A DNA stretch of 64,000 bases, taken from positions 63,219 through 127,218 of the forward strand of contig CAVRUU010000009.1 of the NCBI GenBank assembly GCA_963724515.1. The letters run 5' to 3'. This document shows positions 1 through 64,000 of this stretch, piece by piece. Numbering within the stretch: the first letter of the stretch is position 1; each line of letters starts with the position of its first letter. This DNA comes from Candidatus Eiseniibacteriota bacterium (lineage in GTDB: Bacteria; Eisenbacteria; RBG-16-71-46; SZUA-252). Both the position numbers and the translations under genes were made by a program. Below the pieces are notes generated by a model, which did not search any database, had not been told where the DNA came from, and worked only from the letters and a program-made list of their open reading frames with translations.

Positions 1-77
1 ATCCCCTCCGACTTTTCGTAGAGGATGTCGGTGAATGCGCGCGCGGTCTTCCACGCAACGCCAACGGCCTGGGTCAT
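1..77 (-). CDS. menB: 1,4-dihydroxy-2-naphthoyl-CoA synthase, N-terminal end only (gene runs off the left edge)
   Basis: Own translation from ATG (75-77, minus): MTQAVGVAWKTARAFTDILYEKSEGI.., resembling MenB N-termini (..DI.YEK..GIA). AGGAG lies about 10 nt upstream. Sits directly downstream of menF-menD-menH. Confidence 0.6.
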   Translation of the reverse strand, partial: MTQAVGVAWKTARAFTDILYEKSEG

Positions 78-90
78 GAGATTCGGGCTC

Positions 91-948
91 CTATTGTCGC
101 GACGGTGACGGGATTTCCTCGCTTCGCGGGATGACATTCCAGTCCGACGCCAGCGCCGACGCGAATGCCTCGGGCGCTTCCAGGTGTACGGTGTGGCCCG
201 CGCCCGGAACGATGACACAGCGCGATCCGGCCACGGCGTCGGCCATGCGGCGGGCGACCTCGGCGTACTTCAAGTCGCGCTCTCCCGCGAGGAGCAAGAG
301 ATCGCAGCGGAGGTCTCCGAGGCGCCGGCCGACGTAGTCGTGCGCGCCCTGGCCCATGCCGCGAAGCGAGTCCGCGAGTCCCGCCGGGGAATTCGCGAGC
401 CGGCCGGCCCTGAGCGCGGCGAGCGTGGCCGGGGGAAGCTCCCACTGAGTCTCGAATAGCGGCAGCGTGCCCCAGTAGTCCGCGAACCACTCGATTCCGC
501 GCTCCTCGATCCGCTCCGCGAGCGCTTCGTCCGACTCGCGGCGCCGCCCGCGCGAGAGCGGGTCCTCGATCCCCGCGGAGGAGCTCTCCAAGATCAGCGA
601 GCGCACGCGGGCGGGATGGGCCAGGGCCAGGTGAAGGGCCACACGTCCGCCCATCGAGTAGCCGAGCCAGTCCGCCTCTGCCGCGCCGAGCCGGGCCGCG
701 ATCGCATCCAGGTCGCGGACGGTTTCGGGCATCGTGTAGCGCGCGGGCTCGGCGGGTGAATCGGTCCTGCCGTGCCCCGGGAGATCGATCGCGACCACCG
801 CCCGGCCCATCGCCCGGAGCCTCGGCGTCATCTCCGCCCAGTCCGAGCCGGAGCCGCTGAACCCGTGAAGGAGCACCAGAACGCGCTCCCGGGCCGGATC
901 CCCGTCGACCTCGATGTGATAGTTGACGCCCCTGATGTCGACGTTCAT
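91..948 (-). CDS. menH: 2-succinyl-6-hydroxy-2,4-cyclohexadiene-1-carboxylate synthase (alpha/beta hydrolase)
   Basis: C-terminal 285 aa of ORF 91..2211, starting MNVDIRGVNYHIEVDG. Has HGFSGS and GYSMGG nucleophile-elbow motifs. ATGA overlap with the menD stop at 945. The upstream part of the ORF is an alternate-frame artefact over menD. Confidence 0.85.
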   Translation of the reverse strand: MNVDIRGVNYHIEVDGDPARERVLVLLHGFSGSGSDWAEMTPRLRAMGRAVVAIDLPGHGRTDSPAEPARYTMPETVRDLDAIAARLGAAEADWLGYSMGGRVALHLALAHPARVRSLILESSSAGIEDPLSRGRRRESDEALAERIEERGIEWFADYWGTLPLFETQWELPPATLAALRAGRLANSPAGLADSLRGMGQGAHDYVGRRLGDLRCDLLLLAGERDLKYAEVARRMADAVAGSRCVIVPGAGHTVHLEAPEAFASALASDWNVIPRSEEIPSPSRQ

Positions 949-2741
949 GCGAAAGCCCTCCCGATCGCTTGGATCACATCGTCCCAAAGAGCCTGGTGCC
1001 AGCCTCGGTTTTCTTCGCGGTCCGTCCGGATTTCGATCACCTCGGTCGCGCGCGCCGCGAGCGAGGCGCCCGCCCGGCTCTTCAGCTCTTCCCAGGTCCG
1101 CGGGCGCGAATGCGGGATTCCATACATCGCGGCCACGGGCTCGAAGCCGATTCCGTGAGGCGTCCCGAAGTAGCGCTCGAACGCGGCGTGCCGCGCCACG
1201 GGCAGGAAGTTGAAGATGCCACCCCCGTCGTTGTGGACCACCACGATCGTCGCTCCGACGCGGGCGTCCCTTGCCATGTGGAGCGCGTTCAGGTCGTGGT
1301 GGAAGGAGAGATCTCCCGTGACGAGCAGCAGCGGACCCTCGGTGGCCGCGCTCGCCCCCAGCGCGCTGGAGACCACGCCGTCGATCCCGCTCGCTCCGCG
1401 ATTCGCGAGCACGCGGATCCGGCGTGGATACTCGGGGACGAAGGTGTCGAGATCCCGGATGGGCATGCTGTTCCCGACGTAGAGGGCGCCCGGCTCGTGC
1501 AGCGCATCGAGGAGCGCGGGGAAGAGCTTCCCCTCCCGGATCTCGTCGGTCCCGTCGAGGTGGGCTTGGATTGTGTCGCGGGCGGCGCGCTCCGCGCGCT
1601 CGAAGTCGGCTCGCCAGCTCGGCAATGGATCCGCGGACCCCTCGAGAGCCTCCGCCAGCTCCGAAGCGACCCGCGATGGATCCGCGGGGATCACCTCGCG
1701 CGCGCGGCGCGCGGGGCTCCGCCACGCGCCGGCCGGGTCCACGATCACGTGGGCGGCGCCGGGATGCCGTGCGATGTACGCGTGGAAGGCCTTCGAGGTG
1801 GCCGCGGCTCCGAACTGGATCACGACCTCCGGCCCATGGACGTTGGAAAACGCCGCTGATCGGAGGAACGCGTCGTAAGCGCCGAGGATCGGCGCGCCCG
1901 ACCCGTGGCCGAAGCGGACTTGCGACAAGGGATCGGCGAGCACCGGGTACCCCGTGACCTCGGCGAGCCTCGCGATGCTCGAGGCGAAGTCCGGCGCGCC
2001 GTCGTCGGGCCCGCACACGATGAGCCCGCGCCGGAGGGCGCGCGCCGTCTTGGCGATGCGCTCGATGCCGAGGGGGCCGGGCCGGATGGGCTCCGGTGCG
2101 ACATGGATCTCGGGCGCGGCGGGCACCGGAGCCGGAAGAGCGTCCGGCTCGGGAAGGAGCGGCTCCCGGAACGCGAAGTTGAGATGCACCGGCCCCGCGG
2201 GCAGCCGCCATGCCTCGGCGGCGGCGCGCGTCCCGAGCGAGGACACGTAATCGAGCATGGAGCGCGAATCCTCGGGAGTGCCGACCTCGACGAACCAGCG
2301 TACGAGATCCCCGAAGAGCTTGATCTGATCGATCGTCTGAGGCGCGCCGGTGTCTCGAAGCTCGGGCGGGCGGTCCGCGGTCGCGAGGATCAGCGGAACG
2401 CGAGCCGAAGAAGCCTCGACCACGGCGGGGAAGAAATTCGCGGCGGCGCTGCCCGACGTGCAGACGAGCGCCACGGGGCGGCGTGACGCCTTCGCCAGGC
2501 CGAGCGCGAAGAAGCCGGCCGCGCGCTCATCGAGCGACACCCGGGTGTGGATGGCGGAGCGGTCGAAGGCGAGCGCGAGCGGCGCCGAGCGCGAACCGGC
2601 GCAGACGATCGCGTCGCGCACGCCCGCGGCGTGGAGTGCGGCGACGAAGCGGTCCGCCCAGACCAGGTTGAGTGCGCCGTGGGCGTCCGTGGTTGGTGTC
2701 GCGCGCTCGCGCGTCTCGGGTTCAGTCGCGCGCGACCGCAT
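945..2741 (-). CDS. menD: SEPHCHC synthase, thiamine-diphosphate dependent
   Basis: 598-aa ORF with MenD-like N-terminus (NLVWADRFVAALHAAGVRDAIVCAGSRSAPL) and a TPP-binding region (GDLSFHHDLNAL). Lies between menF and menH. Confidence 0.9.
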   Translation of the reverse strand: MRSRATEPETRERATPTTDAHGALNLVWADRFVAALHAAGVRDAIVCAGSRSAPLALAFDRSAIHTRVSLDERAAGFFALGLAKASRRPVALVCTSGSAAANFFPAVVEASSARVPLILATADRPPELRDTGAPQTIDQIKLFGDLVRWFVEVGTPEDSRSMLDYVSSLGTRAAAEAWRLPAGPVHLNFAFREPLLPEPDALPAPVPAAPEIHVAPEPIRPGPLGIERIAKTARALRRGLIVCGPDDGAPDFASSIARLAEVTGYPVLADPLSQVRFGHGSGAPILGAYDAFLRSAAFSNVHGPEVVIQFGAAATSKAFHAYIARHPGAAHVIVDPAGAWRSPARRAREVIPADPSRVASELAEALEGSADPLPSWRADFERAERAARDTIQAHLDGTDEIREGKLFPALLDALHEPGALYVGNSMPIRDLDTFVPEYPRRIRVLANRGASGIDGVVSSALGASAATEGPLLLVTGDLSFHHDLNALHMARDARVGATIVVVHNDGGGIFNFLPVARHAAFERYFGTPHGIGFEPVAAMYGIPHSRPRTWEELKSRAGASLAARATEVIEIRTDREENRGWHQALWDDVIQAIGRAFA

Positions 2742-4038
2742 CCAGAATGCCTTTCATCTTGAGCTCGGTCTCGCCCCATTCGAGCGCGGGGTCGGAGCCC
2801 TCCACGATGCCCGCGCCCGCAAAGAGCCGCGCACTTCGCCCGCGAATCGCGATCGAGCGGATTCCAACCGCGAAGTCCCCCTCGCCGCGGGCGTTCACCC
2901 AGCCCACCGGCCCCGCGTACCAGCCCCGGCCGCCCGCCTCGATGCGCCCGATCCAGGCCAGCGCCTCGCTCCTCGGCCATCCGGCCACCGCGGGCGTCGG
3001 ATGCAAGCGCGAGACCAGCTCGAGCACGTGGGTGCCCGGGAGGGCGATACCGCGCACTGGAGTCTTGAGATGGAGGAGGTGGGGGAGGCGCATCACGTCG
3101 GGAGATCCGGCCGCGTGAATCGATTCGCAGAGCGGTGTCAGAGTCCCGAGCAGGTGGTCGAGGACGATTCGATGCTCGCTCAGGTCCTTCTCGCTCTTCG
3201 CGAGGGCCCGCGCGAGCTTCGAGCCGTCGTCTCCGGGCTCGCATCGCTGCGTGCCCGCCACCGCCTCGGTGAGGACCTCGCCGCCGGTGAGCCGGATCAG
3301 ACGCTCGGGGCTCGCTCCGAGGAATGCGCGGTCACGGCCGTCCGCGATCAGGAACCGATAGCAGGTGGGGTAGGCGTCGCGGAGCGACGCCATGATGGCG
3401 GCCGCGTCGGCGGAGCGGTCGAGCGTCATGCTCCGGGAGCGCGCGAGCACCGCCTTCGAGAAGTCCCCGTCCTGGATCCGCTCGAGGGTCCGGCGCACGG
3501 CGTCCAGCCAGCGGTCGCGCTCGCCGATCTCTTCCGGCTCGCCCTCCGGATCCGGCTCGGCGGCAGGACCCGCGTCGCCCTCGGGCCGGCCCCCTGGAAG
3601 ATCGCGGTCCCCATCCGCGGACCATCGGGTCTCGATCGTCGCGCTGCCGGGAGCCTGCCAGAAGATCCGGGCAGGAACGTGAAACGAAGCATCCGCGAAT
3701 CCCGGCCACCCGCGGCGGGCGACCTGCTCCGCGAACGCGAACCCGCCGACCGCGATCGCGCCCGGGAAGCCGGGCGGGGAAGCACCGAGATGCTTCGCGC
3801 TTCCGAGGAGCCGTTCGAGCCTGAGCCGGATGTCGACGAATCGGCCGGGGCCACTCGATTCGAACGCGCACACGGCTCCGACCCCGGCGATCGCCTCTCC
3901 CGAAGGAGCTTCCCAGAGGAACAGGGGCTGCCCGGCCGCCCCTGGGCGCGCCTTCTCGAGGCACTCCCAGGGGGTAGCCCCGGGGATCTCCACGCTCTCG
4001 CCCAGGAGCGATGCGCTCGGCCGTGCCGCGATGGACAT
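2722..4038 (-). CDS. menF: isochorismate synthase
   Basis: C-terminal 438 aa of ORF 2722..4857, from MSIAARP. Chorismate-binding signatures present (GASPERLIRL, HPTPAVAG.P, GWYAGPVGW, IRSI). The upstream part of the ORF lies antisense to the 4108..4782 gene. Confidence 0.85.
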   Translation of the reverse strand: MSIAARPSASLLGESVEIPGATPWECLEKARPGAAGQPLFLWEAPSGEAIAGVGAVCAFESSGPGRFVDIRLRLERLLGSAKHLGASPPGFPGAIAVGGFAFAEQVARRGWPGFADASFHVPARIFWQAPGSATIETRWSADGDRDLPGGRPEGDAGPAAEPDPEGEPEEIGERDRWLDAVRRTLERIQDGDFSKAVLARSRSMTLDRSADAAAIMASLRDAYPTCYRFLIADGRDRAFLGASPERLIRLTGGEVLTEAVAGTQRCEPGDDGSKLARALAKSEKDLSEHRIVLDHLLGTLTPLCESIHAAGSPDVMRLPHLLHLKTPVRGIALPGTHVLELVSRLHPTPAVAGWPRSEALAWIGRIEAGGRGWYAGPVGWVNARGEGDFAVGIRSIAIRGRSARLFAGAGIVEGSDPALEWGETELKMKGILDAVARD

Positions 4039-4107
4039 GGAGGGTTCAAGAGTCGCCACGATCGGCCAGTATAGACGCGCGGTGGACGCTGGCCAAGCCT
4101 GCCGCGG

Positions 4108-4782
4108 ATGTCGTATCTTTCCCGGCGCATGATTCCGGCACCGCTCTCCCACATGGGCCTCGGTCTGATCCTGGGCCTCCGCCATGCATTCGAGGCGGAC
4201 CACCTCGCGGCGGTCGCGGCGATCGTGAGCCGCGAGCGGAGCCCGCTCCGCTCCGCGGCCATCGGGGGCTTCTGGGGACTCGGGCACCTCACGTCGCTGT
4301 TCCTCGTGGGATTGCCGGTGGTGGGTTTCGGACTTCGATTTCCGCGAGGGCTCGACGTCCCGCTCGAGCTCGGGGTCGCCGCCATGATCGTCTTCCTGGG
4401 AGTCGGCGGTCTGAGGCGCAACCGCGCGGCCGCCGTGCCGCACGACCATCCGCATCCGCTCCGCGCGTTGGGCAAGCGCCCGTTCTGGGTCGGCGCCGCC
4501 CACGGGCTCGCGGGAAGCGGGGCGCTCACGCTCGTCATCCTCGCGACCATGCCGACACGCATGGATGGCCTTCTCTACCTCGGGCTGTTCGGCGTCGGCT
4601 CGATCGCGGGCATGGCGGCTGCCAGCGCGGCCCTCTCCATTCCGATCGCGGTTACGGGGCTCGCCTCTTCCGGCGCGACGCTGCGTCTCGCTCGGGCGGT
4701 CGCATTCGGGAGCGTCGTCTTCGGACTTTTCTACGGAGCCACGACCCTCGCGGCGGCAATCTCGCGGCACCCACTTTCCTGA
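4108..4782 (+). CDS. NicO/NiCoT-family (UreH-like) Ni/Co transporter, about 6 TM
   Basis: 224-aa hydrophobic ORF carrying the H-x4-D-H signature (RHAFEADHLAAV) typical of nickel/cobalt transporters, and a second-half AAHGLAGSGAL motif. Divergent from menF. Confidence 0.6.
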   Translation: MSYLSRRMIPAPLSHMGLGLILGLRHAFEADHLAAVAAIVSRERSPLRSAAIGGFWGLGHLTSLFLVGLPVVGFGLRFPRGLDVPLELGVAAMIVFLGVGGLRRNRAAAVPHDHPHPLRALGKRPFWVGAAHGLAGSGALTLVILATMPTRMDGLLYLGLFGVGSIAGMAAASAALSIPIAVTGLASSGATLRLARAVAFGSVVFGLFYGATTLAAAISRHPLS

Positions 4783-4793
4783 AAGCAATCCGC

Positions 4794-4822
4794 TTGACGA
4801 TCCGAAAAGTTGGTGACAATAT
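4794..4822 (+). promoter_or_regulatory. candidate sigma70-type promoter for the actA operon
   Basis: TTGACG (4794-4799), a 17-nt spacer, then CAATAT (4817-4822), within an unusually AT-rich island about 70 nt upstream of the actA start. Pattern match only. Confidence 0.35.
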
Positions 4823-4890
4823 TCACAATCTTGTTTTAGGGAAGTCCGAATCCGCATGCGGCTGACGACCCCGAGGAAAGCTCCGGCGAC

Positions 4891-5403
4891 TTGAGCGCGC
4901 TCCAGCCAAAGCAGATCATCCCGGTCCTGCTAGCCTTGGTCGTCCTGGGCGGATGGGCTTTCTTCGATTCTTTCAGCAATGTGGGCTACGGGCCGACGCA
5001 GCCCATCCCGTTCAGCCACAAGGTCCACGCCGGCACGAACAAGATCCCCTGTCTCTACTGCCACTCGAATGCCGAGCGCTCCCGCTACGCGATGGTTCCC
5101 GGGACGGCGGTCTGCATGAATTGCCACACCGTGGTCCGGACCGAGCGTCCCACGATCCAGATGGTGACCCAGTACTACCAAGCCGGAAAAGCACTGCCCT
5201 GGGTGCGTGTGCATCGTGAGCCCGACTACGTCTACTTCAGCCACCAGTGGCACATCGCGCGCGGCTTCGCGTGCCAGAAGTGTCACGGTGAAGTCCAGAA
5301 TATGGATGTGATCCAGCAGTCCAAGGACTTGAAGATGGGCTTCTGCATCAGCTGCCATCGCCAGAACAAGGCGGCCACGGACTGCAATACCTGCCATGTC
5401 TGA
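4891..5403 (+). CDS. actA: Alternative Complex III pentahaem cytochrome c subunit ActA
   Basis: 170 aa with an N-terminal TM anchor and five CxxCH motifs (CLYCH, CMNCH, CQKCH, CISCH, CNTCH). TTG start preceded by GAGGAAAG. Followed by actB-F. Confidence 0.85.
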   Translation: MSALQPKQIIPVLLALVVLGGWAFFDSFSNVGYGPTQPIPFSHKVHAGTNKIPCLYCHSNAERSRYAMVPGTAVCMNCHTVVRTERPTIQMVTQYYQAGKALPWVRVHREPDYVYFSHQWHIARGFACQKCHGEVQNMDVIQQSKDLKMGFCISCHRQNKAATDCNTCHV

Positions 5404-8400
5404 CGGGAACGGAGCGAACGGGGCGATGAGCGGGACGCCGGCGGCTCCGCCAGAACACTGGCAGACCCTCGCGGAGCTGAACGACAGCCCGGAAGTGCGG
5501 GCCCTCCGCGAGCGCGAGTTCATGACGCCCTCCGAAGAGGTCACCGAGCCCTCGCGCCGTGATTTCCTGAAGCTCATCGGGGCTGGCGCCGCGTTCGCGG
5601 CCGCGGGATGCGCCCGAAAGCCGGTCGAGAAGATCCTGCCATACATCCGGATGCCCGAAGAGGCGATCCCCGGGAAGGCCGTCTGGTACGCCTCGACCTG
5701 CGGCGAATGCCCCGCCTCGTGCGGCGTGCTCGTGAAGACGCGCGAAGGGCGCCCCATCAAGCTCGAAGGAATGAAGGAGCATCCCTTGAACCGCGGCGGG
5801 CTCTGCGCGCGCGGTCAGGCGTCGCTCCTCAACCTCTACGATCCCGACCGGCTCCACGGTCCCGTGTCGGTGGACCGCGCTTCCGGCGCTTCCAAGGCGT
5901 CCACCTGGCCGACGGTCGACGCGCGCGCGGCAAAGGGGCTCCGCGAAGCCCGCGACGGCGGCGGCCGCGTCGTCCTCCTGACCGGAACGCTCACAAGCCC
6001 CACGACCCGCGCTCTCGTCGGCGAGTTCCTCTCGGTGTTCCCGTCGGGCACGCACGTGACCTACGACGCGGTCTCGAGCGACGCGATCGCGAAAGCCCAA
6101 GAGCTTTCCTACGGCGAGCGCCTCATTCCGCGGTACCGGCTGGACCGCGCTGATTTCATCCTCACGCTCGGAGCGGATCCGCTCGGGACGTTCCTATCGC
6201 CTCCCGAGTTCGCGCGCGATTTCGCGAGCCGGCGCAGCCCCGAGTCGGGCTCGATGTCGAAGATGGTGGCGATCGAGCCGATCCTGACCCTGACCGGCAC
6301 GAATGCCGACGTCCGCCACCGCGTGCGCCCCGAGCACCTCCTCGGCGTGGCGCTCGCGCTTGCGCACGAGCTCCACGTCCGGAACCCCCGCGCCCCGCTC
6401 GCGGGGAACGCCTCGGTCACCCCGGCCCTGGGCGATTACGCGGCTGAGGGCGTCGAGCGCGACACGGGACTTCCCGCGGGCACGCTGGCCGGACTCGCGG
6501 ACGAGCTCTGGGCGAACCGGGGGAAGAGCCTCGTGCTCGCCGGCCCGCAGGCGGCTCCCGCGAGCCACGCCGTGGCGCTCCAGATCGCGGCCAACCTGCT
6601 CAACTCGGCGCTCGGGAACGACGGCGTCACCGTGGACGGCTCCACCCCTTCGCTCCAGGCGCAGGGCTCCGAGGAGGCCGTGCTCGCGCTCGTGGAACAG
6701 ATGCGCGCGGGAGAGATCCAGGTGCTCCTGATCCACGGTGTGAACCCGGTGTACTCGCTCCCGGCGGCGCTCGGCTTCGGCGACCTCATGAAACGGGTGC
6801 CCTTCATCGCCAGCTTCTCCGACCGCGTGGACGAGACCGCGCGCCATGCCGACCTCGTGGCGCCCGATCACCATTACCTCGAATCGTGGAACGACCACGA
6901 GCCGCGCCGCGGAATTCGCTCGCTGACGCAGCCCGCGATCGCTCCGCTCTACAACACGCGCGCGTTCCAGGACACGCTCCTCGCGTGGGGGCGCGCCCTG
7001 GGCGTGGGAGCGCTGGCGGGCCTGGCCGGCACCTGGCACGACTACCTGAGAGAGGGCTGGAGGAAGGACGTCTATCCGCGAAGTACCGCCGCCGCGAGCT
7101 TCGATCTCTTCTGGGAGGGCTCGCTCCGCGAAGGCGTGTGGAAGGCCCGCGGGCAGGGAATCGGCGCCGGCGCCGGTGCTTTCCGGACGGCCGCCCTCGG
7201 CGAGATTCCCAAATCGAACGCCTCGAGCCCTCCGGCGGGATCGCTCTCGCTCGTGCTCTACACGCCCGTGACGCTCTACGACGGTAGGAGCGCGAACAAC
7301 GCCTGGCTACAGGAGCTGCCGGACCCGGTCTCCAAGATCGATTGGGACAACTATGTTTCGATCGCGCCCTCGCGCGCGAAGGCACTCGGCGTATCGGAGT
7401 ACGAAATGAAGGCCGACGTCGTCACGGTGGACGTGGGCCACGCGAAGTTCGAGCTGCCGGTCCACGTGCAGCCGGGGCTCCATCCCGACGTCGTGGCGAT
7501 CGCGATCGGCTACGGCCGGACCGCGGCGGGACGGGTCGGGAACAAGGTCGGACAGAACGGATTCGCGCTCGCGCAGGCCACGGCGGGGCGCGTCGGCCTG
7601 AGCGGGATTCCCGCGAGGATCACGGCCACGGGCCGCCGGGCGCCGCTCGCGTGCGTGCAAGGCCACAACTATACGGAGGGCCGCCCCATCGTCTACGAGA
7701 CGACCTTCGCGTCCTTCATCAAGGATCCCGCGTCCGGAAACGAGGAGCCGACCAACGAGCCCTCCATGTGGTCGCGCCACAAGTACGAAGGCTACCGGTG
7801 GGGAATGGCGATCGATCTGAACGCCTGCATCGGGTGCTCGGCGTGCATGATCGCGTGCCAGTCCGAGAACAACGTGCCGGTGGTGGGAAAATCGATCGTG
7901 CTCCGCGGCCGCGAGATGCACTGGCTCCGGATCGACCGCTACTATTCGGGGAGCCCCGAGACGCCGGAGACCGTGCACCAGCCGATGCTCTGCCAGCACT
8001 GCGAGAACGCTCCGTGCGAGACCGTGTGTCCGGTGCTCGCGACCGTCCACAACTCCGAGGGGCTCAACATCCAGGTTTACAACCGGTGCGTGGGAACGCG
8101 GTACTGCTCGAACAACTGCCCGTACAAGGTCCGGCGATTCAACTGGTTCGATTACTCGAGCGTGCGCGAGAAGTCGCTCCGCCTGGTGCTCAATCCGGAC
8201 GTGACCGTGCGTTCGAAGGGCGTCATGGAGAAATGCACCTTCTGCGTCCAGCGTATCCGCGACGCCAAGGAGCGCGCGAAGGCGCTCGGCGTGAAGGTCC
8301 TGGACGGAGACGTCGAGACGGCCTGCAGCCAGTCCTGCCCGACGCAGGCGATCACGTTCGGCGACATCAATGACCCGTCGAGCCGGGTGTCCGAGATGAT

Positions 8401-8500
8401 GAAGCGCCCGCGCGGCTATCACGTCCTCGCGGACCTGAACACCCGTCCGGTCGTCACGTACGAAGTGAAGGTGCGGAACCGCGAGGAGGTCGGCGCATGA
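5396..8500 (+). CDS. actB: Alternative Complex III subunit ActB (molybdopterin-oxidoreductase-like domain fused to a 4Fe-4S domain)
   Basis: 1034 aa. Tat signal [22 protein letters not shown]-terminal Cys cluster C..C..C. C-terminal ferredoxin motifs ([37 protein letters not shown]). Confidence 0.9.
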
Positions 8501-9912
8501 GCGACACCGCGCTGTCGCCGGCGATTCCGGCCGAGCCGCTGATCAATCCGCGGAAGACCTTCGCGGACGTGAACGCGGAAGTCTCCGCCCCGCTCGAGCG
8601 GAAGCCCGGGATGCTATGGAAGGTCTTCTTCGGGATCTCGGCGCTCCTCACGCTCCAGTTCTTCCTCGAAATCGGCTACCAGATGTACAAGGGGATCGGA
8701 ATCTGGGGGTTGAACCACCCGGTCGGATGGGCCGTCGACATCACGAGCTTCGTCTTCTGGATCGGCATCGGGCACGCGGGGACGCTGATCTCGGCGATCC
8801 TCCACCTCTTCCGGCAACGGTGGCGCACCGCCATCAACCGCTCGGCGGAGGCCATGACGATCTTCGCGGTCATGACCGCCGGACTCTTCCCGCTGATCCA
8901 CCTCGGCCGCACGTGGTTCGCCTACTGGCTCGTGCCCTTGCCCAACTGGCGCTTCCTCTGGGTCAATTTCCGTTCGCCCCTGATCTGGGATGTGTTCGCG
9001 GTCACGACGTACCTCACCATCTCGATCTGCTTCTGGTACACGGGGCTCATCCCCGATTTCGCCTCGATCCGGGACCGTTCCACGGGATGGCGCCGCGCGA
9101 TCTACGGGGCGCTCTCGCTCGGCTGGCGGGGTTCGGAGCGGCACTGGCAGCACTACGAGCGCGCGTACATGATGCTCGCCGGGCTCTCGACGCCCCTGGT
9201 GCTCTCGGTGCACAGCATCGTCTCCTTCGATTTCGCGACGTCCCTCCTGCCCGGCTGGCACACGACGATCTTCCCGCCGTACTTCGTCGCCGGCGCGATC
9301 TTTTCGGGATTCGCAATGGTCGTGACCTTGCTCGTGATCCTCCGCAAGGTGTTCCACATGGAGGAATACGTCACGTTGCAGCACCTGGACAACATGAACA
9401 AGATCATCCTCGCGACCGGGATGATGGTGGGCTACGCCTACGCCACCGAGTTCTTCGTCGCCATGTACAGCGGGAATCCCTACGAGCGGTTCACGTTCCT
9501 GAACCGCGCCGGAGGACCGTTTGCCTGGTCGTACTGGATCATGGTGTCCTGCAACGTCGTCGTGCCACAGGTCTTCTGGTTCTCGAAGCTACGCAGGAAC
9601 ATCATCGTGATGTTCATCGTGTCCATTCTCGTGAACGTGGGGATGTGGTTCGAGCGCTTCACGATCATCGTCACGTCGCTCCACCGGGACTTCCTCCCGC
9701 CGAACTGGTCCTACTACAAGCCCACGATCTTCGATTATTCGGTGATCGTCGGGTCGTTCGGGTTCTTCTTCATGTGGTTCCTGCTCTTCTGCCGCTTCTT
9801 CCCGGCGATCTCGATGGCCGAGGTGAAGAGCGTGCTCTGGAGCGCGAAGAAGACCGAGGAGGCGGCCCGGGAGAAGCCCCGGGGTGCGCAGGAGACGGTC
9901 CATGTTTCTTGA
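8497..9912 (+). CDS. actC: Alternative Complex III membrane subunit ActC (NrfD/PsrC family)
   Basis: 471-aa polytopic membrane ORF with NrfD-like character. 4-nt overlap with actB. Conserved position in the act operon. Confidence 0.9.
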
Positions 9913-10444
9913 CCGGTTCAAGAAGCCGCGCCCGCCGCGGGCCGTGCTCGCCCTGTACGACGACCCCGATCGCCTGCTGAACGCGGCGGCGCTCGCGAAG
10001 GAGCACGGGTTCACGGGGCTGGATGCGTACACGCCCTACGCGGTCCACGGGCTGAGCGAGGCGCTCGGAATCAGGAAGTCCTGGGTCCCCTACGTGACGC
10101 TCGTCATGGGGCTGAGCGGAGCGGCGCTTGGGCTCACCTTCGAGATCTGGACCTCGGCCTTCGACTGGCCGATCAACGTCGGCGGCAAGCCCATGATCTC
10201 GCTCCCCGCCTTCATCCCGGTGACCTTCGAGTGCGGCGTGCTCCTCGGTGGGACGATGACGCTCGCGGCGCTGATCCTGGCCTGTGGTCTTCCGAACTTC
10301 AAGGATCCCATCCTGGACAGGAATCTCACGAACGACCGGTTCGGGCTCTACATTCCGGAGTACGGCCCCGACTGGAACGAGCAGCGGATCTTCAGGCTCC
10401 TGAAGGGCACGGGGGCGGTGGACATGAAGGTCATCCGTGTCTAG
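9902..10444 (+). CDS. actD: Alternative Complex III subunit ActD
   Basis: ORF 9884..10444. ATG at 9902 gives [40 protein letters not shown] followed by two TM segments, as in ActD (DUF3341). Overlaps the actC stop. Confidence 0.8.
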
Positions 10445-11057
10445 CGGGCGCGCGGTTGTCGCGCTGATCGTCGCCTCGGCACTCCTCGCGGGCTGCTCCC
10501 ATCGCAAGGAGAGCACCGCGCTGGAGTACATGCCGAACATGGCCTATTCGCCGGCCGTGAAGGCCCAGAACGAAGACCCGCTTCACCCAGGCCTTCCGGC
10601 CATGCGCCAGCCCGTTCCGGGCACCGTGCCACGGGGATTCACGCCGTACCGCTACGAGGTCAAGGACAGCCTCCTCGCGCAGCGCGAGCTCGAGAACCCG
10701 CTGCCGCGGACGGCGGACGTGCTGGGAAGGGGTCAGCGTGTCTACATGAACAACTGCGTCGTCTGTCACGGACCTCTGGGAGACGGGCAGGGCTACATCG
10801 TGCCCAAGTTCCCGATGCCTCCCTCGCTCCTCTCGCAGAAGGTGAGCGGATGGCCGGACGGACGGATCTACCACGTCATCACCCGCGGCCAGAACCTCAT
10901 GCCGAGCTACGCCTCGCAGGTCCTCCCCGAGGATCGCTGGGCGGTGATCCACTTCGTCCGCGCGCTCGAGCGGGCCGCGAATCCGGGGCCGGAAGACTTG
11001 AGGGCCGCCGGCATCGGCCCTGACACGACGGCTGCCCCCGCGGGAGGGAAGCCATGA
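10437..11057 (+). CDS. actE: Alternative Complex III monohaem cytochrome c lipoprotein ActE
   Basis: 206 aa. Lipobox LLAGC. Single CVVCH plus a distal Met region (NLMPSY). GTG start overlapping the actD stop. Confidence 0.8.
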   Translation: MSSGRAVVALIVASALLAGCSHRKESTALEYMPNMAYSPAVKAQNEDPLHPGLPAMRQPVPGTVPRGFTPYRYEVKDSLLAQRELENPLPRTADVLGRGQRVYMNNCVVCHGPLGDGQGYIVPKFPMPPSLLSQKVSGWPDGRIYHVITRGQNLMPSYASQVLPEDRWAVIHFVRALERAANPGPEDLRAAGIGPDTTAAPAGGKP

Positions 11058-12268
11058 GCGCCGACGCTCAGGCACGCGCGGCCCACCCGGAGAAGCTGCG
11101 AGTCACGGCGCTCTCGGCTTCGGCCGGAGTGCGCGCGATCTTCGGTATCATGATCGCGATCGGAGTCGTGACGTTCGCTCTGGAGGTGAGCACCGATCCG
11201 ACGCGCGCCTACGCCGCGTGGCTCCACAACTACTGCGTGTTCCTGTTCCTCGGACTGGCGGGGACGTTCTTCTCCGCGATCCACTACATCACGGGGGCCA
11301 CCTGGAGCGTCGCGGTGCGGCGCATCGCCGATGCGTTTTCGTCCTACGTGCCCGTCTCGCTCCTGCTCTTCGTGGTCGTGGCGATCGGGATTCCGCATTT
11401 GTACATCTGGTCCAGCCCGGCGGCGACGCAGGGCGTCGGTGCGAAGATGATCGCCAAAGGCGGATATCTCTCGACGAATCTCTTCATCATCCGGAACGTG
11501 ATCTATCTCGCGATCTGGTCGTTCTTCTCCTGGTTCTTCGTGAGGAACTCGACGCGGCAGGATGAGACCCGCGACCCTTCGCTTACGAAGAGGAACGTCA
11601 AGATCTCCGCGATCTTCCTCGTCACATTCGCCCTGGTCTTCACGCTCGCGAGCTTCGACTTGCTCATGTCGCTCGAGCCCACGTGGTACAGCACGATCTT
11701 CGGGGTCTACTGCTGGGCGGGGCTCTGGCAGAGCGGGCTCGCGGCGATCGCGATCGTCGCGGTGATCCTGCGCCGGCAGGGGGCCCTGAACGGAGTGATC
11801 GGCCGCGCGCACTATTACGATCTCGGGAAGCTCATCTTCGCTTTCGCGGTCTTCTGGACGTACATCGCGTTCTCGCAGTTCATGCTGATCTGGTATGCCA
11901 ACCTGCCCGAGGAGATCGAGTGGATGATCCACCGGATCTACACGGGCTGGGGGGCGGTCATCATCGCGGTGGCCGTGCTCAAGTGGGTGATCCCCTTCTT
12001 CGTGCTGATGCCCCAGAGGTGGAAGGAGAACGAAACGGTGCTCCTCACGGTGAGCGCCGGCGTGATCCTCGGCCAGTGGCTCGATCTCTACTGGATCATC
12101 TATCCTGCGTTCTCGCCCGAGCACGCCACGCTGAGCTGGAATGAGATCGGCGTCGCGGTGGGCTTCATCGGCCTCTTCGGCTGGACGGTACAGGCCTTCC
12201 TGAGCCGCCACCCGGTCGCGCCGCACGGCGACCCATACTTTCCCGCGAGTGTGAGGTTCCACGCATGA
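11054..12268 (+). CDS. actF: Alternative Complex III membrane subunit ActF (NrfD-like)
   Basis: 404-aa polytopic membrane protein directly after actE, with a 4-nt overlap. This is the second NrfD-like subunit expected in ACIII. Confidence 0.85.
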   Translation: MSADAQARAAHPEKLRVTALSASAGVRAIFGIMIAIGVVTFALEVSTDPTRAYAAWLHNYCVFLFLGLAGTFFSAIHYITGATWSVAVRRIADAFSSYVPVSLLLFVVVAIGIPHLYIWSSPAATQGVGAKMIAKGGYLSTNLFIIRNVIYLAIWSFFSWFFVRNSTRQDETRDPSLTKRNVKISAIFLVTFALVFTLASFDLLMSLEPTWYSTIFGVYCWAGLWQSGLAAIAIVAVILRRQGALNGVIGRAHYYDLGKLIFAFAVFWTYIAFSQFMLIWYANLPEEIEWMIHRIYTGWGAVIIAVAVLKWVIPFFVLMPQRWKENETVLLTVSAGVILGQWLDLYWIIYPAFSPEHATLSWNEIGVAVGFIGLFGWTVQAFLSRHPVAPHGDPYFPASVRFHA

Positions 12269-13266
12269 TGGAAACGGCGCATCCCGCTCCCGGACCGCAC
12301 CCGCCCGAGCCTCCGCGCGAGGAGGAAGCCGGGGGCGCTCTGGCGCTCGCGCAGTTCGCGGTCACGGCGATCCTGATCGGCCTCGTGGCGACGCTTGCCT
12401 ACATGGCGGGCATGCGGTCGGCGGGAAAAGAGGCGGGTGGGGGGCATGCCGCCGGAGCGGGCGGGAGTCAGGGCGCGACGGTGAACGTGGCGATCCTCCT
12501 CAAGCCCACGGCGGAGCTGGTCGCGAAGGGAAAGACGCTCTTTGCCGTCAACTGCTCGTCCTGCCACGGCATCGAGGGGCTCGGGAACGGACCCGCGGCA
12601 GTGGCGCTCAATCCGAAGCCGCGAAACTTCCATGAGGGCTACTGGAGGTACGGTGGCGGCGTCGCCCGGATCGTCCAGACGGTATCCACAGGCTCGCCGG
12701 GCACCGCCATGGCGGCCTTCACGAGCATTCCGCTCGAGGATCGCTTCGCGCTCGCGCATTTCGTGCGGACGTTCTCGCCGAAGCCCGAGGCAGACAAGCC
12801 GGAGGATCTCGCGTGGCTCGGCCCCATCGAAGGGCCGGGAGGCGGGACCGGGCCGGGCGGCGGGCCGGGCGGTCCGTCAACGCCCAGGCCCACGATTCCG
12901 ATCGACGTGGCCGTGCGACTCATGACGGAGCCCGCGCCGGTCGCGCAGGCGTCCTCGACGATGCCTCCGCCCTGGGACGGGCCGGGTGCTACGATCTACC
13001 GCGAGCGCTGCGCTTCCTGCCATGGGGCGGCGGGCGAAGGCGGGGTGCGCGTGAGGATGCTGGGATCCGCGCCGTACGCGTACGTGACGACGCTCCCCCT
13101 GTCCGCCCCGCGCACCGGATGGGCCGGGGACGCCGCCAAGTTCGCGAAGATCGTCATCGAGGGAATTCCCGGATACGTGATGCCCGCCAACGGAGACCTC
13201 TCGATCGACGACTTCCGGGCGCTCTACGATTTCACCATGAGCCTTCGAGGAAGACAGCCGATATGA
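12265..13266 (+). CDS. membrane-anchored dihaem cytochrome c
   Basis: 333 aa. One N-terminal TM (FAVTAILIGLVATLAYMAGM). Two class-I cytochrome c domains (CSSCHG, CASCHG) joined by a Gly/Pro-rich linker (GPGGGTGPGGGPGGPSTPRP). Sits between actF and coxB with 4-nt overlaps on both sides. Confidence 0.75.
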   Translation: MMETAHPAPGPHPPEPPREEEAGGALALAQFAVTAILIGLVATLAYMAGMRSAGKEAGGGHAAGAGGSQGATVNVAILLKPTAELVAKGKTLFAVNCSSCHGIEGLGNGPAAVALNPKPRNFHEGYWRYGGGVARIVQTVSTGSPGTAMAAFTSIPLEDRFALAHFVRTFSPKPEADKPEDLAWLGPIEGPGGGTGPGGGPGGPSTPRPTIPIDVAVRLMTEPAPVAQASSTMPPPWDGPGATIYRERCASCHGAAGEGGVRVRMLGSAPYAYVTTLPLSAPRTGWAGDAAKFAKIVIEGIPGYVMPANGDLSIDDFRALYDFTMSLRGRQPI

Positions 13267-13970
13267 CGCATCGGAACCGCCGGACGCTCCTTCTCCTGGG
13301 ATTTGTCGTCGTCGCCACGGCTCTCTTCGCGAGCCCCGCCGGGGCGTGGCTGCTCCACCCGGCGACCACCATCGCGCGCGACGTGCGATCCCTCTTCTGG
13401 AAGGCCGTCGGGATCACGATGTTCTTCTTCGTTCTGGCGGAGGGGATTCTGCTCGTCGCGATCCTCAAGTTCCGCGCGAAGCCGGGAGTCCCCGCGGCCA
13501 AATGGCACGAAAACATGCGCCTCGAGATCGTCTGGACCGCGATCCCCGCGCTCGCGATGGTCATCCTGTCGGGTCCGACGTTCAGCACGATGAAGTACAT
13601 GGAGACGATCCCCAAATCGGACGTTCAGATCGAGATCATCGGACATCAGTGGTTCTGGGAGTATCGATATCCGAAGTACGGCGTCATCTTCGCGAACGAG
13701 CCGCTCGTGCTGCCGGCGGGCCGGAACGTCTCCGCGAACATCACCTCGATCGACGTCGTGCATAGCTGGTTCGTCCCCGATTTCGGAATCAAGATGGACG
13801 CCAATCCCGGCCGGATCAATCACGTGTGGTTCGACGTGGACAAACCCGGCACCTATGAAGGCCAGTGCGCCGAGCTCTGCGGCGTGTACGCGCAGATGTT
13901 CATCACGGTGAACGTGGTGACGCCGGAAGAATTCGAGCGCTGGATCGAACAGAAGAAGAAGGGAGCCTAG
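13263..13970 (+). CDS. coxB: cytochrome c oxidase subunit II (no fused cytochrome c domain)
   Basis: C-terminal 235 aa of ORF 12813..13970, from MTHRNRR. Two TM segments, then a cupredoxin domain (IGHQWFWEYRY, VVHSWFVPDFG, CAELCG..M). The second CuA histidine is absent (see findings). Confidence 0.85.
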   Translation: MTHRNRRTLLLLGFVVVATALFASPAGAWLLHPATTIARDVRSLFWKAVGITMFFFVLAEGILLVAILKFRAKPGVPAAKWHENMRLEIVWTAIPALAMVILSGPTFSTMKYMETIPKSDVQIEIIGHQWFWEYRYPKYGVIFANEPLVLPAGRNVSANITSIDVVHSWFVPDFGIKMDANPGRINHVWFDVDKPGTYEGQCAELCGVYAQMFITVNVVTPEEFERWIEQKKKGA

Positions 13971-13975
13971 CCAAC

Positions 13976-15600
13976 ATGGAAGCCGGCAGCATCGCCGCCC
14001 GAGCCGCCTCGCATCACGAGGCAGCCGCTCCTCACGCGAAGCCGAGGACGGGCATTCTCAAGTGGCTTCTGACCACCGATCACAAGCTGATCGGCGTCAT
14101 GTACATCTGGCTCGCGTTCTTCTTCTTCAGCATCGCCGGCGCCTTCGCGATGATCATGCGCGCCCAGCTCATGGGGCCCGGCCTCCACATCGTGCATCCC
14201 GAGGTCTACAACCAGATCATGTCCCTCCACGGGACGTTCATGATCTTCTTCTTCACGATTCCGGTCATGGCGGGGCTCGCGAACTACGTGGTCCCGATCC
14301 AGATCGGCGCGCGCGACATGGCCTTCCCGCGGCTCAACGCGGTGAGCTTCTGGATGCTCATCCCCTCGGGCGGGCTCATGCTGGCGAGCATGGTCCTCAA
14401 GGGCGGGGCCGCTGCCGCGGGTTGGACGAGTTATCCGCCGCTGACCGATCGCCAGTTCTCTCCGGGGCCGGGCGTGGATCTGTGGATCCTGGGGCTTCAC
14501 CTCGCGGGAGCCTCCTCGATCCTGGGTGGAATCAATTTCGTCGTGACGATCCTGAACCTGCGCGCTCCGGGCATGAAGCTCTTCAAGATGCCGATGTTCT
14601 GCTGGAACGTCCTGATCACGCAGACGATCATCCTCTTCGCGACCCCGGTTCTCGCGGGGGCGCTCACGATGCTGCTCACCGACCGCATGTTCGGGACGAG
14701 CTTCTTCCATCCTTCCGCGGGCGGGGACCCCGTTCTCTGGCAGCATCTCTTCTGGTTCTATTCGCACCCCGCTGTCTACATCATGGTCCTTCCGGGTATG
14801 GGAATGATCTCCCAGATCCTTCCGGCCTTCTCCGACAAGCATCTCTTCGGTTACAAGGGCATGGTCCTCGCCACGGCGGGGATCGGCTTCATCGGCTACC
14901 TGGTCTGGGGACACCACATGTTCGCGAGCGGAGTCGACTACCGGCTCCGCCTCTTCTTCAGCTTCGCGTCGATGGTGATCGCGGTTCCGACCGGCATCAA
15001 GATCTGGTCCTGGCTCGCGACGATCTGGGGCGGCTCGCTCCGGTTCAAGACGCCCATGCTCTTCGGGCTCGGCTTCATCGCGCTCTTCATCATCGGCGGG
15101 ATCACGGGCGTGTGGCTCGCGCTGGTTCCGTTCGATGTCCAGGTGCATGACACCTACTTCGTCGTCGCGCACCTGCACTACGTGCTCTTCGGTGGCTCCC
15201 TGATGTCGATCATGGCCGGGATGTCTACTGGTTCCCGAAGGGTCTCGGGGAGGCTGTCACCAGCGAGTTCTGGGGCGAGGCCTCCAGCTTCTGGTTCACG
15301 TTCATCGGGATGAACCTCACGTTCATGCCCATGCACCTGATGGGAATGCTCGGGATGCCGCGCCGCATCTACACCTACAAGCCTCAGTTCGCGGACCTGA
15401 ATCACATCGCGAGCGCGGGGGCCGCCGTCCTCGGGGTCGGGATGGCGATCTTCGTGCTCAACATGCTGCTGAGCCTCTGGCGCGGGAAGAAGGCTCCTCC
15501 GGACCCCTGGAACCACACGGACGAGACCCGCACGCTGGAGTGGACGGTCGGCTCACCCCCTCCGGCCGAGAACTTCCACACCATCCCGGTCATCCGCTAG
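13976..15600 (+). pseudogene. coxA: cytochrome c oxidase subunit I, A2-type (YSHPAVY), reading frame broken by a 1-nt deletion near 15224
   Basis: ORF 13865..15313 (from MEAGS at 13976) reads as CoxA up to ..HYVLFGGSLMSIMAGM. The rest (YWFPKGLGEAVTSEFWGEASSFWFTFIGMNLTFMPMH..) continues in the frame of ORF 15310..15600, starting at 15226. Confidence 0.85.
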
Positions 15601-16505
15601 AGAGGTCGGTCACGCGTCTCCCGAGCTTCTTCGTCGCGACGGTGGCGCTCGTCTTCGTTCTGGTCGTGTGGGGTGGGATCGTCCGCCTGACCGGCTCGGG
15701 CCTGGCGATTCCCGACTGGCCGCTGGCGAACGGGAGGTTCATCCCGTCCCCTGAAACGCGGGTCCTGATCGAGTTCACCCACCGCGTGCTGGCGATGATC
15801 GTGGGCCTGGCGACGCTGGGGCTCGCCGTCGCCGTCTACGGGAGCGCTCGCTACCGGCGCGCGCTGGGCGGCCTGATGGCGGCAGCCCTCGTGATCCTCG
15901 CGATCCAGATCTTGATGGGCGGCCGCGTCGTGCTGGAGGAGCTCAAGGTCGACCGGGTCGTCGCGCATCTACTGCTCGCGTTCTTCTTCTTCGGGCTCCT
16001 GCTCCGGATGACCCTCCGGGCGCAGGATGTTGCCCGCGCGGGGGAGGGAGCGGACGCGCTTGCGGGAACCGGCGTCAAGGGCGCCAAGGCGCTCAGGGCC
16101 TGGAGCCACGCCGCGGCTGGGCTCGTGTTCCTCCAGGCGGGTCTCGGAGCTTGGGTCTCATCCTCGGGAGCCGCGCTCGCGTGTCCCGATTTCCCTACCT
16201 GTCACGGCACGTTGTTCCCCAGAATGGAAGGTCTGGTCGGGATCCACTACGCACACCGGCTCGGCGCCTACCTGGTCTTCGCGGCCGTGCTCGGGCTCTC
16301 GCTCCGCGCCGCTTCGGCGCCGCTGCCCCCTCGGGCGCGGTGGCCGCTCCGGCTCGCGGGGGTGTTGGTGTCATTGCAGATCGTTCTCGGGGTCATGAAC
16401 GTGGTCCTGTCGCTGCCTCTCGCGGTCAGCGCGGGGCATCTGGCGACGGCGCTCGCGCTCTTCGGCACACTCCTGGTGGCGAATCATGAGCTTGCACGTC
16501 TCTAG
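15540..16505 (+). CDS. ctaA: haem A synthase (COX15/CtaA family)
   Basis: 8-TM ORF with GGIVRLTGSGL..PDWPL, conserved His residues (EFTHR, VAHLL, YAHRLGAY, GHLA) and CPDFPTCHG in the second half. Start uncertain: ATG 15540 overlaps coxA, and GTG at 15642 is an alternative. Confidence 0.8.
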   Translation: MDGRLTPSGRELPHHPGHPLERSVTRLPSFFVATVALVFVLVVWGGIVRLTGSGLAIPDWPLANGRFIPSPETRVLIEFTHRVLAMIVGLATLGLAVAVYGSARYRRALGGLMAAALVILAIQILMGGRVVLEELKVDRVVAHLLLAFFFFGLLLRMTLRAQDVARAGEGADALAGTGVKGAKALRAWSHAAAGLVFLQAGLGAWVSSSGAALACPDFPTCHGTLFPRMEGLVGIHYAHRLGAYLVFAAVLGLSLRAASAPLPPRARWPLRLAGVLVSLQIVLGVMNVVLSLPLAVSAGHLATALALFGTLLVANHELARL

Positions 16506-17364
16506 CTATATCCAGCTCACCAAGCCGCGGATCGTCCTCCTGGTGCTCGTCACGGCCCTGGCGGCTCTCGTGATGGAAGGCTCGCTGCTCGCCCATCCGG
16601 GCCGGCTCCTGCTCGTGCTCTTCGCGATCACTTTGGTTGCCGGGTCCGCGAACGCCTTCAATCAGTACTTCGAGCGGGACCTGGACGCGCAGATGGCGCG
16701 GACGCGCACGCGGCGGCCGCTCCCGCTGCGGCAGGTGTCGGCGCGAAGCGCGCTCTACTTCGCCGTGGGGATCGGTGCGATCTCGGTCGCGCTGTTATGG
16801 GTGGTGGGGAACGCGCTGAGCGCGCTGCTCGCTCTGGGGACGATCTTGTTCTATGGGTTCGGGTACACGCTCTGGCTCAAGCCACGGACAGTGCACAACA
16901 TCGTCATCGGAGGCGCTGCCGGGGCGATGGGTCCGGTGATCGCATGGGCCGCGGCGAGCGGGGGACTCACGCTCGCGCCGATCCTTCTCTTCCTCGTCAT
17001 CTTCCTGTGGACGCCCCCCCACTTCTGGGCGCTCGCGCTCTGCGTGAAAGAGGACTACCGCGCCGTCAAGATCCCGATGCTGCCCCTCGTGAGGGGGGAC
17101 GCGGAGACCTACCGCCAGATCGAGATCTACAGCGTGGGCTTGGTCGCGCTCACCCTGGCGATGCCGTTCCTCCGCACGGGCGGACTCGTCTACGCGCTGC
17201 TGGCGCTCGGGCTCGGCTGCGTGTTCGTCTGGAAGGCCGTCCGGGCGCGCAGACTCGCCACCGTGCGCTCGGCTTGGGAGGTGTTCGGATTCTCGATCCT
17301 CTACCTCTTCGTCCTCTTCCTCGGGCTGATCGCCGACGCGATCTGGCGCATCCCGATTCTCTAG
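16486..17364 (+). CDS. ctaB: protohaem IX farnesyltransferase (haem O synthase)
   Basis: 292 aa, YIQLTKPRIVLL.., UbiA-family motifs (NQYFERDLDAQMARTRTRRPL). Overlaps the ctaA end. Confidence 0.9.
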   Translation: MSLHVSSYIQLTKPRIVLLVLVTALAALVMEGSLLAHPGRLLLVLFAITLVAGSANAFNQYFERDLDAQMARTRTRRPLPLRQVSARSALYFAVGIGAISVALLWVVGNALSALLALGTILFYGFGYTLWLKPRTVHNIVIGGAAGAMGPVIAWAAASGGLTLAPILLFLVIFLWTPPHFWALALCVKEDYRAVKIPMLPLVRGDAETYRQIEIYSVGLVALTLAMPFLRTGGLVYALLALGLGCVFVWKAVRARRLATVRSAWEVFGFSILYLFVLFLGLIADAIWRIPIL

Positions 17365-17381
17365 GTCAGGAGCCCGCCCCG

Positions 17382-17966
17382 ATGAAGAAACCGAGCAACG
17401 CCCTTCTCGGCGGAGCCATAGGGCTCGTCGTGCTCCTGATGTTTTCCTTCGCCTACGCGAACGTACCGCTCTTCAAGCTCTTCTGCGAGCGCTTCGGGAT
17501 CGGCGGGCAGGGTAAGGCGGCGGTGAAAGGGGAAACGGTGGGGGCGGCTTCGGATCTGTCGAGCAGCACGGGGCCGATCGAATCGCGCCACATCCGGGTG
17601 ACGTTCATGGGGATCAGCGCAAGCGGGCTCCCGGTGCGGTTCAAGCCCTCGGTGCCATCGGTCACCACGATTCCCGGGAAATCTGTCCGGCTCTCGTACG
17701 ACTTCACGAACATGAGCGACGATTCGGTCTTTTTCCGCGCCGTCCACTCGATCGCTCCTCAGAAGGCGGCGCGCGAGTTCCAGCTCATCCAGTGCTTCTG
17801 CTTCGAGGACCAGGCACTCGGCCCGCGCGAGTCGCGGAAGCTGCCCGTCTACTTCGCGCTCTCTCCCCGCATGCCCGTCGAAGTCGACGAGCTGACGCTC
17901 TCCTACACGCTGTTCCCGAGGGATCCGAAGAAGAAGCTGCCGGTGCCGGCTGCTGCGGCGAACTGA
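17382..17966 (+). CDS. ctaG: cytochrome c oxidase assembly protein CtaG/Cox11 (CuB insertion)
   Basis: C-terminal 194 aa of ORF 16797..17966, from MKKPSNALLGG. One TM followed by LFKLFCERFGIGG and the CFCFE copper motif. Confidence 0.85.
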   Translation: MKKPSNALLGGAIGLVVLLMFSFAYANVPLFKLFCERFGIGGQGKAAVKGETVGAASDLSSSTGPIESRHIRVTFMGISASGLPVRFKPSVPSVTTIPGKSVRLSYDFTNMSDDSVFFRAVHSIAPQKAAREFQLIQCFCFEDQALGPRESRKLPVYFALSPRMPVEVDELTLSYTLFPRDPKKKLPVPAAAAN

Positions 17967-17997
17967 GGGGGCGGAGAGATCAGAGGGGAGCCGCGGG

Positions 17998-19020
17998 TTA
18001 CCGCGCGGCGCCGGAATAGATCGCGATGATCGACCGGAGGAGCTTCAGCGCCTCCGGCTTCTTTCTCTGAAATGAATTGCGGCCGATGATCGAGCCGAAG
18101 CCTCCGCCGTCGCGGATGGCGCGGGCCTCGTTCAGGATTTCCTCGTCGTTCTCCTTCTTCGCGCCCCCTGAAAAGATCACGATGCGCCGGCCGTCGAAGG
18201 AGGACTGGACCACGTGGCGGACGCGGTCGGCCAGCGTCGCGATCGGAATCCCGTTTTTCTCGTACGCTTTCCTGGCCTCTTCCTGCTCGATGTGCTCGGT
18301 GGGGAGTTTGACCTTGAGGATGTGCGCGCCGAGCTGGGCGGCGATGTGGGCGGCGTAGGCCACGACGTCGATCCCGGTCTCGCCCGCCTTGCTGATCCCC
18401 GAGCCGCGCGGGTAGCTCCAGACCACGACGGCGAGCCCGTTCCGCTTGGCCTCCTCCGCGATCGCCTGGATCTGCCCGTACATCTGGGTCGCGTTAGCCG
18501 ACCCCGGATAGATGGTGAACCCGATCGCGCTGCAGCCGAGCCGGAGCGCCTCGTGGACGCTCCCCGTGACCGCGGAAAGGGGGTCCTTCTCATCATGAAG
18601 GACGTCGTGGTTGTTGGCTTTCAGGATGAGCGGGATCTCACCCGCGAACTCAGCGGCGCCGGCTTCCAGGAACCCGAGCGGCGCGGCGTAGGCGTTGCAG
18701 CCCGCCTCGATCGCCAGCTCGAAGTGAAAGCGCGGATCGTACGCGGCCGGATTCGACGCGAAGGAGCGCGCTGGGCCGTGCTCGAAGCCCTGGTCCACGG
18801 GCAGGATGACCAGCTTGCCCGTGCCGGCCAGCGCTCCGTGGTTCAGCAGCCGCGCGATGTTCGCCTTCGTCCCTGGGTTGTCCGATCCATACCACGAGAG
18901 GATCTCGCGGACGCGCTCGGTGGCACGGTGCCCGCCCGGCGCGGATGCTGTGGGTTTCGGCGCGACAGCCATCTCAGGGTTCATTGCGGCAGTATAGACG
19001 GCCGGTTCGGCCGGGGGCAA
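17998..19020 (-). CDS. fbaB: class I fructose-bisphosphate aldolase (FbaB/DhnA type)
   Basis: 340 aa, alignable by eye to E. coli FbaB (GTGKLVILPVDQGFEHGP, ELAIEAGCNA, SGG..., GRNSFQ). TTG start at 19020; ATG at 18984 is an alternative. Confidence 0.85.
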   Translation of the reverse strand: MPPAEPAVYTAAMNPEMAVAPKPTASAPGGHRATERVREILSWYGSDNPGTKANIARLLNHGALAGTGKLVILPVDQGFEHGPARSFASNPAAYDPRFHFELAIEAGCNAYAAPLGFLEAGAAEFAGEIPLILKANNHDVLHDEKDPLSAVTGSVHEALRLGCSAIGFTIYPGSANATQMYGQIQAIAEEAKRNGLAVVVWSYPRGSGISKAGETGIDVVAYAAHIAAQLGAHILKVKLPTEHIEQEEARKAYEKNGIPIATLADRVRHVVQSSFDGRRIVIFSGGAKKENDEEILNEARAIRDGGGFGSIIGRNSFQRKKPEALKLLRSIIAIYSGAAR

Positions 19021-19023
19021 GCC

Positions 19024-20016
19024 TCACCCTCTCCCCATGGCCGCGTAACGCGCGGCGCCCAGGAGACCGGTCAGCTCGTTTCGGACGACCCATACCGGGA
19101 TCGTCTCGAGGATAGGCCTCAGGTGGTCCTTGCTCCGGAATGCCTCGAGAAACGGGTCCCATTTCAGGGCCGGGAGGATCTTCGGCGCGATCCCGCCTCC
19201 GAGGAAGATCCCGGCGCGCGCCACGGCGCGCAACGCCATGTTGCCGGCCTCGGCCCCGTACGCGCCCACGAAGAGGCGGAGTGCCTGCTCGCACGCGGCG
19301 CAATCGCGGGCCATTCCGCGCCGGCTCACGACCTCGGCCGGCCCGTTCCCCCCGGCCTCTTCGAGATGCCCGCTCCACTCCGCGGAGGCCCCGGACTCCT
19401 TGTGAAAGAACTCGCCGAGCGCGACGAGGCCCGGGCCCGACAGAACCCGCTCCCAGCTCACGCGGCCGTAGCGGTCGCGGAGCGCGCGGAAGACCCGCAG
19501 CTCCTCATCCGTGCGCGGCGCGAAGTCGGCGTGGCCCCCCTCGGACGGGATCGGGATCAGATCACGGCCCTGGCGGACCAGGATCGTTTCGCCGAGTCCG
19601 GTTCCCGCCGCGAGCAGGCCGGCACACGCATCCCGGGCCGGCTCGCCCGCCTGGAGCGGCTCGAGCTCGGTCGGCTTCAGTGCCGCGAGCCCGTAGCCGG
19701 TCGCGACGAGATCGTTGATGACGTGCACGTGGTCCCGGCCGAGCCGCAATTCTCTCGCGAGCGTATTGGACTCGATCACCCAGGGCAGGCTGGTGACGTG
19801 CACGTTGCCCCCCACGACCGCGCCCGCGGCGCCGAGGCACGCGGCATGGGTCGGGCCGGGATGGCGCGAGAGGTAATCGTGAAGCAGGGCCTCGAACGAC
19901 GGGTAGTCCTGGCTCGGCAGCATCTCGAGCGCGACCGGGTCTCCGGGCGCTCCTCCGGTGACCTCGAAGCGCGCGAGGAACGTCTTGGTTCCGCCGACGT
20001 CGCCGGCCAGGATCAC
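19024..20016 (-). CDS. glk: glucokinase
   Basis: 330 aa. ROK-less Glk-type N-terminus (ILAGDVGGTKT) and GGGIAPK near the C-terminus. GTG start overlapping the pgl stop. Confidence 0.85.
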   Translation of the reverse strand: MILAGDVGGTKTFLARFEVTGGAPGDPVALEMLPSQDYPSFEALLHDYLSRHPGPTHAACLGAAGAVVGGNVHVTSLPWVIESNTLARELRLGRDHVHVINDLVATGYGLAALKPTELEPLQAGEPARDACAGLLAAGTGLGETILVRQGRDLIPIPSEGGHADFAPRTDEELRVFRALRDRYGRVSWERVLSGPGLVALGEFFHKESGASAEWSGHLEEAGGNGPAEVVSRRGMARDCAACEQALRLFVGAYGAEAGNMALRAVARAGIFLGGGIAPKILPALKWDPFLEAFRSKDHLRPILETIPVWVVRNELTGLLGAARYAAMGRG

Positions 20017-20777
20017 CGGCGCTCCTGCACGAGGGCTTCCGCGACGGCCTTGGGGATGCCGCTCGCGGCCTCCCGGTCCAGGATCCAGATCACCTCGCCG
20101 CGGCGCGGCTTGACGCGCGCGGCCGGCGTCGGCGCCTCGTTTGCTTCCGGGGCGAGGGTGCGCCGCACGGCGTCCGCCTTCTCCTTGCCCGCGACCAGGA
20201 ACACCACGCGCCGGGCTGCGTTCAGGAGCCTGTAGGTCGCCGTGGTTCTCATCGAGTGGATCGCCTCCACCCAGACGGCAATCACGAGGCGTGGCGGAAC
20301 GTCAGGGACGGTGACGCCGGGGAAGAGAGAAGCGGTGTGCCCGTCGTCACCCAGCCCCAAGAAGACGAGGTCGAACGAGGGGTCCTCGGGCGGATACACA
20401 CCGAAGCGGCTCCGGATCAGGGCCTCGTAGCGAATGGCCGAGAGCTCCAGATCCGACGCCTCGCCGCGGATCCGGTACGTGCGCGGCGCGCGCATGCCGA
20501 GGGGCTCGAGCAGAGCCCGGCAAACGAGACCATGGTTCGAATCCGGATGGTCGGGGGGCACAGGTCGCTCGTCGCTGAAGTAGCACTCGACCGAATTCCA
20601 GTCGATGCGGCTCCGCGTCGGCTCGGAGGCCAGAAGCCGGTACATCGGCTCGGGAGTCCTTCCGCCGCTGAGGACCACGCGAAAAGTCGTCTCGTGCGGG
20701 CGCAAGGCGCACGTCGTGAATTCCTCCGTACCCGCGCGGGCCAGCTCCTCCCGGTCCGAGACGATGCGCACGCTCAC
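20013..20777 (-). CDS. pgl: 6-phosphogluconolactonase
   Basis: ORF 20013..20912. GTG at 20777 forms a GTGA overlap with the zwf stop. Motifs LSGGRTP, FSDER, LGLGDDGHTASLFPG. Confidence 0.85.
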   Translation of the reverse strand: MSVRIVSDREELARAGTEEFTTCALRPHETTFRVVLSGGRTPEPMYRLLASEPTRSRIDWNSVECYFSDERPVPPDHPDSNHGLVCRALLEPLGMRAPRTYRIRGEASDLELSAIRYEALIRSRFGVYPPEDPSFDLVFLGLGDDGHTASLFPGVTVPDVPPRLVIAVWVEAIHSMRTTATYRLLNAARRVVFLVAGKEKADAVRRTLAPEANEAPTPAARVKPRRGEVIWILDREAASGIPKAVAEALVQERR

Positions 20778-22339
20778 AGGCGGTACCAGTGGTACCCGCT
20801 GCGGTGCAGAAGCTCGTCCGCCTCTGGCGGGCCCCACGTTCCCGCGGGGTACTCGGCGAGTGGTGGCCCTCCGGAGCGCCACGCATCCAAGATTCCGTCC
20901 ACGAACTCCCACGCCAGCTCCACTTCGTCGCGCCGGGCGAACAGGGTCGAGTCGCCGAGATTGCAGTCGAGGAGCAGCCGCTCGTAGGCGTCTGGAGGAT
21001 CCTGGCCGAACGACGTGAGGTAGTTGAAGTCCATCTGCACCGGATCGATGTGGAGCGCCTGACCGGGGGACTTGGAGCCGAACGAAAGCGAGATTCCCTC
21101 ATCCGGCTGAATGCGAAGGCGCAGGATGTTCGACTCGAGTGTCTCGCATCCGGCCGATCGGAACAGAGCGTACGGAGGCTGGCGGAACACGATCGCGATT
21201 TCGGTGGCCCGCCTCGGGAGTCGCTTTCCCGTACGCAAGAAGAACGGCACCCCCGACCACCGCCAGTTGTCCACGTGGATCCTCGCCGCCATGTACGTCT
21301 CCGTCTGCGAGCGGGGATTCACTCCCTTTTCCTGCGCATAGCCCGGCACGGGCGTTCCGCCCGCGGCCCCCGCGGCGTACTGAGCGCGCACCGTGTCGCG
21401 CGCGATCTCCTCCGAGGTCATGGCGTGGAGCGTGCGCAAGACCTTGGCCTTCTCGTCGCGCACCGCATCCGCTTCGAAACGCGCGGGCGGCTCCATGGCC
21501 GTGAGCGTGAGAAGTTGCATCATGTGACTCTGGAAGATGTCGCGGCAACTGCCTGCATTATCGAAATATGCGGCTCGGCCTTCGATGCCCGCCGACTCGG
21601 CCACCGTGATCTGCACCTGCTCGACGTGACGGTTGTTCCAGAGCGGCTCGTAGATTCCGTTCCCGAGACGGAAGACGAGGATGTTCTGGACGGTCTCCTT
21701 CCCGAGGTAGTGATCGATGCGATAGACCTGGCGCTCGGCAAAGACGGTGTGGACGAGCGCGTTCAGCTCGCGCGCGGACTGGAGGTCGTGTCCGAACGGT
21801 TTCTCGACGATGACCCGCGCCCAGGGGACCTCCCGATCATGGCGCAGCGCCCGCCGCACGAGCCCCGCGGCTCCGACGTTCCGGATCAGCGTGGCGTATT
21901 CCGAGGGCGGGGTCGCGAAGTAGAAGATCCGGTTGCCCGGGATGCCGCGCTTCTCCTCGACATCGGAGAGAAGCCGGCCCAGCGCGCGGAAGGCCGCGTG
22001 GTCCTCGAACACTCCGGGCTGGTAGAACAGGGAGGCGGCGAAGCGGTCCCACTCGGGGGAGGCCGCGGCCGCGTCGCCCACGGCGCTCCGCATCTCCTCG
22101 CGGAATTTCTCCGACGTGTACCCACGTCGCGCCATTCCCACGATCGCGGTCTGCGGGTGGAGGAGCTTCTGCTTCGAGAGGCGGAAGAGCGCGGGAATGA
22201 GCTTCCGGTGCGTGAGATCGCCGGTGGCGCCGAAGACGACGAACGTGCAGGGGTCGGCTGCCTCGAGGGTGAGGTTCTCCTCCCGAAGTGGATTTGCCCG
22301 GATCGCGGGCGCGACCGCGACGGCCGCGCGCGGGTTCAC
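20774..22339 (-). CDS. zwf: glucose-6-phosphate 1-dehydrogenase
   Basis: 521 aa. FGATGDLTHRKLIPALF, RIDHYLGKE and the rest of the Zwf signature. Confidence 0.95.
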   Translation of the reverse strand: MNPRAAVAVAPAIRANPLREENLTLEAADPCTFVVFGATGDLTHRKLIPALFRLSKQKLLHPQTAIVGMARRGYTSEKFREEMRSAVGDAAAASPEWDRFAASLFYQPGVFEDHAAFRALGRLLSDVEEKRGIPGNRIFYFATPPSEYATLIRNVGAAGLVRRALRHDREVPWARVIVEKPFGHDLQSARELNALVHTVFAERQVYRIDHYLGKETVQNILVFRLGNGIYEPLWNNRHVEQVQITVAESAGIEGRAAYFDNAGSCRDIFQSHMMQLLTLTAMEPPARFEADAVRDEKAKVLRTLHAMTSEEIARDTVRAQYAAGAAGGTPVPGYAQEKGVNPRSQTETYMAARIHVDNWRWSGVPFFLRTGKRLPRRATEIAIVFRQPPYALFRSAGCETLESNILRLRIQPDEGISLSFGSKSPGQALHIDPVQMDFNYLTSFGQDPPDAYERLLLDCNLGDSTLFARRDEVELAWEFVDGILDAWRSGGPPLAEYPAGTWGPPEADELLHRSGYHWYRL

Positions 22340-23235
22340 GTCGTCTTTACCGGATGACCGCCGAACTTGTGGCGGAGCGCCGCGAGAACCTTGCCTTGGA
22401 AGGAGTCGCTCTGCCGGGAGCGGAACCTCGCCTGGAGGGAGAGCGCCAGCACGGGGGCCGGAACGGCGCGCTCGATCGACTCCATGACGGTCCAGCGGCC
22501 CTCCCCGGAATCCTCGACGTAACCTTTCACGCGGTCGAGCTTCGGGTCCTCCTGGAACGCGCTCGCCGCAAGCTCGAGGAGCCAGGAGCGCACGACGCTG
22601 CCGTGATTCCAGAGGTTCGAGATCGCCCCGAGGTCCAGCTTGTACGGCGAGGCGTTCAGGATCTCGAACCCTTCGGCGTAGGATTGCATCAATCCATATT
22701 CGATCCCGTTGTGGACCATCTTCGTGAAATGCCCCGCGCCGTTTTCGCCGACGCGCGCGTAGCCGTCGGCGGGCGCGAGCGTCCTCATGATCGGATCGAG
22801 CCGCTTCAACGCGGGTTCCGGGCCGCCGACCATCAGGCAGTAGCCGACCGTGAGCCCCCAGATTCCACCCGACGTTCCCGCGTCGATGAAATCGACGTTC
22901 CGCTCGGCGAGCCAGGCCGCGCGGCGAACGGAGTCCTTGTAGTAGGAGTTGCCGCCGTCCACGATCGTGTCGCCGGGCTTCAGGAGCGGGGCCAGATCCC
23001 GGATGAGCTGCTCGGTGGGGTCGCCCGCGGGAACCATGATCCAGACCGCGCGCGGCTTGTCGCGTAACTTCGAGACGAGATCCGCGGGGCTCGACGCGGA
23101 ATCGGCGCCTTTGGCGGCCACCTCACGAATGGGATCGGGGGAGCGGTTCCACGCGACGATCCGGTGCTTTCCATCGAGCAGGCGAAGGACCATGTTCTTC
23201 CCCATCCGCCCGAGCCCAATGAACCCGAGTTCCAT
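22336..23235 (-). CDS. gnd: 6-phosphogluconate dehydrogenase (decarboxylating), short form
   Basis: 299 aa. GFIGLGRMGKNM Rossmann motif, GGNS.Y.D, GAGHFTKMVHNGIEYG. 4-nt overlap with zwf. Confidence 0.9.
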   Translation of the reverse strand: MELGFIGLGRMGKNMVLRLLDGKHRIVAWNRSPDPIREVAAKGADSASSPADLVSKLRDKPRAVWIMVPAGDPTEQLIRDLAPLLKPGDTIVDGGNSYYKDSVRRAAWLAERNVDFIDAGTSGGIWGLTVGYCLMVGGPEPALKRLDPIMRTLAPADGYARVGENGAGHFTKMVHNGIEYGLMQSYAEGFEILNASPYKLDLGAISNLWNHGSVVRSWLLELAASAFQEDPKLDRVKGYVEDSGEGRWTVMESIERAVPAPVLALSLQARFRSRQSDSFQGKVLAALRHKFGGHPVKTT

Positions 23236-23259
23236 TCAGAGCCTCCGTTGGGGTCTGGA

Positions 23260-24402
23260 TCAGCGGCGCTGGAGCAGGGCGACCGAGCGCTCGCGGATCA
23301 CCGCCATCATCTCGTCGAAGGCGGTCGCGAACGATTTGACTCCGTCCTCGAGCAGTCGCTCGCAGTGCGCCTGTAGTGAGATGCCTGCCTCCGCGAATTC
23401 CTGCCGCGTGCGCCGCGCGGACTCGATGCGTGGGTCGAGCTGGTTGCCCAGAATCCGCCCGTGGTCCAGGAAGGCGTCGAGTGTTTCGTGCGGCATTGTG
23501 TTGATCGTGTCCGGGCCCTCCAGCTCCTCGACATACTTCACGTCGGAGTAGGCCGGGTTCTTGGTGCCGGTGCTCGCCCAGAGGAGCCACTGGGGCCTGG
23601 CGCCCGCCTTGCGGCGATCCTCGAAGTCCGGGCCGAAGAACTGCGCGCGGTATTCCTCCCAGACGTGGAGCGCGTTCGCCACCGCCGCCTTGCCGCGAAG
23701 CGAGAGATAGCGCTCCTTCTCGGCAGGCGGGGCGTTCTTGGCCTTCTCCTCCAGCTCCTTGTCCACCGACGTGTCGAGCCGGCTCACGAAGATGCTGTCG
23801 ACCGAGTGAAGTCCCGCGAGCGGGAGGCCCGCGCCGATACGGCGGTCGATGCCGCGCTTGAACGCTTCGGCCACGGTCGCGTACTGCGGCGCGGAGAAGG
23901 TGAGCGTCACGTTGATGCTGATGCCGTCCGCGATCAAGGCTTCGATCGCCGGGATGCCGGCCGGCGTGGCCGGCACCTTCACGAAGAGGTTCGGCCGCTG
24001 GATCTTGGCCCAGAGCCGCTTCGCCTCGGCGATCGTGCCTTCGGTGTCGTAGGCGAGGTGGGGCGGCACCTCGAGGCTCACGAAGCCATCACGGCCCGTT
24101 CCCTTGCGAAACGCGCCGGCGAGAAGGTCCGCCGTGCGAGTGATGTCCCGCGCGGAAAGCTCGTCGAAGATCTCTTCGGGTTTCCTTCCCGCGCCGGCGA
24201 GGCGGGTGATCTCGGCCGGGTAGGAGTACTTGTCGCTCGCGATGGCGTTCTTGAAGATCGTCGGGTTCGATGTGACGCCGTAGATCGTGCCTGCGTCGAT
24301 GAGCGCTTTGAGCTCGCCCGATTGAAGGAGCCCGTCGTTGATCGTGTCGAGCCAGACGCTCTGCCCCAACTCGTGCAGCTCGACGCAGGTGTTCTCTTTC
24401 AT
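23260..24402 (-). CDS. tal: transaldolase (long type)
   Basis: 380 aa. GQSVWLD, GVTSNPTIF, FVSLEV, KVPAT..G, NVTL.FS. Confidence 0.9.
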   Translation of the reverse strand: MKENTCVELHELGQSVWLDTINDGLLQSGELKALIDAGTIYGVTSNPTIFKNAIASDKYSYPAEITRLAGAGRKPEEIFDELSARDITRTADLLAGAFRKGTGRDGFVSLEVPPHLAYDTEGTIAEAKRLWAKIQRPNLFVKVPATPAGIPAIEALIADGISINVTLTFSAPQYATVAEAFKRGIDRRIGAGLPLAGLHSVDSIFVSRLDTSVDKELEEKAKNAPPAEKERYLSLRGKAAVANALHVWEEYRAQFFGPDFEDRRKAGARPQWLLWASTGTKNPAYSDVKYVEELEGPDTINTMPHETLDAFLDHGRILGNQLDPRIESARRTRQEFAEAGISLQAHCERLLEDGVKSFATAFDEMMAVIRERSVALLQRR

Positions 24403-24422
24403 CGCGGGATTCCGCCGGGACT

Positions 24423-24950
24423 TCAGACTTTCCGCTTCGTGGTTGCGAGCATCACGCGGCGGCCTTCAGGGTCGATGGTGCAAACGACGCGGTGGCCCCA
24501 CGGCATGTCGGCGGGCGGGCCCTCGAACTGGACTCCCTTCGCGGCGAGCTCGCTGTAAGCGCGGTCCACGTCCCGCACCAGGAAATAGAGCGTCGGCTCC
24601 TTCGCCGGGCTCGGCTCACCCATGCCCTGCATCGGCGGCATGAACCCGACGCTGGAGGAGTGCCCGGTCTGCACGTAGAGATAATTCATCTGCGGATCCT
24701 GCTCGAACCTGCGAAATCCAAGCAGATCGGTGTAGAAGCGCTTCACTTCGCCGAGGCGGTGCGTCGTGTAGTCCATGTGCTGGCTCAAGAGGCCGATGGC
24801 GCTCGGCGGTGGAGCCGGGGCCGCGGTCTGCTGCCGTTTCGCCGGTGCCTTTGCGGTCTTCCTTTTCGCGGACTTCTTGGCGGCCGGCCTTCTCCGCGCG
24901 GGGGGTCGCTTCTTCGAGGACTTCTTCGACGCCTTCTTGCGTGCGGGCAT
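24423..24950 (-). CDS. VOC (glyoxalase/bleomycin-resistance fold) protein with a 50-aa Lys/Ala/Pro-rich N-terminal tail
   Basis: C-terminal 175 aa of ORF 24423..25232. ATG at 24950 is preceded by AGGAGG with a 5-nt spacer. Tail MPARKKASKKSSKKRPPARRRPAAKKSAKRKTAKAPAKR, then a VOC-like domain (HRLGEVKRFYTDLLGF..., FLVRDVD, WGHRVVCTIDPEG). Confidence 0.75.
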   Translation of the reverse strand: MPARKKASKKSSKKRPPARRRPAAKKSAKRKTAKAPAKRQQTAAPAPPPSAIGLLSQHMDYTTHRLGEVKRFYTDLLGFRRFEQDPQMNYLYVQTGHSSSVGFMPPMQGMGEPSPAKEPTLYFLVRDVDRAYSELAAKGVQFEGPPADMPWGHRVVCTIDPEGRRVMLATTKRKV

Positions 24951-25104
24951 AAACACCTCCTGGAGACGGAAAGAATGATGCTTCCCAATGAAAATCATGC
25001 AGCATGCTGGACTCGCGGGCAAGGGTGTCCGATTGACCGCGTCAGGCAGGGAACATAAACTTTTTGCGGCGTTCGGTGCCATGTAACTAACGGAAGGGGG
25101 AATC

Positions 25105-25905
25105 GTGGATTCAGCTCTGAGACGCGCAGGCGCATTGCTCGTGCTGGGCCTTGTGGTGGTGGGCTGTGCGACCACCGGTCCCGGCGGCAAGAAGAGTGTC
25201 ATCCTGATCGGGGAAACCGAGGAGCGGGACATCGGCGCGAAAATGGCCGTCCAGATCCGCGCCGAGCAGAAGATCTACTCCGACCGCATAGTCACCGATT
25301 ACTTGAATCGAACCGGTCAACGCATTGCGAGATTGTCCGATCGCCCGGACCTCCCCTATCAATTCACCGTGATCGAGGACAAGACCCTGAATGCGTTCGC
25401 CGTCCCCGGCGGATACGTCTACGTCCACACGGGCCTGCTGAAGCAGCTCGACAGTCAGTCTCAGCTCGCGGGCGTCCTGGCGCATGAGATCAGCCACATC
25501 GTGGCGCGCCATAGCGTGAAGCTTCTGCAAGAGGGTCTCGGGCTCCAGATCCTGACCTCGCTCGTCCTAGGCGGCTCGGGCCAGGGGACCCAAGCCGCGG
25601 TCAACGTGGGCCTCGCACTGATCCTGCGCGGATACAGCCGGGGCGCCGAGGAGGAGGCTGACTCCTTCGGCACGATCTATATGGCCCGCGCTGGTTTCAA
25701 CCCAGAGGGCATGGCTCAGGTGATGGACAAGCTCGCTGCCCTAAGCGGCGGGGGAGATGGCTTTTGGGAGAATCTTGCCTCCGACCATCCGCCGGCGGCG
25801 AAGCGCGCGGCGGCGGTGCGGGCCGAGATCAAGTCGAAGGGGCTCGACGCGGGATTGCCATTCGATTCCGAGCCCTACAGTGCGGTCAAATCGAGGGTGA
25901 AGTAG
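25105..25905 (+). CDS. M48-family Zn metalloprotease, lipoprotein
   Basis: 266 aa. Lipobox VVVGC. NAFAVPGGYVYVHTGLL. HEISH zinc motif and downstream EEEAD. GTG start. Confidence 0.8.
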   Translation: MDSALRRAGALLVLGLVVVGCATTGPGGKKSVILIGETEERDIGAKMAVQIRAEQKIYSDRIVTDYLNRTGQRIARLSDRPDLPYQFTVIEDKTLNAFAVPGGYVYVHTGLLKQLDSQSQLAGVLAHEISHIVARHSVKLLQEGLGLQILTSLVLGGSGQGTQAAVNVGLALILRGYSRGAEEEADSFGTIYMARAGFNPEGMAQVMDKLAALSGGGDGFWENLASDHPPAAKRAAAVRAEIKSKGLDAGLPFDSEPYSAVKSRVK

Positions 25906-27640
25906 CCCGCGCGACCAGCGCCCGCTCGACCGCCTGAGCGATCGTTGCAAGCCCCTGCGTCACGCTTCCGGCGATGTGGAGCCGGATCGCGGGCTTCCCG
26001 CGCGACTCCAGGGCCCGCACATCGCCGAGCGCCTGTGCCAGCTCGAGCTTTCCAAATGTGACCCGGCTCTGGGGTATCGGCAGGTCCTGCTCCGCGGTGG
26101 CCGTCACTACCAGATACATGCCGGTCTTTGGGCCGCCCTTGTAGAGCTGCCCGATCGAATGGAGGTATCGCGGGCCGTAGCCCTGGAGCACGGGGATGCG
26201 CATCGCGTCGCGGATCTCGCGCCGGAGCTGGGCGAAGGCGCTCTCGGTGGCCGCGGTCCGCTCGAGATAGGCCAGGATCGCGAGGTAGTCGCCGGGCTTC
26301 TTGAGCCCGAAGAACCTGTCGAGGAGCATCTCGAGGCTCGGGTGGCCCGGAGTGTTCGACGTGAGCGTCTCCCAGAGCCCGTTCGAGGCGTAGACTTCGA
26401 GCCCCTCCTCCCGCGACCGCGGTTCTCCGGGGATCTCACCGGTCTTTTCGATCTGCGCGAGAATCGAAGCCGTGGCGTCCTTGCTCTCCTGGACGTTCGG
26501 CTCATCGAAGGGATCGATCCTGAGCACCGCCCCCGCGATCGCGGTCGCCGTCTCCCAGCGGTGGAATTCGGCCGCCAGCTCGGCGCGCTCGGAGAGCACG
26601 ATTTCGATCCAGGGCGCTCCCGCCTGACGCAGCTCCGCGCCGAGTTCCAGATCATGGACCGGCTCGGATGCCATCGTGATCGAGACGAAGCACCGGTCCC
26701 GTGAGTAGTACCGAGCGAACCCGGGCGGCTCGCCTTCGACCGGCACGATCCCAAGGCCTTCCTTTCCTGTCGATTCCGCGACGAGCTGCTCGATCCAGTA
26801 GCCGAGCGGACGCAGCGACGGCGACGTGAGTAGCGTGAGCTTGTCCCTGCCGGCCTTCGACGCGGCGCCGATGAGGGCGCCGACCCGGAGTGCTGCGTTG
26901 CGCACGGGATCGGGCGACGCGCAGTCCTCAGCCGCGCGCGAAGCCCGCTCCGCGAGGGATTCGAGATCCAGTCCGAGGAGCGCCGCGGGGATCATTCCGA
27001 AATAGGAGAGCGCGGAGTAGCGGCCCCCGATATCGGCGGGATTCAGGAACACGCGCCGCATGCCCTCCTCGCTCGCCAGGCGGTCCAGCGCCGAGTCCTT
27101 GTCCGTGATCGCGGCGAATCGCAGCTTCGTGTCCTTCACCCCCGACTCCTCGAGGCGCGTGCGGAAGTAGTGGTACTGGGAGAGGGTCTCGATCGTGCGT
27201 CCCGACTTGCTCGAGACGAGGAAGAACGTGTGGTCGAGGCGGTGCGAGGCCTCGGAGTTTCGGATCGCGGCAGGGTCGGTAGAGTCCAGCGCCTCGAGGG
27301 TGGGAGCGCCGGGGGCCGCCATCACGACCTCGGAAAGCACCTCGGCAGCCAGGCTCGACCCGCCCATGCCGAGGAGCAATACCCGAGTGTATCCCTCCGA
27401 GCGGATCTCCGACGCGAAGGAAGTCAGCTCGTCGATCCTCCCGCGAAGCCACCGGGGCGAATCGAGCCATCCGAGCCGATTCAGGATGATCTTGTGGTGC
27501 TCGGGGTCCTCGTTCCAGAGGGTCGGGTCGCGGCGGTGGAGACGCCGGATCGCGTCTTCACGGACGAGCGCGTCCAGGGTCTCGCGGTAGGAGGCTTCGA
27601 CCTCTCCGGGGTACTCACTGGTCCTGGTGCGTGCGCTCAT
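25886..27640 (-). CDS. pgi: glucose-6-phosphate isomerase
   Basis: 584 aa. SIS-domain signatures (LLLGMGGSSLA, SKSG.T.ET, GGRYS). Its 3' end overlaps the convergent M48 gene by 20 nt. Confidence 0.9.
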   Translation of the reverse strand: MSARTRTSEYPGEVEASYRETLDALVREDAIRRLHRRDPTLWNEDPEHHKIILNRLGWLDSPRWLRGRIDELTSFASEIRSEGYTRVLLLGMGGSSLAAEVLSEVVMAAPGAPTLEALDSTDPAAIRNSEASHRLDHTFFLVSSKSGRTIETLSQYHYFRTRLEESGVKDTKLRFAAITDKDSALDRLASEEGMRRVFLNPADIGGRYSALSYFGMIPAALLGLDLESLAERASRAAEDCASPDPVRNAALRVGALIGAASKAGRDKLTLLTSPSLRPLGYWIEQLVAESTGKEGLGIVPVEGEPPGFARYYSRDRCFVSITMASEPVHDLELGAELRQAGAPWIEIVLSERAELAAEFHRWETATAIAGAVLRIDPFDEPNVQESKDATASILAQIEKTGEIPGEPRSREEGLEVYASNGLWETLTSNTPGHPSLEMLLDRFFGLKKPGDYLAILAYLERTAATESAFAQLRREIRDAMRIPVLQGYGPRYLHSIGQLYKGGPKTGMYLVVTATAEQDLPIPQSRVTFGKLELAQALGDVRALESRGKPAIRLHIAGSVTQGLATIAQAVERALVARATSPSI

Positions 27641-28067
27641 ACTCTGTGATCTGGGCCACCCGCCGCTCGTGGCGTCCCCCGTCGAAGGGCGCCGTGAACC
27701 ACATGTCGAGGATCGCGGCGAGCTCCCCCGGAGCGGTGAAGCCCGAGCCCAGGACGAGGACGTTCGCGTCGTTGTGGCGGCGCGCCAGCTCCGCCATCTT
27801 CACGTTGAGACAGATCGTCGCGCGGATTCCGTCGACCTTGTTCGCAGCGATCGCGATGCCGTTTCCGGAGTCGCATAGGAGAACGCCGCGCTCCGCCTTC
27901 CCATGGTGCACGGCTTCGCCGACGCGGAAGGCGTACGCCGGGTAGTCGGTCGATTCGGTGGATGTGGTGCCGAAATCCTGTATGACGTGGCCGCGGTTCT
28001 GCAGATGCGCCTTCACCCGCTCCTTCATTTCGAAGCCCGCGTGATCGGCTCCGATCGCGACATTCAT
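27615..28067 (-). CDS. rpiB: ribose-5-phosphate isomerase B
   Basis: C-terminal 150 aa of ORF 27615..28229, from MNVAIGADHAGFEMK. CDSGNGIAIAANK, LGSG. Overlaps the pgi start by 26 nt. Confidence 0.9.
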   Translation of the reverse strand: MNVAIGADHAGFEMKERVKAHLQNRGHVIQDFGTTSTESTDYPAYAFRVGEAVHHGKAERGVLLCDSGNGIAIAANKVDGIRATICLNVKMAELARRHNDANVLVLGSGFTAPGELAAILDMWFTAPFDGGRHERRVAQITEYERTHQDQ

Positions 28068-28197
28068 GGGTTCTCCCGAGGTGGCACGATGAAGTCGTCG
28101 TAACTCAGGGCCTGCGGAGGCGAGGCTAGAGCATGGCTCCGAAGGGGCGCAATAGGCGAGTTGACACGAGGGACGGTAAGAGGGAAACTGCCGGTCC

Positions 28198-28695
28198 ATG
28201 ACGACCGCTCCAACGCCACCACGCAGCACGGCCGCCTTGCGCGCCGAGCACGAGAAACTTCTCGGCAGCCTTTACGCGATCTCCGAACGCGTCGAAAAGC
28301 TCGGGGAGCAGCCGCTGCCTCAGCAAATGGGGCTGGCGCGCGAGGTGCTCGATTTCGTTCGGAAGCAGGTCGCGCCGCACGCTCGCGCCGAGGAGTTCAC
28401 GCTCTATCCGGCCGCGGACTGGGCGGCAGGGGAAGGCTCCCGCGTCACCGAGGTGCCCCGGTTCGAGCACCAGCTCGTCATCCGCCGCTGTGAGGCTCTC
28501 GACAAGGCGATCCAGGAGGGATCCTCGGCCGGCAGGCTCATGCATCTCTGCTACTCGATCCTGGGATTGGTCGCGGCGCACTTCGTCGCGACCGAGGAAG
28601 TACTCCTGCCGTACCTCGACAAGGCCTTCGACCAGGCCCGCTTCGAAAAAGAGGTTCTGAGCCCGCTCCGCGTCCGGCGCGCGGAACGCACCTAG
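28198..28695 (+). CDS. hemerythrin-like (HHE cation-binding) domain protein
   Basis: 165 aa with spaced His/Glu motifs (LRAEHEKL, HARAEEFTLYP, FEHQ, AHFVATEEVLLPYL) typical of the hemerythrin HHE family. Assignment by motif pattern only. Confidence 0.55.
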   Translation: MTTAPTPPRSTAALRAEHEKLLGSLYAISERVEKLGEQPLPQQMGLAREVLDFVRKQVAPHARAEEFTLYPAADWAAGEGSRVTEVPRFEHQLVIRRCEALDKAIQEGSSAGRLMHLCYSILGLVAAHFVATEEVLLPYLDKAFDQARFEKEVLSPLRVRRAERT

Positions 28696-30797
28696 CGCGG
28701 CGCGGACGTCCCCGCGGCGCCCCGTCCCTTTCCGTCCTCACCCTTCCCGCCGGACAGCCACTCGTCGAATGATTTGAAGTCGTAATCCCGGCCCAGGAAA
28801 TTGTGCACCAGCTTCCCGGCCGGAGCCGATCCGCCAGCCGCGAGCACGGTGTCGCGATAGCGCTTGGCAATGGCCGGATCGAGCAGATTCGACTTGTCGA
28901 ACTCGCCGAACATGTCCTTCGAGATCACGAGCGACCACATGTACGTGTAGTAGATCGCCGAGTAGCCGTCGAGATGACCGAACGCGGCCTGGAAGTGCGT
29001 GTCGGGCATGGGCGGGTAGGGCGTGTACGCGGGCTCCAGCTCACGCAGGATCTTGTCGGTGTTCACTTCCTTGGACGGGCGGTTGTAGTAGTGGAGCGAG
29101 ATCGCCGAATAGAGGTTCTGGTAGGCGATCGACGTTGCGCGCCCGAACCAATCGGCGGCGCGCATGCGCTCCACCATCTCGGTCGGGATCGTCTCGCCGG
29201 CCTCATTCTTGGCGAACGTCTGCAGCACCCCGGGGTTCCAGCACCACTCCTCCAGCATCTGCGAAGGCGCCTCGACGAAGTCCCACTCCGTCGCGATGCC
29301 CGAGATGTTCTCCCAGGGCTGGTGCCCGCCGAACACGCCGTGGAGCAGGTGGCCGAACTCGTGGAAGAACGTCACGACATCGCCGTGCTCCATCAGCCCG
29401 GGATCGCCTTCCTTCCCGCCGGCGAAATTGCAGATAAGCGCCCCTTCCGGAATCTGAATTCCCTCGACCCCGTTCCGGATGCCGAAATTCGCGGCATGGT
29501 TGTATTTCCCCGGCCGCGGATGGAGGTCCAGGTAGAAGCGTCCGATCATGCTGCCGTCCTCCCACACCTCGTACGCTTCGACGCTCGGATCCCATACGTC
29601 CGCGTTCGCGATCCGCTTGTACGTGATGCCGAACATCTTGGCGGTCGCGCTCAGGATGCCTTCCTTCACCTTTTCGAAGGGGAAATAGGGGCGTGCCTGC
29701 TGCGCGTCGAAATTGTAGTCGCGCTTGCGGATCAGCTCCCCGTAATAGCGGCGATCCCACTGATTCACCGTCTTCGCTTCCGGATCATCCACGCGCTTGC
29801 TCTTGAGATAGACCTCGTATTCTTCCTTCGAGCGCTTCAAGGTCAAACCGCGCAGCCGCTCGATGAAGGAATCCACGTTCTTGTCGTTCCCGATCATCTT
29901 GTCCCGCGTGATGTATTCGGCCCACGTCTTGAACCCGAGGATCCTCGCAAGCTCGTAGCGCTTGGCGATCAGCCGATCCAGGACCGGCATGTTGCCAGGG
30001 TACGCGCGGTTCAGGAACTCGTGGAGCAGGCGCTCGCGCACATCCGACTTCTTGGCGTAGCTCATGACCGGGAAGAAATCCGGGTACTCGATGCTGATCG
30101 TGATCTTCCCGTCCGGTCCGGGCGGATGCGCCTTGACGTAATCTTCCGGCAGGCCGTCCAGATCGGCGGCGCTCTCGAGGGTGATCGTGCGGGAGTCGTT
30201 CCGGATGTTCTTCTCGAAGTCCTGTCCGGTTGCCACCAGCTCCTCACGCATCGCGGCGATCTTCTTGCGCGTGGCTTCATCCTTGTCCACTCCGGAGAGC
30301 CGGAAATCGCGAAGCGCCTTCTCGACCGCGAAGCGTGTGGTCGGATCCAGGCCCTTGAGGTCGAGCGCGCTCAGCGCGTCATATACGCCGCGGTTCAGCC
30401 CGAGATCGTTCAGGAACTTGGTCGAGGCGCGGGTTTCTTCCTCGGCCACCGTGCGCACCGTGGAATCGGGATGGACCGACTCGATCAGGTTCGCGGCGTA
30501 CGCGGCGTTGTCGGCATGGAGCAGCGCTTCGTTGTATGGTGCCAGCGTGTTCTCGACCGTCCGGGGGCCCTTGGCTTGCAGGAGGCGGTCGAGCGCCTGG
30601 CTTGCGATCTTGAGCTCGGCCTCCGCCAGGGCTCGGAAGCCCGCGGAATCGGGGCGCCCGGTCCAGAAGGGCGGCGCTACCGGAGTGGCGGACTCCGCCG
30701 CTGAGACGCGCGCGGGCAGAGCGCCCGCCACGAGCGCGAACAGGGCGATGACGGCCGCTGAAAGGAAAGGCAGGTTCCGGATTCGATACGAGCGCAC
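28692..30797 (-). CDS. M3-family oligopeptidase (thimet/Dcp-like), secreted
   Basis: 701 aa. Signal peptide (LSAAVIALFALVAGALPARVSA). HEFGH zinc motif (FFHEFGHLLHGVFGG) and downstream EAPSQ. Confidence 0.9.
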   Translation of the reverse strand: MRSYRIRNLPFLSAAVIALFALVAGALPARVSAAESATPVAPPFWTGRPDSAGFRALAEAELKIASQALDRLLQAKGPRTVENTLAPYNEALLHADNAAYAANLIESVHPDSTVRTVAEEETRASTKFLNDLGLNRGVYDALSALDLKGLDPTTRFAVEKALRDFRLSGVDKDEATRKKIAAMREELVATGQDFEKNIRNDSRTITLESAADLDGLPEDYVKAHPPGPDGKITISIEYPDFFPVMSYAKKSDVRERLLHEFLNRAYPGNMPVLDRLIAKRYELARILGFKTWAEYITRDKMIGNDKNVDSFIERLRGLTLKRSKEEYEVYLKSKRVDDPEAKTVNQWDRRYYGELIRKRDYNFDAQQARPYFPFEKVKEGILSATAKMFGITYKRIANADVWDPSVEAYEVWEDGSMIGRFYLDLHPRPGKYNHAANFGIRNGVEGIQIPEGALICNFAGGKEGDPGLMEHGDVVTFFHEFGHLLHGVFGGHQPWENISGIATEWDFVEAPSQMLEEWCWNPGVLQTFAKNEAGETIPTEMVERMRAADWFGRATSIAYQNLYSAISLHYYNRPSKEVNTDKILRELEPAYTPYPPMPDTHFQAAFGHLDGYSAIYYTYMWSLVISKDMFGEFDKSNLLDPAIAKRYRDTVLAAGGSAPAGKLVHNFLGRDYDFKSFDEWLSGGKGEDGKGRGAAGTSAPR

Positions 30798-30836
30798 AGA
30801 TCCTCCTCGGGAGACCGGGTCTGAGATGAACGGACG

Positions 30837-32069
30837 GTGGGGCGCCGCCGGCGGGGCAATGCTACCACAGCGATGACGCGGGACCGGAGCCTCCTTTACG
30901 CGGCGGCGTTCGCGCGCGCCACGGGCGTGGGGATGTCGGGCGTTCTCGTCGGCCTCTATGCCGCCGAGCTGGGGCTGAGGGCGGCCGGCGTGGGCGCGGT
31001 GATCTCGGCGGGGTTGCTCGGGGTCGCGCTCGGGACGCTCGCGATCACGCTGTACGCGGAGCGACTGGGCAGAACACGCTGCCTGATCGCGCTCGCGTTC
31101 CTGTCCGCCGTCGGGACCGCCGCGTTCGCCCTCTCGCCGTCGGCATGGATGCTGGCGCCTGCCGCCGCGCTCGGGATGGTGAACGGGATGGGGCGGGACC
31201 GCGGCGCGGCGTTCTCGCTGGAGCAGGCGCTCCTGCCGGAGTTGACCGACGACTCAGGCAGAACCCGCGCCTTCGCCTGGTACAACGTCGTCCTCGATTC
31301 GGGGCACGCCGCCGGCGCCCTGGCCGGGCTCCTGCCCAGTCTGCTTCGTCACGCCGGGCTCGCCCCACTCGCATCCTACCGGGCGGGTTTTCTCGCGGTT
31401 GCGGCGCTGAGCCTGGTTGGAGCCATCGCGTATACCGGCTTGAGCGCGCACGCCAGAGCCCAGCGCGCTCACGTGCGGCCCCCGCCGATCGGCGGCGAAT
31501 CGAAGCGGCGCATCGCGAGGCTCGCGGGACTCTTCGCCATGGACAGCCTCGGAGGCGGATTCCTCACGACCGCGCTTCTCTCCTACTGGTTCTTCCGGCG
31601 CTTCGGTGTGGGCGAGGAGACCTTGGCGCCCATGTTCCTCCTCGCCCGGGTCGCGAACGGCGCATCGCATCTCGCCGCCGCGTGGCTCGCGCGCCGGATC
31701 GGACTCCTCCGCACGATGGTCTTCACGCACCTGCCCTCGAGCCTGCTCTTGCTGACGGTCCCGGTCGCGCCGACCTTCATGGTGGCGGCGCTGCTGTATC
31801 TCCTGCGCGAGTGCCTCGTGGAGATGGACGTGCCCACGCGGCAGTCGTACGTCGTGGCCGTGGTCGCGCCCTCGGAGCGCGCGGCGGCCGCCGGCGCCAC
31901 GAACCTCGTGCGCACGGCGGGGTGGGCGGTCGCGCCCGCGTTCGCCGGGGCGGCCATGCAGGGCCTCGCGCTCTGGGCGCCGCTCGCCGCGGGAGCCGCG
32001 CTCAAGATCGCGTACGACCTGCTGCTCTATCGCGCGTTTCGGAAGATCAAGCCCCCGGAGGAGGGATAG
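30837..32069 (+). CDS. MFS transporter
   Basis: 410 aa with about 12 hydrophobic segments. GTG start at 30837; ATG at 30873 is an alternative. Divergent from the M3 peptidase. Confidence 0.7.
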   Translation: MGRRRRGNATTAMTRDRSLLYAAAFARATGVGMSGVLVGLYAAELGLRAAGVGAVISAGLLGVALGTLAITLYAERLGRTRCLIALAFLSAVGTAAFALSPSAWMLAPAAALGMVNGMGRDRGAAFSLEQALLPELTDDSGRTRAFAWYNVVLDSGHAAGALAGLLPSLLRHAGLAPLASYRAGFLAVAALSLVGAIAYTGLSAHARAQRAHVRPPPIGGESKRRIARLAGLFAMDSLGGGFLTTALLSYWFFRRFGVGEETLAPMFLLARVANGASHLAAAWLARRIGLLRTMVFTHLPSSLLLLTVPVAPTFMVAALLYLLRECLVEMDVPTRQSYVVAVVAPSERAAAAGATNLVRTAGWAVAPAFAGAAMQGLALWAPLAAGAALKIAYDLLLYRAFRKIKPPEEG

Positions 32070-32087
32070 GGACGGCGCTGCGCCGCC

Positions 32088-32738
32088 TCAGTTCTCGCGG
32101 CGGACGGAGTACGCGCTCGGCGTGACCGCGAACTGGCGCTGCGTGAGCGTCGACTCGAAGTAGTAGGTGCGGTCCTTGTACTTCGTCCTCGGAGAGCGCG
32201 AGCTGGGCTGGAATCGTTTCTGCGAGACCGGATCCGTGAGCGGCCCCGAGTAGCGGATGGGGTCGGCCAGGAACCGGTTCTTCGCGTCATTCCCGGAGAA
32301 GAAGTAGGCCTCCTGGTTCAGGAACACGCGGAGCTTCGGGTCGTAGGACGCCGTGCGCGCGGGGATGACCGGATCGCGCAGCGTCACGTTGAGGTTCTTC
32401 AAGAATGGGGCAGGGTCTTCACCGAAGACCGCGGGGCACGTGCGTCAGCAGAATCCGACCGGCTGGCGGTTGACGTACACCGGCCGGATGTTCGGATTCA
32501 GATGCCCGTGGCGGACGGCGCAGCGGTCGTTCACCGAGAGCATCGAGTCGTACTGAAGTTTGGTGAAGGGGGGCAGTTGACCCTGCGGGACGGTAGCCCT
32601 CGCGGTGGGGGTCTCGGCCCCTGGCGGTTTGGCTCCGCCCGCCGATGCGGCCGCGAGTCCGGGCGACCCAAGCGCGATCAGGGTCCCAAGCATCCCAAGG
32701 GCATACCCCACACCGGCGTTCCTTCCCCTGAATGTCAT
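32088..32738 (-). CDS. exported protein with three YHS/TRASH-like repeats, interrupted by an in-frame TGA at 32445-32447
   Basis: ORFs 32445..32753 and 32088..32402 are in the same frame, separated by one TGA. ATG at 32738 follows GGAGG. Signal peptide present. Repeat 1: DRC-x23-C-[TGA]-RT-C-PAVF. Repeats 2 and 3 are Cys-less (DPV...YFFS..., DPV...YYFES...). Confidence 0.55.
32414..32430 (-). other. perfect 7-bp hairpin (GGUCUUC-GGU-GAAGACC) starting 14 nt downstream of the in-frame UGA; possible SECIS-like element
   Basis: The + strand reads ggtcttc acc gaagacc. On the mRNA strand the stem begins 14 nt after the UGA, and the apical loop GGU begins with G, as in bacterial SECIS models. Structure inferred by eye only. 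Confidence 0.3.
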
Positions 32739-32911
32739 TCCGATCCCCTCCAAATGGGCGCCACGCCCACGGTTCTATCTCAAGTAGAGCACGAACGCCA
32801 GGGGGCCTGAAATAGGGTATTCTCCCGCCATGAACGACCGGCCCAGGGCACCCGAGCTTCACCAGGGCTCCGCCGAGCTTGTAGCCGCCCTAGCCTGATC
32901 CGAGACCTGCG

Positions 32912-34078
32912 ATGCCCGGCTTCGTAGGCGAGCTGTTCCACGCGGGTCAGGTATTGCTGATCCCCCTCCTCGTATTGTGCAACGCAATCTTCGTCGCGGC
33001 GGAGTTCTCGCTCGTCACCGTGCGCCGCACGAGGCTCGAGGAGCTGCAGGGGAAGGGCCGCACTCCCGGGATCCAGCTCGCTCTATACGCGCTCGATCGC
33101 CTCGATCACATGCTCGCCGCGACCCAGCTCGGGATCACGATGACGAGCCTTGCGCTCGGATGGATCGGGGAGCCGGGGCTGGCGCATTTCATCGAGCCCT
33201 GGTTCCGGTTTCTCCCCGAATCCTGGGGGCCGGTTGCCTCGCACACGGTCGCGACGATCGTCGCGTTCGGGTGCATCACGTTCCTCCACATCGTCGCGGG
33301 CGAGCTTGCTCCCCGGACGATCGCGATCCGGATCCCCGACAAGGTGGTTCGGACCCTGGCGGGTCCCCTGCTTGCGTTCGAGCGCGCGGGGAGGCCGTTC
33401 ATCAGGGTCACGAATCGGGCCGGCATGACCCTCGTCCGGCTGCTGGGATTCGCGCCGGCATCCCAGGTCTCGCACGTGCACTCCGTCGAGGAGCTTCAGC
33501 TCCTGGTCGAGGACGTATCGGAGGCCGGGCGCATGAGCGCGGAGCACGCGGAGCTCCTGAAGAACGCGTTCCGGCTCCCCGCGAAGAAGGCGGGGGAGTC
33601 GATGGTGCCGCTCGCGCAGGTGGCCATGCTCGACCTGCGTGCGACGCCGGATCAGATCATGCAAGCCGTACAGGAGAGCGTGCACACGCGGTTCCCCGTA
33701 TACGACGGGGACCGCGCGAAGATCGTCGGCATCGTGAACGCGAAGGACCTCTTCTACATCTACACGACGAGCGGCTTGATCCTGATCGCGGACGCGATGT
33801 ATCCGCCCACGTGGGCTCCCGCCGATCGCTCGATCGCCGAGCAGCTCAAGGAACTGCGGAGGATCCGGCGCCAGATGGCGATCGTGGTGGATTCCGGCAG
33901 CCGGCCGCTCGGGATCATCACGCTCGAGGACATCGTCGAGGAGCTGGTCGGCGAGATCGAGGACGAGCACGACGTGCGCGGCGTGCGCGAGGCGGTGGAA
34001 GCCGCGGCCGCGACGCGCTCGGTGCCGCGCGAAGGGAAGTCGAAGTGGCCGTGGGGGCAGAAGGAGCAGCAGCGGTAG
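32912..34078 (+). CDS. CNNM/DUF21 transmembrane domain plus CBS-pair protein (CorB/TlyC-like), lacking the CorC_HlyC C-terminal domain
   Basis: 388 aa. N-terminal 4-TM DUF21 region (AAEFSLVTVRRTRLEEL, GELAPR), then two CBS-like modules (..IVGIVNAKDL.., ..PLGIITLEDIVEELVGEIEDEHD). Confidence 0.85.
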   Translation: MPGFVGELFHAGQVLLIPLLVLCNAIFVAAEFSLVTVRRTRLEELQGKGRTPGIQLALYALDRLDHMLAATQLGITMTSLALGWIGEPGLAHFIEPWFRFLPESWGPVASHTVATIVAFGCITFLHIVAGELAPRTIAIRIPDKVVRTLAGPLLAFERAGRPFIRVTNRAGMTLVRLLGFAPASQVSHVHSVEELQLLVEDVSEAGRMSAEHAELLKNAFRLPAKKAGESMVPLAQVAMLDLRATPDQIMQAVQESVHTRFPVYDGDRAKIVGIVNAKDLFYIYTTSGLILIADAMYPPTWAPADRSIAEQLKELRRIRRQMAIVVDSGSRPLGIITLEDIVEELVGEIEDEHDVRGVREAVEAAAATRSVPREGKSKWPWGQKEQQR

Positions 34079-34123
34079 GCGCGCGGAGCGCTCACGCGGT
34101 CGGTCATCTCGTCGGATTGAAGA

Positions 34124-34208
34124 GCCCGGGTGGCGGAATGGCAGACGCAGGGGACTTAAAATCCCCTGGGGGGTAACCCCCATGCAGGTTCGAGCCCTGC
34201 CCCGGGCA
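34124..34208 (+). tRNA. tRNA-Leu, anticodon UAA
   Basis: Hand fold. Acceptor GCCCGGG/CCCGGGC plus discriminator A. Anticodon stem GGGGA/UCCCC with loop CU-UAA-AA. Long variable arm (class II). T arm GCAGG-UUCGAGC-CCUGC. No encoded CCA. Confidence 0.9.
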
Positions 34209-34213
34209 CTGAG

Positions 34214-34672
34214 CTATCCCTTCTTCAAGATGGAGATTTGCCCCGCGTGGTAGAGGTCGTGCTGGATGACGCCGTGAAGGTGAACGTAGCGCGTGATGGG
34301 TTTGTCCGTGGGCGAGGAGTCCAGAAGGTCGTCGCGAACCGAAGCCGCCGTCTCCCGGAGCCGCATGTGACCCGAGCGGAGCCCCTCGATGGCGCGGACC
34401 CAGCCCGCACTGCTGGCCGCCTCGATCCCGGGCCAGTTCTCCTCGTCGGTGATCTGGGTCGACTCGCCGAGAAGACGCCGCCGGGCGACGTCTTCCCATG
34501 CGGTCATGTGAAGCACGATCTCCCAGATGCTGTGGGCCCCGGCGATCGGCTTGCGGAGCGCCGTCTCCCAGGTCACCCCTTCGAGCGCCTCGAGCACGGA
34601 AGGTCCGTGCCAGGCCTCCCCCTCGAACGCGCGCTTCAGCTGGTCGACGATCCGGTCCCGCTCCTCCTTCAT
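34214..34672 (-). CDS. DinB-superfamily protein
   Basis: ORF 34214..34729. Probable start at MKEERD (34672). His triad pattern (AHSIWEIVLHMTAWED ... HLHGVIQHDLYHAGQI) typical of the DinB_2 family. Confidence 0.75.
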   Translation of the reverse strand: MKEERDRIVDQLKRAFEGEAWHGPSVLEALEGVTWETALRKPIAGAHSIWEIVLHMTAWEDVARRRLLGESTQITDEENWPGIEAASSAGWVRAIEGLRSGHMRLRETAASVRDDLLDSSPTDKPITRYVHLHGVIQHDLYHAGQISILKKG

Positions 34673-34780
34673 TTCAGCCTCCGATAACCCGCCGAACCGC
34701 GAGAGCACATTCCAAGTGTATGGGAGCACTCTCGAGCTAAGCGCGTCAAGAGGACCCGTTTCAGTGCCGATGCTACTCCC

Positions 34781-35293
34781 ATGGATCGATTCGCCGTTCT
34801 CGCCACGTTGTTGGCCGCAATGGCTGCTTCGGGCGCGGCCGTGGTCACCGCCGAGGAAAGAGCGGCGCCCGCGGCGCCGGCGGAAATCTCATTCTTCGAC
34901 GGGAGCCGTTGGACCGCTCTCGGGCATCACGATGCCTACCTCAAGAAGGCGAAGGCAGACGGTCCGGATACCTACGTCGTGCTCGGGGGGGCGACGAGCG
35001 AAATCGCCCTCTCGACCCGGTGGCCGCGGTTCCGCATCGAATCCGATCGGGCGGGCGCGTTTCGGATCCATCTGGCCCGATTCGAGGCGGAGGACCAGAA
35101 GCGCCGCACCACGATCGAGCGAGTCAGGGGAGGCCTCTTCTTCAAGATGGGCATCGAGCTCGAGCTCATGGAGGTGGCTGAAGGGATCTGGGAGCTCATC
35201 CCCACGAGGTCGCTCCATCCGGGCGAGTACGCGTTCGTGGTGTCGGACTCCCTGCCGGCGGCCGACTTCACCATCGCCGACAAGGAACACTGA
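34781..35293 (+). CDS. hypothetical secreted protein
   Basis: 170 aa. Signal peptide (VLATLLAAMAASGAAVVTA). GC3-rich codons. I recognise no motif. Confidence 0.5.
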   Translation: MDRFAVLATLLAAMAASGAAVVTAEERAAPAAPAEISFFDGSRWTALGHHDAYLKKAKADGPDTYVVLGGATSEIALSTRWPRFRIESDRAGAFRIHLARFEAEDQKRRTTIERVRGGLFFKMGIELELMEVAEGIWELIPTRSLHPGEYAFVVSDSLPAADFTIADKEH

Positions 35294-35329
35294 GCGCGCT
35301 CGTCGAGCAAAGCAGGGTACACTGAGCCT

Positions 35330-36121
35330 ATGAGCCTGCAGTGGCTGCCCGAGACAATCGTGCTCGTGGCCTGTCTCCTCGCCGGAGGCATCGCGCTCCA
35401 TCTCCTCCTCTCAGGGGAGCGACGGCGCGGCGCGGTGTTGGGCATCTCGAGCATCGCGCTCTTCGTGCTCGCGGCCTCGCTCACGCGGATCGAGCTGTCC
35501 GAGCTCAGAGGTCGGGTAGGAAGTCCGGCGCGCCTCACACCCGCGACCCATGCGATCGCGGAGGATTCACGTTTCGGAACGCTGCTCCGCCTTGGGGATT
35601 CCATCTTGCAGGTCGCGCACTCGAAGCACTATGCGCTATCCGCCGACGGCAAGACGTTCCTCGCACTCGACGTGGAGGATGAAGGGCTGACCGTGAGCGG
35701 CCGACTCTCCGATAGCCAGGACCGGCCGGCCGGCCGGATCAGGAGAAATCGACTGGAAAGCTTCCCAGGATCCACGATGCACATCGCGCAACCTGATCCG
35801 CACACGCTTCTCGTCGAGCAAGCCGGCGTGGACGTTCTGAGGATCCGTTACGCGAGCCCCCGCGAGATCCTGATCACTGGCCGTTTTCATCATCCGGGCC
35901 TTTCCGAGCCGGTCGTGATCTCAGGCAGCGAGGGCATTCACTGGCATGGTGGCGGGATTCCTCCCGGCTTGAGCATCGATCTGAGGCATTACGGACCGGG
36001 TGTGGTCGATCTGGAGCGGTCGGGTCTGATTCAGGTGTTACCGGGAGGGAATCCTCTGCTACCGTCGGTTGCGTCCCTTTGCGCACTCCTGCTCCATGAA
36101 GCCGCTTTGCTCCGGATTTGA
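35330..36121 (+). CDS. hypothetical membrane protein (two N-terminal TM segments)
   Basis: 263 aa. TM segments IVLVACLLAGGIALHLLL and VLGISSIALFVLAASL, followed by a soluble domain of unknown function. Confidence 0.45.
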   Translation: MSLQWLPETIVLVACLLAGGIALHLLLSGERRRGAVLGISSIALFVLAASLTRIELSELRGRVGSPARLTPATHAIAEDSRFGTLLRLGDSILQVAHSKHYALSADGKTFLALDVEDEGLTVSGRLSDSQDRPAGRIRRNRLESFPGSTMHIAQPDPHTLLVEQAGVDVLRIRYASPREILITGRFHHPGLSEPVVISGSEGIHWHGGGIPPGLSIDLRHYGPGVVDLERSGLIQVLPGGNPLLPSVASLCALLLHEAALLRI

Positions 36122-36132
36122 GAGGGAGGGGA

Positions 36133-36843
36133 ATGGAACAGCTTCAGAGGCGCGCCTACCTCTCAGGAATGGTGCTCCTGTCGCTGCTCTGCCTGGCCCC
36201 CGCCGGTGCCTCACAGCCCGGCCACTTCGTCGATTCGACCCAGGCGGTCGCCGAGTGGCCTATCGATCTCGTCAAAGCCGACGGAGACTTCACGCTCTCG
36301 ATCCACCGACGCTATGAAGACCCGCTGGGCGCGCGCCTCCTCCGCATCGCCGAAGCGACGTATCCGGAGAGGGCGGTCCTCATCGGCCACGCAATCGAGA
36401 GGGGATTCGAGATGGGATCGGACTCCGCGCGCGTGCCTCTCTGGTGGTGCGATGGGGTCGGCGTGGCGCGTGTGCCGTACGCGATCACGACGGGTACGAT
36501 CCACCACTACGTCAAGCTCACGGAGAGTTTCCGAGCCCACAATTTCCGCGGCTCGTTCGCGCACAATCTCTTCTGGACGGATTTCGTCTACAAGGCCTCA
36601 GTCGCTCCGCGAGACCACTGGTACATTGAAGGGCAGTCGATCCCGGACGTCTGGGTCGTGGAGATGAATCTCTCGTGGGGCTACGACGACGGGACGTTCG
36701 TGCCGGTGTCCATCGCGCATCGCGTCGTCGTGCTGAGCCGCGACGGCAGGGTGCTGGCCGTCGAGGGAGACGGCGAGACCCAGGAGGAGGTCTTCATGTC
36801 CTCCCACCGGGGAATCGGCAGGTCCGAGCATCTCATGCGGTGA
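36133..36843 (+). CDS. hypothetical secreted protein
   Basis: ORF 36118..36843. ATG at 36133 is preceded by GGGAGGGG. Signal peptide (MVLLSLLCLAPAGASQ). No recognisable motif. Confidence 0.5.
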   Translation: MEQLQRRAYLSGMVLLSLLCLAPAGASQPGHFVDSTQAVAEWPIDLVKADGDFTLSIHRRYEDPLGARLLRIAEATYPERAVLIGHAIERGFEMGSDSARVPLWWCDGVGVARVPYAITTGTIHHYVKLTESFRAHNFRGSFAHNLFWTDFVYKASVAPRDHWYIEGQSIPDVWVVEMNLSWGYDDGTFVPVSIAHRVVVLSRDGRVLAVEGDGETQEEVFMSSHRGIGRSEHLMR

Positions 36844-36865
36844 ACGGCCGTTCGCGCCCGCCCCT

Positions 36866-38921
36866 CTAGTCCTGCCCCGCCAACCACGCGTCGAACTGCC
36901 TGAAGTCGTAGTCGCGTCCGAGAAAATCGTGAACCATGTCCCGCGCGGGACGAGTGCCTCCGGGTGCCAGCACCACGTCGCGATATCGCGTCGCGACGGT
37001 GGGGCTCAGTAGATCGGCCTTGTCGAACGCGCTGAACATGTCCTTCGAGATCACGAGCGACCACATGTAGGTGTAGTAGACCGCCGAGTAGCCGTCCAGG
37101 TGGCCGAACGAAGTCTGCATGTGCGAATCGGGCATCGGCGGCACCGGCGTGTACCTGGGCTCGAGGTCCGCGACGATCGCGTCGGTCACGACCTGGCTCG
37201 GCGGCCGGTTGTAGATATTCAGGGACACCGCCGAGTAGAACGCCTGGGTCGCCGTCGAGAGCGCGCGGCCGAACGCGTCCGCGCGGCGCATCTTCTTCAC
37301 CAGCTCCACTGGAATCGGCTCGCCGGTCTTGTAGTGCTTCGCGAAGGTCTGCAAGACTTCGGGATCCCACACCCACTCCTCGAGCATCTGGGAGGGGGCC
37401 TCGACGAAGTCGCGCTCGGTGGCCGTCCCCGCCACGGGCTCCCAGCGGCCCTGGCCGCCGAAGATCGCGTGGAGCAGATGGCCGAACTCGTGGAAGAACG
37501 TCTGGACGTCGGAGTGCTCCATGAGCCCCGGCTCGCCTGGCTTTCCGCCGGGGAAATTGCAGACGAGCGCGTGCTCGGGAATCTGGGTCCCCTTCACGCC
37601 CTGTCGGATGGTGAACTTCGCCGCGTGGTTGAACTTCCCGGGCCGCGGGTGGAGATCGAAGAAGAAACGCCCGATGAGCTTCGGCCCCTCGTAGACCTCG
37701 TACGCCTCGACCGACGGGTCCCAGACCGGGGCGTTCGTCACGCGCTTGTACCGAACACCGAACATCTTCGAGGTCACGTCGAGAACGCCCTGTTTCACGT
37801 TGTCGAAGGCGAAATACGGCCGCGCCTCCTGCGGATCGTAGTCGAAGTCGCGCTTCCGGATCAGGCGTCCGTAGTAGGAGACCTCCCAGCGGCTCACCTG
37901 AGTCGCGGAAGGATCGTCCTCCTGCCTGCGCTTCAGGTAGACCGCGTACTCCTCCTGGGCGCGCTTCATCGTGGTGTCGTTCAGGCGGGTGATGAAATCG
38001 GCCGCGTTCTTCGCGGTGCCGATCATCTTGTCTTCGGTGATGTAGTCCGCCCAGGTGTCATAGCCCAGGGTCCTCGCGACGCGGTAGCGCTTGGCAAGCA
38101 GCGAGTCGAGCACCGCGATGTTCGCGGGATAGGCGCGGTTCAGCGCTTCGTGCATGAGGCGCCTTCTGAGCTCGCCGCTCTTGGCGTAGCGGACCACGGG
38201 GATGTAGTCCGGGGTCTCGATGCTCAGCGTGACCTTGCCGTCGGCGCCGGGAGCATGCCCCTTGATGTAGTCTTCCGGCAGGCCCTCCAGCTCGGCGCTC
38301 TCCACCTGGATCTTCCGCGAGTCGGTCCGGATGTTCCGATCCCAGTCCTGGCCGGTCTTCACCAGCTCTTCGTAAATCGCGGCGATCTCCTTCCGCGTCG
38401 CCTCGTCCTTGTCCACGCCGGCGCGCCTGAAATCGCGGAGCGTGCGCATCATGAAATACCGGGTGGCGGGGTCCGACTTCGAGACGTCCACGCTCACCAG
38501 CGCGTCGTAGATGGCCCGGTTCAGGCTGAGGTCATCGAGGAATTTGCTGGCGGTCTGAGAGATTGCCTCCGCGGAGGATCGGAAGGCGGAGTCCGGGTGG
38601 ACCGCCTCGAGCAGGTGAGCCTGATAGGCGGCGTTCTCCCCGTGGGTCATCGCCTCGTTATAGACCGCGATCGTATTGTCGATCGTGCGCGGTCCCTTGA
38701 CCGCGAGGATCCGGTCGATCGCGCCTTGAGCCCTCTTGAGCTCCGCCTCGGAGGAGGCGCGGAAGGCGGCTGCGTTCGGATGTCCCGTGAAGAAGGCCGG
38801 AGCCGCGCGGCGAGCCGGCGCTCCTTTGGCTCCCGACGGCCGGGGACGTGAGGAGCACGAGGGCCAGCGTTGCGAGAAGCGCTTGAAGGAATGCGGCGCG
38901 ATGCGATCGGGATGAAGACAC
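36866..38921 (-). pseudogene. second M3-family oligopeptidase (paralogue of 28692..30797), with a frameshift between signal peptide and mature domain
   Basis: ORF 36866..38650 carries HEFGH (FFHEFGHLLHAIFGG). Its frame stays open and homologous upstream (..APAFFTGHPNAAAFRASSEAELKRAQGAIDRILAVKGPRTIDNTIAVYNEAM) but has no start codon. The GGAGG-GTG start (38921) and signal peptide lie in the frame of ORF 38658..38990. The frame switch is near 38821-38840. Confidence 0.8.
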
Positions 38922-38996
38922 GATGCCTCCTCTGGAGTGCCGGGTTGGTGTGGAGAGGAGGATCATGCCAGGGCCGGGCGCCCGCGGCAAGAAGGG

Positions 38997-40652
38997 CTAG
39001 AAGTTGAGGCCGAGCTCGGCCGCGAGCTCCTTGCCGGGACCTCCGTCGCGCCATTCGTGCGCGAGGGCGGCCCACAGACCGCCCGGGGAGTGATAGTCGA
39101 GCCCCGCGCGGACCCAGCGGGACCGGTAGGATGGCGTGGGAGTCGCGTCCAAGTCCGTGTTCGTTCCGCCAATCCCACCCGCGAGATCGATCTGGCTCCA
39201 GGGGCCGAGCCGGACCAGGAGTGAGGCGTCCCCGTTCACGCCGCTGAAGTGTTCGGCGTTGAAGCCCGTCACATGGAGGCCGCCCGATAGCTCCTTCAAG
39301 CCGAGCCGGCTGCCCGTGAGGCCCGTGTCCCAGGAACTGAAGATCTCGCCATCCCGGTCCCGGCGTCTGAGGTCTCCGCCCACGCGGAGCGCACAAGCGC
39401 GGGGAAGGCTCGCGCGCAGCGAGGCGTGCACGCCGGAGAAGCGATCGAGCATGATGGTGGAGGGCGCGAGGAGGTGCTCGGGGAGGAGCACGGCCCGCCG
39501 GGAGTCCGCGCTCACGGCGAGTGAAAGGCCGCGGCGCACGGGGAAATTGCCGCCCAGAGACAGGGCAGTCCACCCGAAGGCCGGCTCCCCGTGATCCCGC
39601 TTCCAACGTGGATTGAGATCGATCTCTGCGCTCTGGTAGAAGCTCGCGCCGGCTCCGTGTGTGTAATCGGCGCGTTCCATCACGTACTGGCGCCGGGTGA
39701 GCGTCGTGTCGCGCGAGTACACCCCCGCGACCAGGGCATGCCACCGGCGCGGAGCGAATGAGGCACGCGTTCCCGCCTCGACGTAGGCCCCAATCTGAAG
39801 CCCGCCCTCGGCAAAGCCGGCCGTTGCGAGATTCGCGCCCCGTCCGCCGCTCAATCCCGCGCCGAGCGACGGGCGGGGGCGCCAGTGGATGGCGGCGCCG
39901 TCCGTGTACCCGATTCCCTCGAGCCGCCGGGGCAGGATGCGCCCCGCCTCGACGTCGAGCCTTCCGCCCTGCGTCCGGTACCCGGCCGAAACCTCGTAGA
40001 TTCGAAGCTTCGACTCGCGGATCTCGGTCCCGGGAAGATCGGACACCGCCCGAATCACCGGGCGCGTGGCGCGCACGCGGAGCGTGGTCTGCTCGAGGGC
40101 TCTGCCCGACCACCGGACATCTCCGAGGAGGGAAGGGTTCTCGTACGTGCCGCCCGGGTCCGAAGTTCTCGTATAGAGGCTCGTGATCTGGCCGTGAACA
40201 CGTCCGGAACCGGACCCGAGGCCCCACCCCATCTCCCCGGACGGCTTCGCCCCGGAAACCGAGAGCCCTGTCGCGGGCGCTCGAGAGCTATCCGGGTAGG
40301 CGGCGGGTGTGGCGGTGGTGTCCTTCGGCGTGGCCGGAGAAAACACGGCGGTATCGCCGGCGCGCACGTCCTGCACAGACGATTCGACGCTGCACCCGGC
40401 GGAGTGTTCCGCAACGAAGACCACGGTTAGCCGCGCGATCTCCTTGCCGTTTCGCGTCACGGTCAGGCCCGCCCCCTCGGTCAGGCCCGCCGCGCGCCCT
40501 TGGTCGAGGTATACGTTGGACGCCGAGACGTACTGCACGCGCGCTGTAGCCGCCGAGGCGTCGCGCGGCCCGAGCGCCGCGGCGGCACAGAGCAGGAGCG
40601 CGAACGCCCGCGCTCCGCGCCGGCCCGCCGATGCCCGCGCGCCGTTACGCAC
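38997..40652 (-). CDS. putative outer-membrane beta-barrel protein (porin-like partner of the multihaem cytochromes)
   Basis: C-terminal part of ORF 38997..41687. GTG at 40652 overlaps the upstream stop (GTGCGTAA). Signal peptide ..AFALLLCAAAALGPRDASA. Alternating-hydrophobic, Gly/Arg/Tyr-rich sequence ending ..ELAAELGLNF (terminal Phe). Confidence 0.6.
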   Translation of the reverse strand: MRNGARASAGRRGARAFALLLCAAAALGPRDASAATARVQYVSASNVYLDQGRAAGLTEGAGLTVTRNGKEIARLTVVFVAEHSAGCSVESSVQDVRAGDTAVFSPATPKDTTATPAAYPDSSRAPATGLSVSGAKPSGEMGWGLGSGSGRVHGQITSLYTRTSDPGGTYENPSLLGDVRWSGRALEQTTLRVRATRPVIRAVSDLPGTEIRESKLRIYEVSAGYRTQGGRLDVEAGRILPRRLEGIGYTDGAAIHWRPRPSLGAGLSGGRGANLATAGFAEGGLQIGAYVEAGTRASFAPRRWHALVAGVYSRDTTLTRRQYVMERADYTHGAGASFYQSAEIDLNPRWKRDHGEPAFGWTALSLGGNFPVRRGLSLAVSADSRRAVLLPEHLLAPSTIMLDRFSGVHASLRASLPRACALRVGGDLRRRDRDGEIFSSWDTGLTGSRLGLKELSGGLHVTGFNAEHFSGVNGDASLLVRLGPWSQIDLAGGIGGTNTDLDATPTPSYRSRWVRAGLDYHSPGGLWAALAHEWRDGGPGKELAAELGLNF

Positions 40653-41730
40653 GGCGGTGACAGCTGTAGCAGGCGGAGCTGGCATAGACGTACCCCGAGC
40701 GACCCGTGTGCTGCGCATCGGTGCTGGCCTGGTTGTGCTCGTGGCACGAGAGACAGGTGAAGTCGGCGTAGGTCGCGCTGTTGGAATGGCAATCGGCGCA
40801 CGTGGTCCACTTGCCCTGATGCCTGCCCGAGTAGATGCGGAAGTAGAGGTTGTCGTGATCGAGATTCGCGGGACGCCAGGCCGTCGTGTTGTGGCAGGTC
40901 GCGCACGTCGTGGGATAGCCGGCCGCCGTGTGGTTCGGGTTTGCCGTCGCTGCGTAGTCCGCCTGATGGCACGAGTAGCAGTCGCGCGGGGTCCCGGAGT
41001 AACCGCCGCCCACGTGGCACCGCTCGCAGGCCACCGCCGCGTGCGCCCCCGTGAGCGGGAACCCGGTGAGCGCGTGGTTGAATCCCGCGCCGCCCCATCG
41101 GATCCGTCCCGGATCGTGGCATGCCTCGCAGAGCGTGGAGAAGCCGGCGGAGGCGTGGTTCGGAGTCTGGGTCGCGGCGTAGATCGACGCATGGCACGGG
41201 TAGCAGGCGCGCGAGAGCGGCGTGCGGTTCTCCTCTCCCGCGCCGACGTGGCAGCGGGCGCACTCGACGAGCGCGTGCATGCCGCGGAGCGGAAACCCCG
41301 TGCGGGCGTGCTGCGACACCGCCTGCGAGCGGTTCGTCCACCCGCGCGGAACGTGACAATCCTGGCAGCGGGTTCCCACCCGCCCTTCGTGCACGTCGTG
41401 GTGGCAATCGTTGCAGCTCGTGGCGACTCTCGCGAACTCGAGCGATTTGTGACATCCCACGCAATCCGCGGACGCGTGCTTTCCGATGAGGTCGAAGCCG
41501 GTGCTCGCGTGGCGGAAGAGGAGCGGCCTCCGCAGCTTGCTCCAGGATTTCGCCGTGTGGCACGCCTCGCACTCCGTCTTGAGCGCGCCATGAGGGTTGG
41601 CCACGGTCGGAGCGGCGGGCCGTTCGCGGGCCGCCGTCCCCGCGGTTGCGCCCTGCGGAGCGGCGGCGAGCGCGGCGAGAATCGCAAGGCAGGTCATCGG
41701 GCGCGCGAGGAAAGCGACGGCTCTCTTCAT
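40645..41730 (-). CDS. multihaem cytochrome c, 13 CxxCH motifs
   Basis: 361 aa. Signal peptide. I count 13 CxxCH. Repeated H..TGFPL.G.H....C..CH modules (cytochrome c7/c3-like). ATGA overlap with the upstream gene. Confidence 0.9.
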   Translation of the reverse strand: MKRAVAFLARPMTCLAILAALAAAPQGATAGTAARERPAAPTVANPHGALKTECEACHTAKSWSKLRRPLLFRHASTGFDLIGKHASADCVGCHKSLEFARVATSCNDCHHDVHEGRVGTRCQDCHVPRGWTNRSQAVSQHARTGFPLRGMHALVECARCHVGAGEENRTPLSRACYPCHASIYAATQTPNHASAGFSTLCEACHDPGRIRWGGAGFNHALTGFPLTGAHAAVACERCHVGGGYSGTPRDCYSCHQADYAATANPNHTAAGYPTTCATCHNTTAWRPANLDHDNLYFRIYSGRHQGKWTTCADCHSNSATYADFTCLSCHEHNQASTDAQHTGRSGYVYASSACYSCHRRA

Positions 41731-43217
41731 GTCCGGCTCCGATCGGGCGCGGGGCGTGTGGCGTGGCAGGCGCGACAGGCCGTGTCAAGGGGACGGTATC
41801 GGACCGTGCGGCGGCCGCCGATCACCTGGAGCTTGTGGCAGGCCGCACAGACCGAGCGCGCGTGAGCGCCCTCGAGCGGGAATCGGGTCTTCTCGTGATT
41901 GAACGCCGCGCCGCGCCAGGCCCGCTCGCCGTGACAACGGTCGCAGCCGGTTCCGCCGCGCGCGGCGGCGAATTGTCCGGCGTGCTCGTCTTCGTGGCAA
42001 TCGGCGCACGCGACCGCCTTGAGCCGGAACTGGACGCTCCCGGGCGCCGCGTCCTTGGCGGTCGGACGATGGCACGAGACGCATGCCACCGCGAGGTGCG
42101 CCCCCCGCAGCTGGAACCTCGTCTTTTCGTGCTCCTGGAAGCCGAAGCGAGCGGGGGTGAAGCCATCGACGGAGTGGCACGCCTGGCACGCTCCGGCGCT
42201 CGCGCTCTTGGCGAGCTGCCCTCCGTGCCGGTCGCTGTGGCAATCGACGCATCGCGCGAAGGCGATCCGCTTCTTGAAGTTCCCTTCGACGTGGCAGCTC
42301 GCGCACGCGACGCGGCGATGAAGGCCGAGCAGGGGATAGTTCGTGCGGTCGTGGTTGAAGGCTCCGGGCGCGATCGCGCTCCAGCCCGCGGTCGTGTGGC
42401 AGCGTGTGCAGTCCGCCCCGTAGCGATTCCGGTGAGGGTCGGTGTGGCAGTCGACGCAGACGCCGTGGGGAAGCGGGTGATATCGGACGAACGCGCTCGC
42501 CGCGCCGGCCGGCGTGGCCGAGCCCTCCTCGGTGACGCTGTGATGGCAGCGCTCGCATCGAACCTGCGCATGGAGGCCGGTGAGCGGGTACCCCGTCTTG
42601 TCGTGATCGATCGAGACCGGCTTCCACGCGAGGGCGTTGTGGCATGAGGCGCAGTCCCCTTCGGCCACCCGGGCCGCGAATTGTCCGCGGTGGACGTCGG
42701 TATGGCAGTCGGCGCATCGGGTCGAGAGCCCGAGATAGGTGCTGTCGGATTTCAGAGTTGTGGCGGCGCGGACATCGGCCGCGCGGACGAGCGCGGGCGC
42801 GTGGCACGTGCGGCAGCGGACCGCGGCGTGCTTGCCTTCGAGCGGGTAGCCCGTGAGCGAATGGTCGAACGAATCGGGTCCGCCGGGCCAGGACACGAGG
42901 ACTGCCTCGCGGCCTCCGTGCTCGGCGTGGCAGGGAGCGCACAGCGTCGCGCGGCTCTTGTCCCGTCCGTGATAACCGCGCCCGGCCCGGATCCGGACGG
43001 CGAGCTCCTTGTGGCACGCGAGGCAGCGCACCGCCGTGGTGGATCGCTTGGGCTCATGGCAGTCGAGGCAGGCGGTCGTCTTGTCGATCGCGGCGTGGGA
43101 TTGCGAGAGCGGGCCGGGCGAGAACTGGGCGCGGGCGGTCGCGGGTGCGATCATGAGTGCCGCCGCGGCTGCGGTCCAGAGGATCGCGCGGTCATGTCTA
43201 GCCCTGCGGCAGCGCAT
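41727..43217 (-). CDS. multihaem cytochrome c, 17 CxxCH motifs
   Basis: 496 aa. Signal peptide ending ATARA-Q. I count 17 CxxCH. Repeated F.H..T.YPL.G.H..V.C..CH modules. Start overlaps the upstream gene by 20 nt. Confidence 0.9.
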   Translation of the reverse strand: MRCRRARHDRAILWTAAAAALMIAPATARAQFSPGPLSQSHAAIDKTTACLDCHEPKRSTTAVRCLACHKELAVRIRAGRGYHGRDKSRATLCAPCHAEHGGREAVLVSWPGGPDSFDHSLTGYPLEGKHAAVRCRTCHAPALVRAADVRAATTLKSDSTYLGLSTRCADCHTDVHRGQFAARVAEGDCASCHNALAWKPVSIDHDKTGYPLTGLHAQVRCERCHHSVTEEGSATPAGAASAFVRYHPLPHGVCVDCHTDPHRNRYGADCTRCHTTAGWSAIAPGAFNHDRTNYPLLGLHRRVACASCHVEGNFKKRIAFARCVDCHSDRHGGQLAKSASAGACQACHSVDGFTPARFGFQEHEKTRFQLRGAHLAVACVSCHRPTAKDAAPGSVQFRLKAVACADCHEDEHAGQFAAARGGTGCDRCHGERAWRGAAFNHEKTRFPLEGAHARSVCAACHKLQVIGGRRTVRYRPLDTACRACHATRPAPDRSRT

Positions 43218-44082
43218 AGCCGAGCCATATCGCGACCCCGATGTGGACGCCCATCATGAGGAACAGCACGATCGTGAACGGCTTGTGGATCGCGTGCCAG
43301 TAGTGGAACAGGGCCGATGTCTGGCGCAGGAACGCCCGGCGCCGCTCGAGGAGAAGCCGCCGTCTCGTGAGCGAGCGGACGCGCCGCGCCTCGGCGCGCC
43401 CCAGATGGCGGACGGCTCCCGGCTGGCGCGCGAGGCCCAGGGCCCCGACCATCCGGAGAAGGTCCTGACCCAAAAGGTAGAAGAGGCTCCCCAGGAGGCT
43501 CATGCCCTCCGCGCGGTCGGCCCCGGAGCGGCGCCGCAGGCTCTGGAGATCGGAGACCGCGAACCCGTGCCGCTCGGTCAGCTCACGGTCCAGCTCCTCG
43601 AGCTCGAGCGTCAGGGTCTCGGAATCCTGGTCCGCGACCGAGAGAGCGCCGCCGACCTGGCGCAGCAGGTAGTAGCCCACGAAGCCGCTCAGCATCACGC
43701 AGACCATCGCCCAGTACCCGATCGCGATCGCCCCCGTGATCTTGAAGCTGGAATGGAGCGTGATCATCGCGGGCCCGGCGATGCCGCAGAAGATGTGGGC
43801 GTTGAGCCATCGGTTCAGCAAACCGACGCGACGGAGCCACGGGACCCGCTTCCGAACCGAATAGAGGAGGAGCAGCAGGATGAACCCGGTCCCGACATAC
43901 CCATAGAGCAGCCCCAGCCCGCCGTTCGGCCGGAGCGCCGCGTGCGCGGGGGCGTGGAGCCGTTCCGCGAGGCCGAGGCGGTAGTATGGGAAACCGTAAT
44001 AGAAGAGACAGACCCAGGCCGTGAAGGAGACGAGGTAGAGCGCGACCCGCACCCGGGAGCGCGGCACTGATGCGCGTGGCAT
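43198..44082 (-). CDS. 5-TM membrane protein with two H-x13-H helices (putative dihaem b-type transmembrane electron carrier)
   Basis: ORF 43198..44178. ATG at 44082 is preceded by GAGG. Hydrophobic segments at about residues 44-64, 86-107, 121-142, 148-172 and 296-322 (ORF numbering). His128/His142 and His298/His312 each have 13 intervening residues. Confidence 0.55.
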   Translation of the reverse strand: MPRASVPRSRVRVALYLVSFTAWVCLFYYGFPYYRLGLAERLHAPAHAALRPNGGLGLLYGYVGTGFILLLLLYSVRKRVPWLRRVGLLNRWLNAHIFCGIAGPAMITLHSSFKITGAIAIGYWAMVCVMLSGFVGYYLLRQVGGALSVADQDSETLTLELEELDRELTERHGFAVSDLQSLRRRSGADRAEGMSLLGSLFYLLGQDLLRMVGALGLARQPGAVRHLGRAEARRVRSLTRRRLLLERRRAFLRQTSALFHYWHAIHKPFTIVLFLMMGVHIGVAIWLGYALPQG

Positions 44083-44138
44083 CGGACGCCTCGCGGGGGA
44101 GGGCGCTGAGGCGGGCAGGACCGCGCGCGCGACGCCGC

Positions 44139-45473
44139 TCACGCGGACCTCGAAGCCGGCGCGGCGCGGGGGGCGCATGGCGGCTCGCCGTAGTAGGTCT
44201 TCGTCGCGACGCCGATCTTCTCGAGGAAGCTCGTGGGGAGATCGCCTCCGATCAGGACGAAGACGTGATCATTGGGAATCCACTGCTCGCCCGAGTCCGT
44301 CCGGAGCAGGACGCGGTCCTTCTCGATGAGGCGCGCCTCCGACCGGAGCACGACCTGAAGCGATGGTCCGCGAAGCTCCTCCAGCCGTGCCAGATTTGCC
44401 TCCGCGATCCGGGTGAAGCGGTCGCCGCGGTAGCTCAGCACCACCTGGGCGCCGGCGTCCGCGAGCGAGATCGCGGCCTCGAGCGCGCTGTTGCCCCCTC
44501 CCACGACCAGCGCGCGCCGCGCCGCGAATTGTTCGGGCTCGATGAGGCGATACGCGACCTTGGAGCTCTCCTCCCCGGGGATGCCCAGCTTGCGGGGACT
44601 GCCGCGTCTTCCGGTCGCGAGAACGACGCGGCGCGCGAGGGTCTCGCCGCCGCTCCACTTCAAGCGGAACACGTCTCCGACGCGTTCGATTTCCGAGACG
44701 CGGACGCCTCCGCGCAGCTGGAGATCCGCACGGCCAACCACGTGGCTCCAGTACTCCACGAGGTGCTCCTTGCTGATCTCGCGAAAGTCCATCGTTCCGA
44801 CGATCGGGAGTTTGACCGGGGCGGTCATCACGAGCTTGCGGCGCGGATAATGATGGACGCTTCCACCCAGTCCCTCCTGATCGAGGATGAGATGGCTCAT
44901 CCCACGCTCCCTGCACGCCAGCGCGGCGGCGATGCCGGCGGGACCCGCCCCTACGATCGCGACCTCCACCGCGCTCGCGTGGCGGCCGGGGCTCGCGCTC
45001 AGCCCGCGGACGACGTCGATTCCCTGGGAGACGGCCGTTCGAATGAGACCGAACCCCCCGAGCTCGCCGGCCACGTAAATCCCGCGGACGCTGGTCTGAA
45101 GGTCCTCGCCGAGAAGGGGCACGAGCACGCCTCGTGTGGCGGTGCCGAAGACGAGCTCGATCGCCAGCGTCGGGCAGACGGTCTTGCAGCGGCCGTGTCC
45201 CACGCAGTGGGACGCGTTCACGAGTCGGGCGCGCCCGTCGATGACGCGAAGGACGTCCTCCTCGGGGCAGGCCTCGACGCAGCTGCCGCATCCGATGCAG
45301 AGGGATGGATCGATGCGCGGGTGAAGGGACGGCGGATCGTCGAAGCCCATGGCTCCGGCGCGCGCGACCGCCCTCCTCGCGCTGCGCTGGCGCAGGTATT
45401 CGAATCCCACGCCGGCCGCAGCCACGGAGGCGAGAGACGCGACGACCGAGGCCGTCGTGAAATCAATCGTCAC
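44139..45473 (-). CDS. membrane-anchored 2x[4Fe-4S] ferredoxin domain fused to an FAD/NAD(P)-dependent (thioredoxin-reductase-like) oxidoreductase
   Basis: 444 aa. GTG start preceded by AAGGAG. N-terminal TM followed by an Arg-rich stretch. CIGCGSCVEACP and CVGHGRCKTVCP. Dinucleotide motifs VAIVGAGPAG and LVVGGGNSALE. Confidence 0.8.
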   Translation of the reverse strand: MTIDFTTASVVASLASVAAAGVGFEYLRQRSARRAVARAGAMGFDDPPSLHPRIDPSLCIGCGSCVEACPEEDVLRVIDGRARLVNASHCVGHGRCKTVCPTLAIELVFGTATRGVLVPLLGEDLQTSVRGIYVAGELGGFGLIRTAVSQGIDVVRGLSASPGRHASAVEVAIVGAGPAGIAAALACRERGMSHLILDQEGLGGSVHHYPRRKLVMTAPVKLPIVGTMDFREISKEHLVEYWSHVVGRADLQLRGGVRVSEIERVGDVFRLKWSGGETLARRVVLATGRRGSPRKLGIPGEESSKVAYRLIEPEQFAARRALVVGGGNSALEAAISLADAGAQVVLSYRGDRFTRIAEANLARLEELRGPSLQVVLRSEARLIEKDRVLLRTDSGEQWIPNDHVFVLIGGDLPTSFLEKIGVATKTYYGEPPCAPRAAPASRSA

Positions 45474-45516
45474 GGTCAGCTCCTTGCGAGGCTATGGAAC
45501 GGATGGGGTCCCCCAC

Positions 45517-45526
45517 GGTGAAATGC
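45517..45526. repeat. 10-nt direct repeat GGTGAAATGC, copy 1, in the leader of the 45473 operon
   Basis: Exact 10-mer also present at 45638-45647. Both lie in the 225-nt intergenic region upstream of the operon (GCATTTCACC on the operon strand). Confidence 0.5.
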
Positions 45527-45637
45527 TGCAACGTACATGCCACAGAACGCGGCGGGGAGCCCCCTCGCAACGTGATTCATGACAAGCGGAAGCGGACCGG
45601 GGGCCGTCCGGAGACAAGCGGCGTGCGCGGGACGAGT

Positions 45638-45647
45638 GGTGAAATGC
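45638..45647. repeat. 10-nt direct repeat GGTGAAATGC, copy 2
   Basis: Exact copy of 45517-45526, 121 nt away. Confidence 0.5.
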
Positions 45648-45698
45648 ACGCCGGGGTTCAGCCGCGCCCCACACCGTACTGAAGGACGAGGGCTGTGC

Positions 45699-46157
45699 TT
45701 ATGACTTCCGACGTAGCGGCTTCTGGAATTTGTGCTGCGACTTCACGATGGTATAGCCGAGATTCTGGTAGAACTTGTGCGTCTCGAGCCGGATGGTGTT
45801 CGAGCGAAGGCACATCTGTGTATAACCCCGCTCTCGCGCCCACGTCTCGGCGGCCGCCATGAGGGAGCGGCCGATGCCCCGGCCGCGCGCGCTCGAATCC
45901 ACGACCAGCCCGCCCACTTCGGCCGCCCCCTCCGACTCCATGAGGTGGCGCCCGAACACGTGCAGCCATCCCCAAACCCGGCCGTCCGGGTCCGAAGCGA
46001 CGAGTACCCGAGAGTCGGGATCCCCCTCGATAGCCCGGAACCGCGCCTCGATCTGGGCGGGTGTCGAGGGGTAACCCAGCTCGCCGGCAAGGGCCGCGAC
46101 CTGCTCCACGTCATTCCCGGTCATCCCGCGCACGGTCGTTGCTATACTGCCGCTCAT
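45699..46157 (-). CDS. GNAT-family N-acetyltransferase
   Basis: C-terminal 152 aa of ORF 45699..46310, from MSGSIA. Acetyl-CoA motif VVDSSARGRGIGRSLM and C-terminal FYQNLGY. Confidence 0.85.
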   Translation of the reverse strand: MSGSIATTVRGMTGNDVEQVAALAGELGYPSTPAQIEARFRAIEGDPDSRVLVASDPDGRVWGWLHVFGRHLMESEGAAEVGGLVVDSSARGRGIGRSLMAAAETWARERGYTQMCLRSNTIRLETHKFYQNLGYTIVKSQHKFQKPLRRKS

Positions 46158-46614
46158 GAAGCGCGTTCCCTCAGGGTATTGGATCGCTTTCGCCGCGGCG
46201 GCGGTTGTATCCGTTTTCTCCTCGGCCCAGTGCGCGCAGGACACGAGCCGGCTCACGCCGGAGCAGGAGGCGCGGTTGGGCAAGGAGGGGGTGTTGCGCC
46301 GCGCGGACAACGTCGTCTTCCACTACACGCGCGATCACGGATATCGCAGGGAAGAGACCCGCGAGTACCGGCGCGCGTCCATCATCGTCACGCCGCGCTC
46401 CGTCCTCATCCACAAGAACGAGAAGGTCGGACTCGAAATCCTCCCCGGATCCCAGCGCTCCTACGACGTGCACCGGCGCGCGACACGCGTTCTGATCCAC
46501 GCGGGAGGCGAGAAGACCGGGGAGTTGTGGTCCTTCGAGCCATCCACGGACGCCGAGGGCTGGACCCGCGACATCCGCGCGGTGATCCGGAGCGGTCCCG
46601 CTACCGGAGGGTAG
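46156..46614 (+). CDS. hypothetical secreted protein
   Basis: 152 aa. Signal peptide (WIAFAAAAVVSVFSSAQ). No motif recognised. Its start codon overlaps the divergent GNAT start (CATG). Confidence 0.5.
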   Translation: MKRVPSGYWIAFAAAAVVSVFSSAQCAQDTSRLTPEQEARLGKEGVLRRADNVVFHYTRDHGYRREETREYRRASIIVTPRSVLIHKNEKVGLEILPGSQRSYDVHRRATRVLIHAGGEKTGELWSFEPSTDAEGWTRDIRAVIRSGPATGG

Positions 46615-46619
46615 CGAAG

Positions 46620-46943
46620 CTACCGCAGCGAGGCAAGCGAGGCGGTGATCCGGCCCATGATCGCGGGCCATCCGGCGTACGCGAGAAATCCGGCGACCGT
46701 CGCGAGCAGGATCACCGTGAGAATCCAGTAGAGGCGCTCCCGGACCCGCTTTGCCTGGTCCAGCTCGTAGTAGCGCCACAGGAGCTCGGCCTTCTCTTCG
46801 GGGGTGAGGGGCCTGCGGAGGAGCAGCTTCTGGACGACCTTGGGTAGGCGCTTTTGATCCCCGCGGTACCTCCCATCCCATTTGGGCAGGGGCAGGTCGG
46901 GTCGCGTCGGATCGATCTCGAGTCCCTTCTCGTGCTTGTCCAT
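46620..46943 (-). CDS. hypothetical single-pass membrane protein
   Basis: 107 aa. Charged N-terminal half, then one TM (LYWILTVILLATVAGFLAYAGW). Confidence 0.45.
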   Translation of the reverse strand: MDKHEKGLEIDPTRPDLPLPKWDGRYRGDQKRLPKVVQKLLLRRPLTPEEKAELLWRYYELDQAKRVRERLYWILTVILLATVAGFLAYAGWPAIMGRITASLASLR

Positions 46944-47016
46944 TTACCCTCGCGGGCGGAACGATGGAATCGCGCGCAACCGCCAGTCCTCGTCGCGCGT
47001 AGATGGTTGCGGGTGG

Positions 47017-47045
47017 TTGACGGGTGAGGCGCCCGACCTCAGAAT
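47017..47045 (+). promoter_or_regulatory. candidate sigma70-type promoter for the 47123 gene
   Basis: TTGACG (47017-47022), a 17-nt spacer, then CAGAAT (47040-47045), about 78 nt upstream of the ATG. Pattern match only. Confidence 0.25.
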
Positions 47046-47122
47046 GGCGGCTCCCGTAAACCCCAGCCCCCCCTGACCTATCCAAGCGTGGGTAAGCCGG
47101 CCCGGTCAACGAGAGGGGACTC

Positions 47123-49741
47123 ATGCCGTTCCGACTACCATCCAATATCGGTTCGAAGAGGGTCGCTCTTTACCGGGCCGGAGCGTTTTTTATCGTATCC
47201 CTCGCTCTGGCACCCGGTTCCAGCCAGGCTTCGTTCAAGTCCTTCGTCCCCGGCGGCGACGGCGTGGTGTTTCCCAGCGCAGCGGACGGAAGGGCGACCC
47301 CGGCGCCCTCGATCCAGGCTTACCACTTGTCCGGCGGCGAGCACATCAAGCTGGACGGGCGTCTCGACGACCCCGCGTGGGAGAAGGCGGAGGCGGGGGG
47401 CGGCTTCAAGGTCTGGGAGCCGGATCGGGGCACGATGCCGACCGAGGAAACCGTCTTCAAGGTCGCCTATGACGAGGACGCGGTCTACTTCGGGGTCGCC
47501 TGCCAGGAGAAGGACCCCTCCAAGGTGACGGCGCGGCTCTCCCGCCGCGATCGGTTCAGCAACTCCGATATCGTGAGCGTCTACATCGATCCCTATCTCG
47601 ATCACACGACCGGCTACAACTTCAAGGTGAACCCGCTCGGCGTGCTGCTCGACGGGTACATGTACAACGACGGGGACCGCGACGACAACTGGGACGCGGT
47701 CTGGGAAGCCCAGACCTTCCGCGACCAGGATGGCTGGTACGTGGAGATTCGCGTTCCGTTCTCCGCGATCCGGTATCGCACGGCCGAGTCGATGACGTGG
47801 GGCCTCGAGGTCTATCGCTACATGCACGGGCGCGGCGAGGATACGGCATGGGTGACCTGGGACCGGGCCGAGAAAGGCTTCGTGAGCCGCTTCGGGCAGC
47901 TCACCGGGATCCGGGGAGTGCCGTCGCCACGGCAGCTCGAGATCATGCCGTACGTGGTGGGGAGGGCCACCGACCCCTCGACCCTCGGCAAGGAGAAGGT
48001 CGACAAGTTCGAGAACGTGGGGGCGGATCTCAAGTACGGGGTCACCGCCGACCTCGCCCTGAACGCGACGGTGCAGCCCGATTTCGGGCAGGTCGAGGCG
48101 GATCCCGCCACACTCAACCTCTCGCCGTTCGAGACCTTCTACGACGAGAAGCGCCCCTTCTTCATCGAGGGGAGCCGCCTCTTCCAGCATCCGGACTTCA
48201 ATCTCTTCTACTCACGCAGAATCGGCACGGGAGATCCCAACTCACGCATCCGCTACGCTGCAAAGCTGACCGGGAAGGCGGCGGGTAACGCCACGATCGC
48301 CACTCTCATCGCCTCGAGCGACGTCACGGGACGCGGGCAGGCCCACAACCTCCTGAAGAACGGCGATCGGCTCTCGCGATTCTTCGTGGGCCGCTTCGGG
48401 AAGCAATTCAACGGCGGCCGCCAGCAGTTCAACATCATGGGGACGGCGGCCCTGAACACGGCGAACCGCGACGTGTTCGGCGAATTCGCCTCACGCGAAG
48501 CGTACACGTCCGGGGTGGATTTCGATCTCTTCTCGAAGAATCGCACCTACAACATCCAGGGATCGATGGTCAGCTCCATCATCGATCCCGAGGGCTCCGC
48601 GATCGATTCCACCGTCGACGGAGCGAAGCGCTACGGCTCGGGCGGGTCGCTCGATATCCGAAAAGTCGGAGGCAAGTGGCGGACGGGCGTGAACGGACGC
48701 TGGGAGTCCGCGAAGCTCGACATCAACGACCTCGGCTTCATCGAGTCGCCGGACGAGATGGGCTTCAGCGGGTTCATCACGAACATCTACAACCCGGAAG
48801 GGAAGAGCAAGACCTGGAACCAGGGAAACCTGAACCTGAACTTCTGGAAGAACTTTCTCTACGGCGCGCGCAAGGGATACGACATCAGCACCGGTCAGGA
48901 GGTCTGGGCCTACAGCCGCGGGCACAGGCAGTGGATGGGCGCCGAGCTGAACGGCTGGAGGCAGTTCCGGGACTACCGCGAGATCTGGTGGGGAACGAAC
49001 TACCAGAACGAGGGAACGCGCCGGTACGAGACCCGCGGCGGGCCTCTGATGCGCGAGCCGGCGACCTATGGCGGATGGCTCGGCTACAAGACAGACACCC
49101 GGAAGAGCCTGATCCTCTCGATCGAAGGGAACCATTTCCGCGACACGTCGCTCAATCACGACACGAACGGCACGTTCGGGGTCGTGTGGAACCAGAGCAG
49201 CGCCGTGAACCATGATCTCGAGCTCGAGTTTCACAACCGGCAGGACGACACGCAGTACCTGGCGACGGTGGTCTCCGCCTCTCATCCCGGAGCACAGGGG
49301 ATCGGCGGGCTGAGCTATCTCTTCGGGAGGATCCACCAGCAGACCGCGAGCCTCACGCTCCGGACAAATCTATTGTTCAGCCGCGACAAGTCGCTCGAGA
49401 TCTACGCCCAGCCGTTCATCACCGTGGGGGACTACAGTGAGGTTCGAGAGCTGATCCGGCCGGACTCCTACGACTTCATCCACTTCATGGATCCGGCAGT
49501 GAATCCCAAGGACTTCGACTTCAGCTTTACCGCGGTGAACTGGAACGTGGTCTACCGCTGGGAATACCGTCCGGGGAGTGCCTTCTTCCTCGTCTGGACG
49601 CAGAGCCGCTCGGAATTCGACGAGCGGGATTTCCACCCGACGCCGGGGTCGTTCAAGAACGATATACGGCTGAGCAGCCTCTTCCGGAACGAGGCCGAGA
49701 ACAAGGTCCTCGCCAAGCTAACGTACTGGTTCGCGATCTAG
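47123..49741 (+). CDS. CBM9-like domain plus DUF5916 outer-membrane protein
   Basis: 872 aa. Signal peptide. N-terminal region LDGRLDDPAWEKA..F...EP......T.FKVAYDEDAVYFGV.. typical of carbohydrate-binding family 9/DOMON-like modules. Long beta-rich C-terminus ending ..LTYWFAI. Confidence 0.65.
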   Translation: MPFRLPSNIGSKRVALYRAGAFFIVSLALAPGSSQASFKSFVPGGDGVVFPSAADGRATPAPSIQAYHLSGGEHIKLDGRLDDPAWEKAEAGGGFKVWEPDRGTMPTEETVFKVAYDEDAVYFGVACQEKDPSKVTARLSRRDRFSNSDIVSVYIDPYLDHTTGYNFKVNPLGVLLDGYMYNDGDRDDNWDAVWEAQTFRDQDGWYVEIRVPFSAIRYRTAESMTWGLEVYRYMHGRGEDTAWVTWDRAEKGFVSRFGQLTGIRGVPSPRQLEIMPYVVGRATDPSTLGKEKVDKFENVGADLKYGVTADLALNATVQPDFGQVEADPATLNLSPFETFYDEKRPFFIEGSRLFQHPDFNLFYSRRIGTGDPNSRIRYAAKLTGKAAGNATIATLIASSDVTGRGQAHNLLKNGDRLSRFFVGRFGKQFNGGRQQFNIMGTAALNTANRDVFGEFASREAYTSGVDFDLFSKNRTYNIQGSMVSSIIDPEGSAIDSTVDGAKRYGSGGSLDIRKVGGKWRTGVNGRWESAKLDINDLGFIESPDEMGFSGFITNIYNPEGKSKTWNQGNLNLNFWKNFLYGARKGYDISTGQEVWAYSRGHRQWMGAELNGWRQFRDYREIWWGTNYQNEGTRRYETRGGPLMREPATYGGWLGYKTDTRKSLILSIEGNHFRDTSLNHDTNGTFGVVWNQSSAVNHDLELEFHNRQDDTQYLATVVSASHPGAQGIGGLSYLFGRIHQQTASLTLRTNLLFSRDKSLEIYAQPFITVGDYSEVRELIRPDSYDFIHFMDPAVNPKDFDFSFTAVNWNVVYRWEYRPGSAFFLVWTQSRSEFDERDFHPTPGSFKNDIRLSSLFRNEAENKVLAKLTYWFAI

Positions 49742-49767
49742 CACGCGATCTGACGTAAGATCGGGGC

Positions 49768-50496
49768 GTGACGTCCTGGCTCAAGCCCTGGCCCGATGAT
49801 CCGGGCGAGCGCGCCCGCTACGCCGAATCGATCTTCCGGCGCGTCGCCCCCCGCTACGACATCCTGACCCGAGCCCTCTCGCTCGGCCAGGACGGCCGGT
49901 GGAAACGACGGCTCGCCGCGGAGGCGCGCGGCGCGGACGCGGACGCGCGCGTCCTCGACCTCGCCACCGGCACCGCCGCGCTCCCATTACTCATGCGGGG
50001 CTCGGGGCACCGCGGTCCGATCGTGGGCCTCGACCGGAGCGCCGAGATGCTCGCCCGCGCCCGCGTGAAATGCGCGCGCCTCGACGGGGTCCGGTTCCTC
50101 CGCGGCGATCTGAGCCGGCTCCCGTTCCGTGATCAGAGCTTCGATGCGATCACCATCGGCTACGGGCTCCGCTACCCCTCCGACCTGCCCGCGTTCCTCC
50201 GGGACGTCTTTCGCCTGCTCCGTTCGAGCGGACGCTTCCTGAGCCTCGACTTCGGGCTGCCCGCATCGGCCCCCTACCGCTCGCTCGCGCTGGGGTATCT
50301 CTTCGCCGCGGGCGCCTTCTGGGGATTCGCCCTCCACGGGCGCGCCGGCACCTACGCCCACATCGTGGAATCGCTGCGCGCCTACCCGGGGCAGCGCGCC
50401 CTCGCGGAGCTGATGATCGAGGCCGGATTTGCCGATATCTCGATCGAGGAGCACCTGGGCGGGATCGTGGCCACGATCACCGCACGCAAACCCTGA
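49768..50496 (+). CDS. ubiE: demethylmenaquinone/ubiquinone methyltransferase (class I SAM MTase)
   Basis: 242 aa. FRRVAPRYDILT..LSLGQDGRWKRR, SAM motif VLDLATGTA. UbiE/MenG-like throughout. GTG start. Confidence 0.8.
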   Translation: MTSWLKPWPDDPGERARYAESIFRRVAPRYDILTRALSLGQDGRWKRRLAAEARGADADARVLDLATGTAALPLLMRGSGHRGPIVGLDRSAEMLARARVKCARLDGVRFLRGDLSRLPFRDQSFDAITIGYGLRYPSDLPAFLRDVFRLLRSSGRFLSLDFGLPASAPYRSLALGYLFAAGAFWGFALHGRAGTYAHIVESLRAYPGQRALAELMIEAGFADISIEEHLGGIVATITARKP

Positions 50497-50536
50497 CCCG
50501 ATTTCGGGTATCCTGTGTTCGGGAGGGATCGCTGGA

Positions 50537-52858
50537 ATGACCTTGTTCGCCTTGCTCGTGATTCTCGCGCTCGTCGCGGCAGCCGTGCTCCTGGTCCCGG
50601 CGATCCGCCGTGTCACCGTAACCCCGTTCATCATGCGCGCCATGGCGCGGGCGCTTCCGCGCATGGGGGACACCGAGCGGATCGCGCTCGAGGCGGGCAC
50701 GGTCTGGTGGGACGGGGAGCTCTTCTCGGGGCGCCCCGACTGGAAGAAGCTCCTCGATTTTGAGTGCAAACCGCTGAGCGCTCGGGAACGCGCCTTCCTC
50801 GACGGACCGGTCGAGGAGCTCTGCGGCATGGTGGAGGAGTGGAAGGTCGAGAGGGACGGCGACCTTTCGGCCGAGGCGTGGCGCTTCATCAAGGAGAAGA
50901 AGTTCTTCGGGATGATCATTCCCGAGGAATACGGCGGGCTCGGGTTCTCGGCTCTCGCGAACTCGGCGGTTGTGACGAAGATCTCGAGCCGGAGCGTCGC
51001 CGCCGCCGTGACCGTGATGGTCCCCAACTCTCTCGGCCCCGCCGAGCTTCTCCTCCACTACGGGACCGACGAGCAGAAGCGCCGCTTCCTGCCGCGCCTC
51101 GCGACCGCGGAGGAGATCCCCTGCTTCGCGCTGACGGGCCCCGAGGCCGGGAGCGACGCGGCCTCGACGACGAGCCGGGGCGTCGTGACGCGCGGCCAGT
51201 ACCAGGGCAAGGATGTCCTGGGAATGCGGCTCAACTTCCGGAAGCGCTACATCACGCTCGGGCCGGTGACGACTCTCATCGGCCTCGCGTTCCGCCTCTA
51301 CGATCCCGAACACCTCCTGAGCGAGCGGGAAGACCTGGGCATCACCCTTGCCTTGATCCCGCCCGATCTGCCGGGAATCGAGATCGGGAAGCGGCACGAT
51401 CCTCTCGGCGTGGCGTTCCTGAACGGTCCCATTTACGGGCGCGACGTTTTCGTTCCCCTGGACACGGTCATCGGCGGCAAGGCGCGCGTGGGGCAAGGCT
51501 GGCAGATGCTGATGGCGAACCTGGCCGCCGGGCGCGGGATCTCGCTGCCGGGTCTCTCGACCGGCGCCGCACAGCTCTGCTCGCGGGTCGCCGGCGCCTA
51601 CGCGACGGTCCGCGAGCAGTTCGATCTTCCGATCGGACGGTTCGAAGGGATCGAGGAGCCGCTCGCGAGGATCGGCGGCATGACCTACGTCCTGTCCGGG
51701 GCGCGCGTCCTCACGGCGGGCGCGGTGGATGCCGGAGAGAAGCCGGCTGTGGTTTCGGCGATCATGAAGGCCTATTCCACGGAGGCGATGCGCACGGTCG
51801 TGAATGCCGCGATGGACATCCAGGCCGGCGCGGGAATCTCGCGGGGTCCCCGAAACACGCTCGCGCACGCCTACGCGTCCGTTCCGATCGGGATCACGGT
51901 CGAGGGCGCCAACATCCTCACCCGCACCCTCATCATCTTCGGGCAGGGGGCGATCCGCTGCCATCCGTACGTGCGGGCCGAGATGGAGGCGGTCGCCTCG
52001 AAGGACCTCGCGCGGTTCGACAGCGCGTTCTTCGGCCACATGGGCTTCATGGCTTCGAACGCGGCGCGCGGCTTCGGGCACGCGCTCACAGGCTCGCGGT
52101 TCGCGCGACCCACCGGCGTGTCCGGCCCCGCCGGCCGGTACCTGGCGCGGTTCACCCGCCTGAGCGCCGCGTTCGCGCTGGTCTCCGATGCCGCCATGGC
52201 GACACTCGGCGGGCAGCTCAAGCGCCGCGAGAAGATCAGCGGGCGGCTGGCGGACGCGCTCGCGTGGCTCTATCTCGGCTCGGCGACCGTCAAGAAGTTC
52301 TGGGATGACGGAAGGCCGGACCAGGACCTGCCGTTCATGGCGTGGGGAGCCGAGAAGGCGCTCTTCGAGGTCGAGACCGCGCTCGTCGGTGTGCTCGAGA
52401 ACCTGCCCAACCGCGCCGCGGCGTCGCTCCTCAAGCTGGTGATCTTCCCGCTCGGCTCGCGTCAGGGACCCCCGGGCGATGCGCTCGGCGCCAAGGTGGC
52501 TCGTGCGTTGCTCGACGATCGCGAGGAGCGCCTCCGCCTGACACGCGACATCTACGTGCCCCCGCCGGACGACCCTGGCCTCGGACGGCTCGAAGCGGCG
52601 CTCGACAAGGTGGTGGCGGCCGCCCCGGCAGTGCAGAGCGTCAAGACCGCGGTTCGGGCCGGGAAGCTCGCGCGCGAGCCGGATGGCACCCTCCTCGAGC
52701 GCGCCGTGAGGGCAGCCGTCATCGACGAGCCCGCCGCGAAGAGAATCCGCGAGGCAGAGAAGGCTCGCGACGACGCGATCCAGGTGGACGAGTTCGACAC
52801 GCCCCAGCGCCAGCATCATGCGCCCGGTTCGATCGAGGCGGAGGCTTCCCGGCGCTGA
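50537..52858 (+). CDS. fadE: large acyl-CoA dehydrogenase (FadE type)
   Basis: ORF 50429..52858. ATG at 50537 follows GGGAGGGA. N-terminal TM (LFALLVILALVAAAVLLV), then IPEEYGGLGFS, ALTGPEAGSDA and a length like E. coli FadE. Confidence 0.9.
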   Translation: MTLFALLVILALVAAAVLLVPAIRRVTVTPFIMRAMARALPRMGDTERIALEAGTVWWDGELFSGRPDWKKLLDFECKPLSARERAFLDGPVEELCGMVEEWKVERDGDLSAEAWRFIKEKKFFGMIIPEEYGGLGFSALANSAVVTKISSRSVAAAVTVMVPNSLGPAELLLHYGTDEQKRRFLPRLATAEEIPCFALTGPEAGSDAASTTSRGVVTRGQYQGKDVLGMRLNFRKRYITLGPVTTLIGLAFRLYDPEHLLSEREDLGITLALIPPDLPGIEIGKRHDPLGVAFLNGPIYGRDVFVPLDTVIGGKARVGQGWQMLMANLAAGRGISLPGLSTGAAQLCSRVAGAYATVREQFDLPIGRFEGIEEPLARIGGMTYVLSGARVLTAGAVDAGEKPAVVSAIMKAYSTEAMRTVVNAAMDIQAGAGISRGPRNTLAHAYASVPIGITVEGANILTRTLIIFGQGAIRCHPYVRAEMEAVASKDLARFDSAFFGHMGFMASNAARGFGHALTGSRFARPTGVSGPAGRYLARFTRLSAAFALVSDAAMATLGGQLKRREKISGRLADALAWLYLGSATVKKFWDDGRPDQDLPFMAWGAEKALFEVETALVGVLENLPNRAAASLLKLVIFPLGSRQGPPGDALGAKVARALLDDREERLRLTRDIYVPPPDDPGLGRLEAALDKVVAAAPAVQSVKTAVRAGKLAREPDGTLLERAVRAAVIDEPAAKRIREAEKARDDAIQVDEFDTPQRQHHAPGSIEAEASRR

Positions 52859-52864
52859 CGTGAT

Positions 52865-54091
52865 GTGATATTTTCCCGCTTCGTGAGCCTCCGCGTCGCC
52901 GGTCCGAATCTCGAACGGAGACCGAGGGCCATCCTGGCCCTGGAAGATGGGACTTTCTTCCGGGGCTTTTCGTTTGGGAGGCCGGGGCGGACCGAGGGGG
53001 AAGTGGTCTTCAACACCGGTCTCTGCGGCTACCAGGAAGTCCTCACCGATCCCTCCTACGCAGGTCAGATCGTCACCATGACCTACCCACACATCGGAAA
53101 CTACGGCGTGAACCCGGAGGACGTGGAGTCCACGCGGCCCCAGGTCGCGGGCTTCGTCGTGCGGGAGGTCTCGACCGTCGCCTCCTCCTGGCGTTCGAGC
53201 GGGGAGCTGCACCGCTACCTGGACGAGGCGGGCGTCGTCGGGATCAGCGAGATCGACACGAGGGCGCTGACCCGCCACCTCCGCATCCACGGCGCGAAGC
53301 GGGGCGCGATTTCCACGCTCACCGACGATCCCGACGAGCTGGTGGATCGCGCGCGCTCGTCGCGGAGCATGGTGGGGCTCGACCTCGCGAGGGAGGTGAC
53401 CTGCCTGGAATCATACCGCGTGGAAGCGACGGCCCGTCCCACGGCCGAGGGGGTCCCGCCGCGCGCCGGGCCGTTTCATGTCGTGGCCTACGATTTCGGA
53501 ATGAAGCGGAACATCCTCCGGATGCTCTCGGCGGCGGGATGCGACATCACCGTGGTGCCCGCGACGACGTCCGCGAAGGAGACCCTGGCGCTCGACCCGG
53601 ACGGGGTGTTTCTCTCGAACGGGCCCGGCGATCCCGAGCCCTGTGTCTACGCGATCGAGGCGGCGCGCGAGTTGATTCAGGCCAGGCCCACGTTCGGCAT
53701 CTGCCTCGGCCATCAGATCATGGGCCTCGCGTGCGGTGGGAGGACCTTCAAGCTCAAGTTCGGACACCGCGGCGCGAACCATCCCGTGCGAAACCGGCTC
53801 ACGGGCCAGGTGGCGATCACGTCCCAGAACCATGGCTTCGCGGTCGACCCCGGGCTCTTCATCGATCCGGCGCTCGAGCTCACCCACGAGAACCTGAACG
53901 ACGGGACCGTGGAGGGATTCCGGCACCGCGACCTCCCGGCGTTCTCGGTTCAGTACCACCCCGAAGCGAGCCCCGGGCCCCACGATAGCCACTATCTCTT
54001 CAACCAATTCATCAAGCTCATGGCCGCCCCGGATTTCGCCTCGCGACCCCGCGCCGCGGCGACCCCGGCCGAAACTACGGTGGGGACCTAG
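52865..54091 (+). CDS. carA: carbamoyl-phosphate synthase small (glutaminase) subunit
   Basis: 408 aa. [33 protein letters not shown] catalytic Cys, HGFAV. The exact start is uncertain (GTG 52865). Confidence 0.9.
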
Positions 54092-54094
54092 CGC

Positions 54095-57333
<3,239 letters not shown>

Positions 57334-57337
<4 letters not shown>

Positions 57338-58266
57338 ATCTGCTGATCGCGGGCGGGAGGGGATTCGTCGGCTCCGCCTTGACGCGCCATCTGGCCGCGT
57401 GCGGTCACCGTGTCTCTCTCCTGAGCCGCCATCCCCTCGCACCCCGCGGCGGGGTCCCTGTCTTTCACTGGGACCCCGAGCGCGGGGAGCTGGACCCGGA
57501 GGCCCTGCGGGGCGCCGACGCCGTCGTGACCCTCGTGGGGGAGAACCTCGCCGGCGGAAGATGGACTCCGGAACGGAAGCGCCGCCTCGTCGACAGCCGC
57601 GTCGCGACGACACGATTCCTCGTCCGGCGGATGAGTGAGCGAACGCCGAGACCGCGCGCCCTCGTCAGCGCCTCGGCGGTCGGGATCTACGGGAATCGCG
57701 GCGAGGAAATCCTGACCGAGGCGAGCCCGCCCGGCGCCGGGTTTCTCGCGGATCTCTGCAAGGCGTGGGAAGCGGCGGCGCTCGGGGCGAGCGGGGCCGG
57801 CATCCGGACCGTCGTGCTTCGTTTCGGCATCGTGCTCGGCGCGGGAGGAGGCGCCCTGGCGAAGATGCTCCCGATGTTCAGGTTAGGCGTCGGCGGTCCG
57901 CTCGGAAACGGCATGCAGTGGATGAGCTGGATCGCGCTCTCCGACGTGGTCGGCGTGATCGAGCACGGGCTCTCGCGCGAGGACGTGGCGGGTGCTTTGA
58001 ACGCGGTGGCGCCCGCTCCCGTTCGGAACCGTGATTTCGCGCGCGCCCTGGGACGTGTATTGAGGCGCCCGGCGGTGCTCCCGGCGCCGGCCCTGGCGCT
58101 CAAGCTCCTCTTCGGGGAGATGGCCGACGAGGCGCTTCTCTCGAGCTGCCGCGTGGAACCCGCGAGGCTTCCCGCCCTGGGCTACCGCTTCGCGGTCGAG
58201 GATCTGGAGAAAGCGCTTCGGAACGCGGTCCGAGCGCAAGGGTCGGATCTCAATCCCAGGGACTGA
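57334..58266 (+). CDS. TIGR01777-family (YfcH-like) NAD-dependent epimerase/SDR with DUF1731 C-terminus
   Basis: C-terminal 310 aa of the alternate-frame ORF 54730..58266. TTG at 57334 forms a TTGA overlap with the carB stop. [13 protein letters not shown] Rossmann motif, SASAVGIYG, and a C-terminal ..PALGYRF.. region. Confidence 0.8.
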
Positions 58267-59536
58267 TACCCAGCACCACCATCGCGATCACGCCCGCCGC
58301 CATCGAAGCCCCGAGGATGAACGCCACGCCCTTCCGGTACTCGGGCGCGCCCCTCAGGGCCGCATAGCCGGTCTTCGCGGCTGCGTTGGAGAGAACCGCA
58401 ACCGCGATCCCTCCCGCCGCGGTTCCGGAGGAGAGCCCGGTCTGAGCGTGAAGGCCGGAGAGGCCCAGGGTGATCGCGTCCACGTCCACGAGTCCCGCGA
58501 GGAACGACGCGGCGGCGATCCCCCAGCTCCCCGCGTAGCGGCGCGCCGCTTCGACCGCGACGAGCACGATCGCGAAGATCACGCCGAAGCGGATGGCCTC
58601 ACGGAGCTGGAACGGGTTGGCCAGGGCGCTCTCCTGCGTCGCTTTCGATCCTTCCCGGCTCAGGAGAAACGCGATCGCGATGATGCTGCCCACGGCGGCC
58701 GCGGCGAGAAATGGCCACAGGCGCGCCAGGACCGCGGGACCGGCCACCGCGGTCAGGACCGCGACTCGAACCAGCATGACGGTCGAGGCGAGCCCGGCTC
58801 CGACGGCGAGCTGCCCGACGCCGCTCTTCATGGAGCGCGACTGCAGGGCCAGGGAGACGGTGACCGCGGTGCTCGACGCGAGTCCGCCCAGGATGCCGGT
58901 CAGGAATATGCCCCGGCGCGCGCCCCAGAAACGGACCCCGAGGAAGGCTGCGAAGGAAAGCCCGCAGACGAGCACGACGATGAACCAGAGCCTGCGCGGA
59001 TTCCAGACGCCCCAGGGACCGTAGCCACGGTCGGGGAGGAGCGGCAGGATCACGGCCGCGATCACCGCGAGCGTCAGGGTCGCGCTGAGCTCCTCCCGGG
59101 TCATCGCCCGGGGGAAGGACTCGAGCCGTTCTTTCGAGGCCAGGAGCACGGCGACCGTGATGCCGATCGCGGCGGCCACGACGAGCGCCCCTGAGCCCGC
59201 GATCGCGCCGATCCAGTAGGTCGCGAGCGCGGCGGTCTCGGTGGTGGTGCCGACCGACTCGTCGGCGCTCTTGCGCCAGTAGGCGGCGAGGGCGAGCGCC
59301 GCCACCGCGAGGAATCCCGCGACGACGGCAAGGCCCATCTCGCCCGTCGTGACGGTGAGGCTCGCGCCCAGGAGCGCGAAGAGGGGAAACGTCCGGACGC
59401 CGGCGAACATCCGCTCGCCGCCGGCGTTCGCGGCGCGCTCGCGCTCCATCCCGATCAGGCCGCCCAGGAGCCCCGCGACCAGAAGCCGGAGCAAGGCGGC
59501 GCCGGGATCGGCGACGAAATCGACCGTCTGGTTCAC
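58250..59536 (-). CDS. MgtC/SapB-family plus DUF4010 membrane protein
   Basis: 428-aa polytopic protein. N-terminal MgtC signature (LLVAGLLGGLIGMERE...GVRTF). 17-nt convergent overlap with the preceding gene. Confidence 0.8.
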   Translation of the reverse strand: MNQTVDFVADPGAALLRLLVAGLLGGLIGMERERAANAGGERMFAGVRTFPLFALLGASLTVTTGEMGLAVVAGFLAVAALALAAYWRKSADESVGTTTETAALATYWIGAIAGSGALVVAAAIGITVAVLLASKERLESFPRAMTREELSATLTLAVIAAVILPLLPDRGYGPWGVWNPRRLWFIVVLVCGLSFAAFLGVRFWGARRGIFLTGILGGLASSTAVTVSLALQSRSMKSGVGQLAVGAGLASTVMLVRVAVLTAVAGPAVLARLWPFLAAAAVGSIIAIAFLLSREGSKATQESALANPFQLREAIRFGVIFAIVLVAVEAARRYAGSWGIAAASFLAGLVDVDAITLGLSGLHAQTGLSSGTAAGGIAVAVLSNAAAKTGYAALRGAPEYRKGVAFILGASMAAGVIAMVVLGISPWD

Positions 59537-59563
59537 ACCGGCCTCATCGCACGAACGTGATCA

Positions 59564-62356
59564 TCATGCTTCGTCGCCGCGCAGCAGGCGGCGAAGAACG
59601 AACGTCAGGATGCCTCCGTTCACGTAGTAGCGGACCTCTTGCGGGGTGTCGAGCCGGACCAGCGCCCGGAAGCGGTCCGGCCCCGCCGCCGTGGCTCCCT
59701 TGGCACCCGCGCCATCCCGCCTCACGCGCACCGTGACTTCCTTGGCCCGGTCCGCGTCGGGGCGCGCCGCGTCGGCGATTCCCTCGATATCGTGGATCTC
59801 ATGTCCGGTGAGCCCCAAGGTCTCCGCGTTCTGGCCCGCCTCGAACTGGAGCGGCAGAATGCCCATGCCGATCAGGTTGCTCCGGTGGATGCGCTCGAAG
59901 CTCTCCGCGAGGACGGCGCGGACGCCGAGCAGCTTCGGCCCCTTGGCGGCCCAGTCGCGCGAGGATCCGGATCCGTATTCCTTGCCGGCGATCACGATCG
60001 TCGGCACGCCCTCGCCCGCGTAGCGCATCGCGGCGTCGTAGATCGACAGCTGCTCGCCGCTGGGGAGGTGCATCGTGTAGCCCCCCTCGACGCCCGGAAC
60101 CATCTTGTTCCGGATGCGCGTGTTCGCGAACGTGCCGCGCACCATGACTTCGTGATTCCCTCGCCGCGATCCATACGAATTGAAATCCAGGGGCGGAACG
60201 CCGTGCTCGATCAGATAGCGTCCGGCCGGGCTGTCCTTCTTGATCGAGCCGGCGGGAGAGATGTGGTCCGTGGTGACGCTGTCGCCGAGGAGAGCCAGGA
60301 CCCTCGCCGCTCGTACGTCGGAAACAGGCGGCGGCGTCTTGGGCATGTCGTCGAAATAGGGCGGGCGCTTGACATAGGTGGAATCCGGCTCCCACGCGTA
60401 GCGGTCACCCTGGGGTACGGGCAGGTTTCGCCAGGTCTCGTCCCCGGTGTAGACGTCACGGTATGTTTCGCGGAACGTCTCGGAGCGGACGGCGCTTCGG
60501 ATCGTCGCGTCGATCTCCCTCCGGCTCGGCCAGAGATCGCGGAGATAGACGGGCTTTCCGTCCGATCCCTCTCCCAGGGGCTCCGACGTGAGGTCCAGAT
60601 CCATCCTCCCCGCGAGGGCGTAGGCCACGACGAGCGGCGGCGACGCGAGGTAGTTCGCCCGCACCTCGGGGTGGATGCGGCCCTCGAAGTTCCGATTGCC
60701 GCTCAGGACGGCCGCGACCACCAGGTCCTCGTCCTCGATCGCCTTGGAGATCGGAGGCGGAAGCGGCCCGCTGTTTCCAATGCACGTCGTGCACCCGTAG
60801 CCCACCGTGTAGAACCCGAGCGCTTCGAGGTACTGCGTGAGCCCTGCCTTGCTCAGATACTCGGTCACCGCCTTGGAGCCCGGAGCGAGGCTCGTCTTCA
60901 CCCAGGGCTTGGTCGCGATCCCGCGCTCGACGGCGCGCTTCGCCACGAGGCCGGCGCCCACCATGACGGAAGGATTCGACGTGTTGGTGCAGCTCGTGAT
61001 CGCGGCGATCACGACCGCCCCGTCGCTGAGCGGGAAGGACCTCCCTCCGAGGGTCACCTGGGGCATCGTCGCGGTCGCGTGCCCCGTGGCGCCGTCGCCG
61101 CCTTCTCCCTCCCATCGCTCGAGCGGTTTCCCGGCCGATGTCGGGGCTGCCTTCGCGACCCGCATCGTGGGGAGCGCCTCCGCGAAGTTTCGCTTCGCGT
61201 CGCCGAGACGGACGCGATCCTGGGGCCTGCGGGGTCCGGCGAGGCTCGGCTCGACCGTGCCCAGGTCCAGCGAGAGCGTGTCGGAGTAGAGGGCCTCGGG
61301 GGTGTCTGGGCCGTGAAAGAGCCCCTGTTCTTTCGCGTAGGCCTCGATCAAGCGCAGCTGCTCGGGCGGGCGTCCGGTGAATTCGAGGTAGCGCAGCGTT
61401 TCGGCGTCGATCGGGAACATCCCGCACGTCGCCCCGTACTCCGGGGACATGTTCGCGATCGTGGCCCGGTCGGCGACGGGAAGCGTGGCGAGTCCGGGGC
61501 CGAAGAACTCCACGAACCGGCCGACGACGCCCTTCTTGCGCAGGATCTCGGTCACGGTGAGCACGAGATCGGTCGCGGTGGATCCCTCGGGAAGCTCTCC
61601 CGTCATGCGGAATCCGACCACCTGGGGAAGGAGCATGGAGACGGGCTGTCCGAGCATCGCCGCCTCCGCTTCGATCCCTCCGACGCCCCAGCCCAGAACC
61701 CCCAATCCGTTGATCATCGTGGTGTGGGAATCGGTGCCGATCAGGGTGTCGGGATACGCCTGCGGGGGGTCGCCCTCTCCGGAGAATACGACGCGCGCCA
61801 GATACTCCAAGTTCACTTGGTGGACGATCCCGGTCGCGGGCGGCACGACCCGGAAGTTTCGGAACGCGCGCTGTCCCCAGCGGAGGAAGAGGTAGCGCTC
61901 ACGATTTCGCTCGAACTCCTTCTTCGCGTTGATGAGGAGCGCCGCGCGCGACCCGTACTCGTCCACCTGGACCGAGTGGTCGATCACAAGCTCCGCCGGC
62001 TGCAGCGGATTGATCCGCTTCGCGTCGCCGCCCAGGTCCGCCATTGCGTCGCGCATGGCGGCGAGGTCCACGACCGCGGGAACGCCCGTGAAATCTTGTA
62101 GGAGCACTCGGCTCGGCGTGAAGGCGATCTCGCGGCTCGGCTCCGCCTTGGGATCCCAGCGCCCCACCGCTTCGACGTCCTCGGCGGAGACCACGCGGCC
62201 GTCCATCGAGCGGAGGAGGTTCTCGAGGAGGATCCGCATCGAATAGGGAAGGCGCTCGACGGGAATGCCCGCCTTGGCGAGCGCCTCGAGCCGGAAGATC
62301 TCGTAGCGACGGTCACCCACCTTCAGGACGGATCGTGCGCCGAAAGCGTCGTTCAT
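59564..62356 (-). CDS. acnA: aconitate hydratase A
   Basis: 930 aa. [61 protein letters not shown]. Confidence 0.95.
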
Positions 62357-62403
62357 GTGGAGAGAATACCCGAACGCGGCCTCTTCCGGTACAGTCTGCC
62401 GCC

Positions 62404-62997
62404 ATGTCCAACGTGACCCCCCGGCATCGCTTCACGTGGAGACACGCTCTGGTCATCGCGCTCTTCCTGGCGGTGACCGTTTGGGTCGCGGTTGCGTCGG
62501 CGCCGTACTTCACGCGCCCGCGGCTCGAGTCCTTCATCCGAGGCTTTGGGCCCTGGGGGCCGCTCATCCTGCTCGGGCTCCAGGTCGCGCAGATCCTGAT
62601 CGCTCCGATCCCGGGTGTGTTCCTGCCGATTCTGGCGGGGGCGCTCTACGGTCCGGTGGTCGGGGTCCTCATTGCCACCGGGGGGACGCTGCTCGGGTCT
62701 GCCGCCGCCTACGCGATCGGCAATCGGGCGGGAGTCCCGCTCTTACGGCGCTGGATCGGCGAGGAGAACGTCGCCCGCGCCCAGGGGCTGGTCGGGGGGA
62801 AGCGCTGGATCGCGCTCATTCCGCTCTTTCTCCTGCCCTTCACGCCCGCCGACGCGATCTGCTTCGTCGCCGGAATGATCGGGATCAAGGTCAGCCGCTT
62901 CGCGCTGGCGGTGCTGCTGGGACGCGTCCCGAAGGACGCGGCGCTCGCGCTCGCGGGCGCCGGACTGATCCATCTAGGGGACCTGATCGCCAAGTAG
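62404..62997 (+). CDS. TVP38/TMEM64 (DedA-like) family membrane protein
   Basis: ORF 62335..62997. ATG at 62404 (MSNVTPRH). Motifs [15 protein letters not shown] and ICFVAGM. Confidence 0.8.
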
Positions 62998-63030
62998 CTT
63001 GCGCCGGCGCCTGCCGCGCCACCGATCGCG

Positions 63031-64000
63031 CTACGGGTGCCGCCCCTTGACGATGATCTTGATGGGCGTACCCGCTTCCACGGTTCCGGTCGCGCGCAAG
63101 TTGTTCAAGATCGCCGTCTCCTCGAGACTCAACGCCTGCGGACCGAGACGGCCCACGACCTCGGCGAACGTGCCGGACTGGCCCGCGATCGCGACGTGCA
63201 CCCGGTCCGGTGTCACGCTCAGCTTGTCGGGATCGCGCAGCTTCGCGAGGCTCCGTATCGAAGCGAGAATCTGCTCCGACGCGATGTCTCCGTCGGAACG
63301 GCTCTGCCCCAGGACTTGCAGAAACTGACCCGGCTTGTAGCCGACGAACCCGGCGATCAACACCTGCCTTCCGCCCTCTCCGTTCGCGACGACGTGCCCG
63401 ATCCACGCGGGGAAGTCTCGGAAACTCTCCGCCCGTCCCGAAGCGTCGAGGATCTTCTTTTCCTCGAGGAGGGACTGGACGAAACGCTCCGGCGTCGCGG
63501 AGAGATCCTTGGACCGCTGGAGCGTCAGCTCCATCATGGCCCCCAGCGATTGATTCATGGCGACGACCGAGCTGGGCTGGTTCGCCGTCTTCCATCCGTC
63601 GGGGAAGATCATCTCGAAGCCGAGATCGGGGTGATAAAAACGGTTCCCGACGAAGAATCCGGCGCGCGGATCGTCCCCGAAGACGAGCCCTTCGATGCGG
63701 GCCCGGTAGCGCGGGGCGTCGATCTCGAGACCCTTCCTTCCACCAGCGACCGCGGCCTGCGCGAGCTGCGACGTGCGGATCTCGCGATCGCCGGGATCCG
63801 GGTGCGTCGAGAGGAAACCGGGGAGGTTGGCGCCCTGCCGCTCGCCGACGCGCTTCAACATGGCGTAGGTCGACGGAATCTCGCGCGGGTCGTACACCGC
63901 CTTGGTCGCGTACCCCACGCCCAGCTCGTCCGCCTGAGTCTCGTTGTCGCGGCTGTATTTCAGGAAGAGCAGTCCGAGGCCCTGCTGTGCCAAGCCGGTG
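63031..64000 (-). CDS. M48-family metalloprotease, C-terminal portion (5' end beyond the right edge)
   Basis: The frame is open to the window end. SRDNETQADELG is the downstream zinc-ligand region of M48 peptidases, and the HExxH would lie upstream, outside the window. Followed by a long C-terminal domain. Confidence 0.75.
   Translation of the reverse strand, partial: TGLAQQGLGLLFLKYSRDNETQADELGVGYATKAVYDPREIPSTYAMLKRVGERQGANLPGFLSTHPDPGDREIRTSQLAQAAVAGGRKGLEIDAPRYRARIEGLVFGDDPRAGFFVGNRFYHPDLGFEMIFPDGWKTANQPSSVVAMNQSLGAMMELTLQRSKDLSATPERFVQSLLEEKKILDASGRAESFRDFPAWIGHVVANGEGGRQVLIAGFVGYKPGQFLQVLGQSRSDGDIASEQILASIRSLAKLRDPDKLSVTPDRVHVAIAGQSGTFAEVVGRLGPQALSLEETAILNNLRATGTVEAGTPIKIIVKGRHP

Follow-up and report, generated by a model that had tools for sequence, protein, structure and literature searches.

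Does the five-gene cluster at positions 38,997 to 45,473 on the minus strand of this stretch of Candidatus Eiseniibacteriota DNA (GCA_963724515.1, contig CAVRUU010000009.1, positions 63,219 to 127,218; the whole 64,000-nt stretch is hereafter the window) encode a complete electron wire from cytoplasmic NAD(P)H to an outer-membrane barrel, and could such a wire bypass the quinone pool? The preliminary description of the locus reported a membrane-anchored ferredoxin-flavoprotein, a 5-TM protein with two H-x13-H helices, a 17-haem and a 13-haem cytochrome c and a barrel-like protein, and our analysis confirmed that observation. Its interpretation, an undescribed conduit whose inner-membrane module resembles a split NADPH-oxidase or ferric reductase, was only partly supported.

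The five genes and their products

The first gene, g1 (44139..45473, 444 aa), is the proposed NAD(P)H-oxidising input module. It starts with a hydrophobic anchor helix (aa ~5-25, 45399..45461) followed by a basic stretch (RQRSARRAVAR), and a hydrophobic segment at this position is conserved in 46 of 50 family members; no twin-arginine motif precedes it and no export signal was seen, so that the redox domains are inferred to be cytoplasmic. The Fer4 dicluster domain (aa ~50-110) contains seven invariant cysteines (C59, C62, C65, C69, C90, C96 and C100) in CxxCxxCxxxCP plus CxxHxxCxxxCP motifs (45144..45326). The second motif never has the second Cys in the 61 of 63 relatives in which it could be located (H 47, T 6, A 5, S 2, I 1), and a [4Fe-4S] plus [3Fe-4S] pair, or a His-ligated cluster, is proposed by inference. 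The C-terminal flavoprotein domain (aa 170-428, 44190..44966) matches Pfam Pyr_redox_3 (E 9e-43) and Pyr_redox_2, and its closest solved relatives are YpdA/Bdr and the TrxR-type ferredoxin-NADP reductases, but no redox-active CxxC disulfide motif is present, which indicates that g1 is not a disulfide reductase. A GGGNSA motif followed by S/T-x-R-x5-R occurs in 57 of 63 relatives, and by analogy with the 2′-phosphate site of thioredoxin reductase this suggests NADPH.

The second gene, g2 (43198..44178, with possible starts at ATG 44178, GTG 44142 or ATG 44082), matches no Pfam or NCBIfam family, although its own, uncurated family is large (4751 clusters at E<=1e-3). The AlphaFold2 model (pLDDT 91) shows five TM helices plus a helical insert between TM4 and TM5. 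Numbered from ATG 44082, the motifs are W92-x3-H96-x13-H110 on TM3 (43753..43809), S132-G-x-x-G136 on TM4 (43675..43689) and W262-H263-x2-H266-x13-H280 on TM5 (43243..43299). Across 104 relatives H96, H110, S132, G133, W262, H263 and H266 are invariant and H280 is at least 90% conserved, while G136 is invariant in 20 sequences and at least 90% conserved in the 104; 100 of 104 members carry both W-x3-H-x13-H motifs plus SGXXG. Basic residues cluster in the N-terminus, the TM2-TM3 loop and the insert, which places the insert in the cytoplasm, and each TM3/TM5 histidine pair sits near one membrane face. A Foldseek search and a PDB profile search found no solved relative of g2, and its proposed role as a di-haem b transmembrane wire is inferred from motifs only, without a template for the haem geometry.

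The third gene, g3 (41727..43217, 496 aa), encodes a 17-haem cytochrome c of c7-type modules with a Sec signal peptide, 17 CXXCH motifs and 38 His, in which Pfam Cytochrome_C7 matches five stretches; the equivalent gene next to g2 in related loci mostly carries 17-23 haems, and g3 is proposed to span the periplasm. The fourth, g4 (40645..41730, 361 aa), encodes a 13-haem cytochrome c with a signal peptide, 13 CXXCH motifs and 28 His, and its equivalent varies from 13 to 85 haems between loci; a distal or outer location is proposed. The fifth, g5 (38997..40652, start at GTG 40652 or ATG 40685), encodes an outer-membrane β-barrel protein with a signal peptide and a C-terminal GLNF whose final F is invariant in relatives. 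Its predicted barrel domain (aa ~150-551, 39000..40205) has about 24 strands by DSSP in the AlphaFold2 model, with pLDDT mostly 87-96 in 10-residue blocks, and the 50 listed Foldseek PDB matches are all outer-membrane barrels (24-strand ushers, TonB-dependent receptors, porins), each at probability 1.0. It is preceded by a small, presumably periplasmic β domain (aa ~45-105, 40338..40520), modelled at low confidence, with a near-invariant Cys and a GD motif among the conserved alignment columns (A2 and A3); this domain is duplicated in some relatives, and one relative carries a PF16538 hit.

The gene boundaries required three corrections. The preliminary description counted five junctions, four of them overlapping, but five genes have four junctions, of which three overlap: g2/g3 by 20 nt, g3/g4 by 4 nt (ATGA), and g4/g5 by 8 nt (GTG 40652) or 41 nt (ATG 40685). 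At the g1/g2 junction, for which a 56-nt gap (ATG 44082) or a 40-nt overlap (ATG 44178) had been given, a third option is an in-frame GTG at 44142 that overlaps the g1 stop by 4 nt (GTGA), which is typical of translational coupling and gives a 314-aa product matching the length of close homologues. Finally, the 896-aa ORF at 38997-41687 is a high-GC read-through artefact that overlaps g4 in another frame, and the real g5 is about 551-562 aa.

Conservation of the five-part set

Among the 80 best-matching loci returned from a scan of GTDB species-representative genomes, 45 have at least 9 kb downstream of the g2 homologue; of these, 43 have g1, 44 have g5, 45 have at least two multihaem cytochromes, and 42 have all five parts. 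The arrangement is therefore far beyond chance. The loci span Eisenbacteria, Ignavibacteria, Zixibacteria, Calditrichota, Acidobacteriota and other, in many cases little-studied, phyla, and one carrier is cultured, an Emticicia oligotrophica plasmid (genes EMTOL_RS21090-21110). At least four gene orders occur, including 2-C-5-1 (30 loci), 1-2-C-5 (14 loci plus the window) and 2-1-C-5, whereas the flanking genes are not conserved; selection therefore acts on the set and not on the neighbourhood.

The cytoplasmic partner of g2 can also be swapped for an unrelated reductase. In a Methylophaga pinxianii plasmid, a true g2 homologue (hhalign 99.5%, E 2e-23) sits between a non-homologous FAD_binding_6 + NAD_binding_1 + Fer2 reductase and a 254-aa cytochrome c with multihaem-type (c7/c3) Pfam hits. 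Another related locus (L005) has a Fer2 gene immediately upstream of its g2 homologue, and one relative (P0257) has an N-terminal Fer2 (2Fe-2S) domain fused to the g2-type membrane domain. In addition, g1 and g2 overlap by 4 nt in the related locus L002.

Relation to known conduits and reductases

Three of the four conditions named beforehand under which the conduit reading would have failed were checked, and none was found to hold: g5 is predicted to fold as a large transmembrane barrel, the g2 homologues conserve the four histidines to the extent given above, and in the literature searched no characterised pathway claims these clusters. However, the combination, which the preliminary description did not recognise as a described system, is not wholly undescribed. 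The membrane protein, the two multihaem cytochromes and the porin match the PCC3/PCC4 conduits predicted bioinformatically by He et al. 2017 (PMC5566968), including the exact IMP signature of five TM helices, SGXXG on TM4 and W-x3-H-x13-H on both TM3 and TM5. Those conduits remain functionally unverified, and their membrane protein was assumed to be quinone-linked. We found no description of the fifth part, the NAD(P)H-type flavo-iron-sulfur subunit.

Homology to NOX or ferric-reductase proteins was tested and not shown, as there were only sub-threshold Pfam hits, hhalign against E. coli MsrQ gave a probability of 0.3%, and Foldseek found nothing. Moreover, g1 is a thioredoxin-reductase-like flavoprotein, not an FNR-type NOX dehydrogenase, and the resemblance is functional. 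By contrast, the suggestion that electrons could leave the cytoplasm without passing through quinones gains real comparative support from the co-occurrence of g1 with g2 in 43 of 45 loci and from the Methylophaga and fused Fer2 relatives.

A proposed electron path and its alternatives

Based on these findings, we propose, with moderate confidence, that the five genes encode one envelope-spanning conduit that draws electrons directly from a cytoplasmic pyridine nucleotide rather than from the quinone pool. In this view, NAD(P)H would reduce the FAD of g1, tethered to the inner face of the membrane by its N-terminal helix, and electrons would pass through the two iron-sulfur clusters of g1 to the cytoplasmic-side haem b of g2 (ligands H96 and H266, or H263) and then to the periplasmic-side haem b (H110 and H280). 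They would enter g3, which would bridge the periplasm, and leave through or at the roughly 24-strand barrel g5, with g4 as the distal element, to reach an extracellular acceptor such as an Fe(III) or Mn(IV) mineral, humic material or a partner cell. The analysis itself establishes the domain content of each protein, the conserved histidines and motifs, the barrel fold (as a model), the haem counts and the conservation of the set, whereas cofactor occupancy, contact between g1 and g2 and among g3, g4 and g5, the order of g3 and g4, co-expression, the electron path, its direction and the acceptor are inferred, with no experiment existing for any member of the system.

The strongest alternative, although we consider it unlikely, is a quinone-coupled PCC3/PCC4-type conduit, in which g2 acts as a quinol dehydrogenase or quinone reductase and g1 is an accessory enzyme, for example for redox repair, regulation or cofactor maintenance, and not the electron entry point. 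He et al. 2017 proposed that this type of membrane protein exchanges electrons with quinones, and a quinone site cannot be excluded from sequence. Proteobacterial PCC3 clusters are described with four genes and no g1, and in the commonest gene order (30 loci) g1 lies at the far end of the operon and is not adjacent to g2. The window also encodes an alternative complex III and a haem-copper oxidase, namely a quinone-based chain that could also feed the conduit. Against this reading stand the co-occurrence of g1, its membrane anchor, and the filling of its partner role by unrelated NAD(P)H/FeS reductases, or by a fused or adjacent Fer2 domain, in other branches; a cytoplasmic ferredoxin-type partner recurring through non-homologous replacement is hard to explain as an accessory.

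It is also possible, though doubtful, that the same electron path serves assimilation, as a bacterial counterpart of eukaryotic NADPH-dependent ferric reductases dissolving extracellular Fe(III) for uptake. The inferred NADPH-type chemistry would fit, and two related loci lie next to iron-uptake genes, FeoAB and a TonB-dependent receptor in one (L004) and a sigma/FecR/TonB-dependent receptor set in the other (L001); the cultured carrier Emticicia is described as an aerobic oligotroph. However, across 129 flanking genes from 37 loci there is no recurrent iron-uptake family, and cytochromes with up to 85 haems seem excessive for assimilation.

Slightly less likely still is that the same hardware runs inward, oxidising Fe(II), Mn(II), reduced minerals, a cathode or a partner cell and delivering the electrons to NAD(P)+ through g2 and g1. 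PCC3 and PCC4 were discovered in iron-oxidising bacteria and were proposed for uptake, multihaem conduits such as Mtr and Mto are reversible, and one related locus (L075) is from a green sulfur bacterium, Prosthecochloris. Nevertheless, moving electrons into a negative-inside cell and up to -320 mV is doubly uphill for Fe(II)-type donors, and the five genes contain no energy-coupling component; most carriers are heterotroph-type FCB and Acidobacteriota lineages, and the organism of the window is rich in peptidases and has an aerobic chain. That the five genes are merely adjacent by coincidence in a gene-dense genome is effectively refuted by the junction overlaps of 4-20 nt and by the set conserved with shuffled order and unrelated flanks, although a simple scan, uninformative for this phylum, found no clear promoter or terminator bracketing the cluster.

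Outward flow is favoured on established bioenergetics, as it runs downhill from about -320 mV and is assisted by the inside-negative membrane potential. Electron export by NOX enzymes is electrogenic and depolarising, and exporting electrons from NAD(P)H costs membrane potential, which makes a purely respiratory role unattractive. The conduit would not itself build proton-motive force, and its likely roles are therefore an electron vent that regenerates NAD(P)+ for a peptide-degrading heterotroph under oxygen limitation, or the reductive mobilisation of metals.

Gene content, junctions and conservation of the five-gene set

The window is about 67% G+C, and names attached to the closest homologues point to Candidatus Eisenbacteria. 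Between 38997 and 45473 it carries five minus-strand genes, so that the observation made in the preliminary description is confirmed, although with minor corrections. The first gene, g1 (44139-45473, 444 aa), begins with a hydrophobic helix followed by a run of arginines, continues with a ferredoxin-type dicluster domain (aa ~50-110), and ends with a two-dinucleotide-binding flavoprotein domain (aa 170-428; Pyr_redox_3, E 9e-43). The second, g2 (stop at 43198), matches no Pfam or NCBIfam family, while g3 (41727-43217) has 17 CXXCH motifs and g4 (40645-41730) has 13, both having signal peptides, enough extra histidines for bis-His ligation and c7-type repeat modules. The fifth, g5 (stop at 38997), starts at GTG 40652 or ATG 40685, and the 896-aa ORF that a mechanical ORF list shows at 38997-41687 on the minus strand, running from inside g4 in another frame through g5, is a high-GC artefact; many long spurious ORFs overlap the real genes throughout the region. 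The preliminary description counted five junctions, whereas five genes have four, of which three overlap, by 20 nt, 4 nt and 8 (or 41) nt. The g1/g2 junction can be a 40-nt overlap (ATG 44178), a 56-nt gap (ATG 44082), or a 4-nt GTGA overlap from an in-frame GTG at 44142, the last of which had been missed. A scan for promoters and terminators gave results no better than shuffled controls and is therefore uninformative.

Contexts of progressively more distant g2 homologues already showed the same parts in different orders, wherein one related locus (L002) has the same order as the window and two others (L001 and L004) are rearranged, with an intervening opposite-strand gene. A scan of one genome per GTDB species then found at least 576 g2 relatives, and the 80 best loci come from Eisenbacteria, Krumholzibacteriia, Calditrichota, Zixibacteria, Ignavibacteria, Thermoanaerobaculia and other Acidobacteriota, KSB1, Marinimicrobia, Gemmatimonadota, Planctomycetota, Latescibacterota, Margulisbacteria and a Prosthecochloris MAG. 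We scored every six-frame ORF of these loci with profiles of g1, g2 and g5 and counted CXXCH motifs. Of the 45 loci with at least 9 kb downstream of g2, 43 have g1, 44 have g5, all 45 have at least two multihaem cytochromes, and 42 have all five parts, and in at least two of the three exceptions the locus or contig ends next to the cluster. With C standing for the cytochromes, gene orders fall into several classes, namely 2-C-5-1 (30 loci), 1-2-C-5 (14 plus the window), 2-1-C-5 and others. We also looked for a consistent physiological neighbour, such as iron uptake, cytochrome maturation or regulators, but among 129 genes flanking 37 clusters no family exceeded 6 of 129, and the iron-uptake neighbours in L001 and L004 are therefore anecdotal. 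Two of these flanking genes are bona fide Ferric_reduct-domain proteins (E 1e-13) and four carry type-IX-secretion C-terminal sorting domains, neither being frequent enough to interpret. Conserved content with shuffled order and unrelated neighbours is strong evidence for a self-contained functional module.

The cytochrome next to g2 mostly has 17-23 haems, while the second one ranges from 13 haems in the window to 85. Its largest forms, with 85, 73 and 67 CXXCH motifs, are found in an Eisenbacteria MAG (L077, 12639-18851), a Zixibacteria MAG (L016, 11524-17031) and an unclassified bacterial MAG (L015, 6395-11554), and because these proteins are built from the same repeated unit, the gene seems to grow and shrink by tandem duplication. 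In a long-read-derived contig (L005, contig_147263), several CXXCH-rich ORFs with 27, 14, 6 and 5 motifs overlap in different frames after the g2 homologue, for which the likely cause is frameshift errors splitting one very large cytochrome gene.

The complete five-part module also occurs in a cultured Bacteroidota strain, Emticicia oligotrophica DSM 17448, on the 100-kb plasmid pEMTOL02 (L088, NC_018749.1 78197-89995), comprising EMTOL_RS21090 (g2, 259 bits), RS21095 (g1, 482 bits), RS21100 (23 haems), RS21105 (40 haems) and RS21110 (g5, 102 bits). It lies directly after the cytochrome c biogenesis gene ccsA and close to the plasmid replication and partition genes, which suggests that the module moves horizontally.

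The predicted membrane protein, barrel and flavo-iron-sulfur subunit

The membrane protein g2 belongs to a large, uncurated family, since a word-seeded search found 124 relatives, nearly all labelled hypothetical, and a full profile search of 1.84 billion representatives found 4751 clusters at E<=1e-3 and 950 at E<=1e-30. In 104 aligned members, Y74, L93, H96, G100, H110, W124, M126, S132, G133, W262, H263 and H266 are invariant, and H280 is at least 90% conserved. The AlphaFold2 model is confident (pLDDT 91) and shows five transmembrane helices with a helical insert between TM4 and TM5. Basic residues concentrate in the N-terminus, the TM2-TM3 loop and the insert, and these are therefore placed in the cytoplasm, which puts H96 and H266 (with H263) near the inner face and H110 and H280 near the outer face. 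This is the geometry expected for two stacked b haems, although haem binding is an inference from the motifs and the model.

We found no relative of g2 among solved proteins, as Foldseek of the model against the PDB gave no meaningful match (best E 0.87) and a profile of 104 g2 relatives against all PDB sequences returned nothing relevant. Scanning the 104 members against Pfam gave recurrent hits to DUF4405 (PF14358; 89 members), Ni_hydr_CYTB, the prokaryotic cytochrome b561 model (PF01292; 58 members), and Ferric_reduct (PF01794; 37 members, best E 6e-4), all of them below threshold, the best E for DUF4405 and Ni_hydr_CYTB being 2e-5. The window protein itself gives no hit to Ferric_reduct, and its DUF4405 match covers only the TM5 motif (aa 260-286). 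Profile alignment by hhalign gave a probability of 0.3% against E. coli MsrQ and 0.5% against E. coli YodB. The DUF4405 and b561 hits suggest a remote relationship but do not amount to membership, and we therefore dropped the NOX/FRD and cytochrome b561 labels as membership claims and treat g2 as its own family, with a di-haem-b-like motif pattern.

For g5, a third homologue search with the alignment added only two sequences, and the AlphaFold2 model thus rests on 20 sequences, with a mean pLDDT of 75.7. The region from about residue 150 to the C-terminus scores mostly 87-96 and is all beta, with about 24 strands, and the 50 listed Foldseek matches are all outer-membrane barrels, each at probability 1.0, comprising 24-strand PapC/FimD ushers, TonB-dependent receptors and porins. 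The C-terminal phenylalanine is invariant, whereas searches of Pfam, NCBIfam and PDB sequences returned no relative. The predicted barrel is preceded by a small N-terminal beta domain (window 40338-40520; g5 aa ~45-105) with a near-invariant Cys and a GD motif, noted also in P0136, P0137 and L001:5363-7324; it is present twice in some relatives, and one relative carries a hit to PF16538 (FlgT_C). Docking of a periplasmic cytochrome is one possibility for its role.

The closest solved relatives of g1 are YpdA/Bdr and thioredoxin-reductase-like ferredoxin-NADP reductases. A role as a bacillithiol or thioredoxin disulfide reductase was considered and rejected, because g1 lacks CxxC, scores far below the YpdA and TrxR family cut-offs (159 bits against a cut-off of 339.9 for the YpdA/Bdr model TIGR04018, an equivalog model for a stand-alone soluble flavoprotein), and carries a Fer4 fusion and a membrane anchor. 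It has no export signal, but a conserved N-terminal hydrophobic anchor (46 of 50 relatives) followed by basic residues. Its ferredoxin domain always has seven cysteines, the second cysteine of the second motif being replaced by His in 47 of 63 relatives and otherwise by T, A, S or I, which suggests, as an inference, one [4Fe-4S] cluster plus one [3Fe-4S] or His-ligated cluster. A GGGNSA motif followed by S/T-x-R-x5-R, found in 57 of 63 relatives, resembles the NADPH site of thioredoxin reductases, and the use of NADPH is likewise inferred.

The strongest argument for a cytoplasmic feed is non-homologous replacement. On a Methylophaga pinxianii plasmid (L086, NZ_CP095734.1 17153-35398), a protein that the g2 profile matches at 99.5% probability (E 2e-23, nearly full length) lies between a 612-aa FAD_binding_6 + NAD_binding_1 + 2Fe-2S reductase of the FNR type and a 254-aa cytochrome c with c7/c3-type Pfam hits. 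This minimal version, with no barrel gene annotated in the 18-kb stretch, is located between a heavy-metal P-type ATPase/DUF411 block and a full ccm cytochrome maturation operon. In addition, locus L005 has a small 2Fe-2S ferredoxin gene immediately upstream of its g2 homologue, and one family member (P0257) has a 2Fe-2S domain fused to its N-terminus. Different cytoplasmic NAD(P)H/FeS modules thus pair with the same membrane protein, and a periplasmic multihaem cytochrome accompanies it wherever context was available, a pattern that a transmembrane wire between them would produce. However, the most distant g2 relative examined (P0120, 31% identity, in the Bacteriovoracaceae MAG locus L003) has no cytochrome, reductase or barrel neighbours, and the family may therefore include members with another partner or role.

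Comparison with described electron-transfer systems

The closest described systems are the PCC3 and PCC4 porin-cytochrome c gene clusters, which were predicted from genomes (He, Barco, Emerson & Roden 2017, Front Microbiol 8:1584; PMC5566968), were extended by Hoover et al. 2023, and remain functionally unverified. They share with the present set an outer-membrane barrel (predicted here for g5), a periplasmic cytochrome of roughly 20 haems with a low residue-to-haem ratio (g3 has 17 haems in 496 aa, 29 aa per haem), and a second cytochrome with a variable haem count, g4, with 13 haems and a signal peptide, being only a putative counterpart of the extracellular cytochrome of PCC3; PCC4 is described with a porin and three periplasmic multihaem cytochromes. 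Their inner-membrane protein (about 300 aa in PCC3) has five TM helices, SGXXG on TM4 and W-x3-H-x13-H on both TM3 and TM5, and g2 carries exactly this signature as W92-x3-H96-x13-H110, S132-G-x-x-G136 and W262-x3-H266-x13-H280, with 100 of 104 relatives carrying all the motifs. PCC4 subgroup II has an Fe-S gene upstream of the membrane protein, and Supplementary Table 6 of He et al. lists porin-less clusters of "MHC + IMP + other redox protein", an arrangement shown by the Methylophaga cluster, whose membrane protein is, among proteins from such described arrangements, the only one shown to be homologous to g2; the match to PCC3 otherwise rests on motifs and gene content. PCC3 is still defined in later work as four genes, in Proteobacteria, and its membrane protein was proposed to be a quinone-active cytochrome b, whereas the present system occurs in FCB-group, Acidobacteriota and other phyla and has a fifth, near-obligatory partner, a membrane-anchored Fer4 plus thioredoxin-reductase-like flavoprotein. 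Literature searches returned PCC3/PCC4 papers and general porin-cytochrome surveys, but no paper describing this subunit, the five-part set or its distribution in FCB and Acidobacteriota lineages, which is absence of evidence only, as the literature searched was incomplete.

MtrCAB of Shewanella, MtoAB and PioAB follow the same logic, in that a large outer-membrane barrel, a periplasmic multihaem cytochrome and an outer cytochrome are encoded together. However, g5 gives no hit to any Pfam or NCBIfam porin model, g3 scores 47 bits and g4 19 bits against the DmsE/MtrA decahaem model (TIGR03508, cut-off 192), the haem counts are 17 and 13, not 10 and 10, and there is no CymA-type quinol dehydrogenase in the cluster, the best score to a NapC/NirT model among the five proteins being that of g4, at 16 bits against a cut-off of 311. 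As for the Geobacter Pcc (OmaB-OmbB-OmcB), an OmbB-family porin with an octahaem OmaB and a dodecahaem lipoprotein OmcB, the haem counts (17 and 13) and the absence of a lipobox differ, and a distant link for g5 is not excluded, since OmbB-like porins are reported in Ignavibacteria and Caldithrix. Like the Geobacter polymer-of-c7 cytochromes (e.g. GSU1996), g3 and g4 are built from repeated c7-type haem modules (Pfam Cytochrome_C7, 5 and 3 stretches), but the haem counts and operon context differ, and there is no detectable sequence relative among solved structures, a search of PDB sequences with g3 giving no hits.

The preliminary description likened the inner-membrane module to a split NADPH oxidase or ferric reductase. 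Eukaryotic NOX/FRE enzymes and the bacterial MsrQ-Fre pair, a two-component NOX-like system, resemble the proposed arrangement in that a cytoplasmic NAD(P)H flavoprotein feeds two stacked b haems, each held by a histidine from TM3 and one from TM5, 13 residues apart, and electrons are delivered to the far side of the membrane. The two conserved histidine pairs of g2 (H96/H110 and H266/H280) would be able to ligate two such haems, but g2 has 5 TM helices rather than 6, its reductase is thioredoxin-reductase-like (Pyr_redox_3/Pyr_redox_2) with a ferredoxin domain, not FNR-like, and the proposed acceptor is a multihaem cytochrome chain, not O2, Fe(III) or MsrP. The Hmc and Tmc transmembrane redox complexes of sulfate reducers link a periplasmic multihaem cytochrome c to a cytoplasmic iron-sulfur protein through a membrane cytochrome b, without an obligatory quinone step. 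Their subunit families are nevertheless unrelated (HmcA model hits score 22-31 bits against a cut-off of 400), they have no outer-membrane module, flow in them is usually inward, towards sulfate reduction, and their cytoplasmic subunit is HdrD-like, not an NAD(P)H flavoprotein.

Taken together, the preliminary interpretation is supported in part, being largely borne out as far as computation allows, with two qualifications: four-fifths of the architecture already has a name in the literature (PCC3/PCC4-like), and the NOX/ferric-reductase resemblance is functional, not demonstrated homology.

Inferred direction of electron flow and implications

While the gene content, the conserved motifs, the haem-motif counts, the predicted barrel fold and the co-occurrence of the five parts come directly from the analysis, haem binding by g2, the types of iron-sulfur cluster, the use of NADPH, the electron path, and the direction and purpose of flow are inferred. 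From NAD(P)H at about -320 mV, outward flow to Fe(III) or Mn(IV) minerals or humics is downhill and would also be helped by the inside-negative potential, although, as in NOX enzymes, it would export charge and so consume membrane potential rather than generate it. Inward flow from Fe(II)-type donors to NAD(P)+ would be uphill both chemically and electrically, and the five genes contain no coupling device. Therefore, we favour an outward electron vent or reductase. The window also encodes, at 4891-17364 on the plus strand, a respiratory gene block consisting of a pentahaem ActA-like cytochrome, a molybdopterin/Fe-S ActB-like protein (1034 aa), NrfD-type ActC, ActD, c-type cytochromes, a haem-copper oxidase subunit I (13865-15313), CtaA and CtaB, which together make an alternative complex III plus a cytochrome oxidase, so that the host has a quinone-based aerobic chain. 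Two M3-family oligopeptidases lie within 10 kb on the minus strand (28692-30797 and 36866-38650), the second immediately downstream of g5, which fits the peptide-degrading lifestyle reported for Eisenbacteria. The host thus looks like an aerobic or microaerobic peptide degrader that could use such a vent when oxygen is scarce.

The new element is the near-obligatory NAD(P)H-type flavo-iron-sulfur partner, which implies, as an inference, that this class of conduit is fed from the cytoplasm rather than from quinones. In a wider reading, which remains possible but which we hold only tentatively, the five proteins would constitute a previously unrecognised class of envelope-spanning NAD(P)H:extracellular-acceptor oxidoreductase, a quinone-independent wire leading from the flavoprotein/FeS subunit through a di-haem b membrane protein and a roughly 20-haem periplasmic cytochrome to a 13-85-haem outer cytochrome within or beside a roughly 24-strand barrel. 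In this view it would be the main extracellular electron-transfer route in many uncultured FCB-group, Acidobacteriota and related lineages, and the conserved PCC3/PCC4-type membrane protein would be reassigned from a quinone enzyme to a cytoplasm-facing transmembrane wire.

Every well-studied extracellular electron-transfer route in Gram-negative bacteria (Mtr, Geobacter Pcc and Ext, Mto and Pio) starts at the quinone pool, where energy conservation and redox-potential sensing are thought to occur, and the present finding bears on how electrons enter such pathways. A conduit fed directly from NAD(P)H would be a different bioenergetic design, an electron vent rather than a respiratory chain, would change how extracellular electron-transfer capacity is predicted from genomes, would give a function to a large uncurated membrane-protein family (at least 4751 sequence clusters), and would explain the inner-membrane end of the still-untested PCC3/PCC4 systems, a question made directly testable by the cultured carrier Emticicia oligotrophica DSM 17448. 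As the carriers include abundant sediment, soil and aquifer lineages, namely Ignavibacteria, Zixibacteria, Calditrichota, Thermoanaerobaculia and Eisenbacteria, the system could matter for iron, manganese and humic cycling.

Follow-up and report, generated by a model that had tools for sequence, protein, structure and literature searches.

To our knowledge, every characterised Gram-negative route of extracellular electron transfer (EET) begins at the quinone pool, via CymA, ImcH or Cbc proteins, among which CbcL and CbcBA contain a dihaem b domain. The Listeria-type flavin-based EET uses a dedicated NADH dehydrogenase together with quinone and serves redox balance in fermentative organisms. 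The haem ligands of membrane cytochromes b are placed on two helices in the ferric reductase domain (FRD) superfamily and on three in FdnI. The Listeria type of EET is mentioned in PMC11323493. In canonical FRD proteins, four histidines are shared between TM3 and TM5, and the first one of each helix ligates the inner haem (PMC3591440). DUF4405 and FezC proteins act in transmembrane electron transfer, and their binding of haem b has been demonstrated by experiment (PMC11334425). At the outer membrane (OM), a "distant Pcc" (porin-cytochrome) cluster has been described in Ignavibacterium album (IALB_1838-1840), in which a 400-aa cytochrome of 14 haems, IALB_1838, is accompanied by the porin-like IALB_1839 (PMC4245776), and similar clusters have been reported in Melioribacter and Caldithrix (PMC6137239); these two papers mention neither the cytochrome b nor the flavoprotein that are described below.

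The window, i.e., the whole stretch of 64,000 nucleotides analysed here from a Candidatus Eiseniibacteriota bacterium, contains a five-gene operon whose genes overlap or abut one another:

44139..45473, minus strand: Fe-S flavoprotein, 444 aa (Pfam and NCBIfam matches, junction sequence)
45144..45320, minus strand: Fe-S domain of the flavoprotein, with C59xxC62xxC65xxxC69P and C90xxH93xxC96xxxC100P
43198..44178, minus strand: target ORF, 326 aa from ATG 44178, a predicted dihaem cytochrome b with five TM helices
41727..43217, minus strand: 17-haem c-type cytochrome, 496 aa, with 17 CxxCH motifs, a signal peptide and a match to Cytochrome_C7 (E 2e-22)
40645..41730, minus strand: 13-haem c-type cytochrome, 361 aa, with 13 CxxCH motifs, a signal peptide and Pfam support
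38997..40652, minus strand: OM-like secreted protein, about 550 aa, with a signal peptide and a start at GTG 40652 or ATG 40685

The five genes recur together in several phyla, always sharing a strand but in six or more different arrangements; the shuffled set is found in Eisenbacteria, Zixibacteria, Calditrichota, Ignavibacteria and Acidobacteriota. An orthologue of the 17-haem cytochrome lies within the cluster at 67 of 69 loci, and at 57 it is encoded immediately downstream on the same strand. Among the 44 loci with enough flanking sequence, both multihaem genes are present at all 44, the flavoprotein gene at 42 (the other two are without one within 10 kb) and the OM-like gene at 40. A distant member of the target family (P0120) has no such gene context.

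The original prediction had singled out the target protein for two histidine pairs, each with 13 intervening residues, on two membrane helices. Both of its peptides, NAHIFCGIAGPAMITLH and IHKPFTIVLFLMMGVH, are found in the translated ORF, and the spacing of exactly 13 residues holds for His128/His142 (codons 43795-43797 and 43753-43755) as well as for His298/His312 (43285-43287 and 43243-43245). Its histidine numbering counts from ATG 44178; the end coordinate that it gave, 44082, is Met33 of the ORF. The real start is likely to be GTG 44142 (Val13), giving a 314-aa protein, since this codon forms a GTGA overlap with the stop codon of the flavoprotein gene and has a GAGG ahead of it. Hydropathy and an AlphaFold2 model (pLDDT 87.7) concur on five TM helices, at residues 40-66, 87-111, 121-143, 150-175 and 294-319, and the parts of the protein are laid out as follows:

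43846..44061, minus strand: TM1 (aa 40-66), periplasmic loop and TM2 (aa 87-111), from AlphaFold2 and conservation
43750..43818, minus strand: TM3 (aa 121-143), W124-x3-H128-x13-H142, from an AlphaFold2 helix and conservation in 237 sequences
43654..43731, minus strand: TM4 (aa 150-175), from AlphaFold2 and conservation
43300..43653, minus strand: all-helical cytoplasmic insert between TM4 and TM5 (aa 176-293), from AlphaFold2 and the K+R count
43219..43299, minus strand: TM5 (aa 294-320), W294-H295-x2-H298-x13-H312, from conservation

Two or more H-x13-H pairs arise in 2.5% of shuffled sequences, so that the pattern is weakly significant in a single sequence; at the level of sequence it is conservation, rather than the pattern in one protein, that is decisive for the histidine quartet. 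Across 237 homologues with a median identity of 34%, reaching down to about 25%, H128 and H142 are each conserved at 100%, H298 at 97% and H312 at 96%; the four are thus essentially invariant, and all of them fall within predicted TM helices, TM3 carrying the first pair and TM5 the second; of the two outcomes accessible to computation that would have told against the original prediction, neither occurred. Further conserved are G132, G135 and P136 on TM3, and W294 (98%) and H295 (93%) on TM5, H295 being an additional histidine at the cytoplasmic face. The two helices can be set in register on W-x3-H-x13-H, in an alignment that is not significant (E 0.099). Elsewhere, conservation marks a YY..R..P.G pattern in the periplasmic loop between TM1 and TM2, a cytoplasmic Y106-S-x-R109-K110-R at the end of TM2, and, on TM4, the residues W156, M158, V161, S164-G165 and G168, which make up a small-residue face.

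Lysine and arginine number 10 in the N-terminus, 6 in the loop between TM2 and TM3 and 20 in the domain between TM4 and TM5, as against 3, 1 and 0 in the remaining segments, a distribution that places the N-terminus inside and hence has TM3 and TM5 both running from inside to outside. The orientation proposed at the outset, with a basic N-terminus in the cytoplasm and both histidine helices running outwards, accordingly agrees with the charge counts, hydropathy and modelled helices, and is the predicted topology. On this topology, the inner haem, towards the cytoplasm, probably has H128 and H298 as its ligands, and the outer one H142 and H312. The charged loop of about 120 residues noted between TM4 and TM5 appears in the AlphaFold2 model as a helical domain, with helices spanning 179-258 and one further helix continuous with TM5 (pLDDT 80-97 across the block). 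Rich in arginine and of variable sequence, this domain might possibly be an adaptor for the Fe-S flavoprotein, in line with the docking role suggested in the original prediction; short family members (P0220, P0241 and P0253) are without it, which implies that it is not essential to the core function. Neither hydropathy nor AlphaFold2 gives a TM6 after TM5, the C-terminus lying 6 residues past the helix.

The family to which this protein belongs comprises 4817 representatives of 50%-identity clusters, and neither Pfam nor NCBIfam has a model for it. The target itself has no Pfam or NCBIfam match above threshold, and the family profiles retrieve no PDB sequence. As regards likeness in fold to solved FRD structures (the NOX5 TM domain, SpNOX and STEAP), Foldseek against the PDB gave no significant match, its top hits being unrelated proteins with long helices (lowest E 0.74), and hhalign against E. 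coli MsrQ, taken alone or as a low-diversity alignment, gave a probability of at most 1.3%; these comparisons, that with PDB sequences included, had low power. At E<=0.01, the recurrent weak Pfam matches among 143 members are to DUF4405 (46 members), Ferric_reduct (23), Ni_hydr_CYTB (11) and PepSY_TM (4), every other family matching just one or two members; the only recurrent families are thus haem-b membrane families. DUF4405 is the most frequent: of 42 members scanned, 39 match it when the limit is relaxed to E<=10, with a top score of 25.3 bits (E 2.2e-5, one member) and a best E of 5.7e-6 among the 143; its gathering score of 26.7 bits (PF14358) is reached by no member, and the target stands at E 0.44. 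The gathering score of 28 bits for Ferric_reduct (PF01794) is exceeded by none of the 143 (best E 2.8e-5), and the target has no match to it at E<=1; where members do match, positions 1-61 of the profile align to TM2-TM3. Ni_hydr_CYTB (PF01292) likewise falls short of its cut-off of 30.1 bits, at 12 bits and E 0.18 for the target and E 1.3e-5 for the best member, with profile positions 132-168 aligning to the C-terminal helix only. Cytochrome b of bc1/b6f, whose pairs lie on helices B and D, shares the H-x13-H spacing, but no member scan yields a match to Cytochrom_B_N, and the operon is without a Rieske or cytochrome c1/f partner. Taken with the histidine conservation and the topology, the weak haem-b matches lend support to the original prediction of a dihaem b carrier, and we infer that the target protein is a haem-b-binding cytochrome.

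The most likely explanation of the locus, to which we would give somewhat better than even chances, is that this protein is an inner-membrane dihaem cytochrome b that would connect a cytoplasmic NAD(P)H flavoprotein to 30 c-type haems and an OM protein, independently of quinone. With the partners, nucleotide specificity, direction of flow and final acceptor as we infer them, the membrane-tethered flavoprotein would oxidise NAD(P)H at its FAD, and its two Fe-S clusters would relay the electrons to the inner haem b (His128/His298). These would then cross the membrane between the stacked haems held by TM3 and TM5, reaching the outer haem b (His142/His312), from which they would pass to the periplasmic 17-haem cytochrome c, then to the 13-haem cytochrome c associated with the OM protein, and finally to an extracellular or outer-surface acceptor. 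The whole may be seen as an NAD(P)H-to-outside oxidoreductase of the NOX/FRE type, assembled from separate subunits and with multihaem cytochromes in the place of O2 or Fe(III). Such a conduit would bypass the quinone pool, and since electrons would move outwards, it would consume the membrane potential rather than build it. For bacteria of sediments that live by fermentation or organotrophy, it might serve as an electron sink that keeps redox in balance, the physiological benefit of a flow that dissipates the potential being conjectural.

On the cytoplasmic side, the flavoprotein, which is the proposed electron donor, consists of an N-terminal hydrophobic anchor, a ferredoxin domain of the 2x[4Fe-4S] type and a TrxR/YpdA-like domain for FAD and NAD(P)H. 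It matches Pyr_redox_3 (E 9e-43) and Fer4 families in Pfam and a YpdA-like NCBIfam model at E 1e-46, yet far under the cut-off of the latter. Both dinucleotide-binding motifs are conserved in its orthologues, and so is the histidine that replaces the second cysteine of the second Fe-S motif (His93, conserved at 98% in 56 orthologues). Certain relatives of the target have a different reductase in this position. The gene of the short member P0241 stands between that of a 602-aa multihaem cytochrome, downstream, and that of a reductase, which ends 2 nt before it; this reductase has FAD_binding_6, NAD_binding_1 and Fer2 domains and is matched, too, by the NAD_binding_6 model of ferric reductases. 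L085 has the same Fer2/NAD_binding_1 neighbour, and L087 and L088 have an FNR-like protein with FAD_binding_6, NAD_binding_1 (also NAD_binding_6) and Fer2 immediately upstream. That an unrelated reductase should be the partner in short members supports the logic of a "split NOX/FRE".

These features of the reductases bear on an alternative that is unlikely, if still a serious contender, namely that the target would be a quinone-linked dihaem b, oxidising (mena)quinol like NarI, FdnI or the b domain of CbcL working in the direction of quinol oxidation, and reducing the 17-haem cytochrome, with the flavoprotein either serving as an NDH-2-like NAD(P)H:quinone reductase that feeds a local pool or being functionally separate. 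The weak matches to Ni_hydr_CYTB, whose cytochromes b react with quinone, are consistent with this, as are the pairing of NADH dehydrogenase and quinone in the Listeria system and the membership of the flavoprotein and NDH-2 in one broad class of two-dinucleotide flavoproteins. Known inner-membrane entry points to EET are, moreover, quinol dehydrogenases (PMC4245776), and MsrQ, an FRD protein, has recently been reported to carry ubiquinone (PMC12525009); a quinone site may exist in the target too. Against it, the flavoprotein has a conserved two-cluster ferredoxin domain that NDH-2 does not need, and the different reductase of other members ends in a 2Fe-2S ferredoxin domain; this combination points to protein-to-protein transfer from Fe-S to haem. 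The flavoprotein and cytochrome b genes are also translationally coupled, and the ligands lie on two helices as in FRD proteins, rather than on the three of FdnI.

On the periplasmic side, the 17-haem cytochrome is the proposed acceptor from the outer haem b, and the start of the 13-haem gene overlaps its stop codon in an ATGA. At its N-terminus the last protein has a small domain resembling FlgT_C, and its C-terminus reads ...ELGLNF, its orthologues terminating in G(Y/F)RF or RL; it has no Pfam family match, and one orthologue shows a faint match to OMP_b-brl. It may be a porin-like beta-barrel of the outer membrane that partners the 13-haem cytochrome. That it matches no recognised family leaves room for a further reading, in which the conduit would stop in the periplasm: the two multihaem cytochromes would reduce, or store electrons for, a soluble substrate there, such as nitrite or species of sulfur or selenium, and the last gene would encode no conducting porin; c7/c3-type multihaem cytochromes do occur in periplasmic reductases too, and there are weak NCBIfam matches to HmcA, QrcA and NrfH. 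We regard this as very unlikely, for the OM-like gene stands directly after the 13-haem gene in the window and the closest relatives and belongs to the cluster at most loci, its product carries a signal peptide and ends in an aromatic residue, as barrel proteins typically do, and neither a catalytic-type CxxCK haem motif nor an extra cofactor domain was found; the comparable clusters of Ignavibacterium, Melioribacter and Caldithrix have, in addition, been classed as porin-cytochrome (PMC4245776; PMC6137239). Between 38997 and 45473 there are only two CxxCH-rich ORFs, neither with a lipobox, and no outer-surface lipoprotein cytochrome of the OmcB/MtrC type was found in the cluster. Large periplasmic cytochromes may, in fact, cross the OM without one (Shi et al., PMC4245776).

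The direction of flow might also be the reverse, with electrons taken up from a donor outside the cell or in the periplasm (Fe(II), a cathode, reduced humics or a partner in syntrophy) and passed through the cytochromes and haems b to NAD(P)+ or a different acceptor in the cytoplasm. Chains of haems and Fe-S clusters can in principle work both ways, and one member (L078) comes from a MAG of Prosthecochloris, which is reported to take electrons from Geobacter. Clusters without an extracellular lipoprotein cytochrome have elsewhere been read as "oxidiser-like" (PMC3903129; PMC6137239). We nevertheless give this reading very little credence on thermodynamic grounds, as inward electrons would oppose the inside-negative membrane potential and NAD(P)+, at about -320 mV, lies strongly uphill from most environmental donors; the cluster, further, has no energy-coupling subunit. 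Finally, that the protein is no cytochrome at all, its histidines binding another metal (di-iron or copper) or belonging to a transporter or sensor that accompanies the cytochromes, would accord with the lack of any match at a family threshold and with the HxxH that the conserved His295 makes at the membrane face, but is most improbable given i/i+14 histidine pairs on two parallel helices with conserved small residues nearby, recurrent weak matches to haem-b families alone and electron-transfer proteins as neighbours on both sides of the membrane.

Returning to the quinone-independent path, a broader reading, for which taken as a whole the chances seem evenly balanced, is that the locus represents a widespread new inner-membrane EET entry module, a "split NOX" in which an Fe-S flavoprotein would sit on a five-TM dihaem b of a new family with no quinone, electrons would enter a periplasmic/OM wire of about 30 haems directly and without energy conservation, the range would extend over the FCB superphylum (Ignavibacteria, Calditrichota, Zixibacteria, Eisenbacteria, Marinimicrobia and some Chlorobi) and Acidobacteriota, and lineages would swap the reductase between a Fer4 plus TrxR-like and an FNR-like plus 2Fe-2S form. 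The carriers of the module include cultured organisms. If true, an NAD(P)H-fed, NOX-like dihaem gate would constitute a departure in bioenergetic design, in effect a vent for electrons that conserves no energy. Through it, abundant lineages of sediments and the subsurface that live by fermentation or organotrophy, among them Zixibacteria, Calditrichota, Ignavibacteria, Eisenbacteria and Thermoanaerobaculia, could dispose of reductant onto minerals, humics or partner cells. It would likewise assign a role to an unannotated protein family with thousands of members, provide an inner-membrane half, so far missing, for the "Pcc-like" clusters of Ignavibacterium, Melioribacter and Caldithrix, and extend the evolution of the NOX/FRE type to a split, multi-subunit prokaryotic form.

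Set beside the known systems, the Ndh2-DMK-EetAB-PplA system of Listeria follows the same logic of dedicated cytoplasmic NADH oxidation and electron export with wholly different parts: a quinone intermediate, a flavinylated lipoprotein, a Gram-positive envelope and no haem chain. CymA, ImcH, CbcL and CbcBA occupy the same position in the pathway, from the inner membrane to periplasmic multihaem cytochromes ahead of the porin-cytochrome module. These, however, dehydrogenate quinol and are of NapC/NirT or FdnI/HydC type, families to none of which the target belongs, and the target gene, unlike theirs, is coupled to that of a flavoprotein for NAD(P)H in the cytoplasm. With the Pcc/MtrAB-like clusters the locus shares a gene for a cytochrome of about 13-14 haems, which here lies beside that of a putative porin-like OM protein, and the "distant Pcc" clusters and the module are carried by the same phyla; the absence of an outer-surface lipoprotein cytochrome sets the target cluster apart.

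Among the cytochromes b themselves, those of the Ni_hydr_CYTB/cytochrome b561 group (FdnI, HyaC and CybB) have four TM helices with ligands on three and a quinone site, whereas the predicted ligands of the target lie on two. The DUF4405/FezC/PepSY_TM (FoxB-like) proteins have four central conserved histidines that are also present in the target family; DUF4405 is described with six TM helices and with ApbE/flavinylation or ferrosome genes, while beside the target gene lie genes for multihaem cytochromes and for an Fe-S flavoprotein, no apbE being seen in the cluster. The FRD superfamily (NOX, FRE, bacterial NOX, MsrQ/YedZ and STEAP; PF01794) has the same four-histidine layout of TM3 and TM5, with H-x13-H on TM3. 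In the published definition the histidines are 13 apart on TM3 and 12-13 apart on TM5, on helices of the same polarity (PMC3591440), and this is the arrangement of the target. The N-terminus inside, the helices running from inside to outside, the first histidine of each on the cytoplasmic side and an NAD(P)H flavoprotein as input, with an FNR-type FAD/NAD reductase adjoining two relatives, complete the predicted likeness; with the paired histidines of TM3 and TM5, their common polarity and the adjacent NAD(P)H flavoprotein gene, the comparison with NOX drawn in the original prediction fits. The differences are that the target has five TM helices as against the six-TM FRD domain with its TM2-TM5 haem core, that its dehydrogenase is a separate polypeptide, in the window of the TrxR/YpdA-like fold with 2x[4Fe-4S], that its TM4-TM5 loop bears the 120-residue helical insert, and that its proposed acceptor is a multihaem cytochrome c rather than O2, Fe(III) or MsrP.

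Five tightly packed ORFs occupy the minus strand from 45473 down to 38997 of the window (G+C about 67%), the second of them coding for a predicted dihaem b membrane protein.

Products of the five-gene operon, by window position
44139..45473 (-): flavoprotein, 444 aa, hydrophobic at the N-terminus and comprising a two-cluster ferredoxin domain plus a TrxR/YpdA-like FAD and NAD(P)H part (Pyr_redox_3, E 9e-43)
43198..44178 (-): cytochrome b, predicted
41727..43217 (-): cytochrome c, secreted, 17 CxxCH
40645..41730 (-): cytochrome c, secreted, 13 CxxCH
38997..40652 (-): outer-membrane-like (OM-like) protein, secreted, about 550 aa, no family, C-terminal end ...ELGLNF

The genes overlap or abut throughout (GTGA, a 20-nt overlap, ATGA and an 8-nt overlap), and the overlap at all four junctions suggests translational coupling of all five. 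The cytochrome b ORF reads as 326 aa from an ATG at 44178; its real start is most likely the GTG at 44142, as this shares a GTGA with the upstream TGA of the flavoprotein (44139-44142, -), has a GAGG 5' of it and is where close homologues begin. The original prediction had ended the gene at 44082, which is Met33 on this strand, while its histidine numbering counted from ATG 44178; its histidine codons were correctly placed, translation yielding His128/His142 within NAHIFCGIAGPAMITLH and His298/His312 within IHKPFTIVLFLMMGVH, each pair with exactly 13 residues between its members. A long plus-strand ORF overlapping this gene (43009..44070) was rejected as a high-GC antisense artefact, because hundreds of homologues conserve the minus-strand product.

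Homologues at 35–36% identity are accompanied by the same five-gene set in a changed order. A scan of GTDB species representatives gave 581 loci, the best 80 of which come from Eisenbacteria, Krumholzibacteriia, Zixibacteria, Calditrichota (including a Caldithrix abyssi MAG), Ignavibacteria, Thermoanaerobaculia, other Acidobacteriota, Marinimicrobia, WOR-3 and a Prosthecochloris MAG. Among the 44 of these best 80 with sufficient flank, tblastn with the window proteins recovered both cytochromes c in every locus, the flavoprotein in 42 and the OM-like protein in 40, with the module genes on one strand in all 44 and in at least six gene orders; these counts describe the 80 loci closest to the query, and the family as a whole may differ. 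That the set survives such rearrangement speaks for its being a functional unit. The most distant member looked at (Bacteriovoracaceae, 25% identity) lies without the five-gene context. Many loci (L001, 6684-7982 and 10603-11193; Ignavibacteria loci such as L018, 13574-16538) carry extra genes inside the module: one for a Big_7-domain protein, one for a TPR protein and, separating the OM-like gene from that of the 13-haem cytochrome, an unassigned one of about 3 kb; such inserted genes may be lineage-specific components, possibly with surface cytochromes among them. In the window, the operon is flanked downstream by an M3-type oligopeptidase (HEFGH motif; 36866-38650, -) and upstream by a GNAT-like acetyltransferase (45699-46310, -), neither conserved beside the module elsewhere. 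On the opposite strand, a short way upstream of the operon, is an 872-aa secreted protein (47123-49741, +; end ...KLTYWFAI) that resembles a large protein of the outer membrane or surface and has no obvious link to the operon.

The OM-like protein is presumed to be an outer-membrane barrel from its signal peptide, C-terminal aromatic residue and conserved adjacency. Pfam and NCBIfam searches with it and four orthologues returned just a weak FlgT_C match (E 6e-4 in orthologues), in the N-terminal domain, which may serve for docking or as a periplasmic plug. This small conserved domain precedes the presumed barrel (40300-40560, -; ARVQYVSASNVYLDQG...VFVAEHSAGC...) and has orthologues in two of the related loci, L023 and L049. 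The outer part of such clusters is already noticed in the literature: IALB_1838 (14 haems, 400 aa), IALB_1839 (porin-like) and IALB_1840 of Ignavibacterium album appear as a 'distant Pcc cluster' in a passage of Shi et al. (PMC4245776), and Pcc-like systems of Ignavibacteriales, Melioribacter and Caldithrix in one of Fortney et al. (PMC6137239). These published clusters are probably identical with the present module. Those passages of the two papers mention neither the cytochrome b nor its flavoprotein link, and searches of the non-subscription literature on DUF4405, Eisenbacteria, Melioribacter, Calditrichota/Zixibacteria and Caldithrix, and of that on porin-cytochromes, quinone-independent EET and FRD, likewise found neither described.

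An AlphaFold2 model of the cytochrome b, built from a 42-sequence alignment (mean pLDDT 87.7, pTM 0.73), concurs with hydropathy on five transmembrane helices.

Transmembrane helices of the cytochrome b, from hydropathy and AlphaFold2
TM1: aa 40-66
TM2: aa 87-111
TM3: aa 121-143
TM4: aa 150-175
TM5: aa 294-319, the terminal part of one long helix, 261-319

Lys and Arg are concentrated in the N-terminus (10), the TM2-3 loop (6) and the TM4-5 domain (20), as against 3 in the TM1-2 loop, 1 in the TM3-4 loop and 0 at the C-terminus, a distribution placing the N-terminus and the large domain in the cytoplasm and the C-terminus in the periplasm. The predicted helices and these counts bear out the original proposal that TM3 and TM5 run in-to-out from an inside N-terminus, and the long loop that it had placed between TM4 and TM5 emerges in the model as an all-helical domain (about aa 176-293) predicted with confidence. 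TM3 and TM5 have in common W-x3-H-x13-H (W124/H128/H142 and W294/H298/H312); an internal-repeat test of the TM2-3 against the TM4-5 hairpin fell in register on this motif and was not significant. By this shared register, H128 would pair with H298 and not with H295, which is also conserved. Foldseek with the model found no significant structural neighbour, and a model of a short variant made without an alignment (P0220, pLDDT 60.7) was too low in confidence for a fold search.

Shuffling the protein yields at least two H-x13-H pairs in 2.5% of cases, so that in a single sequence the pattern is only suggestive. A word-indexed search gave 124 homologues, every one unnamed or 'hypothetical' and free of Pfam domains, the few source names being Candidatus Eisenbacteria, Vicinamibacteria and Bacteriovoracaceae; an HMM search of 1.84 billion cluster representatives gave 4817 proteins at E<=1e-3, 1028 of them with E<=1e-30. 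Conservation of the four histidines, which the original prediction had called for, holds across an alignment of 237 members (median identity to the window protein 34%): H128 and H142 are kept in 100%, H298 in 97% and H312 in 96%, alongside W294 (98%) and H295 (93%), exceptions at these positions being mostly gaps. Also near-invariant are small residues of TM3 (G132, G135, P136) and TM4 (S164, G165, G168), Y106-x-x-R109-K110, where TM2 ends on the cytoplasmic side, and YY..R..P.G, a motif of the periplasmic TM1-2 loop. Short natural members of 183–206 aa keep both H-x13-H pairs and lack the cytoplasmic insert; thus, the conserved unit is the five-helix four-His core, to which the insert is accessory. 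His295 (43294-43296, -), the fifth conserved histidine, lies three residues before His298, beside Trp294, at the cytoplasmic membrane face; superfluous in a four-ligand model, it could act as a relay, contact a propionate or serve as an alternative ligand.

In the Fe-S domain of the flavoprotein (aa 52-110; 45144-45320, -), the second cluster motif reads C90-x2-H93-x2-C96-x3-C100-P rather than CxxCxxCxxxCP, with His93 conserved in 98% of 56 orthologues, and may hold a His-ligated [4Fe-4S] or [3Fe-4S] cluster. In [NiFe]-hydrogenases a His-ligated surface cluster is the electron exit to their cytochrome b, and by this analogy the flavoprotein cluster is a plausible exit port towards haem b. A conserved S-Y-R follows the second Rossmann motif, from which any nucleotide preference can only be guessed. 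Some relatives have a different reductase: P0241, a short member of 206 aa without the insert, is separated by 2 nt from an upstream 409-aa FAD_binding_6, NAD_binding_1 and Fer2 reductase, which NAD_binding_6 (a ferric-reductase model) also matches, and is directly followed by a 602-aa multihaem cytochrome (L087, 657-4317; the same arrangement, partial, in L088, 1-1987). A Fer2/NAD_binding_1 neighbour recurs at a third locus, on a frameshift-ridden contig. Two apparent fusions, P0233 (Fer2 and cytochrome b) and P0257 (cytochrome b and cytochrome c), look like frameshifted gene calls and show adjacency only.

The same position beside the cytochrome b is thus filled by NAD(P)H flavoproteins of two unrelated kinds, both with an Fe-S carrier domain at one end. 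This two-partner swap is the strongest computational evidence that an NAD(P)H-dependent Fe-S flavoprotein of the cytoplasm is the electron donor of the cytochrome b; a quinone-linked mode of the cytochrome b is a less likely alternative. Two of the three FNR-Fer2 loci are short-variant and one is long-variant, so the insert may be an adaptor for the Fer4-type flavoprotein, a point that is only suggestive. NOX and FRE have an FNR-type module fused to the haem domain; here such a module also partners the cytochrome b in some relatives, as a separate gene, which makes the analogy concrete.

With such a donor, electrons would pass from NAD(P)H through FAD and the two Fe-S clusters of a membrane-tethered flavoprotein to the inner haem b (H128/H298) and the outer haem b (H142/H312), then to the periplasmic cytochrome with 17 haems, on to the one with 13 haems that would be associated with the OM protein and, lastly, to an external acceptor. 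The whole case is computational, the haem sites and partners being predicted from sequence, model and gene context. Outward flow would be favoured by redox span and membrane potential, yet would dissipate that potential, and for this reason the system is read as a redox-balancing vent, not energy-conserving respiration. Inward flow through the same chain is thermodynamically unattractive and highly improbable. Electron uptake has been reported for Prosthecochloris, and the direction may by analogy differ in the green sulfur bacterium P. vibrioformis, in whose MAG (L078, 5335-16045) four of the five module genes were found (those for the cytochrome b, the two multihaem cytochromes and the flavoprotein) and the OM-like gene was not detected.

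The window protein stayed below every Pfam and NCBIfam threshold (Ni_hydr_CYTB E 0.18, DUF4405 E 0.44). Scanned singly at E<=10, 42 members gave sub-threshold matches to DUF4405 (39), Ni_hydr_CYTB (27) and Ferric_reduct (23); at E<=0.01, 143 representatives gave DUF4405 in 46 (best E 5.7e-6), Ferric_reduct in 23 (2.8e-5), Ni_hydr_CYTB in 11 (1.3e-5), PepSY_TM in 4 and any other family in 1–2. These four, matched as weakly as they are, are all transmembrane haem-b families; Ferric_reduct positions 1-61 align to TM2-TM3, and DUF4405 to TM2-3 or TM5. Searches of PDB sequences with full-alignment and TM-core (insert removed) profiles found nothing relevant; hhalign found nothing against a single E. 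coli MsrQ, at low power, and was uninformative against an MsrQ profile with too little power (relatives all >=77% identical, Neff 1.4). Haem b binding has been demonstrated for DUF4405 and FezC, with structural kinship to MsrQ and PepSY-type cytochromes (PMC11334425). The hallmark of the FRD superfamily is four histidines on TM3 and TM5, the first of each helix holding the cytoplasm-proximal haem (PMC3591440), and this layout is the same in the window protein, which has five helices, whereas the FRD/DUF4405 group has six, and falls below the curated thresholds. It is regarded, from these likenesses, as a divergent relative of the FRD/DUF4405/PepSY group outside every curated family, and is classified as a predicted transmembrane bis-His dihaem carrier of FRD/DUF4405 type in which the family, the subunit arrangement and the acceptor are new.
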